A stretch of DNA of 64,000 bases. Origin: Lingula anatina (lineage: Eukaryota > Animalia > Brachiopoda). Below are positions 1 to 64,000 of this stretch, piece after piece. The position numbers and the translations under genes are program-made. Under the pieces are notes generated by a model. The model did no database searches. It was not told where the DNA came from and saw only the letters and a list, made by a program, of their open reading frames with translations. Where the stretch lies: the NCBI GenBank assembly GCA_051362555.1, contig CM120647.1, positions 19,010,651 through 19,074,650 of the forward strand, in the 5' to 3' direction. The first letter of the stretch is position 1, and every line of letters starts with the position of its first letter.

Positions 1-720
1 AAAAACACAATTAACAAAAAAGCTCAATAAGTACGAATGCGTTTTTTTTTTTTTAGTTTTAGCTGGGTCACATCCAGGGCGCAGTGATTATACAAATTTT
101 GTTGGCTGCCTTTTTTCGCTTACCCTAACATGAAATCCAAAACTTTAAATTTATGCTGATGTATATGGATCATCGTTTTAATAGCCATGTTTTTATACCT
201 CTATTCCAGCCAAATATATGTAATGCGCTTAATATGACAAGTGAATGTATCAGGCTTATCCTGCAAAACATGCCGCAGGCCATTTACAGGGTATACAGTG
301 TAACGTCGTTGATAAGTGCCACCGTCTTGTAACCTTATTAGTAGATTAGAATGAGTGTTGTCAGTTACGTACAGTAATACATGTAGTATAAGGTGTTATA
401 TAAAGTTGATTATTTTGTTTTCGTTTCCGTTGCAGTCCTGGGAGGTTTTATCTACATAAAATGTGATATATATATGCATATCTGTAATGTTCTATGTTAA
501 ACCGTTCAGGAATGGACTTAAACATGAGCTACGGCACTAAATGCCATTTGCTCTCACTTTAATCAATGTTTGAACAATAATTGAAAGCCTTCTGGATTAA
601 CTGCGACCTCATTTTCAGTGTCATCCACATTACCCCAGTGATTTGTTTCTCATTCACTTTATTAATCTTTTAAAGAGGGCTCAGCACAAAGTAGACGAGA
701 CTGGTTAAGTGCAGTAAAAC

Positions 721-2150
721 ATGAGGATGAGGCGTTGGTGGATTCTTCTGATTGTGTTAGTTGCGCTGTGCGCTGCTATCAGCATTTTGTGGATGTGCGG
801 CGAGAGACTGGCGAGGCTGAAAGGTAAGATATATATACCTTGGATGTGTGTGTGTGTGTGAGTGTGTGAATATTGGCATTAGTGCTAAGAGTCTATGCTT
901 TGTCATCATTGCTTAAAAGATAAGGAAAATCAACCGTTAGAAAACGTCAAGATACAAAAACGGAGGATAGAACTCAGTGTATTTATTGTTTACTACCTTT
1001 TAAAAGATACATATTTCATTTGATATAAAAGAAAAAAAAATGATTATTGAAATTCTAAACAATCAATTCTGTAAATGTATTTTGTCTTTCTGAGGTAACC
1101 TGTTTGCAATACACGCACGTAATACATGTACATGTAATATTTGTTTCTTTGCCTTTAAACCATGTTCAGTATTTTACCATTTATATATTTTTTCTTATAT
1201 CAGCTCATCTGCCTTTGATTGGGCCTGCAAAAAGTCGAGAGCTGCAAAAGCCTTTGAAAGCTAACAGTGCCTTGAAATACTTGGGTAAACCCAGTCAAGC
1301 ATCCGTGTTAAATGTAAAATTTGAAACAATTAAACACCCCAGTGTCGACACCAGGAAGTCACCAGTAAACTCCAAAAACGATTTAATAATCGTTACAGCT
1401 TCAGACAAAGACAGCTTCAATTCACTCTCAAATCTGGTGGGTTCCATCCACTTTTGGGAGCCAAAGACAAAAATCATCATTTACGACATTGGATTGGATG
1501 AAAAACAGCGGCACCAGATCCGGAAGTGGTGCATGACGTCACTGGTGTCCTTCGATTTCTCCAGGTACCCAAAACATGTGAAATCTCTGAAACAGCGAGT
1601 GGTAAAACCCATCATTCTAAAAGAAGTCTTGGAAACCCACCACCGCGTTCTTTGGATGGACCCCGAGACTGATGTGCGGGGATCACTAACCGTGATCAGG
1701 GAGCACCTGGAAAGAGACTTGAATTTCTATCTACTTGACCAAGACAAAGACATGAGAAAGCGTTCCCACAAGGGGACGTTCAAATATTTCCATAAGAAAA
1801 AGAAGGCATTTAAAGCCAAATCCTCTTTCTCTGAGCTCGTGAGCGGATGGGTGAAAGGTAGCGAAGCTCACCGGAAGATTCTACTCACGTGGGAGAGGTG
1901 TGCACGTGACATCAACTGCGTGGCGCCCCCTGGGTCCAATGCACGAAACCACCGCTACACGCAAACCGCGTTGTCAATTTTGACTTACTCCTCGCGCATG
2001 CGCATCACCACGCATAACAGCCTCGTTGCCGTGCAGCGCTACCAGCTAGACCGTAACCCCAGAAACAGCAGTAGGCGGATTATTAATCTCGGGAGACAGA
2101 AGAGCAAAGATTATATTACCATGATTTGCAGGAAAAATGATACGGCTTGA
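721..2150 (+). CDS. Two-exon type II membrane protein with a DUF1647-like / glycosyltransferase-like luminal domain; join(721..823,1204..2150), 349 aa
   Basis: ATG at 721 gives MRMRRWWILLIVLVALCAAISILWMCG (basic residues then a TM helix). Donor AAG|GTAAGA at 823/824 (phase 1) and acceptor CAG|CT at 1203/1204 restore the frame of ORF 1104..2150. Motifs IVTASD, IIYDIGL, KPIIL..VLWMD and CVAPPGS..NHRY.Q.ALSIL resemble the DUF1647 family (from memory). Confidence 0.8.
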
Positions 2151-2525
2151 TCGAGATAGTTGCCATCGCTTTCGTATCAGTGAATGTGGCAACAGGATTA
2201 ACAGGTGAAATAGTGAAAAATGGCGATGTGTTTTTCCGCTCATTAATTCCCATTCATTCTGTAAGGAGACGATAAGAATTTCACATATCATCATACAATT
2301 CTTTGTGGTGACCGCTTATGAGACGCTATGCAATATTTCATGTGACTATAAATTGTTATTATATTATGGTTTCTATTCAGAATATACACTTACCGAGAAA
2401 AAAAAAAAGCACCAGTATATGCATGAGCACTATTATTCGGCTATTCTATGCAATATGATATAAGCAACATTAGATTGGAATGGCTTGCGAGAATATGACA
2501 AAATAACTATAACAGCGCTTTGTTG

Positions 2526-2559
<34 letters not shown>

Positions 2560-2750
2560 CATTTCCTCGCGGAAAATTTCTTGTAGGAGTCCAATAATAG
2601 GAATTTGTTTAAAAATCCTGTGGGATGTCCTTAATTGTCCTATAAGACCCTATTGGAAATTTGCCCAAGATGCTACAGTGATAGGCTCCTTTAGGACATA
2701 TGTCATAGACAGCAAGCCTCTTGGATGTATGATAGACTGTCCAATATACA

Positions 2751-2924
2751 CAGGCCCGTAGCCAGTAATTTCAAATGGGGGTCCGTTTTCTGAAAAAGTG
2801 GACCTTTTACCATTAAACCTTCATGTACCTAGATCAAATTTTATCCAAAGAGGACCTTTTTCCAGCAAAAAGGGCGGTTCTTTCGAACCCCCCGAACCCC
2901 CCCCCCCCCCCGGCTACGGGCCTG
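2751..2924. mobile_element. MITE with CAGGCCCGTAGCC TIRs and a 5-bp TSD (ATACA)
   Basis: TIRs caggcccgtagcc / ggctacgggcctg, with ataca on both flanks; second copy at 4297. Confidence 0.8.
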
Positions 2925-4296
2925 ATACATGTACTACTGCTTGGGTAGTCCTTTAGACTTTCTATATTGTCCCTTACAGTCACAGTGTACATGCACAAAG
3001 AACTCCTGTAATATTTGTATATTCTGCAGAACTGTTACAGGTACACGCTTTCTATTCTTATACACAGAGTTTACAAACGTATGCTTTTCTATTTATTCAT
3101 ATATTTCTAACATATCATGTCATTCATAAGAGGAGGTAATGTTTTTATCCCCGCTAGTCTGAAACCTGTTGTTTTTTTTATGAATAGGCGGAATTCATAA
3201 CTGTTCAGGAAAGAGACATTAGTTAAAAATCAAAATCGCTATTTTCAAAACAAAAACGCTGCTCTTTCGTCATCAGTTCGAATTAGCGATGTATGTTTGA
3301 CGTGACATCATTAGCCCATTATTATTTCTGCCTCAAGCGGGTAAAGAAACAGATCCCCCTTAAAGCCTCGGTCACAACCGGACGCACGCATTTCAGAATT
3401 GAGCAAATCTTTAAAAAAGTTGAAAATTGTTGTACACGTTTCACAGTCGACGTTCGTTGTAAAGACACGAGCGTGCGACGTGAGCACGCCTTTTATACAC
3501 CAGGCTTGGTGGTGACGCATGTGCGACACATTCCCGGTGTGCTCTCTACTTCGTTCGTTAGTTGTGAAGGCGTGCGCCTTACTCAACACGCAAGGGCACT
3601 TGCTTCTTCATTGCTTGCGACGTGCGTCTTGCACAACGCGCGTCTCTCTTGCTAAAGCCAAGGTCCCAACTACGTTTTGCACGCACGGTTTTTAGGTTCC
3701 TTGCGTCGGGCTAGGACGTAGATCGCACGTAGCGACTGTTGATTATGTCGACAAGTTAAGCCTAGGTCCCAACTACGTTTTGGACGCACCGACACTCAGG
3801 GTACCTTTTCCTTTCACCTGTTCAGAATTACATTAACAAAACCAGCCCTTGTTTACGTGTAATTAAATGTTCACTTTGCGTTACTTTTTTTTACTTCATT
3901 CATCATTCTTTGTCGTATATTATTATGATATGTAGTGTATGAATTAATTTCGGTTTCATTTTGCAATGCAACCAGTATATCTCTGTCACGTAACGTACTG
4001 TGCGTAGCTAAAATGTTTTTGTGGCTGCGGAAGAGAAAAAGAGGTGTTTGTCGTAAATGATGACAAGATTGATACCAAAGAGTTGGAACCAGGTCCTGGT
4101 TGAAGCAACAGGTGTTATTTTTTTAACAACAAATGTGATATTATAATTAACAAAATGTGTGAATCATCTAATTTTAGTCTGCGACGGCTATCTACGACCT
4201 TTTACCGTACTGACAGCAAGCAAACAAAGTTTCTTATTCATGCAATTGTCACTTCTTGGTTATATTACCGTTAGTTGTCGGGGATACCTCAATATT

Positions 4297-4463
4297 CAGG
4301 CCCGTAGCCAGCAATTTCAAATGGGGGGTTCATTTTCTGAAAAAGTGGACCTTTTGCCATAAAACTTTCATGTACCTAGATCAAATTTTATCCAGAGTGG
4401 ACCTTTTCCCAGCAAAAGGGCGGTTCTTTCGAACCTTCCGAACCCCCCTTGGCTAGGGGCCTG
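4297..4463. mobile_element. Second copy of the 2751 MITE
   Basis: Near-identical internal sequence; flanks atatt/ctatt (degenerate TSD). A partial third copy lies at about 31745-31828. Confidence 0.8.
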
Positions 4464-6015
4464 CTATTTAAAAAAAAATATTCAAAACTCAGCCATACGT
4501 CTCCTCCGTAGAACAAGTCCTATCCCATCATAACAGTTCTCCACTAGCTACATGTACATGTACGGTGTATCTCAATGAATGGCCCTTAAGATATTACTCC
4601 TTCATTTTAAATGATGTGTAAACACAGTATATTTAAAGAAAAATTTGATTAACTTATGCCATTAAGTCTTAATTACTTTTCTATTTGATTTTTTTAAAAT
4701 TAACCTGTGTGGTTTTAATATCAAAACGGCAAAGAATGCAAAACTGAGACATACGTGTACTCTGTATTACCGCCGCATTTTAACGTTGTGAACTGGTGGA
4801 AGCGTCCATTCAACCCATTCACACTTCTAGAAAAGGCCATTTGGTTTATAATAGGTGATGCACTGAAAGAATAAAGGGTACTGCCATTAAAGAGGACGCA
4901 ACTTAGGAAGACAGGCCGAAAGAATAAAGAAAGCAAGGCTTAAATTTGCTGTCTTGACTGATCGGCAACTCTGGCAATCTTGTGAACCCTTGACTTTTAA
5001 CCCAAAGTTATGGTGACGGCAGAGTGAAATTTCACACAAATTTTGTTACCTTTAAAGCGAGTTTACAAATAGCCTTCACATCCATATAACTGCCAGGATA
5101 GAAACATAAATACAACTGTTTCCGAGAAAGTCTGAATCGCCCAGACATTAATGGTTTTTATTTCGAAAGCGTATTTTTGCTTTTGTAAACGCTTTGAGCA
5201 ATGCTGGCAAGTTTGTAATGCTAAAATTAATTCTATCTACTTTGCACGGGAATACAGTGTAGGATGCGTGGAAAAAGATGATGGAAGGTTTGGGTAGCTG
5301 TTTCATACTATATAGAGATTGCTGATACTGTTTTTACAGAGCTGTGAACAATACTGGTGTTCTTGATTAAAAAAAGTATTTTAATCTACTTAACTTGATG
5401 GTGCAATGGGGATTGAATGGAGAAAGATGATGAAATGTTGAATATTTTTGTGAAAATGAAAATGCAACATAGATCAGTCAGCCAGCTAATCAGGAGTGCT
5501 CGTCTATCATACTTAATTTGTATCATATGTGGTTTGGATACTGTTGAGAACACAGAGGCTGAAAGAGCTAGGACATAAAATATTGGGCACAACACAGACA
5601 CATAAACTTATTATAAAATTTATTATTATTAATCTTCGCTATTGGAGCAAAAATTGAATTTCAATTGAAGGTGTTTCACTACTCTCCCCTCAGCGGTAAA
5701 GGATCTTTTCTGAAATAGATTTTAAGTCTTAAAACTGAGGCCGGCTCACGGCGACGGAGCCTTTGGGGGGGGGGGGGTCGAATTATAATAATAATAATAA
5801 TAATAATAATAAGTATTATTATTATTATAATTATTATTCTATATTATTATTCTATATTATTATTAGTAGTAGTAGTAATAAAAACAACCCCAGAGATGTA
5901 GTAAACAAGTGGCAGAATGATTTATCACCTGTTTTATGTTTTTTATGTACAGACACAGATGTGTCTGTACATATAGCCATCATCTGCGTCTGTCGTCGCC
6001 GTCGCCGTCGTCGCT

Positions 6016-6056
<41 letters not shown>

Positions 6057-6062
6057 GCACTT

Positions 6063-7000
6063 TTACCGATAACACGATAAGTGGAAAACCATTTTGCCTT
6101 TTGATTTGAAACTTGCAGAACTGATGAATATTCATAATACGCAGGTCAAGTTCGAAAATCAGCATGATCGGGTCACTCTTAGGGAATTTATGCTGTTTTT
6201 TCACTTTTTTCAACATATATGCAGCACCGATAACACGATAAGTGGAAAACCATTGTACCTTTTGGCTTGAAACTTACAGTACTGATGAACATTCATAATA
6301 CGCAGGTCGAGTTCGAAAATCAGCATGATCGGGTCACTTATAGGGAATTTATGCTGTTTTTTCACTTTTTTCAGCATATATGCAGCACCGATAACACGAT
6401 AAGTGGAAAACCATTTTACCTTTTGGCTTGAAACTTACAGAACTGATGAATATTCATAATACGCAGGTCAAGTTCGAAAATCAGCGTGATTGGGTCATTT
6501 TTAGTGAATTTAGGCTATTTTTTCTCTTTTTTCAGCATATATGCAGCACCGATAACATCATAAATGGAAAACCATTTGACCTTTTGGCTTGAAACCTACA
6601 GAACTGATGAATATTCATAATACGCAGGTCAAGTTCGAAAATCAGCATGATTGGGTCATTTTTAGTGAATTTAGGCTATTTTTTCACTTTTTTTCAGCAT
6701 TTTTGAAGCACTGATAACACAATAAATGAAGAGCTGTTTTACCCTTTGGCTTAAAACTTACAGAACTGATAAATATTCATAATACGCAGGTCAAGTTTGA
6801 AAATCAGCACGATCGGGTCACTTATAGGGAATTTATGCTGTTTTTTTTTCACTTTTTTCAGTATATATGCAACACTGATAACACAATATAAGAAAAACAG
6901 ATTGGCCAATTGTCATTATACTCACAGGAGGGGCCAATCTTACTAAAACGCAGGTTGAGTTTGAAAATCAGCATAATCAGTCCATTATTTTAAAAGGTAA
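6063..7000. repeat. Tandem array of about 161-bp units (about 6 copies)
   Basis: Unit starts acYgataacac at about 6065, 6226, 6387, 6547, 6710 and 6873. Confidence 0.9.
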
Positions 7001-7399
7001 TGCTGTTTTTTCACATTTCCTCACATTCAATTCTTAGGCATGTTAACAGTCTCATTATTGAACTAATAAGATACGTAAATGTGTTTGTTTGGCATTTCCT
7101 GCATCTTTACAACATTGTTAGTTGATTTTGTAAAAATGATGGTAAACTTGTTATCATGTATTGTGTAATAAAGTGTCAAAAATGGAAATAAACTCATATC
7201 ATTGCAGTTTGTCAGATGCATTCATCCACTATGTTCAGAATCTCAGAATGGAGGAAGTTGGGCATTTAAAACTGTTCTATTGATACTTTTCCCATCTCAT
7301 CAATTTTCTTCATTGGTCATATAAAAATGGCAGTAAACTGTTTATTTTGTTTTATGTTTAAAAAGTGTTAAAAATGGAAATAAACCCATTTCAGAACAG

Positions 7400-8830
7400 T
7401 GCTGTATTGTTTACATTTTGGCATTTTCAATATGTGACTTTGAAGTTCCATGGGCCTGAAGGCTTTTGCTAGTCACATTTTCTGAATAACCATGATACTA
7501 ATATTTCATAATTAAAAATTGATGGTCATTATGCTGTAAAACATTATGTAATATTGCATGAAAATTTGAAGAAACCCCTATTTTGGGCACTGCTCCCATG
7601 ATGACCATTTAAGGAAAATCATGTCACTTACTGTTCTCAAACTTACAGGAAAGAAACATGGGACTAAAATACAGCTCCAGTAGGCAATGCAGTCTGTTTG
7701 GTAAATTTTTCTGGCAATTAAACAGTTTTTTGTGAAAATTTAATTTTTCACTTATTGGCATTTTCACGGTGTGACTTTGAAGTTCCATGATCCTGACGAC
7801 CTTTGCTTGTCACATTTTCTGAATATCCGTGATACTAATATTTTATAATTAAAAATTGATGGTCATTATGCTGTTAAACATTATGTAATGTTGCATCAAA
7901 ATTTGAAGAAACCCCTATTTTGGGCACTGCTCCCATGATGACCATTTAACAAAAATCATGTCAATTACTGTTCTCAAACTTACAGGAAAGAAACATGGGT
8001 CTAAAATACAGCTTCAGTAGGCAATGCAGTCTGTTTGGTAAATTTTTCTGGCAATTAAACAGTTTTTTGTGAAAATTTAATTTTTCACATATTGACATTT
8101 CCAAGGTGCGACTTAGAACCTCCACGGGCTTGAAGACCCGTGCTAGTCACATTTTGTGAAAATCCATGACACTTATATTTTATTATTAAAAATCGATGGT
8201 CATTATGCTGTTAAGCATTATGTAATGTTGCATCAAAATAGAAGAAAACACAATTTTTGGTGCTGCTGCCTTGATGACCATTATGGAAAAACCGTGTTAC
8301 TTATGACTGTCAAACTTTCAAAAAAGAAACACAGGACTAAAATGCAGCCTGAGTTAGAAAAGCAGTCTAATTGGCTTCTTTTTCTGGAAGTTATACATTT
8401 TAGTGTTATATTCATTATCTTTTTTGGCATATTCATTGTGGGACTCGGAGCTCCCATGGACATGAAGCCAAATGGTAATCATATTTTCTACATGTCCATC
8501 CTATTTATAGTCAATAAACAAAAATTGGTGATAATTATTCTCTAATTTATTATGTAATGTTACATCAAAATTGACAATCTTTTCGCACTGCTACTGCAAA
8601 CATTATGAAAAGAAAACTGTGCTACTTATTATAATTTTAAACTTACAAGTACGATTTTTAGGATTGGCCTTCAGCTCATGAGAAAACCAGCTCTATTGGA
8701 TTATCATGTTTATTGTATTTATGCATTTTTTGTGAAATTTTCATTTTTCTCAATCTGGCACTTTCTAAGTATAAACTTGAACTCTGATGGGCCTGAAGCC
8801 TTATGCTTTTACTTTCGTCTGTGTTACCTG
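7400..8830. repeat. Tandem array of about 337-bp units (about 4 copies, decaying toward the 3' end)
   Basis: tgtgactttgaagttccatg-like starts at about 7433, 7770, 8106 and 8438; the first two units are nearly identical. Confidence 0.8.
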
Positions 8831-9176
8831 TTGTGCATAAGTTGATGTTGACTGTGCAGTTAAACATAATGTATTATTGCATCAGGATTGGTATTCTCCT
8901 ATTTTGGGCATTATGGTTTTGTGCCTTTCTTAAGGTGTGACTTATGGGCCTGAAGACCTTTGAGTGGGTCAGTCTGTAAATTACCCTTGGGTATCACTAG
9001 ATTAATTTCAGAGTTATAAAGTCATTTGCTTTATAGGCCATTAAATGAGATTACGTAAAGCACACTTGTTGATATTTCCCTGTAAACTCCCAAAGGTAAA
9101 GCTCTTTGCTAGATTAATAATAAGGAAGCAGTGATAATTATGCAGGTAAATTTTGTTTAATATTGCAAATAAGTTT

Positions 9177-9231
<55 letters not shown>

Positions 9232-9277
9232 AACTGGAAGATTAAAAGTTTGAATAGCAGCTTCATTGGAATTATAT

Positions 9278-9513
9278 TTACCTCAAGCTCTGCCAAGGAG
9301 GTTATATTTTCACCCCTGTTTGTCTGTCATCCACATAACACAAAAAGTTATGGACTGATTTTGCAGAAATTTTCAGGAACTGTCGGAAGTGGGCCAAAGA
9401 GGACAATGATTAATTTTTGGTGGTGGTCCGGATCAATAATCAATCAATTATCAATAATAATCAACAATTGCTGCCTTGGCAGAGGTCTGCACTCTCAAAG
9501 TGCTTTTCTAGTT
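9278..9513 (+). mobile_element. Small nested HINE/DINE-like element
   Basis: Inverted repeats ctctgccaagg / ccttggcagag, a tgtttgtctgtc microsatellite seed, 3' hairpin gcact-ctcaa-agtgc and terminal CTAGTT. Confidence 0.65.
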
Positions 9514-10290
9514 TTGTTGTTTTTCTTTATAATTTTTTCTCAAACACTTGCATTTGTGACTTTTAGCTCTGCACATTTTCTGTATTTCTACATAAGCAGT
9601 TGTATTGTTTTTTATGTCTTTAAACATTATGTAATATTATTTTATGCACTGTCATCATTTTTCAAATATTGAGACTTTCATAATGTGAATTTGAACTCTC
9701 ATGGTCCTGAAACTGTAATCTTATTGAAGGGGTGGATTGAGACCATCTTCTGGGTCTTCCGGAAGACAGTCAGGTTATTAAGTTTATATTGACTGGTATC
9801 TATTTTTTTCTGTTGGAAGACCATCAAAATGGAGGATGGATCAACATAGATACTTTGTAATACTGTCAGAAAATATCTCTGGGTCCGCTCCTGTTATTGA
9901 CCATGTCACCTGTTGTGCAAGATTAAAATTCAGTGTTGACTGACAGTGCTATTATAAGCATTATTTATTATTGCATCAAAATTGACAAAATGACCTTTTT
10001 TGCATCTTTATTTTCTGTTTTTTGTCTGTACATTTGACAGCTTTGCTGCCTTGTTTATTATTTATGTGTTACTTTACTAAAAATGAGATGTTTATATTGG
10101 TAAAAACAGGTGTATACACAGGATTCAAGTTAAATTGGATGAACAAAAAGAAGCGCATTTATATTGATCCAAATAGAGATGGCATTGTACAGCTAATCGG
10201 GTCGAACAAAATGTAAACAAGGCGAGTCAGGCGAGACTATTGTAATTCACAGAGAGAAAGGTATGCAAGCCAATTTCTTCTGCCAATTAC

Positions 10291-10321
<31 letters not shown>

Positions 10322-11110
10322 CCGACAGGGCCAGAGCTTCATCAGAATTTAAATTGGGGAAAATTATGTTCAATTTATGAATGACTTTGAACAGACTTAC
10401 ACTGTTTGCAGTGCCAGCATGCCACACTGGGCAGGCATATTTTAGAATCGAGTGCCCTTTAACCAAAGTTAAGGTGACGTCGTCACCAATGGCAGAGACA
10501 ATTTTATAAACTCCGTGTAGAGGTTTTGTGTGAATAAAGTTTGAACAAACCTACAGCTGCAGTAAAAACTCCACGTACCTGTAGCTTTCATAACTTTGAA
10601 ACAAAGTTTACAAAGTTTGATAAACTTCACGATCATGCACTTACCTGCTGATGAAAATAAAAATAAAGAACAAAAATAAACTGTTTCCGTCTAGACATAA
10701 GCGGGTTTTGTTTTTAAAGCGTCACTTCTGTTTTTGCAAACGCTTTGAACAATACTGGTATTTTGAAAGGGTGAAAGGTTTGCAAAGCCGTTTAACAGTG
10801 TATAAATTGCTGAGACCGCTTGACACAAAATTAATTAGATACTGATAGAAAGGATCTCGGATCTCGCATACAAGATCTCTGGAACAATTCTGCCGAAAGT
10901 GTGTCCATGAAATTCTGCATAGTATAAGCATGCATTTCATGACACTGATTCCGTTTTTAAGCATTAAGTTACTTAATTTTTTACTATCTACATGTACATG
11001 CATCTGGATTTTCTTTATCGTTGTTGACAGCAAATAGGTACGTTTTCAGTGTCTTTTGAAAGTAAGATTGCGTTTGCTCAATTTTATATTGTCATTTTTC
11101 ATTTCAGAAG

Positions 11111-11376
11111 ATGACTTGCATCTCAGTGCTTGTTTATTTGCGTGTTGTCTGGCAGTTGTCTGGCAACAAACAAACGCCGTGTGCTGCTATGCTGTAGCGA
11201 AATGAGGGTTCTGCGGCGACTGCTCTAGGGTACCGTATAACTGGTTTTGCTTTTCAGACGTCAAACAGATCCTAACTATTGTAAGGCTTTGTACCGAGTT
11301 CAAAATGGGACTTGTGTAAGGAAGTTCACTTTACATAGTTTATTGCAATTTGATATCTCGCCTGGTAATTAATCCT

Positions 11377-11418
<42 letters not shown>

Positions 11419-12344
11419 AAGGCAAGCAGGTAGAGAAAACCATAACTGCTCATTTTACATTACAGAAAAATCCTCACTGTGGAAAAGGAGGTTGTAATAT
11501 TTTCGGTTGTGCATGTAGAGATGGCTGTAGAAATTACTGCGGACCCGTTTCAACGTAAGTTAAGTCTTTGTCTGCCCCCTCTCTCTCTATCATTTCAATT
11601 CCATACAAATAAAGATGGATATTCTCCAGTAATTAGATTGGTATGTGCGCGGGTGTGTAAGTAAATCCTAGCAGCTAACGTCTTCCACGCTCCGTGCATT
11701 TAAGGAGTTTTCCCATACCTTATCGTACTAACTTTGGATCGCTCTATCTACAAGGGGATTCTTGCTAATTTGCAATCGAACAAAGCGGGTAAGATGTCTG
11801 TCACGCCTCCGGAAGGTGCTAGGTGGAAATTATTGTTTAGCAGCTTCAGTTGGCGTGGAAGACATCTAAGCCGCTTAAGCTGAAAGCAATTAAGCGAGAA
11901 ACCCCATAATTAATACTATTGAATAAATAAATGGAAACTGAACATGGAGTTTCCATCAAAATCATCTATACCAGTGTAACGTGACAGAGAGTCCCCCATG
12001 ACAGAAACTCCGCCTCCCATTCATTTTTACAGGTAAACCACGCCCTTGATTTTGATTCACTTCGGTCAGGCTAACCCTAACCATTCTGATTACATGGAGG
12101 GCGTACTTTCTGTTACACGAACCCTCGATTTCTTTACTTCAGTTTGGTTTACTGAGCTGACGTCCTTTTTTCAGTGTGAAATCACGTGGATGGTTGAGGA
12201 AACCAGACAGCTCTTGCAGATGCACTCGCTTAAATGGAAAGGACGCCGAGGATGGTGAGATGGACGCCAGGGGAGTGTTTAACGCCATTGATGCATAGGG
12301 GTGAGTTTGAACGATGATTGCACATCGCACTTAACAAACACTCA

Positions 12345-12397
<53 letters not shown>

Positions 12398-13090
12398 GGA
12401 GAGTTACAAGATACACCTATAATTAAAATATGCAATAGCAAACTTCAAGCCAACAGTAAATTGTTTCTCTTCCGTATACTAAGCAAAAGTGTAAAAGGAC
12501 ATCTAATGTTGATAAAATAACAAATTATGACACTTTGTCAACCCTTGCTAAACTACTTCTTAGTGACCATAAACTCCACAACAAAACTGGGCGGCAGACC
12601 AGGCCAAAAACTACACGTGCGACAGAATCTGTCGCCTGTGAACCCAAGGGGTAATTGAAGATGAATACCATTTTATATTCCAATGCCCAATGTACAAAGC
12701 AGTCTGAGACACCTTATTTAAGTAAAACCTCAACCTTAAATGCTGATAGAAGGTCAGCAGTCAGCTAATTCAGTTAAGGCATTCTTAATTACAAAGCGGC
12801 GTTTTTTTCTGAGTCATATTTCAGGTAAACAAAAACATCGAACTACGCCTACAGTACTGTATATATAGTGACGATAAGCCAAAAACGATAGCTTATTCAT
12901 TTAAAAATGGGCTCTGGATCGTTGAATATTGTTATGTTATTACAGCATGCTTATCATCGGAGTTTTTGTTGTTTTTTTTTTGGAATACACGATTAAATCC
13001 ACTAAAATGCTGCACATACAAACAACCTGCTGCCATGATTCAAACCCACATTACGCCATTACAACGTAACGGTCTGTAAGCCCCCAATCC

Positions 13091-13157
<67 letters not shown>

Positions 13158-13413
13158 GCCCCAGCTGCATCCACAGTGTTCAAGAAGATTGCAGTTTATA
13201 GTGTATGAATCAATTCTCTACCACGGCACATCTGTGATGTGAACACCAAATTGTATTATATTAAAATATAGTTTGTTTTTTATGCTTTAGAGCTGGCTAT
13301 CTAAACTCCGATGAATTCAACGCTGCCCATTTCAACATACATGATCAGGACTGAGAAGGGGATTAAAGGAGCGTTTGAAGACTTGGAAAAAAATGTTCGA
13401 TCTTGATCAGTAA
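11111..13413 (+). pseudogene. Mytimycin-like precursor pseudogene (psi1); exons 11111..11229, 11466..11554, 12175..12300, about 13291..13413
   Basis: Same tttcagaagATG context as the intact copies. Exon 1 is frameshifted and has TGA (QQTNAVCCYAVAK*GFCGDCSR). Exon 2 is an intact 89 nt (KNPHCGKGGCNIFGCACRDGCRNYCGPVS). Exon 3 reads VKSRGWLRKPDSSCRCT...VFNAIDA* (TAG 12296-12298) with a GG|GTGAGT donor. The EF exon is decayed (AGYLNSDEF..GAFED). Confidence 0.85.
11703..11906. mobile_element. Degenerate copy of the TTCCCATACC..AGGGGA MITE family in psi1 intron 2
   Basis: Similar to 21056-21274 (ttcccatacc...ggatc...aaggggatt..gctaa...ttagcagcttc). Confidence 0.5.
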
Positions 13414-14173
13414 TGACTTTAATCTTCGCTGAAAAAGAACTGAACCCACGAAATTTAACTGAACTTAGGAATAATGTGAGGCAGAACAATGTCGCTGCTA
13501 AATAAATTCAGATTGTCAAATGCAACCAATATTGTTATTGTTATGTGCTATTTTCAGTTTGACTGATTTTTGTAGGGGAACGAAAAGAGCGCATTTCAGC
13601 ACCTATATATTAATTAATTAATTAATTAATTAATTAATATAATCCATTATTATTTCCCGGTATAAATGACATATATCCTATCTGGTTAATGGTTGGACTG
13701 GACCATTCCATGAAGCGTGGAGATGAGCTGAAACAACAGCTAGAAGACGCCACTAACAGAGACAATAAAAATAAATATAAAAAAGAGTTTAATGTAATGG
13801 CCGTGCTTTTTTATTTTTAAGAGAGCGTTTCGTCTGATTTTGCAGGTCTTAAACAATACTTATTTTTTTTACCCCAAAATGACTTTAATCTACCATACAC
13901 TGTGAGGCAATATAGGGCCGTGGGTGGATTCTGCTGACTGAAGTACGCTAGTCTCATTGTGAACGCAACCACAGACGCATCCTACAGTGCCGCCGGAAAG
14001 TAACCTTACCAAGAGGCCGCATGGACTCCCAACCCTTCCAACCAATAAAGGCCGCATGATAATTACAGGGTGGGATAATCGGCCAGTAATCTTTATCGGA
14101 CACCCAAATTAGTCCGTTCAAGGAGTACGCTCTGCTCATTCTTAATAGAGGGTACCGGAGGAGAGGGATTGTG

Positions 14174-14186
14174 CCGGAAGTGACGT
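14174..14186. promoter_or_regulatory. ETS-CRE composite motif CCGGAAGTGACGT in a locally GC-richer patch
   Basis: Exact motif, with CCAAT at about 14042; no associated CDS found. Confidence 0.3.
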
Positions 14187-14966
14187 GTAGTGGTGTAAGA
14201 CGTAAAGCCGAGTGGTCGTTTTTAGCTAGAGCGAAACGGGAATGAAGACGTGGGCTTAGAGAAAAAAGCACTTTTTCTAACAACACGATAAGATAACATT
14301 TTATCTTTATGCATTTGGGGCAGAGAACACTTGTAGAAACAATAGGAGCATGATAAAAAAACGTCTTTTTTTCTATATTCTGTATATAAAGACAGGTAAT
14401 ATGAACACGATGTAACTACACATCTTAACTTCCTCCGTCCCAAATATGTCAAATAAAATGTTCAGAGGCTAGATAACGTATAAGTACTGCGCACTTTAAT
14501 ACCTTCGGAATGTCAATGGAAACAGTGTTATATAAGTCGGTGCGACAATAATATCTTATCTACCGCAATGGAATAATTCAATGACCAAAAAAAAAAAAAA
14601 AAGCACCTCTATTCTCTACCACAATCAAGAGCAATCAAAGCGAATTGCTTTTGGTACAAAACATTCCAATTCCAGGTATTACAAATAAATAAAAATCTCA
14701 AATAAAATCTCAGATAAAAATCTCAAATATTAAAAAATAAAACCCTCACGAATATGTTTCCGAAGCCTGAGAAAGTCTATTGGCCGTCATAAGGCGTCCT
14801 AAGATGCCGATGCGATTAATGTTTTTAAAAAGATTACACTTAAAATATCAATGTCAGAGCTTCACCTAGTGTCACCTTTGAGAATGGTTGCGAGTTTGTA
14901 AATGTTTATTCATACTTCAAAGATTTTATTGTAAAATACAAAACCTTGCATGGTCCCCATGTTACA

Positions 14967-15208
14967 CAGTGGCGAATTTAGGGAAGTGTCAGGGGGGCTT
15001 GGTCGTCCCCGCCTTAGATTTCTGTAAAAAAAAAACACAGCATCGCGCCCTCTAAAATACTAAAAAATTTCGGAGCCCTTAAGCGGGCCCTTAACCCCAC
15101 GCCAAGAGGTGGGGTGTGGGTGGGGGCGAGGGTCGGCTTTGCATCCGCGGCTTGTCATTTCTAAAAACCGGACCCAACCCTCTTCAAATAACCCTGGATC
15201 CGACCCTG
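14967..15208. mobile_element. MITE with CAG..CTG termini and a 5-bp TSD (TTACA)
   Basis: cagtggcgaattt ... ggatccgaccctg, with ttaca on both sides. Confidence 0.7.
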
Positions 15209-15249
15209 TTACATATGCTTTGATCTCTATAGCATACTTCAGTCCAGAT

Positions 15250-15420
15250 GTACACTTAAATTTACACTCCTCTGCCTTGGCAAAGATTTTGAGCATGTTG
15301 CTGTTGGAAAGTGTATAAATTGTCCAATGTTGGAGATGAAATTGTTTACTATAAGAGAAAGAGAGGAAACAGGGTTCTTAGATGAAAATGTGTTAGGGGT
15401 AGTTTCTAGAATTGCTGAAA
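15250..15420 (+). pseudogene. Orphan promoter / 5'UTR-exon relic of the peptide gene family
   Basis: gctgttggaaagtgTATAAAttg resembles the D/E core promoter. ggaaacagggttcttag..tgttaggggtagtttctagaattgctg matches the copy A 5'UTR exon/intron junction, with the donor GT mutated. Confidence 0.5.
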
Positions 15421-16062
15421 AGCTTGAATACGTCACTAAGAAAGGCAGGACAAATGAATCGACAAAGAACGATTCGTGTTTACCTTCAAAGTCGTGGGGT
15501 TGTTTCAACAAAATAATGGCGAGATGTTGATTAATTTCAGATTAAAGGTGATGCCGAAACGAAGAGAACGGGACAATTCGATCTGTCAGTTCTGTGTAGA
15601 AGTTTAAAAAATGTTAACAATTCTGCAGGTGATGTAGACAGTATACAAAACTTTTAGCGTTTCTTTTCCCAGTTTACAAACTTTGATAACCGCCCTTCCA
15701 TCTGTTTACCTGGATAGAACAATAAATAAAACTGTCTCTGAGATGGACTGAACCACCCAGACATATGTGGGTTTTACATTAAAAGCGTCTCGTCTGTTTA
15801 TACAGAAGCCTTGATCAATGCTGGTATTTTCGATTCAGAAATTACTTTCATCTACCACACGTGGGAATTCAATATAAAATGGGTGAAAAATCTCTGTCTC
15901 AAGATTTTGTTCAAATTTCCCGGGTTTTACCCATCCCCGACGCATCGCAACTGATTTGTGACTGGCCACTTAGTTGACTAGAATTTCCATGAGAGTGCTG
16001 TTACACTCCTCCTGATAGTTAATTAAGTAATTAAGTTCTCAGTCAGGGTAGCTGACTTAAGT

Positions 16063-16105
<43 letters not shown>

Positions 16106-17459
16106 TAACTGGGGCCTCGACAAACAGTTAAAAGACGCCATTAAGAAAGACAGGGCAAATAAATTGAGAACGAATGATTTATAATCATTGTCATGACAAT
16201 GATTTATAATCATTGTCATGACCGAGCGGTTGCTTTAAGTAACCAGCAAATGGGTGGTGTTAATTTCAAATTCAAGGTGATGCCGTTGCAAATAGAAAGG
16301 GTCAACTTTCTAAACTCCAAATAGAAGTTCAGAAGTGTGAATAATTCTGCCGTTGTAGTAAAAAGTAAACACAAGTTTACATTCATACGTGTAAAACTGA
16401 ACATAAAGAGGATTTATATTGTGAAGATGAGTCAGCTGTTTTGACAAACGCTTCGAATAATACTGGTATTTTTTGACCCAGAAATTACTTTGATCTGCTG
16501 TATACGGGAATGCAATACAGATTGAATGGAGAATGGTGATGGAAAGTTTGAAATAGTTTTTTTTTTTTTTTTTTTGGAAATGCAAAGTTACTTAATAACT
16601 TACTTATAACGATTATCAAGACCAGTCGTACATGTCTATTACATTCGTACCACGTGAGACCAGTGTGATTTGGATACTGCTGGGGAGAGAAAGGGACACA
16701 GACGGGGACTGATTAACAATTTGTTATGTAATATATTTATTTCAAGTCCACGTTCCATAATATAACATATATGTTCAGTAAACTTTACAGTTAGTACAAT
16801 TATGTGCGTTACAAGTAAAACGAACAGTTAGACACCTGGCCATTACAATCTATGTTGACGATCTCACCTCCCCGGGAAGGTTATCGAGCACACATACTTT
16901 ATCATAAAACAGGTTCTTGTTGAATTCTACTGGGTACTTGTTGATGAAGTAAAAAATCCCCATTTCAGTTTAAGATGTTCAGGTATTCTACTGTCAGCGG
17001 TGCTGGTCAACTCGCCATCGCTAACGACACCTTTAAAGGGTCTTTTCTGAAACAGATTTGAAATCTTAAAACTTTCAGAACATGACAATGAAATCTTCAG
17101 TTTGGGTCTATTCCTTAATTCCTGAAACAAACATACTGCTGATTTACAATTTCATTGTAAATGTATCAAATGGTCACAATTAAATATAAATACAAAAATA
17201 AAAATAGATAAAAAACTAAGTAAAAAAAAAAAATAAATAATGATAAAAGATTATACAGACACAATATTGTCCATTCATCCACTGTAATATCAATAATTAT
17301 AACACTCACAAATAAATATTTATCGTAGAAATGTATCAACATTCTAGGGGATGCTTAACCAATTTGTTGATGATTAATCGCACTTCAGACGCGCCACTGT
17401 GAAATATAGACATGCTGCCTTGAAACCCGTGTATCATGTTTTGACTTATCTAGTATACT

Positions 17460-18142
17460 GAAATACAGGAGCAGATCCGTCCATTCAAACGCCGCTGCAG
17501 TGACGAAGCTAACGTGGCTTTTGAAAATTATATGGATTGCTCAGACTGTGGAAGTGAAAACTGAAACGCAGGTAAATTCTCTCGAATTCTCGAAAATATA
17601 TTTAATTGCTGTATAGCATTAAGTTCTGTTTCATGACACTAGAACGTGTTCTTATTAGCTACACTAGGTGAAAAACTTGATTGCAATTTTAGACGATATA
17701 AATGTGATCTTACCGCGCATTTCAAACAAACTACTAAAGTAGCTTGTTTTGGTCTTTGGAGGGTGCAAAAATTTGTAAGTTAATTGGAAAGAATACTGAT
17801 GGCTTAGTCTATGTACATGTACTTTAGTCTATCAATAGCCATTCGTTACAGAAAACCATATAAATTTGCTGTTCCAAAGCACTTCGTTAAATATCTAGTC
17901 CGTTCAAAATGCATGTGCTATAGAATTCTATGTAAATAGGCAAGGACACATTATATCAAATCGGTTTATCAAATCTTCATCGTCTCTATTGGCTACCTGC
18001 TCAGGTTTTTTTTATCCGTACCTTTTAAGATTCTGAATCGAAACTGTTTCTAAATCGAATCTGTTTACTTTACAGAGAACAAGTTGGTACATATAGTTAC
18101 GTACATCAAGATCGTCTTTTAAAAACGGTAATCATCATTTTC

Positions 18143-18196
<54 letters not shown>

Positions 18197-18687
18197 CCAA
18201 TTGCCTTTATGCATATTAAGTTTCACAGTGTACTGGAAACACAAGTCTCTTAATTCTCTCTGCGAAAGAGCCCAATAATTATAACAAAGTGGTATTTGCT
18301 ACCTCGCGTAACGGCAAAATATACAGACAGCAACTTAGTCACGTTTAATTTATGCACTGGCCCCGTAAAGCTTTTATAGGAAAATGGGATGAAAGTGTGG
18401 CGGAATTTTTCAGTTTAAATGTTTGGCACATTGAAGCTGGGTTGAATGTTTAATATACCGGGTAGTTATCTGTAGAATTTGGGAATTAAGAAAAAAATAT
18501 CTAGTTCATCGTTGTCACTGTTAACGTTCTGAAAGAAAGAATTGCCTTGTTCTATGCGACGTTTTTCTAAAGTAACTAGAAAGGTTTGCTTTTACCAGGA
18601 CTCCAGCTTAAATATATATCAGAAAATATAATTAGTGATTGATGTTCGCATGCTGCAAATACAACATATTTTAATTGGATACTTGTT

Positions 18688-18753
<66 letters not shown>

Positions 18754-18956
18754 GTTTCCATTTTTACACTACAGAGAAACCCGTGCTGTTGAAATAGCAA
18801 ATGTAATGTATGAAACGCTATTCACGCAAAAAATCAGACTTGCAATTTAATAGCCAAATGACATTCTAACAGCCTACACAAAATGGCGTTCCATAGTAAT
18901 GCATTCGGTTGTGCATGTGATGTCGGCCGTAGACAAAGTTGTGACCCGATTCCTAC
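17460..18956 (+). pseudogene. Decayed family member (psi2): promoter relic 17460-17575 plus exon-2 relic 18873-18956
   Basis: ttcaaacgccgctgc..gactgtgga..cag|gtaaat resembles the D/E promoter and UTR exon. The exon-2 relic reads NAFGCACDVGRRQSCDPIP and ends AC|GTAAAA at the conserved phase-2 donor position. Confidence 0.6.
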
Positions 18957-19698
18957 GTAAAACAAACTCTCTCTTTTGATTTAATGATATATAATATAAT
19001 AAGAGGCACTCTTACTGTCTGGTGTACTTAACCATGGTTATACCTGCAAGTGGCCGAGAATTAAACCTAGTCTCCCTGCTATCGTCTTTCGTGTTCCGTG
19101 AAAAATGAGTATTTTACTTGAATATCATCATTCTTCATTCATATCGTATTTCATTCTCATGCAGATCAAAGTAATTTACAAATGAAAACTACCAGTATTG
19201 TTCAATGCGCTTTTGAAATAGACAAGCCGCTATCGATGTAAAGCCCCCATATCTCTGTTTCAGTCTGTCTCGGAGAGTTTTTTCTATCATGATATACCGG
19301 TATCTTCAAATGTGAAGGTTTTCAAACTTTGTAAAACGTCAGGTAAAGGTAGGAAAGTTGAATTAATGTTCTACTGAAGTTGCAAAATGTTCCACACCTG
19401 TGAAGCCTCTGTGAACTCAACAAAATCGTTTCATTTCACTAGGGACAGACACATGTGCCGAAAACAAGCCAAACTAAAAAAATAAATCATGACAGTACAA
19501 GTCGCATTGCTATCTGAATTTCATATAATTAACGTAATCATTTTGTCTCACATAATTCCAAATTTAATATCTCGCGAAATAAAAGGAAAAAAGTTGCATA
19601 AGTATCTGAATTACATATAAACAGCATTATCATTTCGTCTCACATAATGATAAAGGTATATTTCTAATTTCAATAAAGGGAGGAAGACGTGATGTTTT

Positions 19699-22054
19699 TT
19701 AGAGATACTGCAGATCAGAATCGAATTCCTGGCGATCAATCTTGCCGTCATCATTGGCGTCCATTTCCTTAAACGCAGCGTTAATATCTGGGTATCCCTG
19801 TAGGACAGTGCTGAGCTCATCCAAGCTTATATAACCATCTCTGAAACATAAAAAAAAAAGATTCGATTAACGCTACGTGCGTAGGTCACGTGACAGAGGG
19901 AGCCTTAACGAAGTCGAAAAGGGTTTTAAAATAAATTAAGTCTTTTTTTTCTGAATGAGCGCTCTACAGGGATAGTAGTATTTTAGCTTTCCACATTGCA
20001 GCTGAATAATCTGGTTATCATTTATGAAAGTGAATCTCACTGGGCACGACCAGTTAATGTAACAAACTATCTTACATGTAACTGATGTATATACACTCAA
20101 TAACGGCATATTTTATGTGGGTACATGCTCGAAGTTAAAATTCTACCCAAACAGAAGAAGCAAACCCGTGAACGCGAGTGAAGCACCATATTTAACCAAG
20201 GAGTTGGAATAACTTCTTGGTTTAATTTTACGAATCTGGAAACGGACTCAAAAACGCTCATTGTGAAAGACCATTTGTCTGAATAATTTGGCCTTGTGGG
20301 GAACCCCCTTAAGACCATCCCGGGACTCCACATTACATTAAATAACCCCTTAATAATAAAACCCCAGAGTTTAGCTCAAAGGGCTCACATCTTTGGAAAA
20401 CGCTATCTGTAATACTGCTACAGAGATTCCCAGGTTCCTTGTCTTAAACTCTGCACATAGAAAGGAATGAAAAGACTCCATGCTGTCACTTCAACAGAAT
20501 ATATTTCCTACACTATCAGTTACACGGTACAAGCCTCTCTCTCCTTCCCTCTCTCTCTCTCGTCTATCCCGTGTCATCTTCTAGCTATTCACCAATCTCT
20601 TCCAGATATAAGTTTACAGATCTTTATACTAAACTTTATCAATTAAACTGCCCATCATATAACTTATAAACTGATTGGTTACTTCAGACACATGTCCACC
20701 CCCTCATGGTTGTCAGTCCCATAAACTCCATGTAATCAAGCTCTAACAGATTATTAGCTTGAAACAAAGGACCTTAAGATTTGAACTGCAAGGTGTGATG
20801 TATTATCTGAAGCTACTTATACAATATGGCTTCCCACGAGTGAATTTTATGACACAATGGCTTCCTCTGATTGAATTAATACTACATCATATATAAAAGT
20901 TTTAAAAGCTCTAATTACACTTTTTCTATACTGTGGTTCCTGACACCCCGAGTGACGATTAATGAAGTTCGTATATATCAAAAGAGTTGTAACCTAAATT
21001 CGTATTAGGCTGGTGTAATTCTCACGTACAACTGTATGCCCCAGTTTGTGTCTGTGGCCCCGTTCCCATACCTGCGTCGATCTAGCAGGATCAACCCATC
21101 TCTGAGGGGTTTCTCGCTAAACTGCATTCGGCTTAAACGGGTCTGATGTCTGACACGTCTACTAAAGCTGTAAGGCGGTAATTAACTATCGTTTAGCAGC
21201 TTCGGCATTTTAACGAGAATCCCCTTGGAGATGGGTCGATACTAAAATATCGATCTCGTTATGGGAATGGGGTCTATGTGAACGCGTGTGGTCGGGCTGG
21301 CATGCGAGTTTGACGGTGTTGATTGAGTGTATCTGCACGTTCGTGTTCATGTTTATAAGTGAGGTGGTGTACGTGTATGTGTGTGTGTGCGTGCGTGTAT
21401 GTGTGAATGAGTGCGTTCGTGTGTATAGTAAGTACAATCATATAAAATTCAAACTCACCCATCTATATCAAGCTCGGCAAACATTTCATCTGGACCCCAG
21501 TTTTCGCCCTGATCATCCTGGCCTTCATCACCCTGGCCCTCATCTTCCTTGTCCTCATCTTCCTGGTCCTCAACGTCCTGGTCCTCATCTTCCTGGTCCT
21601 CAACATCCTGGTCCTCATCTTCTTGGCCCTCAACATCCTCAGCATCCCTTCTCCTTTTGTACGTACATCGGCAGCTTTGGTCCGGTATTTTCCACCAGCC
21701 TTTACTTATAGTACTGTACAAATAATGCGACGAACTCGTGTTTATTATATAGATTTTGACAAGGATCCTTTCTTTCTGGTGACAGATGTATGATAACGCC
21801 ACTTAATTACTAATTTTTTTTTCTTTTTTAATATTGAGTAGTGTTCGTTTATTTAATAATTTATTGTTTTTCTATGATTATTTTACTACGATGATTCCAT
21901 GTACAAATTTCTATTTGCTGGACAGAAATGTCCACAGAATACCCATGTAGGTGAATATATGTAAACATCTAGTGAAAAATTATATATATACATTTCGTTT
22001 TTAAAATGTACAGAAGTACTTCTTAAAAATCATTTGAACCCATTCGTTGTCTTC

Positions 22055-22097
<43 letters not shown>

Positions 22098-22601
22098 ACA
22101 TACGTGACCACAGGGACGCAGTCACTTCTACATTCAGAGGCACAAGCGCAGCCGAATATGTTGCACTTTCCGTATGAACAGTAAGGGGTTTTCTGTAAAG
22201 TGAAACGTGAAATTGTATAATAACTCTAGCTCTCTCTCTGTTTCGTAGACACACTTGCACCTACACACGATCGCGCTCTCACACTCGCACACACACACAC
22301 ACACAAAAACACGCAGCGTGAGAAAAGAGAAAAAATATTTCATAACGCTCACTGACATAAAATTGACTTCTGGGTTTAAGTCCCCTTGCAAACCTGTACA
22401 TTTTGAAACTAAAATATTGAGTGCCATAGTTTTCTGAATTCCGATGCTCTTTATCTAGCTCTTTAATATAGTAGGTCCTACCCTAGTGCAATCAAGGCAA
22501 TAATCTCCTTTGCCTCCTCGACAGCAGATTGCGGCGGTTTGCTGCACTATGGCTGCCAGGCAAGTCACAACCAACGCAAACACTGGAAGGGCAGTCATCA
22601 T
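19699..22601 (-). CDS. Mytimycin-like Cys-rich peptide precursor with acidic spacer and EF-hand pair, copy A (about 201 aa); complement(join(19699..19840,21459..21713,22104..22192,22482..22601))
   Basis: All introns are GT-AG and the frame is continuous: MMTALPVFALVVTCLAAIVQQTAA-ICCRGGKGDYCLDCTR|KTPYCSYGKCNIFGCACASECRSDCVPVVT|TISKGWWKIPDQSCRCTYKRRR-DAED(EDQ repeats)..FAELDIDG|DGYISLDELSTVLQGYPDINAAFKEMDANDDGKIDRQEFDSDLQYL*. Confidence 0.9.
21056..21274. mobile_element. MITE in copy A intron 3 (absent from the corresponding intron of C and D)
   Basis: TIRs ggccccgttcccata / tatgggaatggggtc. The empty site is visible in C (about 42545) and D (about 49360). Confidence 0.8.
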
Positions 22602-23339
22602 CTGAAATATGAAATATCAACATCTGGTTGGCGAAATGACAAACTGAGTTTCGGGGGACATTTGGGATTCGTCTTGACTGTCAGAGGCACGCTGGTTGCA
22701 TAGGGCTAATTAGGTTCTCGCTGTGCGCTGAATCTCAATGCACAAAAAGGCGAAAACTCCCGCGAAAATTTGTCTCATTTAACGTACATTTACGGTTGTT
22801 CTCAATCTATTCTAGAATATTCGGTGTATTTTTTACAGTTCTAATGTTCTTCTGCATTGAATGTAACGGTTCGAGAATTGTTTTTGGGAAGTCCTTCAGA
22901 ATGCCTTAGAACATATTAAGAACATTTTTTATCAAAAGCGAAAAACATTATGTTTTAGGACAGACTGAGAACAGTAAGTGAGCGTAAAATGAGACAAATT
23001 TTCGCACGGAGGCCTGTTGCAGCTATAGATACCACCCATTTGGGCTTCTTTCCTTACTGAAGAGGTCAACATGGTGGTATCTACCTGTAGCTGCAAAAGG
23101 CTCCTCGGCGTCATAAGTGTTTGCTATTATACTATACAGCATTCCTAGAAACTACCTTTAACAAAGTTTACCTGAGAACTCCGTTTCCTTTCACACAAAG
23201 TTTCCAAATAACTTCGTACCCACAGTTTGAACAATATATGCAGTTACCGACGGCTACGATAGCACCTTTTGAAATACCGAACACACCTGTATACTAGTGA
23301 GATGAAAGCATGTTACGCTGTCATCAAAGTTATGAAGAC

Positions 23340-23379
<40 letters not shown>

Positions 23380-23919
23380 ACCATACGTACAGATGCGGCA
23401 GAATAACCAGAATGCAAACCCTTAGAAAAGAGATACATTGAAAGTTTAAACTGACAACAACTCTTCACATGAAATTGAAAATTCTACAATAAATATATGT
23501 ACACACATACATTGTAAACAGCACAAAGAAATATAATGTATTACATTTTAGCACCAAAACAGTGGTTATTGCAATTATTCTCAAATCTGCGTTTACTATT
23601 GGGCCACGTCGACTTTGACAGATGGCTACCCTCCGTAAAAATAATAATAATCTTTATTAGAAAATCGCAACCCGAAGGTTGAAGATATACATATACATGT
23701 ATGTAATTTTTTTATTATTTTATTATATTTTATATTTTATTATTTTTTTATTATTCAAGTCAGAGAAGCCTGGTCGTTTTAGTATTTTTGCACTGGTGCA
23801 CTCTGTAGATGTTCTCACCTCCCTGGGGAGGATACAGCTCAGAAAAATATCTTAAAGGATCTACTAAAACTAGTGTGGAGTACACAAAGGGATAAAGGGG
23901 CTTTTTGGTGGTTGCTTAA

Positions 23920-24140
23920 GGACTGGGTTCCCACACCTAGATCAATCTAACAGGATCGACCCATCTCCAAGGGGATTTTCGCTAAATTGCTTTCAGCTTA
24001 ATAAGCGGCTTAGGTGTCTGGCACTCCTACTGAAGCTGTTGACCAATAATTAATAACCCCCTAGGAGCTTCAATGAGCGTGACAGACATGGCGACATCCC
24101 GTTGGAGATAGATCGATCCACACTTAGCACGCTGGGTCCA
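23920..24140. mobile_element. MITE of the same family as 21056-21274
   Basis: gttcccacacctagatcaatctaacaggatcgacccatctccaaggggattttcgctaaa aligns to 21062-21120. Confidence 0.6.
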
Positions 24141-25429
24141 GAAAATACCGGACAAATACCTGGTGTAAAAATCAAATTGAAGATGATGCTGAAGTTTTGT
24201 GTGAAATTTGAACAATTCTGCTTCTTTAGTAGAAAGCCCACAAAACTTTTATAACTTTTAAACAGAGTTTACAAAGTTAATAAAACACGCCTGTTGAAAA
24301 GGAGGCTTTTCGTAACTAATAAAGGTCCACAGGTAAGTTGTTCAGAAAAACACAGTCGCCCTTCGACGCCGCTACCTTCAGGAAAGCGTATCCTCCGCTT
24401 GGATCACCGGAATTTTTTTGTTATCTGACAAATTAGGGCAGATGTCAATTTACGTTTTAGCTTTTAATTCTGAATTTACTAATATTTTGGGCTGAAGTCG
24501 ACGTTAGATTTACAGACATGACGCAAAGCCACCAGAGTGACCGTTTAAATTTCAAATTATTATATTTCGTTTTCTTCCTGACGTTTGTTATTATCATTTG
24601 TTGCGCCACTTGTTGCACACACTGAAGATCTAAGGCAATTATGATACCATCCATTGTATAATAATCTAAGCTAGCCTTCACATTTAACAGACACAATTAT
24701 TCACACCTTTCAACACTACCGGTCTCCTCGAGGATGTCCCCATTTAGTGACATATCTCCAGATTCCCCGATTCAGCATAAACGCCCCCTGATTTATCAGA
24801 CGCGTGGCGATAAAATGTGTCGCTAGATCTTGTAAACACTCAGCGAAATGCACCTTGTGACTATATTCCATGTGCCGTCACTTAATTGCTTAATCAGATG
24901 GTTTTATGAACGATACATACCTAGGAATGTTATATAACCGTGGCGATATGATGATCACTGAAGCCTGTCCTCATACTTACTGAGAAAAAATACAGTCACG
25001 GGGGGAGGGGGGGGGAGTTCAGCAACGACTGCACGAGGGTACATCATCACTAATAATTTAAACATTAAAAAGTTTACTTAAAATTGTAGCAACCAAATAT
25101 GTAATAAGCTATGTACCGGTAAGTGCATAAATAAAAATTAAAAAGAAAAAATAATACGATTCACATTTAATTTATGCACTGGCCCCGTAAATCTAGTATA
25201 GGTAAATGGGATGAAAGAGTGGCGGAATTTTTCAGTTCAAATGTTTGGCACATTGAAGCTGGGTTGAGTGTTATATATACCGGGTAGTTATCTGTAGGAT
25301 TTAGGAATTAAGAAAAAAATTATCTAGTTTATCGTTGTCACTGTTAACGTTCTGAAAGAAAGAATTGCCTTGTTCTATGCGACGTTTTTCTAAAGTGACT
25401 AGAAAGGTTTGCTTTTACCAGGACACCAG

Positions 25430-25492
<63 letters not shown>

Positions 25493-25551
25493 AAATATAA
25501 TTAGTGATTGATGTTTGCATGCTGCAAATACAACATATTTTAATTGGATAC

Positions 25552-25623
<72 letters not shown>

Positions 25624-25746
25624 AATAGTTTCCATTTTTACACTACAGAGAAACCCGTGCTGTTGAAATAGCAAATGTAATGTATGAAACGCTATTCACG
25701 CAAAAAATCAGACTTGCAAATTAATAGCCAAATGGCATTCTAACAG

Positions 25747-25830
25747 CCTACACAAAATGGCGTTCCATAGTAAAGCATTCGGTTGTGCATGTGATGTCGG
25801 CCGTAGACAAAGTTGCGACCCGATTCCTAC
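25747..25830 (+). pseudogene. Duplicated exon-2 relic (psi3), a copy of 18873-18956
   Basis: gcattcggttgtgcatgtgatgtcggccgtagacaaagttgcgacccgattcctac|gtaaaa encodes AFGCACDVGRRQSCDPIP. Confidence 0.6.
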
Positions 25831-26576
25831 GTAAAACAAACTCTCTCTTTTGATTTAATGATATATAATATAATAAGAGACACTCTTACTGTCTGGTGTA
25901 CTTAACCATGGTTATACCTGCAAGTGGCCGAGAATTAAACCTAGTCTCCCTGCTATCGTCTTTCGTGTTCCGTGAAAAATGAGTATTTTACTTGAATATC
26001 ATCATTCTTCATTCATATCGTATTTCATTCTCATGCAGATCAAAGTAATTTACAAATGAAAACTACCAGTATTGTTCAATGCGCTTTTGAAATAGACAAG
26101 CCGCTATCGATGTAAAGCCCCCATATCTCTGTTTCAGTCTGTCTCGGAGAGTTTTTTCTATCATGATATACCGGTATCTTCAAATGTGAAGGTTATCAAA
26201 CTTTGTAAAACGTCAGGTAAAGGTAGGAAAGTTGAATTAATGTTCTACTGAAGTTGCAAATGTTCCACACCTGAGAAGCCTCTGTGAACTCAACAAAATC
26301 GTTTCATTTCACTAGGGACAGACACATGTGCCGAAAACAAGCCAAACTAAACAAATGAATCATGACAGTACAAGTCGCATTGCTATCTGAATTTCATATA
26401 ATTAACGTTATCATTTTGTCTCACATAATTCCAAATTTAATATCTCGCGAAATAAAAGGAAAAAGTTGCATAAGTATCTGAATTACATATAAACAGCATT
26501 ATCATTTCGTCTCACATAATGATAAAGGTACATTTCTAATTTCAATAAAGGGAGGAAGACGTGATGTATTTTAGAG

Positions 26577-28200
26577 CTACTGCAGATCAGAATCGAATTC
26601 CTGGCGATCAATCTTGCCGTCATCATTGGCGTCCATTTCCTTAAACGCAGCGTTAATATCTGGGTAACCCTGTAGGACAGTGCTGAGCTCATCCAAGCTT
26701 ATATAACCATCTCTAAAACATAAAAAAAAAGATTCGATTAACGCTACGTGCGTAAGTCACGTGACAGAGGGAGCCTTAACGAAGTCGAAAAGGGTTTTTA
26801 AATAAATTAAGTCTTTTTTTCTGAATGAGCGCTCTACAGGGATAGTAGTATTTTAGCTTTCCACATTACAGCTGAATAATCTGGTTATCATTTATGAAAG
26901 TGAATCTCACTGGGCACGACCAGTTAATGTAACAAACTATCTTACATGTAACTGATGTATATACACTCAATAACGGCATATTTTATGTGGGTACATGCTC
27001 GAAGTTAAAATTCTACCCAAACAGAAGAAGCAAACTCGTGAACGCGAGTGAAGCACCATATTTAACCAAGGAGTTGGAATAACTTCTTGGTTTAATTTTA
27101 CGAATCTGGAAACGGACTCAAAAACGCTCATTGTGAAAGACCATTTGTCTGAATAATTTGGCCTTGTGGGGAACACCCTTAAGACCATCTCGGGGCCCCA
27201 CATTACATTAAATAACCCCTTAATAATAAAACCCCAGAGTTTAGCTCAAAGGGCTCACATCTTTGGAAAACGCTATCTGTAATACTGTTACAGAGATTTC
27301 CAGGTTCCTTGTCTTAAACTCTGCACACAGAAAAGAATGAAAAGACTCCATGTTGTAACTTCAACAGAATATATTTTCCTACACTATCAGTTACATGGTA
27401 CAAGCCTCTCTCTCCTTCCCTCTCTCTCTCGTCTATCCCGAGTCATCTTCTAGCTATTCATCAATCTCTTCCAGATATAAGTTTACAGATTTTTATACTA
27501 AACTTTATCAATTAAACTGCCCATCATATAACTTATAAACTGATTGGTTACTTCAGACACATGTCCACCCTCTCATGGTTGTCAGTCCCATAAACTCCAT
27601 GTAATCAAGCTCTAACAGATTATTAGCTTGAAACAAAGGACCTTAAGATATGAACTGCAAGGTGTGATGTATTATCTGAATCTACTTATACAACATGGCT
27701 TCCTCTGATTGAATTAATACTACATCATATGTAAAAGTTTTAAAAGCACTAATTACTTTTTCTATACTGTGGTTCCTGACACCCCGAGTGACGATTAATG
27801 AAGTTCGTATATATCAAAAGAGTTGTAACCTAAATTCGTATTAGGCTGGTGTAATTCTCACGTACATCTGTATGCCCCAGTATGTGTCTGTGGCCCCGTT
27901 CCCATACCTGCGTCGATCTAGCAGGATCAACCCATCTCTGAGGGGTTTCTCGCTAAACTGCATTCGGCTTAAACGGGTCTGATGTCTGACACGTCTACTA
28001 AAGCTGTAAGGCGGTAATTAACTATGGTTTAGCAGCTTCGGCATTTTAACGAGAATCCCCTTGGAGATGGGTCGATACTAAAATATCGATCTCGTTATGG
28101 GAATGGGGTCCATGTGAACGCGTGTGGTCGGCCTGGCATGCGAGTTTGACGGTGTTGGTTGAGTGTATCTGCACCTTCGTGTTCAGTTTTATAAGTCAGG

Positions 28201-28237
<37 letters not shown>

Positions 28238-29427
28238 CGCGTTCGTGTGTATAGTAAGTACAACCATCTTAAATTCAAACTCACCCATCTGTATCAAGCT
28301 CGGCGAACATTTTATCTGGACCCCAGTTTTCGCCCTGATCATCCTGGTCTTCATCACCCTGGCCCTCATCTTTCTGGTCCTCAACATCCTGGTCCTCATC
28401 ACCCTGGCCCTCATCTTCCTGGTCCTCAACATCCTGGTCCTCATCTTCCTGGCCCTCAACATCCTCAGCATCCCTTCTTTTGTTCCTACATTGGCAACTG
28501 TAGTCCGCCCCTTTCAGCCAGCCTCTGGATTTTTCACTGTACAAATAATGCGACGAACCCGTGTTTATTATATAGATTTTGACAAGGATCCTTTCTTCCT
28601 GGTGACAGGTGGATGATGACGCCACTTAATTACTAATCTATTTTTTCCTTTTTAATATTGAGTAGTGTTCGTTTATTTAATTTTTTTTTTTTTGTTTTTC
28701 TATCATTATTTTACTACGATGATTTCATGTACAAATTTCTTTCTGCTGGACAGAAATGTCCGCAGAATACCCATGCAGGTGAATATAGGTAAATATCTAG
28801 TGAAAAATTATATCTATACATTTCGCTTTTAAGATGTACAGACGCACTTCTTTAAAATCATTCGAACCCATTCGTCTTTCAAAAGAGAGAGAGAGAGAGA
28901 GAGAGAGAGGAAGAAATTTATACATACGTGACGAAAGGGTTGCAGTCCCTTCTACATCCAGAGGCACAAGCGCAGCCGAATATGTTGCACTTTCCGTATG
29001 AACAGTAAGGGGTTTTCTGTAAAGTAAAACGAGAAATTGTATAATCACTATATATCTCTCTCTCTCTGTTTGGTAGACACACTCGCACCTACACACGATT
29101 GCGCTTTCACACTCCGTACACATACGCACAAAAACACGCGCAGCGTGAGAAAAAGGAAAAATATTTCATAACGCTCACTTACACAAAACTGACTTCTGGG
29201 TTTAAGTCCCCTTGCATACCTGTACATTGTGAAACTAAAATATTCAGTGCCGTAGTTTTCTGTATTCCGAAGCTCTTTATCTAGCTCTCTAATATAATAA
29301 GCCCTACCTTAGTGCAATCAAGGCAATAAATTCCTCTAGTTTCTCGACAGCAGATTGCGGTGGTTTGCTGCACTATGGCTGCCAGGCAAGTCACAACCAA
29401 CGCAAACACTGGAAGGGCAGTCATCAT
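26577..29427 (-). CDS. Mytimycin-like precursor, copy B (about 198 aa); complement(join(26577..26712,28285..28536,28928..29016,29308..29427))
   Basis: MMTALPVFALVVTCLAAIVQQTTA-ICCRETRGIYCLDCTK|KTPYCSYGKCNIFGCACASGCRRDCNPFVT|EKSRGWLKGADYSCQCRNKRR-DAED..FAELDTDG|DGYISLDE..DANDDGKIDRQEFDSDLQ*; canonical splice sites. Confidence 0.9.
27892..28111. mobile_element. MITE in copy B intron 3 (duplicated together with the segment)
   Basis: Near-identical to 21056-21274. Confidence 0.8.
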
Positions 29428-30150
29428 CTGAAATATGAAATATCAACATCAGGTTGGCGAAAAGACAAACTGAGTTTCAGGGGATATTTGGGATTCGCCT
29501 TGACTGTTAAAGGCACGCTGGTTGCATAGGGCTAATTAAGTTCACGTTGTCCGCTGAATCTCAATGCGCAAAAAGGCGAAAATGTGTCTCATTTAACGTT
29601 CACTTACGGTTTAATCTATTCTAGAACATTTGGTGTGTTTTTTACAGTTCTAATGTTCTTCTATAGTGAATGTAACAGTTCGAGAATTGTTTTCGGGAAG
29701 TCCTTCAGAATGTCCTAAAACAGTTTAAAAACATTTTTTATCAAAAGCGAAAACATTATGTTCTAGGAGGGACTAAGAACCGTGAATGAGTGTTAAATGA
29801 GAGAAATTTTCGCACGGAGGCCTTTTGCAGCTATAGATACCAACACTTTTGGCAACCTCTTCAGTAAAGAAAAGAAGACAACATGGCGGCATCTACCTGT
29901 GGCTGCAAAAGGCCCCTTGGCGTCATTAATGTTCGCTATAATGCTATACAGCATTCCAAGAAACTACCTTCAACAAAGTTTACCTGATAACTCCGTTTCC
30001 TTTCACACAGAGTTTCCAAATAATTTTGTACCTACAGTTTGAACAATATATACAGTTACCAACGGCTACGATAGCACCCTTTGAAATACCAAACACACCT
30101 GTGTACTAGTGAGATGAAAGCATGTTACGCTGTCATCAAAGTTATGTAGA

Positions 30151-30199
<49 letters not shown>

Positions 30200-30475
30200 A
30201 CCATACGTACAGATGCGTCTGAATAACCATACAACACGTCATACATTTAACACTGATGAATGGAACAGATTAATGTTAAGCATATTTTACTTCACTATGA
30301 TAATATGACGAGATTATGATTAAATGAATTGCGAATTTTATGTTATTCAGTATGTACTTCGCTTAAAAAAAATTAAAAAAGGAGTGTATGTTGTAAAGTT
30401 TAAGAATTCGAGGACAAATTCTCTTGAAGAAAGGGTGTATGTTGTAAAGTTAATTACTTACACTTACACTAATTA

Positions 30476-32070
30476 GGCCACACTTTTTTATTTTTATGGA
30501 TGACATCCTGCGCGCGCACCGATTTTCGTCCGTTCTCTCCAAAAAAAAAATAAATAATAATAATAATAGTAAATAATAAAATAAAATAAAATAAAATAAA
30601 ATAAAAATAAATAAATAAATAAATAAATAAAGATCCCCCCCCCCCATTCCAAGTCGGTTGTCGCAAACGTCGTTATTGAATTTGCCGAAAAATGAGCTTT
30701 CTGCGCATTTTTGCGCATGCCTATTACTGCAACGTGGAAATATGGCCGCTTTGCCGTCAAATTCATCTCTAAGATTATACTTTCAAATTACAGGACAATT
30801 AATTATATAAATTCATAAAGAGAACGGGGCCGTTGTTTTGGATCGTTATGCCTTTAATATTGGGCATGGAGATATTCACTTTCTTTACAATTATGCAAAA
30901 TAATAATAATAATAATAATAATAATAATTTATTGTCATATTTATACAAATATAAAATGAAAATTGGTATGATCTGTCGATCAAATGTAATACAGTGGAAT
31001 TATTAAAATACATTTTGTTCATTAAAAATACGTACTGCTGATGGATAAAAACTATTCTTAGTGCGCGTGGAGGTTGCTTTTAATGACCGCAGTTGACATA
31101 TGCATAAGTAGGCTATTCGCTGGGTGACCAGGGTCACTCGTAATTGACTTTACTTTCTTGAGCACTCGTCTCGTATACAAACATTCAATAGACGGCAGGT
31201 CCCTACCTACAATGCGCCTGGCAGTTTTTACTACGCGATTGAGGCGATTCTTGTCCTCTACTGTAGCACTACTGTACCAGACGGTGAAAGATTGTGTTAG
31301 CACACTCTCAATCACAGCCCGGTAAAATTTTGCCAGCAGTTCTTGGTTGACATAGAATGACCTCAATCGTCGTAGAAAGTAGAGTCTTTGCTGAGCTTTG
31401 CGGACAATATCATCTATGTTAATGTGCCATTTAAGATCATCAGATATATGTATGCCAAGAAATTTGAAATGTCTGACTATTTCAACCTCAGAACCATTCA
31501 GCGTAAGATGGCTAATTTCTGTTGGGTTTTTCCTAAAATCTACAATAATTTCTTTTGTCTTTTTAACATTAAGCTCGAGGTCGTTTTCAGAGCACCATGA
31601 AACAAGGGCCGAAACTTGATTTCGATAGTCAGACTCGGAAGTGCTAATAAGGCCAGCGCAGGTGGTATCATCCGCAAACTTAACAATCAAGCAATCAGGA
31701 TACGAAGCAACACAGTCGGATGTAAACAGAGAATATAAAAAAGGCTGTATCTAGATCAAATTTTACCCAGAGTGGGCCTTTTCCCAGCAAAAGGGGTGGT
31801 TCCTTCGAACCCCCTGGCTACGGGCCCGTCTTCTCATGACTTTTTTTTACCTTTCTGAGAAGTATTCACAATGCTTTAATATTCTGAGAGCATGGATAAA
31901 GACATATTGTTAGTTTAATACGTGTTTCTGTGGTGAATTTGTGTTTCCAGCTGTGTACTGACAGCATTCCTTTATTTAAGCAGCATTTTTGACTGTTTTT
32001 TTTTTTTTTTCACCCTCTCGCACCGATTTCGGGGTCCCCAGAGGATGTCATCCATAAAAAAAGTGTGGCC
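30476..32070. mobile_element. Non-autonomous TIR element with a TTA TSD (PIF/Harbinger-like), hosting nested insertions
   Basis: TTA|GGCCACACTTTTTT..TATGGATGACATCCT and AGGATGTCATCCATAAAAAAAGTGTGGCC|TTA. Confidence 0.7.
30901..31745 (-). mobile_element. 5'-truncated non-LTR retrotransposon fragment (Rex1/Babar-like RT C-terminus), frameshifted
   Basis: LYSLFTSDC..IVKFADD, FKFLG and KAQQRLYFLRRL; the NSFYPSAVR tail is in another frame; (TTA)n 3' tail at about 30901-30930. Confidence 0.85.
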
Positions 32071-35006
32071 TTACAAAAATCAAATAGATGAAAAGTTAGA
32101 CTGATATTGAGTGTAAATTAAGTTTCATCAAGTGTCAACAAGTGTAGAATATGTTTTAAGTGTCAGAAAGAGATGGAAAAGGTCAAAGTCAATAACATTT
32201 AATGTGATTGGTTAATTTCATAACAGATTTTAATTTTGATCAACTGTTCATCACATTATAACTGAGTTTTGGACATGATTCAAGTATGAGTAATACAAAT
32301 AGTATTTTGGATAAGTTTAGTTGAAAACAAGGCTCTTAGACATTGACTAATAAGGGAATGTTCTATGGTTAAGTCAACATGACAATTGACATTTTCTGGA
32401 AATCACGCCATAAACAATAAAAATAACATAATTACACGCGTGATCAGTACGGAGAATTAGAGTATAAATATGGTAAAATTGTATGAAACGTGAGTGGTTA
32501 ATAAATGATTGAAGACTCCGGAACCTCGTCGTCGTTATGATAGTTAGTACGCTGGGTCTGGGAACGGTCCGTAGAAACTAGTACCGGACAAATACCTGGT
32601 GTAAAAATCAAATTGAAGATGATACTGAAGTTTTGTGTGAAATTTGAACAATTCTGCTTCTCTAGTAAAAATCCCACACAGCTTTTATAACTTTTAAACA
32701 AAGTTTACAAAGTTTGACAACCTTCACATTCTACCCAGAGAAAAATATCAATTAAACTGATGGGCTGAAATGTCTAGACATATGACGGTTATACTGTGAA
32801 AGTGTCTCATACATCTGTTATTGAAAACGCACATTACAATACTGGTACTAACAACTTTTGATTCAGAAACTACTTTGATCTTCTGTATACGGGAATGCAA
32901 TGCAGAATGACTGGAGATTCATGATAAATAATTGATATGCACCTCTAGGGGTAAAGAGTGTGAACATTAAAACTTACGATGAAGTGGTAATAAAACTTAA
33001 TTCGTTCTCGTTATCATAAGACTGCTTGCATCAAATGAAACCCTTGCAATTAAGATAATCTCTCTCTCTCTCTCTTTCTCTCTTTCGCTCCAGCAGTATC
33101 CAAGGGAAATGGTCTCATACTGGTAGTTTTTAAAAGTTTATAAACTTATAGCTTTTCGTTTGAAAAAAAAAAAAAACTATTCCTAAAAAAATACATTTCG
33201 TCTTTCAATTCTTGACTAAAACTATCGCCAGTCTCAAATTTCCATTCACTGCTCAACTCGTGTTGATCAAAATTATTTACAAATGATTTTTACAGTGTGC
33301 AAAGCTAAGTAAAAACAGGCCAACTACTGTCTTAACAGACTTAACCTGCGGTCGCTGTATGTATAGACGTTTAGTTTCTCTTGGAGATAAATTGTATATT
33401 TTTCTTCATGTAAGCCGGTGTAACATGAAAATCTGACTCCCATGAAAATGTGACTCCCCAGTCAGATTTTCATAATGAAAATCTGACTCCCCCCATGAAA
33501 ATTTGACTCCCCCTCCACAAAACTTCATACATCTTATTTTATTTTGAGTATATGACTGTGATCTTGTATTATGTAAAATGGTTGATACATTGGCACATTT
33601 TTTGTAGTTTGCAGTGAAAATTTTAATGAAAAAATGAGAAAATTAAAAATGTGCACATAATGAAAATCTGACTCCCCCATGAAAACTGACTCCCCCATCA
33701 TAAAACTTCATAAATCTTATTTATTTAGGGTATATGACTTTAATCTTTAGTATGTAAAAAGGAGGATAGATTGGCACATTTTTTTTTGTAGTTTGCAGTG
33801 AAAATTTTCATGAAAAAATAAGAAAATTAAAAATGTGCACATAATGAAAATCTGACTCCTCCATGAAAATTTGACTCCCCCTCCACAAAACTTCATAAAT
33901 CTTATTTTATTTTGAGTATATGACTGTGATCTTGTAGTGTGTAAAAAGGAGGATAGATTGGCACATTTTTTTGTAATTTGCAGGTGAAAATTTTAATGAA
34001 AAAATAAGAAAATTAAAAATGTCCACTTAATCGCCTATTGTCTCCCCTATGAAAAAGTTATTTAATATTTGATGATCATTTCAACACCTTTTCTTTTAGG
34101 ATACATTATGAAAAATATATTGGAAATATTTAAAGGTTTGATGATAAAATAGTGAAAGCATGAAAAAGAAATCATGAAAATCTTTATTTTTACACCCATG
34201 AGATTTGGACTCCCATGGAGAAAAGGACCTATTTTATATTCATTCACCATACCACTGTTCCCACATAGTTTGCATAGAGATGGATATTTTGTCATTATTT
34301 GAAAGTTTGATGATGAAAATTTTGGTCAATATTTTTAAAACAAGTATCCATCTTTATTCTCGTAGGTTTTGCACTCCCATGGTATAAGTAGCGACATGTG
34401 CCTCAATGGAGATTACCCCTCTAGGGCACAATTGAGCATGTGCAGAATGCACATGTGCGTAATTAAGCTCTGGAGATTGTTGTCGCCATAAAATGTCGTT
34501 TGACTACACCGGACTTTCCTATAAAGTTTTGTGGAGGGGGAGTCAAATTTTCATGGGGGAGTCAGATTTTCATTATGTGCTCATTTTTAATTTTCTTATT
34601 TGTTCATTAAAATTCTCACTGCAAACTACAAAAATGTTCCAATGTATCAACCATTTTACATACTACAAGATCACAGTCATATACTAAATTAATTAGAGAC
34701 ATGTGACACGTGACATGTGTACGCTATAGACACTAGTGTAAACGCTCTGCTGTTTTCTGTAGATGAAATCTCTCCTTGGACACTGATCGAAATAACAAAG
34801 TTACAGGTGGACTATAAAGGTACACTGTATCAGGTAACGCACTTCATTATAGAAAAAACGCTCATTATAACGCGAAGATTTGGATTTTTTCATTTGAACT
34901 ATAGGCCTATATCTATACGTACAGAAAGAAACTGTCAAATTTGAGAAGTGCTCAACGTTACGCAATCGGAAGCTATAGTTCCTTTGTTACCCGAACAATA
35001 GACACA

Positions 35007-35942
35007 ATGGCATCTAATAACCCCAGCGAAAACGAACAAAGCGGACAAAGGACCTCAGACAAAGTCCCGAAGAAAATGCTGCAACTACAGATCAACTCGA
35101 CTCCCGCATATATACGGCACAGCAATGCCAGTGGGAAAAGACCACAAAAGAAGAAAAGAACAAGATCAAACAGCATGGACTTAACAGAAAACATTACGGT
35201 AGACGAACTACGATCCATCCAAGCTACTCTAGCAGAGATTAAAAGTGAAATGATAAGAAAATCTGACGTTAAGGAAATCATTGCCCAAATGAAACATGAA
35301 ATCAAGCAGGAGGTGAAGGAGGATATTAAACAAGAAATGCAACAATACTTGACTGATAGACTCAGCCTCCTGAGCGAGAAAATAGATGCCCTATATCTGG
35401 AAAACGAATCCCTGCGTGAGAAACTCTCCAAACAAATCAGTGACACAAGGAAGTCCTTTGACAACCTAAAAGAAACCAGCCATTTGGCGAAAACAGCTGT
35501 GAGAATGGCAAACCACAACCAGCAGTATTCGCAGAAAAACAACATTAAGTTTTTAAACTGGCCGGAAAAACCAAAAGAAGACCTGAGGAGAGACCTCTGC
35601 CGCATCCTGAAGGAAAAGGTGAATGTGGACATAAGCCCCGCCTCAATTCTGGGAATCCACAGAATACCAGGTAACAGCGGAGGCGCAAGACCCGTTATAG
35701 CCAAATTCGTTAACACCGAGGAAAAAACGAAAGTTATCAAGCATAGACAAGTACTGAAAGGTAACTTTATAATGTTCGATCACATTACTCAGAAAAATGC
35801 TGAGTTGATCAAAATTCTAAAAGGTAAAGAAGCTGTACATTCAGCCTGGTACTTCAATGGCAGAATATTTGCCATAAGAAATGACGGTCGCCGATATACA
35901 TTCGACATATTCGACGATATCGACACCAAATTAAAACAATAA
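35007..35942 (+). CDS. L1/Tx1 ORF1p (coiled coil plus RRM/CTD, Transposase_22/L1TD1-like)
   Basis: ATG at 35007 (MASNNPSEN); heptad-rich segment, QYSQKNNIKFLNWPE, IHRI and RPVIAKF motifs. Confidence 0.85.
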   Translation: MASNNPSENEQSGQRTSDKVPKKMLQLQINSTPAYIRHSNASGKRPQKKKRTRSNSMDLTENITVDELRSIQATLAEIKSEMIRKSDVKEIIAQMKHEIKQEVKEDIKQEMQQYLTDRLSLLSEKIDALYLENESLREKLSKQISDTRKSFDNLKETSHLAKTAVRMANHNQQYSQKNNIKFLNWPEKPKEDLRRDLCRILKEKVNVDISPASILGIHRIPGNSGGARPVIAKFVNTEEKTKVIKHRQVLKGNFIMFDHITQKNAELIKILKGKEAVHSAWYFNGRIFAIRNDGRRYTFDIFDDIDTKLKQ

Positions 35943-36400
35943 GCCTGAAAATGAACTTTATACGGACACTGAAATTTTGGAGAATAAAAATCAATGTAAA
36001 ACTGAAAGTAGTTATAAACAGCAGAGCGGTAACTGTTAACTAGCCGTTCTAGCATCAATTTATTATTATCATTATTATTATCATTATTTTTTTAATTACT
36101 AGTTATTAGTACTATCCTGTGTATGTGTGTGTTTTCGATAGTTTGTCTTGGTGTGTATGTCAATTCTGGTAGAATGGGTACAAGTGGTCTACTGTATGCG
36201 TGGGTGGATGGAAGTGAATTTGATAACGCATTATATAGTATAACCGATATATATGTAGTTAAGTTATCCCTATTAGTTTGCAACAACGAAACACTTAGAT
36301 TTGATACCTCAGTACGATTGCTTTACCTACACTTAGAATATGGCTGTGCGATTTAAATTTATTTTCTGTCGTATATACATATGCGGCAGAAACCTGGTAG

Positions 36401-39400
36401 ATATACACAGATCAAATCAAATATAAAATATGCTCAGTAAATTGTAGGGGTCTTGGGGACCGAAATAAGCGGTTAGATGTGTTCAATTTCTTGCGGAAGA
36501 AATCCTTTTCCATCTACTGTTTACAAGATACTCATAGTACATTATCTATGGAAAAATATATAGCAGCTGAATGGGGCTTTAAATGCTTTTTCAGTCATGG
36601 AACCTCTAATTCAAGAGGAGTTGCAATATTGGTTAACAATAATTTTGAATATAAAATTAAGGAGGTTGAGAAAGACACTAACGGAAACTTTATTGCTCTT
36701 AGTATGATAGTAGATGAAAAAGACATTTCACTCATAAATCTGTATGGTCCCAATAATGATTCACCTGAATTTTTCTTAAAAATACACGAGACAATAATGA
36801 ATTTTGGAAATCAGGATCATATTATCTGTGGGGACTTTAACTTAGTATTAAACCAAGAGAAGGACACATATAACTATAAACATAAAAATAACCCCAAGGC
36901 CTCTAATCAACTTTATACCTTGATGGAATTACATAACTGGCACGACATATGGAGGGAAATGCATGAGGATGTTAGACAGTATACATGGCGGCAGCCTACG
37001 CCTTTTAAACAGGCAAGGTTAGATTATTTTATTGTTTCCACAACCATTACAAATTATATCGAAGATAGTCAGATTATTCCAGGTTATAAGAGCGACCACT
37101 CCATTATAACTCTGGACTTACAGTTAAAAAGGAAAATTAAACACGGAAAAGGTTTTTGGAAATTCAATAACTCCCACTTATATGAAAGTGAGTATGCCGA
37201 TATGGTAAAGCAGATAATCAATGAAACTATCTTAGAGTATGCAGCAGCGCCCTATAATAGAGATAACATACTGAATATTGACAGACATTCTTTACAGTTA
37301 ACTATAAGCGATGGGCTATTTCTTGAAACTCTCTTAATGAAAATTAGGGGGAAAACGATTGCTTTTGGTGCTAGGATAAAAAAGAAAAGAGAGTCAGAGG
37401 AAAAACAAGTGGAAAATACTATAAACGACCTAGAGAATGATCTTAAAAATGAGGCCGAATTAGACAAAAAAGAAGAAATTCTTGAAATGATAAATAAGGA
37501 AAAGATGAAACTGGAAAATATAAGAAAAATAAAAGTAAAAGGCATAATGATAAGATCAAAAGAAAGATGGATAGAATACGGAGAAAAACCATCAAAATAC
37601 TTTTTAGCACTGGAAAATCGCAATTTTACAAATAAGTCAATAACTAAACTGGTAACAGATAACGGAAATATCCTTACTGAACAAAATGAGATTCTCAAAG
37701 AAACCGCACGCTTTTACGAAAATTTATTTAAGAAACAAAATCACAAATCAGTAGACATAAAAACTCGATTGGAAAATATTGAAACTCCAAAATTGACCGA
37801 AGCCGAAGCATCCTCGCTCGAAGGAAAGATAAACTACGCTGAACTCTATACAGTATTAAGACAAACGAAAAATGAAAAGAGCCCAGGTACCGACGGGTTT
37901 ACTTACGAATTTTTCAAATTCTTTTGGAAAGAACTGAATAGTTTTTTAATAAGATGTATAAACGAGGCATACGAAAAAGACAAACTACCTATAACTCTTA
38001 CCCGGGGTATAATCGTCCTTCTACCTAAACATAATAAGCCTACCAACTCGTTAAAAAACCTAAGACCGATATCACTACTTAATGTTGTGTATAAACTCGC
38101 CTCGGCATGTATAACGAATCGAATAAAGAAAGTATTACCAATATTAATAAATGAAGACCAAAATGGGTTTATGGCGGGCAGATACATAGGTGAGAATACA
38201 CGGACCATTTTCGACTTAATTGAATACTGTGACGTACATGAAATACCAGGTCTGTTGATGCAAATCGATTTTGCTAAGGCTTTCGATTCAATCGACTGGG
38301 GTTTTATCGAAAAAACCTTTGAATTCTTTGGCTTTGGAGAATCTATCATAAAATGGATAAAACTCTTCCTTAAAGACTCCTCTTCGTGTGTCTTGGTTAA
38401 TGGTTTTGCCTCTTCTTTCTTCAATCTTTCTCGGGGTTGCCGTCAGGGGGATCCCATCTCCCCTTACCTTTTCATTCTTTGTGCTGAGATACTAAGTATC
38501 ATGTTAAAAAATGAAATAGACATAAAAGGCATTACAATACATAATCAAACTTTTCTCATCTCCCAGTATGCTGATGACACAACTATTGTGTTGGATGGGA
38601 CTGAAAAAAGTTTAAGAAATACCCTAAAGGTTCTAAATGAATTCTCCCAATTTTCTGGACTACAAATGAACAATCAAAAAACTAAATTAAACTGGTTCGG
38701 AAGCAAGAAAGACTCACAAGAGAGCATGTGTAAAGAGTTGAATCTCGATTGGAATGAACGTTTTTTCAGAATCCTTGGAATAGATTTCTCAGTAAATTTA
38801 CATGAAATGATTGAGAAAAATTATAGAGAGAAACTCGAAGATATGGAAAGAACTATGAAACAATGGACTCACCGATCGCTAACAGTTTTGGGGAGAAATG
38901 TAATTTTTAAATCACTGATCCTTCCAAAAATGACTCATTTATTTTCCACATTGCCAATACCAAACAAATATGTAGACAAAATACAAAAAATGTGCTTTAA
39001 TTTCATATGGAATGGAAATATTGAAAGAGTAAAACGAGATATAATGACACAGTCGTACTCAAATGGAGGTATAAAAGTCCCCGATATTAGAAACTATATT
39101 GATTCCCTAAAAATTTCATGGCTCAGGAGAATCATGCACAAAAATTCAAAATGGTCTTTCTTTTTCCTTAGTCTGATCCCTGAAAGTAAGGGTGTACACT
39201 GGTCTGAAATGGGAATGTCTGAAATGCAAAAAATTAAGAACGGATCAAAAAATGCTTTTTGGAATCAAGTCATTGATGCATGGTGCAGACTGTTAAAGAA
39301 TAAAAAGATTGATACAAAAGAAAATTTTTTAAAAGAATGTTTATGGCTAAATGATAAAATACGGATAAAAAACAATCCTATTCTTATAAGAACCTGTAAT

Positions 39401-40237
39401 AAAATAGGTATAAGAAACATAAATGACTTGATCGATACAGAGGGAAATTACCTCACATACCAACAGTTCAAGGAAAGGCACGGGAATATAATAAATTATG
39501 TTACGTTCACAAGTATACTATGCGCAGTAAAAAAATTTCAAAAACAAATGAATATAGACAATTTACATGAAAAAATTGAGCTCCCTATAATTTCAACCCA
39601 ACTTAAATGGCTATTAAAATTTACAAAAGGGGGGAAACCTTTTTACAATATTTTGAACTCAAACGAAATGAAAAAGACTAATGCAATGTCAAAATGGGAA
39701 CTCCTTTCTAAAGAACCTCTCACAGCTGAAGAGTGGAAAATCTTGAATAACATTCCTTTCCAATGTACTTTAGATACTAAACTGCGCTGGTTTCAATTTA
39801 GAGTATCAAAAAGAATTTTAGCTACAAATAATTTTTTACGAAAAATTGGGATAAAAGACACAGAGACCTGCTCCTTCTGTAACGAACACCCTGAAACTTT
39901 TCAACACTTATTTATTGAGTGCAAAGTAATTGCTCCCCTTTGGGCAAAAATACAAGACTGGATCCATTTAAAGACTGGACTTGTATTACAATTAACATCA
40001 TCTGATATAATTCTAGGAATTCCAAATTTGAAATGCAATGCGCTCAACAGTTTGCTGATCATAACAAAATTTATTATATATAAATTTAAAATGAAAAACA
40101 TTACCCCGAACATAGAAAATATTAAAATAGAATGGAGACAGGCCTACATCGCAGAGAGAAATATAAGTCTGAGAAACATGACAATAGATAAATTTAATGA
40201 AAAATGGAAAAAGCTGCAGCCTCTCTTCCTGGAATGA
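36401..40237 (+). CDS. L1/Tx1 ORF2p (APE endonuclease, reverse transcriptase, CCHC zinc finger)
   Basis: Open from the TAG at 36398-36400. Motifs: ICSVNCRGL, LQDTH, GDFN, RLDY, SDH, KSPGTDG, RPISLL, DFAKAFD, GCRQGDPISP, QYADD and CSFC..ETFQHLFIEC. Confidence 0.95.
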   Translation: MYTDQIKYKICSVNCRGLGDRNKRLDVFNFLRKKSFSIYCLQDTHSTLSMEKYIAAEWGFKCFFSHGTSNSRGVAILVNNNFEYKIKEVEKDTNGNFIALSMIVDEKDISLINLYGPNNDSPEFFLKIHETIMNFGNQDHIICGDFNLVLNQEKDTYNYKHKNNPKASNQLYTLMELHNWHDIWREMHEDVRQYTWRQPTPFKQARLDYFIVSTTITNYIEDSQIIPGYKSDHSIITLDLQLKRKIKHGKGFWKFNNSHLYESEYADMVKQIINETILEYAAAPYNRDNILNIDRHSLQLTISDGLFLETLLMKIRGKTIAFGARIKKKRESEEKQVENTINDLENDLKNEAELDKKEEILEMINKEKMKLENIRKIKVKGIMIRSKERWIEYGEKPSKYFLALENRNFTNKSITKLVTDNGNILTEQNEILKETARFYENLFKKQNHKSVDIKTRLENIETPKLTEAEASSLEGKINYAELYTVLRQTKNEKSPGTDGFTYEFFKFFWKELNSFLIRCINEAYEKDKLPITLTRGIIVLLPKHNKPTNSLKNLRPISLLNVVYKLASACITNRIKKVLPILINEDQNGFMAGRYIGENTRTIFDLIEYCDVHEIPGLLMQIDFAKAFDSIDWGFIEKTFEFFGFGESIIKWIKLFLKDSSSCVLVNGFASSFFNLSRGCRQGDPISPYLFILCAEILSIMLKNEIDIKGITIHNQTFLISQYADDTTIVLDGTEKSLRNTLKVLNEFSQFSGLQMNNQKTKLNWFGSKKDSQESMCKELNLDWNERFFRILGIDFSVNLHEMIEKNYREKLEDMERTMKQWTHRSLTVLGRNVIFKSLILPKMTHLFSTLPIPNKYVDKIQKMCFNFIWNGNIERVKRDIMTQSYSNGGIKVPDIRNYIDSLKISWLRRIMHKNSKWSFFFLSLIPESKGVHWSEMGMSEMQKIKNGSKNAFWNQVIDAWCRLLKNKKIDTKENFLKECLWLNDKIRIKNNPILIRTCNKIGIRNINDLIDTEGNYLTYQQFKERHGNIINYVTFTSILCAVKKFQKQMNIDNLHEKIELPIISTQLKWLLKFTKGGKPFYNILNSNEMKKTNAMSKWELLSKEPLTAEEWKILNNIPFQCTLDTKLRWFQFRVSKRILATNNFLRKIGIKDTETCSFCNEHPETFQHLFIECKVIAPLWAKIQDWIHLKTGLVLQLTSSDIILGIPNLKCNALNSLLIITKFIIYKFKMKNITPNIENIKIEWRQAYIAERNISLRNMTIDKFNEKWKKLQPLFLE

Positions 40238-40536
40238 TATCTTCTATCTGCGTATGTTCCCCTGCCGATATTTGATAGTAAAACACATATTTGTTTTTAT
40301 CTGTATTAGATCATATTATTTATTAAGTATTATTAAGTATTTTACTATTAGGTTATCAATATATCGTTGTTGACATATATATTAAATGACACAGTAACTA
40401 TATATATATATATATATTGCAAATGACTGAGTGTCTCTTTGTGAGTGAGTGAGTGAGAGAGTGAGTGTGATTTTTATTTAGTTATTTATAAATTTTATAT
40501 TTTTTTGCTGAAATCTGTACTTATTTGAGATTTGCA

Positions 40537-40586
<50 letters not shown>

Positions 40587-41325
40587 TAGAGATTAATGAA
40601 TGTTTTTTTGAAGGGGAGTCAAATTTTCATAGGGGAACCACATTTTCATTATGTGCACATTTTTAATTTTTCTTTTTTTTTATGAAAATTTTCACCTGCA
40701 AACTACAAAAAAGTGCCAATGCATCATCCATTATGCATACTACAAAATCATAGTCATTTACTCAAATAAAATGAGATTAATGAATGTTTTTTTTTTGGGG
40801 GGGAGTCAGAATTTCATAGGGGGAGTCAGATTTTCATTATGAAAATCTGACTGGGGAGTCAGATTTTCATAATGAAAATCTGACTGGGGAGTCACATTTT
40901 AGGGGAGTCAGATTTTCATGGTACACCTGTACCGGTACATAACATTGGTATCCCTTTTACTTGCTTTGACCTCTTCTGAATACAGGTATGTACTCTGCTT
41001 CAAAAGCCGATGCCTTGACTGAGCTTGCAGTTCAAACGTGGGACGTTTTTAATCATTTGGAGACTGGGAAAGGTAATCAAGGACTACTCAGGTGAAATAA
41101 TGTCGAAGAAATTTCCTTAAATTTCTACAAAGTGTTCCACGTCGGCGATTGCCTTTTTCCACATTGGGTTTTAGAGAACACCGTATGAAATCGTCTTTAT
41201 TGCCGGCGTGCCTCTGAAAGCTTAGTATAGCTGCTGACAGTAGAGATGTGGGCTCCACTGTCCTCTAAAATCCCTTAAAATTTTGTTTGTGTCAACTCCA
41301 TATTGTCACTTTAAAATTTCAGAAG

Positions 41326-42405
41326 ATGACTACATTTGCCATTTTTGCGTTAGTTGCCTTGGGTCTGGCAACTTTAATGGAGAAAGCTGAATCTGACTGT
41401 TGTGGCTCGAAGGAAGCGGGGTTCTGCGCAGACTGCTCGAAGGTGAGTCCACTAGTACCGGGGTATTTGCCCGGGAAGTGCATTCAGAACACATTCAAAA
41501 CACAGGAATGACATCAGGCGAAAAATGACACCATACATTTTGGTTGTAAATGTACAACAAATCTAGAAGTCCATCTTTCTATTGTTAATTGAAGTTCGAT
41601 ACTTAAATAGTCGTCATGAAATAATTATGTACGCACTGTATGTGTGTGTCTGCGCGTTTGTATGCGTGTGCAGTGTTTGTGCGCGTGTAGGAGGAGGGGC
41701 TGGGCAGAGAGAAAGAGAGAGGGAGAGAGATAGTAATTAATTCGCGATTTCCATTCCAGGGAACCCCTTACTGTTCATATGGAAAATGTAACATATTTGG
41801 CTGCAAGTGTGAACGTTCATGTAGAAGCGACTGCGGCTCGGTCTTCACGTAAGATGTTTCTCTTGCTATAAATACTTGGAATGAACTTAAAGAAATACAT
41901 CATGTACATGTACATGTACATGTACATCTTTTAAAAATACACAAGATATTCACACATATTTCTATTCTGCGTACATTTCTGACTACATGTACCAGTAAAA
42001 ATAAATAAATGAAATAACCATAGTAAAATATTGATAGAAAAACAAAAATAAAAATAAATAAATAAATGAACACTTGTAATAATAACAACAAGGAATAGAT
42101 AAACAATACAGTGACCTTATCATCCGCTTGACACCTGGAAGAGAGTGTCCTTGTCAAAGTTAATGCAATAAACACGAGATTCTCGCATTATTTGCAGATA
42201 CGCACATCAAGGATGGCTGAAGAGACCCGACGATAGATGCACATGTACGAACGAAGGGAGGAGAAGGGACGCTGAGGACTTTGAGGACCAGAATGTTGAA
42301 GACCAGGAAGATGAGGACCAGGGTGATGAAGACCAGGATGATCAAGGCGAAAACCTGGATCCAAATGAAGTGTTTGACACGATTGACAGAGATGGGTATG
42401 TTTAA
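41326..42405 (+). CDS. Mytimycin-like precursor, copy C, lacking its own EF-hand exon; exons 41326..41442, 41760..41848, 42198..42395 (read-through stop at 42403-42405)
   Basis: MTTFAIFALVALGLATLMEKAES-DCCGSKEAGFCADCSK|GTPYCSYGKCNIFGCKCERSCRSDCGSVFT|YAHQGWLKRPDDRCTCTNEGRRR-DAEDF..VFDTIDRDG(YV*). No exon-4 homolog was found before copy D. Confidence 0.8.
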
Positions 42406-44164
42406 ACTTTGGATGCTTGTACTTTCTACACGCACACTCACGCGCTCACAGAAACACGTGTAAACATAAAATGAACGTGCATATACCGGTACAAGTACCA
42501 ACACCATCAACCTCACATGCCAAACCAACCTCACACGTGCACATAGACACAAACTGCGGCACTTACATGTACAGGGGTATATTAATAGGGTAGGGTAATT
42601 AATAACTTTTTTTAAGATATCTCTCCATGAACAGGTGATTTTAGAGGCAAAATGGGCCAAAGATTTCATTTCTGATGAGAAATTTGAGCTAACTATAGGA
42701 GCACTCTTTAGGTCGGTAATTTTACTATTTTTGGAAATGCATACAAAGCATATGTTTTTCATGTACAGTAACTGTAGTAATTATATGCACGTATATAATT
42801 ATTTTGAAAAAGGTTGAGTGAAACAAATTTTTTGATGAGCGAGTGATTTCTATGGCCAAAAAAAAGGATGCTTAACACACAGGTGTATCTGTTTTTTTTT
42901 TTTTTTTTTTTTTTGAAAACAGCCATTTAGGTTGGTAAAATTACAATTTTCAAAATGGCGGACAAAACCCTAACAAGAATTTCAACATCGACAATTAAAG
43001 GACCTATAGTGTGTAAGATGCCCTTTTCATATGTTTTAAGGTTGTAAAATATATTTTAATTTAATTTTCCATAGGCCCACTACATGTACATCTTAGAGTC
43101 ACCTGTGTTATCACGTGATCTACCAAGTGGCTTTCAAAGACAGTCGCCGTTGCTGACAGCTGATTAATCAATGGAGTCGTGGGCGTAAGTTTTCCCCTAC
43201 ATGTAGCTTACATTCTTTTTTTTTTACCAAGCAGATCCAGAGGTTTAATTTTTAGGGTTGTAAACGGGGTTTTATAGCATTTTAACATCAGTCGATTCCC
43301 TTTTACGCATTTTAAGATATCAGAACTTAAATCAAATCACTGATTCAAGTTTGTTTGACACACTGCTTTTTTAAGAGTTATGCATTCCCTACATTGTCCA
43401 TGTTATAATTCATTGGCTTAATATATCTTTATCTCCTCAAATAAGTTCCATAAATCATCTGGTTGTTAAGATTTCTTTTGTATAGAAGGATGGAACTTGC
43501 TATAAATTAACGCGTTACTTATCAAATTAATACTATTGAATTCAGCGATTGATTTTTTTTACAGAACAAGCACCGTTTACTCTCATCCATCTTTATTAAA
43601 GATTTCGAACACATCACTTCGGTCCGTATCTCATCATCCTCGGCTGCCCTTGATGTTCGTTTAGAACACGTACAATAGGATATCTCTCCCCGCCAAAACC
43701 CACAGGGAATAACATTGTGCATATAAAAAGCGAAAGTGGTTCGTTGGAGCAAGTTGGCTAGGATAATTTAAAAGAGCAATTATCTCCCCATGTACATTAT
43801 CGCCCAACGTTGAGTTTTTTATTATCATTATCGATTTTAACCTATATCTATATTATGTCATTTCATTTTTTTTCTTATTTTTCAGGGAGCGTGATAGATG
43901 ACATCAGTAAGACTGCGTTTAGTTCAAGGAGACACCATACCACTTTTATTCTTTCATTTTTATATATACAACATCAGTACGATGATCATTAAAAAATGGA
44001 CAATTAATTAATAAATGAATCTCATCCTCAACTCAACCTGAGAGATTATCTTAAATGCACGGGTTTCACTTGATACAAGAAGTCTTATAATATACGAGAA
44101 CAACTAATTTTTATAAGTAGTTCATCGTAACTTTTAATTTTTACACATTTCCCCTAAGAATATA

Positions 44165-45819
44165 CAGACTTGACATTTAATATGGAATATTTCAGTTTCG
44201 AAGGTATACCTAGGTAAAAATACGTTCTTTTTTCAAAAAACTCCGATCTCATATAAGATTTGTGAATTTAAAAGTGTGCAGTCAGGTGTGTCACTACCAA
44301 TTAACTGACTTTCATGCCTGTTGCGCTGCTACATTATGTAATTTGCAGTGATTTAATTGGGTAGTGTTCCTTTGGGCTGATCAAAGCTTGGCTTAGGCAA
44401 AGCTTGGTTCTGTCAAAAAAAAAACCATATTTCGGCAACTACTGCATAGAAGAATTTGAAATTTTGCATGCAAGCGGTCAGTTTTGCAGTGCGTAAAATG
44501 AGCCAAGTAGTGCATTACAAATTTGTTAATCTAAGGCAGAATGGCGCGAAAAAGACAAACATAACCAGACAGATCATAGCGCCAAACGGAACGGTCCCCA
44601 CAGTTTTATAGAGTAATGCCCAGACTGATGTACCTGCACAGAGGTGACCCCCAATGTATCAAAATTTAACCTACAGGGTACAGGACCCACTGTCTTTCGG
44701 TATACGCTGCTGCAACTCAACAAAAAACACTTAGTCCGTTCAGAACGAGGGGTAAATTGCCACTAAAATGCATTTTTCAAAGCCCTTAGCAAACACTAAA
44801 CTGGTTTTAGCAGGTAAGAACACCAAATGACCTCCGAGGTACCCACTGTATACAGCAAAACATCGTCGTCTGTTTCTCTAATGAATTGGGGGCCATGAAT
44901 CTGGGTAGAACACTGAAACTGCGTGGTTTTCTTTATTGAGGTCAGATTTCACCTGTACCGCCCAATTAGTCAAAACAGAGTTTACAGATATCCAGAAGAG
45001 GCCTACGACGAAGCATATGCCGGGTCTAAAGTGACAAGGGTGATTGACAGCGTCAGTATTTGGAGTAGATTCCACATTGCCAAAACACCAACGGTAGTCA
45101 TCGACGAAAACCTGAACCAGATCAAATAAAGGAATAATCTCGGAACCACTTGACTATCATTTGATAGGGGGCACCTTAGGAACAATTCTAGGTTGCACGA
45201 TGAGGTTGCAGGTTCACACAGAGCACTTTTAATAGCAGATAACTTACAGAACCAAGGGAATAAGCAGCTACCCTGGTCATCAAAATCGCCACATTTGAAC
45301 CACATAGGCAATATTTCGGTAGACCATTACTCACCAATCAACTGCCTACATGTCCTACAACAAAACTGGACCAGATTGGACAATTTTAGACCGATGCCTG
45401 GAATGCTATTTCAGATTGACCTCTTAAAACCTACCCCCAAGAAATGCCTTGCCGCTTGAGAGCGCTGGCAACAGCCACGAAGAGGCCAGGCGTAACAACG
45501 ACCATTACTGTGACTAGCAACTGACATGAGGGTCTTTTGTGGAGCGTATTACCCTTTTACAGACGATAATTTGGAAAATATGGAGATCTAAAATATCTCT
45601 TTTAATGGGAGTCGTATGACATGGAATAGGCAACGTGTTTTTGTTTGCTTCTCTGGCGAATTCCATTAATGAACTGATGTCACAATGACATCAAAGAGAT
45701 AATTTAAAGTTATTAAAACACGATTTTAATCCTTATTTTCATTTATCAGTCAGCAAAATAGGAAAAAACTGATAAAAAATTATTTCGAAAAAAATATTCC
45801 ATATTAAATGTCAAGTCTG
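44165..45819 (+). mobile_element. Decayed Tc1/mariner DNA transposon (1.65 kb)
   Basis: TA|CAGACTTGACATTTAATATGGAATATTT ... AAATATTCCATATTAAATGTCAAGTCTG|TA. The relic LPWSSKSPHLNHI corresponds to the WPxxSPDLNPIE motif. The paralogous empty site is at about 53230. Confidence 0.85.
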
Positions 45820-45820
45820 T

Positions 45821-46860
45821 ATTTCAATTATTCATTACGATTCTCCATTCATTCTGCATTGCATTCCCGTATACAGTAGATCAAAGTAGTTTCTGAATCA
45901 AAAGGTGTTAGTACCAGTATTGTAATGTGCGTTTTCAATAACAGACGTATGAGACGCTTTCATAGTAAAACCCTCATACAGACATTCAGTCCGTCAGTAT
46001 AATTTTTGTTTGGGTGGATATATGAATGTGAAGGTTGTCAAACTTTGTCAGTTGTGCTTAAAAGTTATAAAAGTTGTGTTGGCTTTCTATTAAAAAAGAG
46101 AATTGTTCACATTTCACACAAAAGGTCAACACCATCTTCAATTTGGTTTTAACATCACGCGTTTCTTCTTTGGTGGCACCATTTGTTTCCAGTCCATTTT
46201 ATCGTTGCACGCCTTTTTTTCTGGGAACTGGTTGGAAGGGAAAATAATAGGACAATTCACGTTCACAGTGTTATATTTTTCCGTAATCTGTTATGAAATA
46301 CTGGAAATATTACCTTGCGAACGGGAGTTGTCCTTCTTTTCCCTCGCAACCTGTTCCCAGAAAAAAAGTCAAGCAATTAGAAAATGGATTGAGAAACATA
46401 GGGTGCTACCAAAAAAGAAACAACAAAGAAGTAGAAGAAAGGTTTATAATTACTGTCATGGTCGAGTGGTTGCTCTAAGAAATTAGTAAATGCGTGGTGT
46501 TAAAATCAAATGGAAGATAATGTTGACGTTTTTTGTGAAATTTGAACAATTCTGCTTCTTTAGTAGAAAGCCCACACACGTTTTATAACTTTTGAGATGA
46601 ATTTACAAAGTTTGGCAACCTTCACATTTATATCTCCACCCAGACTAAAACAAAATCAGTTAAACTGACGGATTGAGTGCCTAGACGTATGAGGGTTTTA
46701 CTATGAAAGCGTCTCATACATCTGTCATTGTAAAGGCACATTACGATACTGGTACTAACAACTTTTGATACAGAAACTACTTTGATCTACTGTATACGGC
46801 AATGCAATGTAGAACGAATGGAGAATCGTGTGAATAATTGAAATACATTCTTAGGGGGAA
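45821..46860. repeat. Long imperfect palindrome centred near 46290, built from the cluster-specific repeat (the left arm continues at 44040-44164 beyond the Tc1)
   Basis: cattcccgtatacagtagatcaaagtagtttctg (about 45862) mirrors cagaaactactttgatctactgtatacggcaatg (about 46771); ttttttctgggaactggttg mirrors caacctgttcccagaaaaaa. Confidence 0.75.
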
Positions 46861-47835
46861 ATATGTGTAAATTAAAAGTTACGATGAACTACTTATAAAA
46901 TGTAATAGTTCTCGTACATCACAGGGCTACTTCTATCAAATGAAACCCGTGCATTTGAGGTAATCTCTCTCTCTCTCTCTCTCTCTATTTGAAAAACTAT
47001 TACTAAAATAGATCCTTTTTGTCTTCCAAGTTTTGATTGAAACTACCGTCAATCTCAAACCTCCTTTCACTGCACAATTATTGCTCAGGTTGATGGAAAT
47101 TATTAACAAATTCATTTTATTTACCCCAATACACCAATAACCTTAATCTGTACAAATCATATGGCAGCCGCACTTCATTCTTACCCGGTAGGACGTCCAT
47201 TCCTGTTACACCGCGCCTGACTTAACCACCCTCTGCTTGTACGTTTTTCCTGTAATGGTTATCAAACGCAATAATAAGAAATATTTTCTATCAAAACATC
47301 GATGAACTTTCAAGAATTTGAACCTGCAAACAAATATCAAACGTGCAGCAGCTCCTGTGCTTTTATATGTTGTAGGTAAACAGGCAACATGTATTCCACT
47401 TCACCGGTGCAACTAAACAGAATACAGTGTCACCACGTTTTTCGCCTAGCTTTGGGGGTTTTCAGTTTTAAAAAAAATGTCATCAGACCTCTGAATCCTT
47501 TGATTCGTTGATGAATCGATGATGTTATGTCTAATGATCACGTTCAACAGAATGAAGAAAGATTTTTAAAATGCACATTCATAAAACCTAAAGATGTATT
47601 GTCTTTGTGATGAAAAAAATTTCCACAAATGGAAAGCAGTCTCAATAATCTTTCTAGGTATTGCCGAATCAGTCGGTTAATGATAATCCAGACTAAGGCA
47701 AATCATTGTAAAATGCCTGTACCAGTACAAACCTTTAATGTCCGTTACAAATGCTTTGATCTCTCGAGGATACAGCTGTTTACACTACTTCAAAATCCGC
47801 TGCCTTGACCTAGCTTGCACTGCTGTTGAAAACGG

Positions 47836-47910
47836 TATAAATACTTCATACTGTGGACGTTTTTCAATCATTTCGAGACTGAGAGAGAAGTAATCAAGGA
47901 TCACTTAGGT
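47836..47910 (+). promoter_or_regulatory. TATA box, Inr-like TCATTT and short non-coding exon 1 of copy D (donor TAG|GTAAAA at about 47909)
   Basis: gTATAAATA, then TCATTT about 30 nt downstream. The same block is at about 62934 (E) and on the minus strand at about 23240 and 30050 (A, B). Every ATG is immediately preceded by a splice acceptor. Confidence 0.6.
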
Positions 47911-48140
47911 AAAAATTCTGTCGATGAAATTTAATTAAAATGCTGCATAGTATGTCAGGACGCCGATTGCCCTTTTGCACATTGGGTTTTAGAGAACATC
48001 GTATGAATTCTCTAGTCTTTACTGTCGGCTGACAGTATAGTATAGCTGTTGACAGAATAGAATTGAGCTCCAGTGTCCTCTGAAATTTCGTAAGTTTTGT
48101 CTTTTTGTCAACTCCATATTGTCACTTCACATTTTAGAAG

Positions 48141-50038
48141 ATGACTACCTTTGCTACTTTTGCATTTATTGGATTGGTTCTGGCAGCTTTAATACAGCAA
48201 GCTGAATCTCTCTGCTGTGGCAAAGGGAAGAGGGGTTTCTGCGCAGACTGCACGAAGGTGGGTCTACTAGAACCGGTGTATTAACCGGGGTATTTTCTCG
48301 GGAAGTGCATACGTAACACATACACAACACATGTATGGTATAAGGTGAACTTAGCATTACAAAGAAAAAATGACACCGTACATTTAAGTTATTGAAATTG
48401 AAATGCAATACGTAAATGGTCGCCTGGAAACCATTATGTACGTGTGTGTGTACCCGTGTGTTTGTATGCGTGCGCCGTGTTGGTGAGCGTGTGTAGGAGG
48501 AGGATTGAGCAGAGAGAAAGAGAGAGGGAGAGAGAGATTAATTAATTCACGATTTACATTTCAGGCATCCCCTCACTGTTCATATGGGAAATGTAACTCA
48601 TTTGGTTGCGCGTGTGATAGTCCATGCAGAAGTGACTGCGGTGCGGCCATCTTGTAAGATCAAGTCGCTCTCTCTTTCTCTTGCTTTAATACAACCAATG
48701 GCTTGAAATGAATTTCACGAAAAACGTCATGTACATATTTATAAAATATCACAAGACATTCACATATACAGGTATTTCCCTGGCTATTCTGCGTACATTT
48801 TTGTGTTAGTTACAGTAAAAATTAGTAAATGAAATAACCAGAGTAAAATAAAGATAGGAAAACAATAAATGAATGAATGAAAATAAGTAAATATTAACAA
48901 CAAGAAATAGGTTAATAAAATAGTGAATTCATCATCCACCTGACATCATGAAGAGAGTGTTCTTGTCAAAGTCAATGTAATAAATACGAGATCGTTGCAT
49001 TATATGCACAGTTTCATGTACATACGTCAAGGCTCGACGATGAGACCCTACGCCAGTTGCAGATGTACGAATAACGGGAGGAAAAGGGATGTTGAGGACA
49101 AGGAAGTTGAGGACCAGGAAGACGAGGACCAGGCTGGTGAGGACCAGGATGATCAGGGAGAAAACTGGGGTCCAAAAGAAATGTTTAACGCGATTGATAC
49201 AGACGGGTGAGTTTGAACTGTGGATGCTATTACTTGATTACTACACGCACGCATGCACACACGAAAAGAATCACGTGTAAACATTAACATGAACGTGCAG
49301 ATGTCGGTACTAGTACCAACACCGTCAACTTCACATGCCACCCAATCACGCATGTTCACATACATGTAGACCCATACTGTGGCTTTCAGATGTACATGAA
49401 AATTACATAAGCCTAATACAAATTTACGTTTCAACTGTTTTGATATTTACGAACTTTTTTATTCGTCTCTCAAGGCAAATTATTCAGATCAAATGTTGTT
49501 GTTTTTTTCACAACAGGTGTTTTAGGGGCCTGTTCCAGGTTCGTTAAACTAAATCAAGAATTTCTCCCAACTCCTTGGTTAAACATGGAGCTTCACTCGC
49601 TTTCACAAGTTTGCTTTCTTCAGAATTTTAACCTGGTACACGCGCCCATAACACATAAAATATGGCGTAACTGAGTGTAAATCAGTTTAAAAATGTTAGT
49701 CTCTTATAGTAGCTGACCGTGTCTAGCGTGGTTCACTGTCATTGTAACCAGATTATTCAACCGCAAATCTACGAAAATATAACACTTCATGTGAAGAGCT
49801 TGAGAAAAAAAGCCTAAGATAAACACTTTTCGGCTTCGTTAAGGCTTCCTCTGTCGCGTGGCCTACCGCACGTAGCGTTTATCGGGTTTTGTTATGTTTT
49901 AGAGATGGTTATATAAACGTGGATGAGTTCAGCAATGTCCTACAGGGATACACAGATATTAACGCTGCATTTGACGACATGGACGCCAATGATGACGGCA
50001 AGATTGATCGCAAAGAGTTCGACCCTGATCTGCAATAG
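48141..50038 (+). CDS. Mytimycin-like precursor, copy D (178 aa); join(48141..48257,48565..48653,49012..49206,49903..50038)
   Basis: MTTFATFAFIGLVLAALIQQAES-LCCGKGKRGFCADCTK|ASPHCSYGKCNSFGCACDSPCRSDCGAAIF|FMYIRQGSTMRPYASCRCTNNGRKR-DVED..FNAIDTDG|DGYINVDEFSNVLQGYTDINAAFDDMDANDDGKIDRKEFDPDLQ*. Confidence 0.9.
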
Positions 50039-50420
50039 CTCTGAAAAAGGACTACAAACAGTGTTTCACGTTTTCCTCCCTTTATTGACATTAGAAATAT
50101 ACCTTTATATCACATGGAATGAACTTTGGAATTTCTTGGTAAATTAGAATGTGGAATTATGTGAAATAAAATGATAGTGCTGTTTATATGAAATTCAGAG
50201 AGCAATGCGACTTGTACTGTCACGATTTATTTTTCAGTTTCTGGCACAAGTTTCTGCCCCTTGTGAACTGATACCATTTGTTAAATATGTCCAGAGGTTG
50301 TAAGGTGTGAAGCATTTTGCAATTTGAGGAGAAAGTTTATTCAACTTTCTTACTTTTACCTGACGTTTTACAAAGTTTGAAAACCTTCACACTTAAATAA
50401 AACAGTATATAATGATAGAA

Positions 50421-50451
<31 letters not shown>

Positions 50452-50797
50452 AATAAAACCTTTCTCTGAGATAGTCTGAAACAGAGATATGGGGAATTTA
50501 CTTCGATAGCGGCTCGTCTATTTCTAAAGCGCATTGAACAATACTGGTAGTTAGCATACTTTGATCTGCACGAGAATGAAATACGCTAAGAACGAAGAAT
50601 TATAATACAGTATCAACGTAAAATGGATAATTCTTTTTCTACACAAAGTAGTGTTTAAATGGAAAGCACTATGCCCTTCTCAAACATAGAACTACCGGTA
50701 TAGTCTTAAGTTTTTAGTCTTAAGACCCATGTCACTTATGTAGAAAGACTACATAAGGTCTAGTTATGTAGAATAAAATATAAAGTGAGAAAAACGC

Positions 50798-50839
<42 letters not shown>

Positions 50840-51582
50840 CATAGATATAATCTCAAGTCCCATGTCATTTGGATAGGTCTACTTATGAAGAAAGATATAT
50901 AGAGAATGAGAGAGATATAAAGAGATACAGAGAGAGAGAGACAGAGAGAGAAAGAAAAAGAGAAAGGTTGACATTAGTAATTGATTTCTAGAAACGTCAT
51001 TTCAAGATGTTTATTATTATTATTATTATTATTATTACATTGATGGAAAAAAGGCAAGAAAATGACATTTGTCCTTATGAAAAATAATGGAGCGAACAGT
51101 TTAGGAGAGTAGCCACATGCTTTTGATTAATTAAATGTCCTTGTGTGAAATGAATGGTAGTCGTATAATGCCCATATCAAACTCAAAATAATGAGGTTTG
51201 GCGACGAAATTTTACTGAAAACTCCTAAATCTAGATTAAAAGCTTATGATGTCATGTCTTGAATTATCTCACAACACAGGTATTTCTATTAAACCTATTA
51301 TTATACAAATTTATCATAAATGCAATGAATTTGAAAACCGCAAGCTAATTTATTGCTTCAAATATGCAGACGAGGAATGAGTTTTGGTGGAAATATGCAT
51401 CACGTTGCCCCTTCCTATTTCTCCAAAAAGATTAGAAATCGAGTTAGTGAAATCGAATGTGTCAAAAAAAGGGCAGTGTTTAATTCATCCCAGCTAAGAT
51501 AGCCATTTCTAAGACGAAAAAAATGTAACACCGTATTTATGAATAATATAAGCAGTGGTTTGCGTAATGGACTCTGTCTTGC

Positions 51583-51619
<37 letters not shown>

Positions 51620-51972
51620 GTTTATTGAGCACTAAATGGTATGAATACATAATGAAGCCAAACTTGATTCACATACTACAATGTCTTTTCTCGTGAAGGT
51701 AGAAAAAACGGTGCCTGTCGTGAGTATAAGTTTTCCCCTACATGTAGCTCACATATTTTTTTTACTAAGCAGATCCAGGCGTTTAATTTTTAGGGTTGTA
51801 AATGGGTTTTTATAGCATTTACACACACCAGTCGTACCCCTTTTATGCATTTTAAGATTTCAGAACTTCAATCATGTTACTGATTAAAGTTTGTTTGACA
51901 CGCGGCTATTTTAAGAGTTATGCATTACAGACATTGTCCATCTTATAATTTATTGGCTCAGTACATGTATTT

Positions 51973-52415
51973 GGCTTCGTTCATATGGGAAGTCTATTTT
52001 CTAAAAAGCCAGTTACTTATACAAAGCTGTAATTAATTCTCGGCTGTGCTCGCATTCTATAAAATCTCATCCTCCGTTGCCGCAACGCTTGCCATCGGAT
52101 CATGACGGTTGCACTCGTATCTGTCGTGTGTATAGCTTCTTCATCTTCTTCGTGTTGTTGTGGCACAAAATTGACAAACACATTTTTCAAAGCAACCGCG
52201 ACCGCCATCAACTTTCTAACTTCCTACTGCACATGCGTCAAGGTATCAGAATCTCCTCCGAGCACAGCCGAGAATTAATTACAGCTTTGGAAGTAACTGG
52301 CTCGCGCTGCCAGTAATTACGCCGCGGGATATTCAGGGCACCGACCGTGATCACAAGATATACCGCAAATAGAAAATAATTTTTTAGAAAATAGACTTTC
52401 CATGTGAACGAAGCC
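51973..52415. mobile_element. Harbinger-like MITE (35-bp TIRs, 3-bp TTT flanks)
   Basis: ggcttcgttcatatgggaagtctattttctaaaaa / tttttagaaaatagactttccatgtgaacgaagcc; absent from the paralogous segment at about 43425. Confidence 0.75.
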
Positions 52416-52577
52416 TTTCTTTATCTCTTAGAATTAGCTCCGTATAACGTCTGGTTGTTTAGATTGCCTTTGTGTAGAATGACGGAAATTGCTATAAATT
52501 ACCGCATTGCTCATTAAATAAAAATAAATAGAATTGAATTCGGCGCTTAATTTTTTTACAGAAATCCATTGCATTTT

Positions 52578-52682
<105 letters not shown>

Positions 52683-54618
52683 TAGTAATTACAAGCACCG
52701 TTCACACTCACCCATCTTTATTAAAATTTTCAAACACAAAACTGTGGTCCATAGTACCCAAGAGACACCATAACGCGTAGATATAAAGCTGCCGCAGAGT
52801 TAGTCTGTTTAGACAGTAGTTGGTCTGCTTTTTTACAATTTTTTACATTGTTTAACACACTTTTAACTCTGTAAATAAGATTAATTTTAAAATAATTTTG
52901 ATAAACACGAGAGACACTTGTACAGTGAATGGGGATTTGAGATTGACGATAGTTTAATGAAAAATTGAAAAACGAAATGGATCTATTTTAGGAATATTTA
53001 TTTTTGAATTAAAAAGCTATAAGTTTATAAACTTTTCAAGACTACCGGCATGAGACCATATACCTTGGATACTACTGTGGAGAGAGAGAGAGAGGTTATC
53101 TTAATTGCGCGGGTTTCATTTGATACAAGTAGTCCTATGATATACGAGAAGACTGTTTTTTTAAAGTAGTTAATTTTTAAAGTAGTTAATTTTAAAAGTA
53201 GTTTATTTACACACTTTCCCCCTGAGGATATATTTCAATTATCCATCACGATTCTTCATTCATTCTACATTGCATTCCCGTAAACAGTAGATCAAAGTAG
53301 TTTCTGAATCAAAAGTTTTTAGCACCAGTATTGTAATGTGCGTTTTCAATATCAGACGTACGAGACGCTTTCATAGTAAAACCCTCATATGTCTAGGCAT
53401 TCAGTCCGTCAGTATAAATTTTATTTGGGTGGATATATGAATATGAAGGTTGTCAAACTGTGCTTAAAAGTTATAAAAGTTGTGTTGGCTTTCTACTAAA
53501 GAAGCAGAATTGTTCACATTTAACACAAAACGTCAACATCATCTTCAATTTGATTTTAACACCACGCATTAACTAGAGCAACCACCCGGCCACGAGAGTA
53601 AATATAAACCTTTCTTTTACTTATTTGGTGTTTCTACTTCGGTGCCACCATCTGTTTTCCAGTCCATTTTATCGTTGCACGACTTTTTTCTGGGAACGGG
53701 TTGCAAGGGAAAAAAATAGGACAATACCCGTTCGCAATATAATTTTTTCCGTAATCTGTCTAAAGCCTCGGTCACAACATTGTACACATTATGCAGCGTT
53801 GATATTTACATCATATATTTTTTATTCAAATTTTGAAGTATAATTATAACAGTATGATATTCGTCACTTCTGGTGCATGTATGTTGGCTGTTCCCAGTTA
53901 TGGTACCTAATAACTCTTTGACCACAGGGCCAATTCAAGTTTAATCTGTGGCGTAGTTGGTAAAGGATAGAGATCAATGGTCTTTCCCGTCTAAGCATTA
54001 TTTAAACGAATTTTAAGTGAAGAGAAATGAAATATTATTGAGGAAGCAGACCTAACACCGGGTCAGGTAGTTGTTTTGGAGAAGTGACGTGCGTCATCCG
54101 AGTTTTAAACTGCCCCTTACCATGGTTGTTGAGAGATATGGTTATTTTAAGCAGCCGTGTACGCTGCCGACTGCGCTGTGACTGATTCGCCCAGCCTCCT
54201 TATGTGCCTACCTTTACCTAGTTTAAACTGAAATATCCCAAATTAAGGGCCCAGTTTGTATATTTATGCATTCAAAGTATGTAAAATACTGGTAAAACTG
54301 ACTTATATACAAAGACCTAGACATACCTACTGGTTCCCCATTATGATTCATACAGATGGAATATTTCTTCTACACGCTCATTGATTATTCAGCTGTCAGC
54401 AACGGCGACTGTCTGTGAAAGTCACTTGGTTGATCCCGTGATAACAGAGGTGCCTCTTAAATAGACATATAGTAGGCCCATGAACAAATAAAGCGGAGGG
54501 TACAATTTTGTAATAGACTATACCATGGGGCCTGTAGCCAACATATAGGCACCAGTAGATTGATCTTAATTTTTATATTAGCGACGAACATCATACTTTT
54601 ATAATTATAACTGTTCAA

Positions 54619-54625
<7 letters not shown>

Positions 54626-54715
<90 letters not shown>
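54626..54715. repeat. (AT)n microsatellite; others at about 9181, 13094 and 25432, with (TG)n/(AG)n at about 18690, 25553 and 52581 and (TTA)n at about 2530, 18146 and 51584
   Basis: Seen directly. Confidence 0.95.
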
Positions 54716-54716
<1 letters not shown>

Positions 54717-55034
54717 TGATGTAAATATTAATGCTGAAAATGTGAACAATTTAGACAGATTACTGGGAAAATAACCTTGCGAAAGGGTGGGGGGGGGGGG
54801 TATGATTTACCAGCTATCTATCTCAAGGTGCTCCAGAGGAATGCAGAGGAGCCCCGGGGGAGGATGTAACAGTTACATCACAAGGCCTGTGATTAGGGGC
54901 ATGGTGATGGTGACTGACAGTCACAGAAATATTGGAGGTAATACCCACATATTTTACAAGCTCTTGATAAAAAGAAAAACAACAATTTGAATCTCATACA
55001 TGTACATCTGTCATTGAAAACGCACATTATAATG

Positions 55035-58000
55035 ATGTTTTTTTTTCTTTTCTTTGGAATAATAAACCTGATGAAATTAAAAGAAATATCATTATAAGAA
55101 ATTATAAAGCTGGGGGCTTGAAGATGGTAAGCGTGAGGCATTTTATAAAATCGTTAAAAATTCCGTGGGTAAGAAGACTTATGTTCGAAAATAAAGCATG
55201 GAAAAATATTATATCTAAATATGCAGACACTGAAAAACTAATCACATGTGGTACAGAATATATCTCAAAAATCTTGAAAAACATAAAAAATAGATTCTGG
55301 ATTGATGCCTTAGCAGCCTGGAAAGAACTCTGTGGTACAATAATGGCCAATAAAATCAAGGATTTTGGTAACATTCCACTCTTTCTAAATGAAAATATAC
55401 TTATTGGAAATAAACCTGTCTTCTATACATCGTGGTATGACAAAAACATTAGATTTGTTAATGATCTACTCCTGGAGCGGCTTTCACGAAACGTTTCGCA
55501 GTTTGCGCAATTGCGCAAAGTCCCTTTTTGCGAACAGACCCTTTCACGAACGTTTCGCAATGTAATTTTGCGCAAAATAATGCGCTATTTGCGCAAGATA
55601 TTTGGTACAGGTCGGACCCTGTCGCTAAGACTTTTCGCAAGCGTACTTTGGCGTTCGCGTAGCTTTTCTTGTCGTTCTAAACGAAAATAGGCGAATTTAC
55701 ATGTACCCGGTGTACCTAATTACTGTCCACAACCGACCACTACCGTCCACAAGGACTAATATTACCGTCCACACAACAGTCCACAAGCTATAAATACCGT
55801 CCACAAGCGTTGAAAGAAGTGTAAAATCAGATAATAGTTAGAAATGTAACGATGGTGCTTTATTGGAAAAAAAAAACGTAATGAACGCGGGTCTGTAGAC
55901 GTTTTCAAGACGGTGAACCAGACTCGATTGTCTCATTTATTGCATTGAAAACCACGTAAAACGATGTTTACTATTGTATACTAGTCTTCCAAAATGAAAA
56001 AAAGGAAAAAGAATGTTCATAAGTATACAGTAAACATCAATATAGCCAGGTTGCCTTTAGTGCGGAGAACGGACTCTGCACTGAATGCGGTTATTTCAAT
56101 AAATAAAGTTTATATAACTATCAGTCATTTTTGTCTATAAAAATCCATGGTTTTACCCTACTCCGTTTTTAGAATAATTGAATGAAGAACGGCCATAAGC
56201 ATACAGAAAAATCAGATGTAAAAATAATAAAACAATTGTTTATTGACAATTCACGCCCGACTATGCATACCAATAGCATTAGTCGGTGTTACTTTTCTGT
56301 CAAAACTTGGTTAATTTTCTAATATGAGAAAACTTTGGGACGGGAGTAAATATCTTGTTGAAATGTTGTTTATTAGCCAAAATATAACCAGAAATTTTGT
56401 AAGATGTTTTATTTAATAACTCTAGCATCACTTATGTTATTTATAGATCCAAATGTAGTGTTGGAATTTGATTAAATACAGTAGCAGTGCTCTTATATGG
56501 CAGTGTTATCTTGATGAAAGAAAGATATTAGTAATAACAATATCAGTATTTAAATGAAAAGATGGGGACAGGTGTTCATAAGATCAAAGATAATGGGATA
56601 GTTATAATGTTTGCAACCCAAGTGTCCGAATAAAAGCAAGTGCAAGTGTATCCATCACTCTAACCATGTCTGGAAAGCAAGGTGGGCCGATTATTCTCCT
56701 CTATGGAGACTCTCATATCAGGCGGTTGCGGGACGGCCATTGGCGAGCCCCAGGTGAATTTGGGGTGCATTCCCATAGATTTTAGATCGATCTATCCCCG
56801 TGGGGAGTCTCACTAGATTACTGTCAGATAATCCGGCTTAAATGTCCGTCCCGCCTACTACAAGCTGTAAGGGGGTAAATAACTTTTGTGCCCGCTCGGC
56901 TGACAGCTATTTAGCGTGAACCCCCAGGGAGTTAGGTCGATCTAGTTGGATCGATCTAATCTCTGGGAATGGGGTCTTAGACGATATATGCATTCACGTC
57001 AACCATCACTAATTTTTATGTTTAATAAGACTCCTTTACTTTTTATGTATTTTTGAAATATTTTTTATATATTTTATGTTGGTTTCTATACAGAGTATGT
57101 CGGTATCTCAAAACGATAAGACTCGACAAGCAAAATGATGAAACGACTTTGTAAAAAATACTTTTCTCTCAAATGTTGAAAGGGACGATCTCAAAATAAT
57201 GTTAGCACCTCCCCCCCCCCCCAAAAAAAAAAATCTTATCAAAATGATACTTTCATCATTTTTGTAGGCCTACAAACGGCGTTCTATACATCCAGAGCAC
57301 GAGCATTTGTTGTCATATTTCTTGCCTCCGCGGCCCGAAGAGCAGTGTTTCGAGATTACAATATTTACTTCCGGGCACGACGTCGTGCGCTAACAGCGAA
57401 AAAAATTGCGAAAGGTTTCGAGAAAGCTACGCTAAAAAAAATTAGCGCAATTGCGCAAACCATAGCGAATGCGCAAACTGCGAAACGTTTCGTGAAAGCC
57501 GGCCCTGGACTCTGGAGAGTTCTATGACTTCACTGCGTTCAGGGATATCCACGGTATTGACACAAATTTTGTCGAATACCATGGAATTATCTCAGCCATA
57601 AAAGAATGGCTTGGTGGTATTCCTGAAAAATTAAGTAAAATTGCCACTCCTTTAATTCCTGATCATATAATGTTGCTCTCAGGTTGTTCAAAAGGCTCAA
57701 AGATTTATTATAAAACTTTAAGTAAAGTAGGTGTTCTTGAGATGTCAAAAGGTATGAATAAATGGAAGGAGTTGTTAAATTTGGAGGAAAATGAATGCCC
57801 GAAGATTTTCGAACTTCCTTTCACAATAACAAAAGATTCAAAGCTTCACTGGTTCCAATTTCGAATTAATCATAATATCCTTACCACAAACTCACTGCTT
57901 TTCAAATATAAAATGGTCGACAGCAGTATATGTTCCCTTTGCAAAGGAGCTGAAGAAACAACTGAGCATTTATTCTGGAATTGTGCGGTTACCCAAAAAT

Positions 58001-58420
58001 TATTGACCGACTTGGTAGAATATATATTATCTAATACTCAAGTTACTCTACCTGTCTCAAAAAAGAATTGCTTAGTCGGCTCTACGAGCCTCTCTCCAAT
58101 TATTAATCTCATTATGTTGCAATTTAAATTTTATATTTATTTAAGAAGATGTTCACAGGGTAAACCAACATTAGGAGGTTTGATTTCATCGCTTAGATAT
58201 CTGGTGAAAACAGATAAGTCAATTTGTCAGTACAATTCAAATATAATTAAGTTATTTTCAATTTGAAGATTTAGCGTACGACGATGTTATTAACTAAAAA
58301 GTGTTAGTGTATAACATCTCTTATGCGTGAGTGTGTGAGCGAGTGTCTGTTTGTTTGTATTTGTATTGTCATGTTTTCTTGATGTATTCAATAAAAAAAA
58401 TAAATAAATAAATAAAAAAA
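55035..58420 (+). mobile_element. 5'-truncated L1/Tx1 ORF2 3' fragment, split by a DNA transposon
   Basis: FFWNNKPD..GGLK..FIKSLKIPWVRR ... TKDSKLHWFQFRI..CSLC..ETTEHLFWNC, followed by an A-rich tail. Removing 55475-57507 restores the frame (NDLLL|DSGEF). Confidence 0.85.
55475..57504. mobile_element. Non-autonomous PIF/Harbinger-like element with a CTG TSD; contains a nested MITE at about 56761-56977
   Basis: CTG|GAGCGGCTTTCACGAAACGTTTCGCAGTTTGCGCA ... TGCGCAAACTGCGAAACGTTTCGTGAAAGCCGGCC|CTG. Confidence 0.85.
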
Positions 58421-58634
58421 TAATAATACTGGTACTAACAACTTTTGATTCAGAAAATACTGTACACGGGAATGCAATGCATAATGAATGGAAAACTGTG
58501 TAAATAATTGAAATACATCCTTAGGGGAAATATGTATAAATTAAAAGTTAAGATGAACTACTAATAAAATTTAATTCGTACTCGTACATCACAGGGCTAC
58601 TTTTATCAAATGAAACCCGTGCATTTAAGATAAC

Positions 58635-58665
<31 letters not shown>

Positions 58666-59551
58666 CAGCAGTATCCAAGAAATATTGTCTCATACCGGTA
58701 GTCTTGGGAAGTTTATAAACTTTTATCTTTCCAACTGGACGGTATGAAACTGGACGGTTTGAAAAACGTCCAATCCTGGAGAGAACGTGTGTACTCTGTG
58801 AATCAGGTTGCGTTGAGGGCGCGATTAAATTCTTAATTAATTGTCCATTTTCTTATGATCATCGTACTGATTTAACTAGAACTGCTAAATGTTTTAAACC
58901 GGATTTTGATTTATTGGATGAATAAAGCAAATTTCTTTTCCCGATTGAAGATCCGAAAATGATTTTTAGCACTGCTAAAGCCTGTAGCCTTTTCTTAGGA
59001 TTAAGAAGAGATTTTATGTATTTAAACTGCAATTTTTAGTCTCCCATAGTTCTTTATAGAACTGCCTTGTTGTAATGAGTGTTTTAACTCTTATTGTTTT
59101 ATCCCTGCACTTTTGGGACAAAAGTCGGGGATCATGTTATCCCGCCCGTCCGTGCGTCTGTGCGTCCGTGCGTCTGTGCGTCCGTGAGTCTGTGTGTTAG
59201 TAATTTCCGCTATCTCCTCCTATCTCCTCTATCTTCTCCTGCAGTTAGGAAGTTGAAACTTTGGGAATTGGTAAACCCATCTTTAGGGTTGTGCATGGAC
59301 ACATTGGAATTTTAGTGCCACAGGGCTGTCCCCGGGGGTGGTTGATTCTAAATTTTTATCACATTGAAATTTCTGCTATCTCCTTCTAGACCATCAGAGT
59401 AAAGAAACTGAAACTTTGGTGAATAATTTACCCATCATCAGGGATATGCATGGGCACTTTGGAATTTTAGTGCCACCGGGGGTTGGGCTGTACCCTGGGG
59501 GTGGTTGATCCTAAATTCTTCAGACAATGTAATTTCTGCCATCTGCCCTAG

Positions 59552-60656
59552 CCCCATAGGATCCAGTTAATGCTGACCCATAAAGTTCTGCTGTGCCCAA
59601 TAAATTCTGTGAGCTAGCCTTGAAAAGCCGGGTCACTTCAGTAAATTGCCCATAATTTATTTGTTTGCCTTTATTACCCATACAAAGTATACATTTTTAA
59701 AAAGCCAATATTTCAAGCTAAACGAAAATAGAATTACATTTAAATTCAACATGCAGCATCAAGAGTTATGGCCGGTTAAAAACTACATTTTCATTTGGTA
59801 ATGGATGAAATAAAACAAAGTTGATTTTTCTTATGCACATCAATTTTTTATTTCTCCATACATTTGTTTGAAAATTCACAGAGATGATGTCAATTATAGT
59901 AACTTTCAATCCAGGAAATTTCAGCAAGATATCTCCATTAATTTACAAGTTATGCTCGTTTTGCTATCAGGTATATCTACTTGAGCCAGCTTTTCAGCTC
60001 ACCTGAACATCGTAGCCAGAGCTGAATTGAAGTCAAATTTTAACACCATCTATGACAAAAACATCTTTAAAACTTATATCATGAATAAAGGAATATCAGC
60101 CCCAATGTCTATATCATTGTCCCTCGAAAACACCTGATCAGTGTCGTAGTTTTCAAGCATTTCAATAACAGTATCCATTCGCAGGCCACTTCCGTAGTGA
60201 TTTTACTTTCTCCAGCTAAGTCTAGAAAATCGCCGATTTCTCGCTCATATATATTTCTATCGTCCTTTATATCATAAATAAATGAATATCATCGTCACTG
60301 TCTATGTCACTGTCACACGAAAACTTCTCATCAAAGTCCGGGTTTTCAATCATTTCAATAACAGTATCCCTTCGCAAGTCCCTACCGTAGCGAGGAGCCG
60401 CCATTTTGATTTTACTTTCTCCAACTAAGTCTTGAAAATCGCCGTTTTCTCGCTCATATATATTTCTATCGCCTTTAAAAATGGTGGCAATGAGAGACAA
60501 GAAACATACCCGGATGTTAAACTATGTATCATTTCATGACTCACGATACAAAACAGTACAGAAGACGATCTTTCCAAGATACGCACATATGCAGTTCTGG
60601 GCTTTTGGGGTAAGCGATAATTGAACCGCACATATGCGGTGACGGGCTCTATGGGG
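59552..60656 (-). mobile_element. piggyBac-like non-autonomous element with a CTAG TSD
   Basis: CTAG|CCCCATAG ... CTATGGGG|CTAG, a subterminal palindrome accgcacatatgcggt, and an acidic N-terminal transposase-like relic MAAPRYG..TVIEMIE..DSDIDSDDD. Confidence 0.55.
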
Positions 60657-60665
60657 CTAGACCAT

Positions 60666-61455
60666 TACCCTGAGTGTCAGAGCAACGTGTTAAGTATTAA
60701 ATATATCTTGTGATGGAGTCACTTTTACTAGCTCTGACGAACAGTTGCCATGTTAGATTTCCGTCAATCAAATAGAACTGCTCCGCAGTGAAACTGCAGT
60801 TAAATGTCACCAGACCAAAATGAAACGAAAAACAGATTTAATTCTGCTTTATTTAATTTTATTTACTGCATTGAAGATATGCAAAGTGAAAAATAAATAA
60901 TATGTTTCTAAAAGAAAAAGGTATATCCAATGTTTTTGTATTTTTTGCTTATCAAAGAACATTTGCTCTTATATAAACACAATACACGGGCTTGCCGTGT
61001 GCCAAGTTTGACAGCTACACTTTATGCCCGATACCACTATAAGGGCTGCGCAATGACTACACCAAAATCAGTTTTTAAAGCAGAATGTTGCTTGTGTTGT
61101 GGTACTGACCTTTGACTGCTGGCAAGATATTCTTAGTTAAAACTTCAAACTCCGCGTCAGCCACTTTGCTTTTTGTCTCGTCCGCACGAAATAACATCAG
61201 CGCAAGGCGGGAAAGGCAGCTCCAGGCGGGCAAAGCTGTTACGTACGAGACATGACTTCCAAATATGGGAGCTCCAGGGGGACAAAGCTGTGACGTACTG
61301 GACTTGTGACTTCCAAATATGGAAGCGCCCCAGGCAAAATTTTGAAGAAGAACGCCCACGAATTGACGGTGTTCGCTAGAGCCTGGTATTGCTGATATGG
61401 GTTATATATGAAATCAAGATTGAGCTGGCAATACCGGAATCTAGAACCTAGGGTA
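60666..61455. mobile_element. TIR element TACCC..GGGTA with a degenerate TSD of about 9-10 bp
   Basis: taccctgagtgtcaga / tctagaacctagggta; flanks tagaccat / tagactat. Confidence 0.45.
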
Positions 61456-63250
61456 TATAGACTATTAGAATAAGGAAGTCGAAAATTTTGTGATTTGTAT
61501 ACCCATCATCAAGGAGGTGCATGGGCACTTTGGAATTTTAGTGCCACAGGGTGTAGAGCTGTCCCCGGGGGGTTTGATTCTAAATACTTATGGCACAGTA
61601 ATTTCTGCTGTCTCCTCCTAGACCGTTAGCGATAGGAAATTGAAACTATGGGAATTGGAAAATACATCATCACTGGTGTGGATATGTATACACTTTGGAA
61701 TTTTAGTGCAACAAGGGGTTGGGCTGTTCCCGGGGGCTGGTTGAATCTGAATTCTTTTCACATTGTTATTTCTGCTATTTTCTCCTAGACCATTGCAGGT
61801 AGAAAGTTGAAACTTTGGTGATTAGTATACCCAGCATGGGAACTTTTGAATTTTAGTGCAACAGGGGGTTGAGCTGTCCCTGGGGGTTGGTTGATTCTAA
61901 ATTCTTTTAACATTGTATATTTTTTTAACATTTATATTTTTAAATACCTTTGGGTAAAGCAGTGGTGTGTGTGTATTTGTGTGCGTACGTGCGTGTGTAC
62001 GTGCGTGTGTGGTAATTGGTCAATAGAGGAGATCTGCTCTATGGGGAAATGCGGGGATATGCGATGGCTACCCATCGACACCATCTAGTTCATTTTTTAT
62101 CTTTATGGGTGAGATCCATTTCGTCTTCTAGTCTTTATTGAAACTACCGCCAACCTCAAACCTGTTTTCACTGCACAATTTTCTCCCATATTGATGGAAA
62201 TTATTTACAAATGAATTTTAATTACCCCAATACACCAACTAACCTGTACAAATCATATGGGAGTCGCACTTCATTCTTACCCGGTAGGACGTCCATTCCT
62301 GTTACACTGCGACTGACTTAACCACCCTCTGTTTATACGTTTTTCCTGTAATGGTAATCAAATGCAATCATAAGAAATCTTTTCTATCAAAAAATCAATG
62401 AACTTTCAAGAATTTGAACCTGCAAACAAATATCAAACGTGCATCAGCTCCTAAAATGTTCCCTGTGATTTTATTTGTTGTAGGTTAACAGGCAACGTGT
62501 TCCACTTCACCGGTGCAACTAAACAGAATACAGTGTCACCACTTTTTTCGCCTATTTTTGGGGGGTTTTCAGTAAAAAAAAATCACCAGACCTCTGAATC
62601 CTTTGTTTCGTTGATGAATTGATGATGTTTTGTCTAATGATTACGTTCAACCGGATGAAGCAAGATTTTTTAAAATGCACATTCATAAAACCTAAAGATT
62701 GTCTTTGTGATGAAAATAATTTCCACAAATGAAAATCAGTCTCAATAATCATTCTAGGCATTGCCGAACCAGTCGTTTTATTATAATCCAGACTTAGGTA
62801 AATCATTGTAAAATACCTGTACCAGTACAAACCTTTAATTTCCGTTACAAATGTTTTGATCTCTTCAGGATACAGCTGTTTACACTACTTCAAAAGCCGC
62901 TGCCTTGACTTAGTTGCACTGCTGTTGAAACCGTATAAATAACTCAAACTGTGGACGTATTTCAATCATTTCGAGACTGAGAGAGAAGTTATCAAGGATC
63001 ATTTAGGTAAAAAAAAAATTGTGTCGGTGAAATCTTATTAAAATGCTGCATAGTATGTAAGGACGCCGATTGCCCTTTTGCACACTGAGTTTTAGAGAAC
63101 ACCGTATGAATTGTCAAGTCTTTATTGTCGGCGTGCCTCTGAAAGTTTAGTATAGCTGTTGACAGAAAAGATGTTAGCTCCTCTGTCCTCTGAAATTCCG
63201 TAATTTTTGTCTTCATGTCAAAATCATATTGTCATTTCACATTTTAGAAG

Positions 63251-63797
63251 ATGATTACTTTTGCCATTTTTGCGTTAGTTGCGTTGGGTCTGGCAGCTGT
63301 AATGCAGGAAGCTGAATCTGACTGCTGTGGCACCAAATCGAAAGGGTTCTGCCCAGACTGCACGTTGGTGGGTCTACTAGTACCGGGGAATTTCATCGGG
63401 AAGTGCATTCAAAACACATTGACAACACGTGTTGTATTAGGCGAACTTTGCATTACAGGAAAAAATAATACCGCACATTTTAGTTATAAATGTGCGACAA
63501 AGCTAGAAGTCCAATTTTATATTGTTTATTAGAATTTGATACGTACAGTAAATGGTGGTCAGAAAATCATTCTGTAGATACATGTTTGTGTGCGTGCCAG
63601 TTCGTTTGTATGCGTGTGCAGTGAAGGTGGGGGTGTGCCTAGGAGGGGGATAGAGCAGAGAGAAAGAGAGAGGGAGAGAGAGTAATTGATTTACGATTTC
63701 CATTCCAGGGAACCCCTTACTGTTCATATGGAAAATGTAACATATTTGGCTGCAAATGTGAACGTTAATGTAGAGCGGACTGCGGCTCGAAAATAGA
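63251..63797 (+). pseudogene. Mytimycin-like copy E with a premature TAA in exon 2; exons 63251..63367 and 63709..63797, remainder outside the window
   Basis: MITFAIFALVALGLAAVMQEAES-DCCGTKSKGFCPDCTL|GTPYCSYGKCNIFGCKCER*(63766-63768)CRADCGSKI. The exon is still 89 nt with a GA|GTATGA donor. Confidence 0.8.
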
Positions 63798-63810
63798 GTA
63801 TGATGAAATA

Positions 63811-63860
<50 letters not shown>

Positions 63861-64000
63861 GACTAACAGATCCGCTGGCTAAATATGGCCGACCCACTTG
63901 AAGACGATGCCGCTAGTCTCCTGATGGTCTCCCCGCCTCCACACGCGCCGTCCCTGCAGGTCCAATTAATCATCGGAGCCGAGATTTTATCCGTTTAATG

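Follow-up and report, generated by a model that had tools for sequence, protein, structure and literature searches.

The window analysed here, a 64,000-nucleotide stretch of the Lingula anatina genome, contains six related copies (A to F) of a gene for a 12-cysteine peptide. The protein encoded by a neighbouring gene shares 97% identity with one from Lingula anatina, which supports this origin of the window. Genes A and B are both encoded on the minus strand, within two matching duplicated blocks (18339..23409 and 25161..30229, respectively). The first coding exon of A (22482..22601), with AG/GT ends and an open frame, encodes a predicted 24-residue signal peptide and mature residues 1-16 with Cys 1-4. 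Exon 2 (22104..22192) carries Cys 5-10 and consists of a conserved core of the Diedel type, of which the first 57 nt are identical in B, followed by a variable loop. Exon 3 (21459..21713) encodes a hypervariable mature tail (21659-21713) carrying Cys 11-12, then a basic cleavage site, an acidic repeat linker and the start of the first EF loop. The EF-hand exon 4 of A is located at 19699..19840. The four coding exons of B (29308..29427, 28928..29016, 28285..28536 and the EF-hand exon 26577..26712) were defined by codon alignment. A non-coding first exon was also identified, with its 3' end at 29984..30021 and an approximate upstream limit; the same donor is present in A at ~23172.

The other copies are on the plus strand. 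Copy C (41326..42395; exons 41326-41442, 41760-41848 and 42198-42395) has its 12 cysteines intact, and no EF exon was found for it within the window, while copy D is complete (48141..50038; exons 48141-48257, 48565-48653, 49012-49206 and 49903-50038). Copy E, of which only exons 1-2 are in the window (63251..63797), has an in-frame stop in exon 2 and is likely a pseudogene. Copy F (11111..12299; exons 11111-11229, 11466-11554 and 12175-12299) is a pseudogene: its signal region is shifted by one base, both exon 1 and exon 3 contain stops, and its acidic linker is short. Finally, a decayed exon-2-like relic lies at 18866..18958 on the plus strand, opposite to A and B, and is duplicated at 25740-25832; both matches are weak (HMM E-values of 0.002 and 0.026) and 46% diverged from exon 2 of F. 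The copy set A to E given by the initial annotation was thus extended by F and the two relics, which it had overlooked. An exon-3-like tblastn match at 43630-43701 (E 0.63) had no counterpart among the matches of the exon HMMs and was dismissed as chance.

Genes A and B have four coding exons in addition to the non-coding first exon. By inspection, the leader is a hydrophobic stretch of 24 residues ending before a CC pair and is predicted to be a signal peptide. The mature peptide comprises 64 residues with 12 cysteines, namely the CC pair and 10 single cysteines, at a spacing of 0,7,2,6,4,4,1,3,3,18,1 that is identical in A, B, C and D, and has a pI of 8.0-8.8. It is followed in the precursors by the basic cleavage site and an acidic extension with an EF-hand, and exon 4 of D matches the Pfam EF-hand (EF-hand_5, E 5e-9).

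Three RNA runs were compared. Run X19 showed expression, a few exon-2 reads were present in X13 and no exon reads in X16. In X19, a B-like transcript is spliced, with joints at both ends of coding exon 1: 10 reads join 29016/29308 and 6 reads join 29427/29984. The evidence for expression consists of splicing in this one run. The read comparison, which covered exons 1-2 of B with the upstream sequence and 40 of 254 difference rows, revealed additional residue changes at mature positions 36, 39 and 40. These belong to the loop that distinguishes A from B, and position 36 has three states once this RNA is counted. Moreover, 25 loose read ends at 28928 continue into a B-like exon 3, and loose ends in the RNA reveal paralogs outside the window.

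A and B had been described as differing almost only by amino-acid-changing substitutions in the mature peptide. The counts behind this statement were reproduced by codon alignment: 8 nt in 5 codons in the mature part of exon 1 and 6 nt in 4 codons in exon 2, with the residue changed in all nine differing codons; 1 nt in the signal peptide and 2 nt in the EF exon; all 12 cysteines fixed; and a strongly diverged exon-3 mature tail (20/55 nt). Through one of the two EF-exon differences, A has lost the stop codon common to B and D and is two residues longer. The phrase itself was overstated. Across all 64 codons of the mature peptide, 34 nt differ in 21 codons with 19 residue changes, about 29 of the differences being nonsynonymous and 5 synonymous; the two differing Ser/Ser codons comprise one plain silent change and one requiring two nonsynonymous steps. 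Much of the pattern follows from the genetic code, since about three quarters of the sites are nonsynonymous. The NG86 estimates (Nd 28.8, Sd 5.2) gave a dN/dS of 1.79-2.25, which is not significantly different from 1 when based on the peptide's own silent sites (binomial P 0.15-0.46). When 14 changes were scattered randomly over exons 1-2, no silent-only codon arose with P 0.014-0.056, and scattering 34 changes over the whole peptide left at most two such codons with P 0.018-0.108 (10,000 simulations each). The random-scatter evidence for an excess of residue changes is borderline, not overwhelming.

A neutral yardstick was sought in the noncoding DNA. Divergence between A and B steps sharply at ~21322, from 10.4% (165/1590) on the 5' side to 2.2% (62/2802) on the 3' side, and none of 200 permutations was as strong. 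Because the EF exon lies 3' of this step, its two differences correspond to the background level of the 2.2% tract, and it was rejected as a neutral-rate control. The signal peptide, by contrast, can serve as a control, and it proved to be conserved (1/72 vs 10%, P ~0.01). Exon 2 as a whole (6/89) is below the intron background. The silent sites of unchanged codons are under-diverged as well (1 vs 5-6 expected, P 0.02-0.035), suggesting that introns may overstate the neutral rate or that the exons were locally homogenised, which makes the intron yardstick imperfect. The 3' half of A and B would have been homogenised by recent gene conversion or unequal crossover. It is very unlikely that A and B are instead two alleles of a single locus that the assembly placed side by side, with the 10% half as an old balanced polymorphism. 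The 2.2% of the 3' tract is near the heterozygosity of 1.6% published for Lingula (PMC4595640), and X19 transcripts combine sites in the A state with B-like ones, but the flanks of the two duplicated blocks are not homologous. Furthermore, at this level of likeness run X3 contains 4-5 distinct contigs per place, which means more than two alleles if X3 represents one animal.

Measured against this yardstick, the mature dN is 2.1-2.3 times the intron and upstream divergence (Fisher P ~0.001; block bootstrap P 0.014-0.030). Rather than falling to 1 or below, the maximum-likelihood omega of the A/B mature region anchored on local introns reached 2.66 (P=4e-5). Site models over four copies with single hits rejected neutrality (M8 vs M8a, P=0.0008), and the observed statistic was attained in 0/22 and 0/21 null simulations, which are small bootstraps; site posteriors are naive empirical Bayes values from custom codon code, not from codeml. 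Most of the excess comes from the 55-nt exon-3 tail. Exons 1-2 alone gave an omega of 1.46 (P=0.24), although a two-class model kept its signal without the tail (P 0.004-0.01). Other results point the opposite way. In 14 of 15 pairs the mature dN/dS averages less than 1, and between C and D the mature pN (0.25) is not significantly above the introns (0.20, P=0.17). The site-model signal weakens to P 0.04-0.07 with synonymous-rate variation, becomes marginal or null without the A/B pair (P 0.065, 0.083, 0.58 and 0.60), and is absent from the tail alone across four copies (P=0.36).

The tail shows 20/55 differences between flanks with 1/55 and 1/52, and the edges of this peak match the borders of the sequence encoding the mature tail. 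There is only a slim chance that a short gene conversion brought this tail into A or B from an older paralog, its divergence then reflecting age and not accelerated substitution. The A-B tail distance (0.36) resembles those of A-C (0.38), A-D (0.36) and B-C (0.40), the synonymous estimate of the tail is itself raised about 4-fold (pS 0.30-0.33, P ~0.02), the step at 21322 makes exchange between copies evident and the loose RNA ends provide paralogs outside the window. Against this, no donor was found among C, D and F, the two-class signal of exons 1-2 persists without the tail, and the tract would have to begin and end at the mature-tail limits, which in itself suggests that selection kept it.

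Another explanation is that the loops are merely unconstrained (omega ~1) and that clustered multi-nucleotide changes and rate variation imitate positive selection. The site tests lost significance in all four fits once multi-nucleotide changes could take free rates (P 0.25-0.86), and for A, B, C and D the M1a model with multiple hits (lnL -697.0) fits as well as single-hit M2a (-699.5). Adjacent-difference pairs in the mature region number 12 vs 6 expected, and a multi-nucleotide bias of such tests is documented in a preprint (bioRxiv 10.1101/165969). The noncoding DNA nevertheless has no such excess (21 adjacent differences vs 17.0 expected, or 8 vs 12.7 once two patches of poor alignment are set aside) and thus gives no sign of a raised multi-nucleotide rate in this region. 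The intron-anchored omega remained above 1 at double-hit rates of 2% (2.09, P=0.003) and 5% (P=0.04), and neutral loops should have diverged by about 10%, not 36%. Unconstrained loops are therefore considered quite improbable. The claim of diversifying selection on the inter-cysteine loops is sustained by the excess over introns, but its signal is uneven and model-dependent, and is not significant in the site tests with free multi-hit rates. The loops are likely under diversifying selection, which is not proven.

With a probability of about 0.65, A and B are the two most recent members of a six-copy family of mytimycin-like genes for secreted cationic defence peptides, the loops of which are positively selected around a Diedel-type core. 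The precursor would be secreted, and removal of the signal and furin-type cleavage at the basic site would free the cationic 64-residue peptide with presumably six disulfides, which the acidic EF-hand pro-region may mask until cleavage. Pathogen-driven selection would then act at mature positions 5-9, 36-44 and 47-58. The two pseudogenes, the copy without EF exon and the two relics suggest birth-and-death turnover. By likeness, the mature peptide is likely a host-defence effector, antifungal or antimicrobial. The earlier proposal of host-defence peptides or toxins fits the family likeness in its first part, while nothing suggests a venom toxin. Many defence peptides combine an invariant set of cysteines with rapidly evolving loops, so the loop diversification is a modest finding and the identity of the peptide matters more. 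A and B nonetheless form a natural pair differing only outside the core, suited to questions of loop function.

Exon 2 of copy C, the only one of the six copies scanned, matches the Pfam family PF13164 of Diedel (Drosophila CG11501) with 23.3 bits, above the gathering cut-off of 21.3 (E 8.9e-5), and also the Diedel crystal structure, PDB 3ZZO (E 0.0015). Shared features are the N-terminal CC, a central cysteine loop with Asn-Ile-Phe and a core conserved amid divergent surroundings. The Asn-Ile-Phe motif is at mature positions 27-29 in A, B and C, with Ile changed in D, and the corresponding SD2 loop of Diedel (Asn77-Ile78-Phe79) was proposed as an interaction site (PMC3307722). The match spans only positions 45-64 of the 76 of the profile, Diedel has 10 cysteines instead of 12 and, as described, no counterpart of the C-terminal acidic EF-hand pro-region. 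In Diedel the SD1 segment covers 29-59, whereas the loop of Lingula has only 7 residues, and these lengths would leave no room for a ferredoxin-like SD1. The peptides could alternatively be Diedel-like cytokines, the exposed conserved loop binding a host receptor and damping immune or apoptotic signalling, with loops diversifying to escape mimics or switch partners. The matching core and motif agree with this, as does Diedel itself, which is secreted, acts as an anti-apoptotic cytokine and has homologues in viruses (PMC6072105). This reading is nevertheless unlikely: the architecture is that of mytimycin, reported to inhibit Neurospora and Fusarium (PMC3210125), the SD1 segment of Diedel greatly exceeds the loop in length, and the fast gene duplication, the pseudogenes and the cationic charge are in keeping with effectors. 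We lean slightly towards mytimycins being a branch of the Diedel superfamily and not an innovation of mussels. A precursor with Diedel core and EF-hand pro-region would then have existed in the brachiopod-mollusc ancestor, or have been transferred between the two groups, and would persist as a cluster under positive selection in Lingula. If true, a mussel antifungal peptide would be tied to a solved insect cytokine fold pirated by viruses, and the link would predict the core disulfides of mytimycin and an Asn-Ile-Phe binding loop, 3ZZO supplying the structural template and the candidate loop. No link between Diedel and mytimycin appeared among the literature matches listed. These genes may already be mentioned in a survey from 2018 on the immune genes of Lingula or in a 2016 paper on Diedel and IMD.

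In the passages retrieved by the literature search, mytimycin was linked to neither Lingula nor brachiopods, and the term 'mytimycin-like' gave no match. The family was described as restricted to Mytilida, with unknown structure and core disulfide bonds (PMC8004829); the occurrence in a brachiopod of a gene cluster with this architecture is at odds with that restriction. The type II array, one of five in mytimycins (Table 1 of PMC8004829), has CC and 10 single cysteines and is likewise found in A, B, C, D and F. The spacing of Cys 1-8 (0,7,2,6,4,4,1) equals that of Mytilus galloprovincialis A1/K1, and that of Cys 8-9 (3) equals Perna, Modiolus and Perumytilus, whereas for Cys 9-12 (3,18,1) mussel type II peptides have a longer Cys9-10 and a shorter Cys10-11 loop. 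Compared by eye with sequences from PMC8004829, A is identical to Perumytilus Perpur_1 at 21 of 28 ungapped residues (mature 11-38), and with M. galloprovincialis K1 it has 18 of the first 33 residues in common. Common to both are a signal peptide (~23 residues in mytimycin), the basic cleavage site, the anionic EF-hand extension, a non-coding first exon, pseudogenes among the copies and purifying selection on the central block. The Lingula precursors differ by a mature length of 64 vs ~54 residues, a long acidic repeat linker and four coding exons, compared with the three exons given for MytM of mussels (PMC3210125). Mussel mytimycins show weak positive selection, at 8 of 67 codons (PMC8004829). 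The hypervariable cysteine-rich defence peptides of mussels (myticins, CRP-I) have cysteine arrays unlike that of Lingula but are reported to share its evolutionary pattern: a conserved pre-pro region, fixed cysteines, variable mature loops and turnover of copies.

Self-comparison of the window revealed a pair of duplicated blocks (18339-23409 and 25161-30229, 92% identity), each carrying one gene on the minus strand (copies A and B). Both genes comprise four coding exons bounded by canonical splice sites. The encoded precursor has a leader of 24 residues, followed by a 64-residue peptide carrying 12 cysteines and then by a basic site; an acidic linker made of repeats and two EF loops complete it. 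Four additional copies are located on the plus strand. Copy D is complete, copy E has a stop in exon 2 and extends past the window edge, and the EF exon (exon 4) of copy C was not found in the window by tblastn, HMM or blastn searches. The sixth copy, F (11111-12299), absent from the initial annotation, is a pseudogene whose linker is short; beside it, near 13290-13400, lies what looks by eye like a decayed EF-like exon. The number of acidic repeats in exon 3 differs among copies, A and B having long linkers, C and D short ones and F almost none. Two weak exon-2-like relics were detected within the duplicated block on the plus strand, opposite to A and B (18866-18958 and 25740-25832). They are preceded by GT/GA repeats, like genuine intron 1.

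An intact-looking LINE on the plus strand (34905-40237), with a 345-aa ORF1 and a 1278-aa endonuclease/reverse transcriptase ORF2, is located between B and C. A decayed relative (~54971-58266) and another reverse transcriptase fragment (31058-31750) were also identified. Upstream of B exon 1 lies a high-copy repeat (29570-29800; contig depth >20,000 and opposite-strand joints in sequencing run X3), adjoined by an inverted repeat (~29815-29915), a combination resembling a MITE-like element in the first intron of B. Tandem arrays occupy 6030-6990, 7406-8592 and 59240-61920, with periods of ~161, 337 and 155-160 nt, respectively. A plus-strand DUF1647 gene (1059-2150; 1203-2147 compared) shares 97% identity across its entire length with a L. 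anatina protein, the sole match at a threshold of E 1e-20 among 537 candidate proteins of similar length, which identifies the host as Lingula.

Splicing of a B-like transcript was evident in RNA run X19, where 10 reads covered the exon 1-2 junction, six joined a non-coding first exon to B and 25 loose read ends ran into a B-like exon 3. Exon reads were few in run X13 and none was found in run X16. Loose ends in X19 at 28970 and 29014 belong to expressed paralogs unlike every copy in the window; the family is thus larger or variable between animals.

The noncoding divergence between A and B drops from 10.4% (promoter to just beyond exon 3) to 2.2% (remaining intron 3, EF exon and 3' flank) at ~21322, equivalent to ~28150 in B. 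This step (2dLL 132) was equalled in none of 200 permutations and likely marks the breakpoint of a recent conversion or unequal crossover. Lying inside the 2.2% tract, the EF exon cannot serve as control. The signal, differing at 1 of 72 nt within the 10% tract, is genuinely conserved.

The initial annotation stated that A and B differ almost only by amino-acid-changing substitutions in the mature peptide. Its hand counts (8 nt in the exon-1 mature part, 6 in exon 2, 1 in the signal, 2 in the EF exon) were all correct, as were the 12 fixed cysteines and the residue change in all nine differing codons of exons 1-2. The statement holds for exons 1-2 but goes too far for the entire mature peptide, where 34 nt differences affect 21 codons, 19 with a changed residue (Nd 28.8, Sd 5.2), and dN/dS (1.8-2.25) does not differ significantly from 1 (binomial P 0.15-0.46). 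In random-scatter simulations, silent-only codons as scarce as those observed arose with P 0.014-0.056 for exons 1-2 and 0.018-0.108 overall. Cysteines were spared beyond chance (P 4e-4), as was the identical 57-nt core of exon 2 (P 1.5e-6, for a block picked post hoc).

Measured against introns 1-2 (0.097), mature pN (0.195-0.20) gave a ratio of 2.1-2.3 (Fisher P ~0.001; block bootstrap P 0.014-0.030). Joint likelihood over 1485 noncoding sites and 64 codons yielded an intron-anchored omega of 2.66 (P 4e-5), decreasing to 2.09 (P 0.003) with 2% and 1.65 (P 0.04) with 5% double hits. Exons 1-2 alone gave an omega of 1.46 (P 0.24; two-class P 0.004, 0.047 and 0.17); the exon-3 part alone reached 7.65. 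In its tail, 20 of 55 nt differ between A and B, versus 1/55 and 1/52 in the flanks, and the A-B distance is about that to C or D. The comparison of C with D was not significant.

When the 64 codons of copies A-D were fitted with site models in our own GY94 code, positive selection was favoured (M2a vs M1a, P 0.0035; M8 vs M7, P 0.003; M8 vs M8a, P 0.0008), with omega ~6 for 22% of sites and the highest values at positions 5, 6, 36, 47, 53 and 58. None of 22 and none of 21 null simulations attained the observed statistic of 11.3. Adding E and F gave P 0.0001-0.0003, alternative codon frequencies 0.047-0.048, rate variation 0.04-0.07, and sets holding just one of A and B 0.065-0.60. Mean dN/dS was below 1 in 14 of 15 copy pairs. 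Multi-nucleotide changes may produce apparent positive selection, a bias warned of in the abstract of bioRxiv 10.1101/165969, and all four fits with free multi-hit brought P to 0.25-0.86; this explanation is weakened by the flanking DNA, where adjacent changes are not in excess. Among the 40 of 254 read differences listed, seven fell in B exons 1-2 (six nonsynonymous, one silent), three of them in the loop at mature positions 36-40. The proposed diversifying selection on inter-cysteine loops is thus partly supported, by single-hit site models and the intron yardstick but not by free multi-hit fits or single-A/B sets. We consider it likely (probability around 0.7), most strongly in the exon-3 tail. 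Such a selection claim is ordinary in kind; the noteworthy parts are the occurrence in a brachiopod and the Diedel core.

Exon 2 of copy C scored over the Pfam Diedel cut-off and matched the Diedel structure 3zzo (E 0.0015). The match falls in subdomain SD2, the block identical between A and B, for which PMC3307722 describes an exposed Asn-Ile-Phe loop as proposed binding site. By reference to Diedel (PMC6072105), a cytokine role of the Lingula peptides may be envisaged.

Gene structure, splicing, rates and domain matches were obtained directly. The precursor would be secreted and cleaved at the basic site by a furin-type protease, releasing a cationic peptide (pI 8.0-8.8) that the acidic pro-region would have kept inert. 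The invariant core may serve folding and binding, while the loops could be adjusted against shifting microbes and the copies turned over by birth-and-death, with exchange among them. Cleavage of the furin type, masking by a pro-region and evolution by birth-and-death all belong to general background.

The cysteine pattern of the Lingula copies corresponds to the type II mytimycin array. By eye, A shares 21 of 28 core residues, ungapped, with Perumytilus mytimycin and 18 of the first 33 with M. galloprovincialis K1. Mytimycin is likewise described with a basic site and an anionic extension bearing an EF-hand (in Lingula, Pfam E 5e-9 for exon 4 of copy D). No published link of mytimycin-like genes to brachiopods or Diedel was found in the freely readable literature, a weak negative; PMC8004829 describes the family as Mytilida-restricted and does not mention Diedel. 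As mytimycin is reported to inhibit Neurospora and Fusarium (PMC3210125), an antifungal action may be supposed by analogy. Lingula displays its own Cys 9-12 spacing and acidic repeats, and four coding exons against three exons in mussel (same source). Given these differences in cysteine spacing and exon number, and a host outside Mytilida, the Lingula genes are, judging from sequence, better classed as mytimycin-like Diedel-core peptides than as mytimycins proper.
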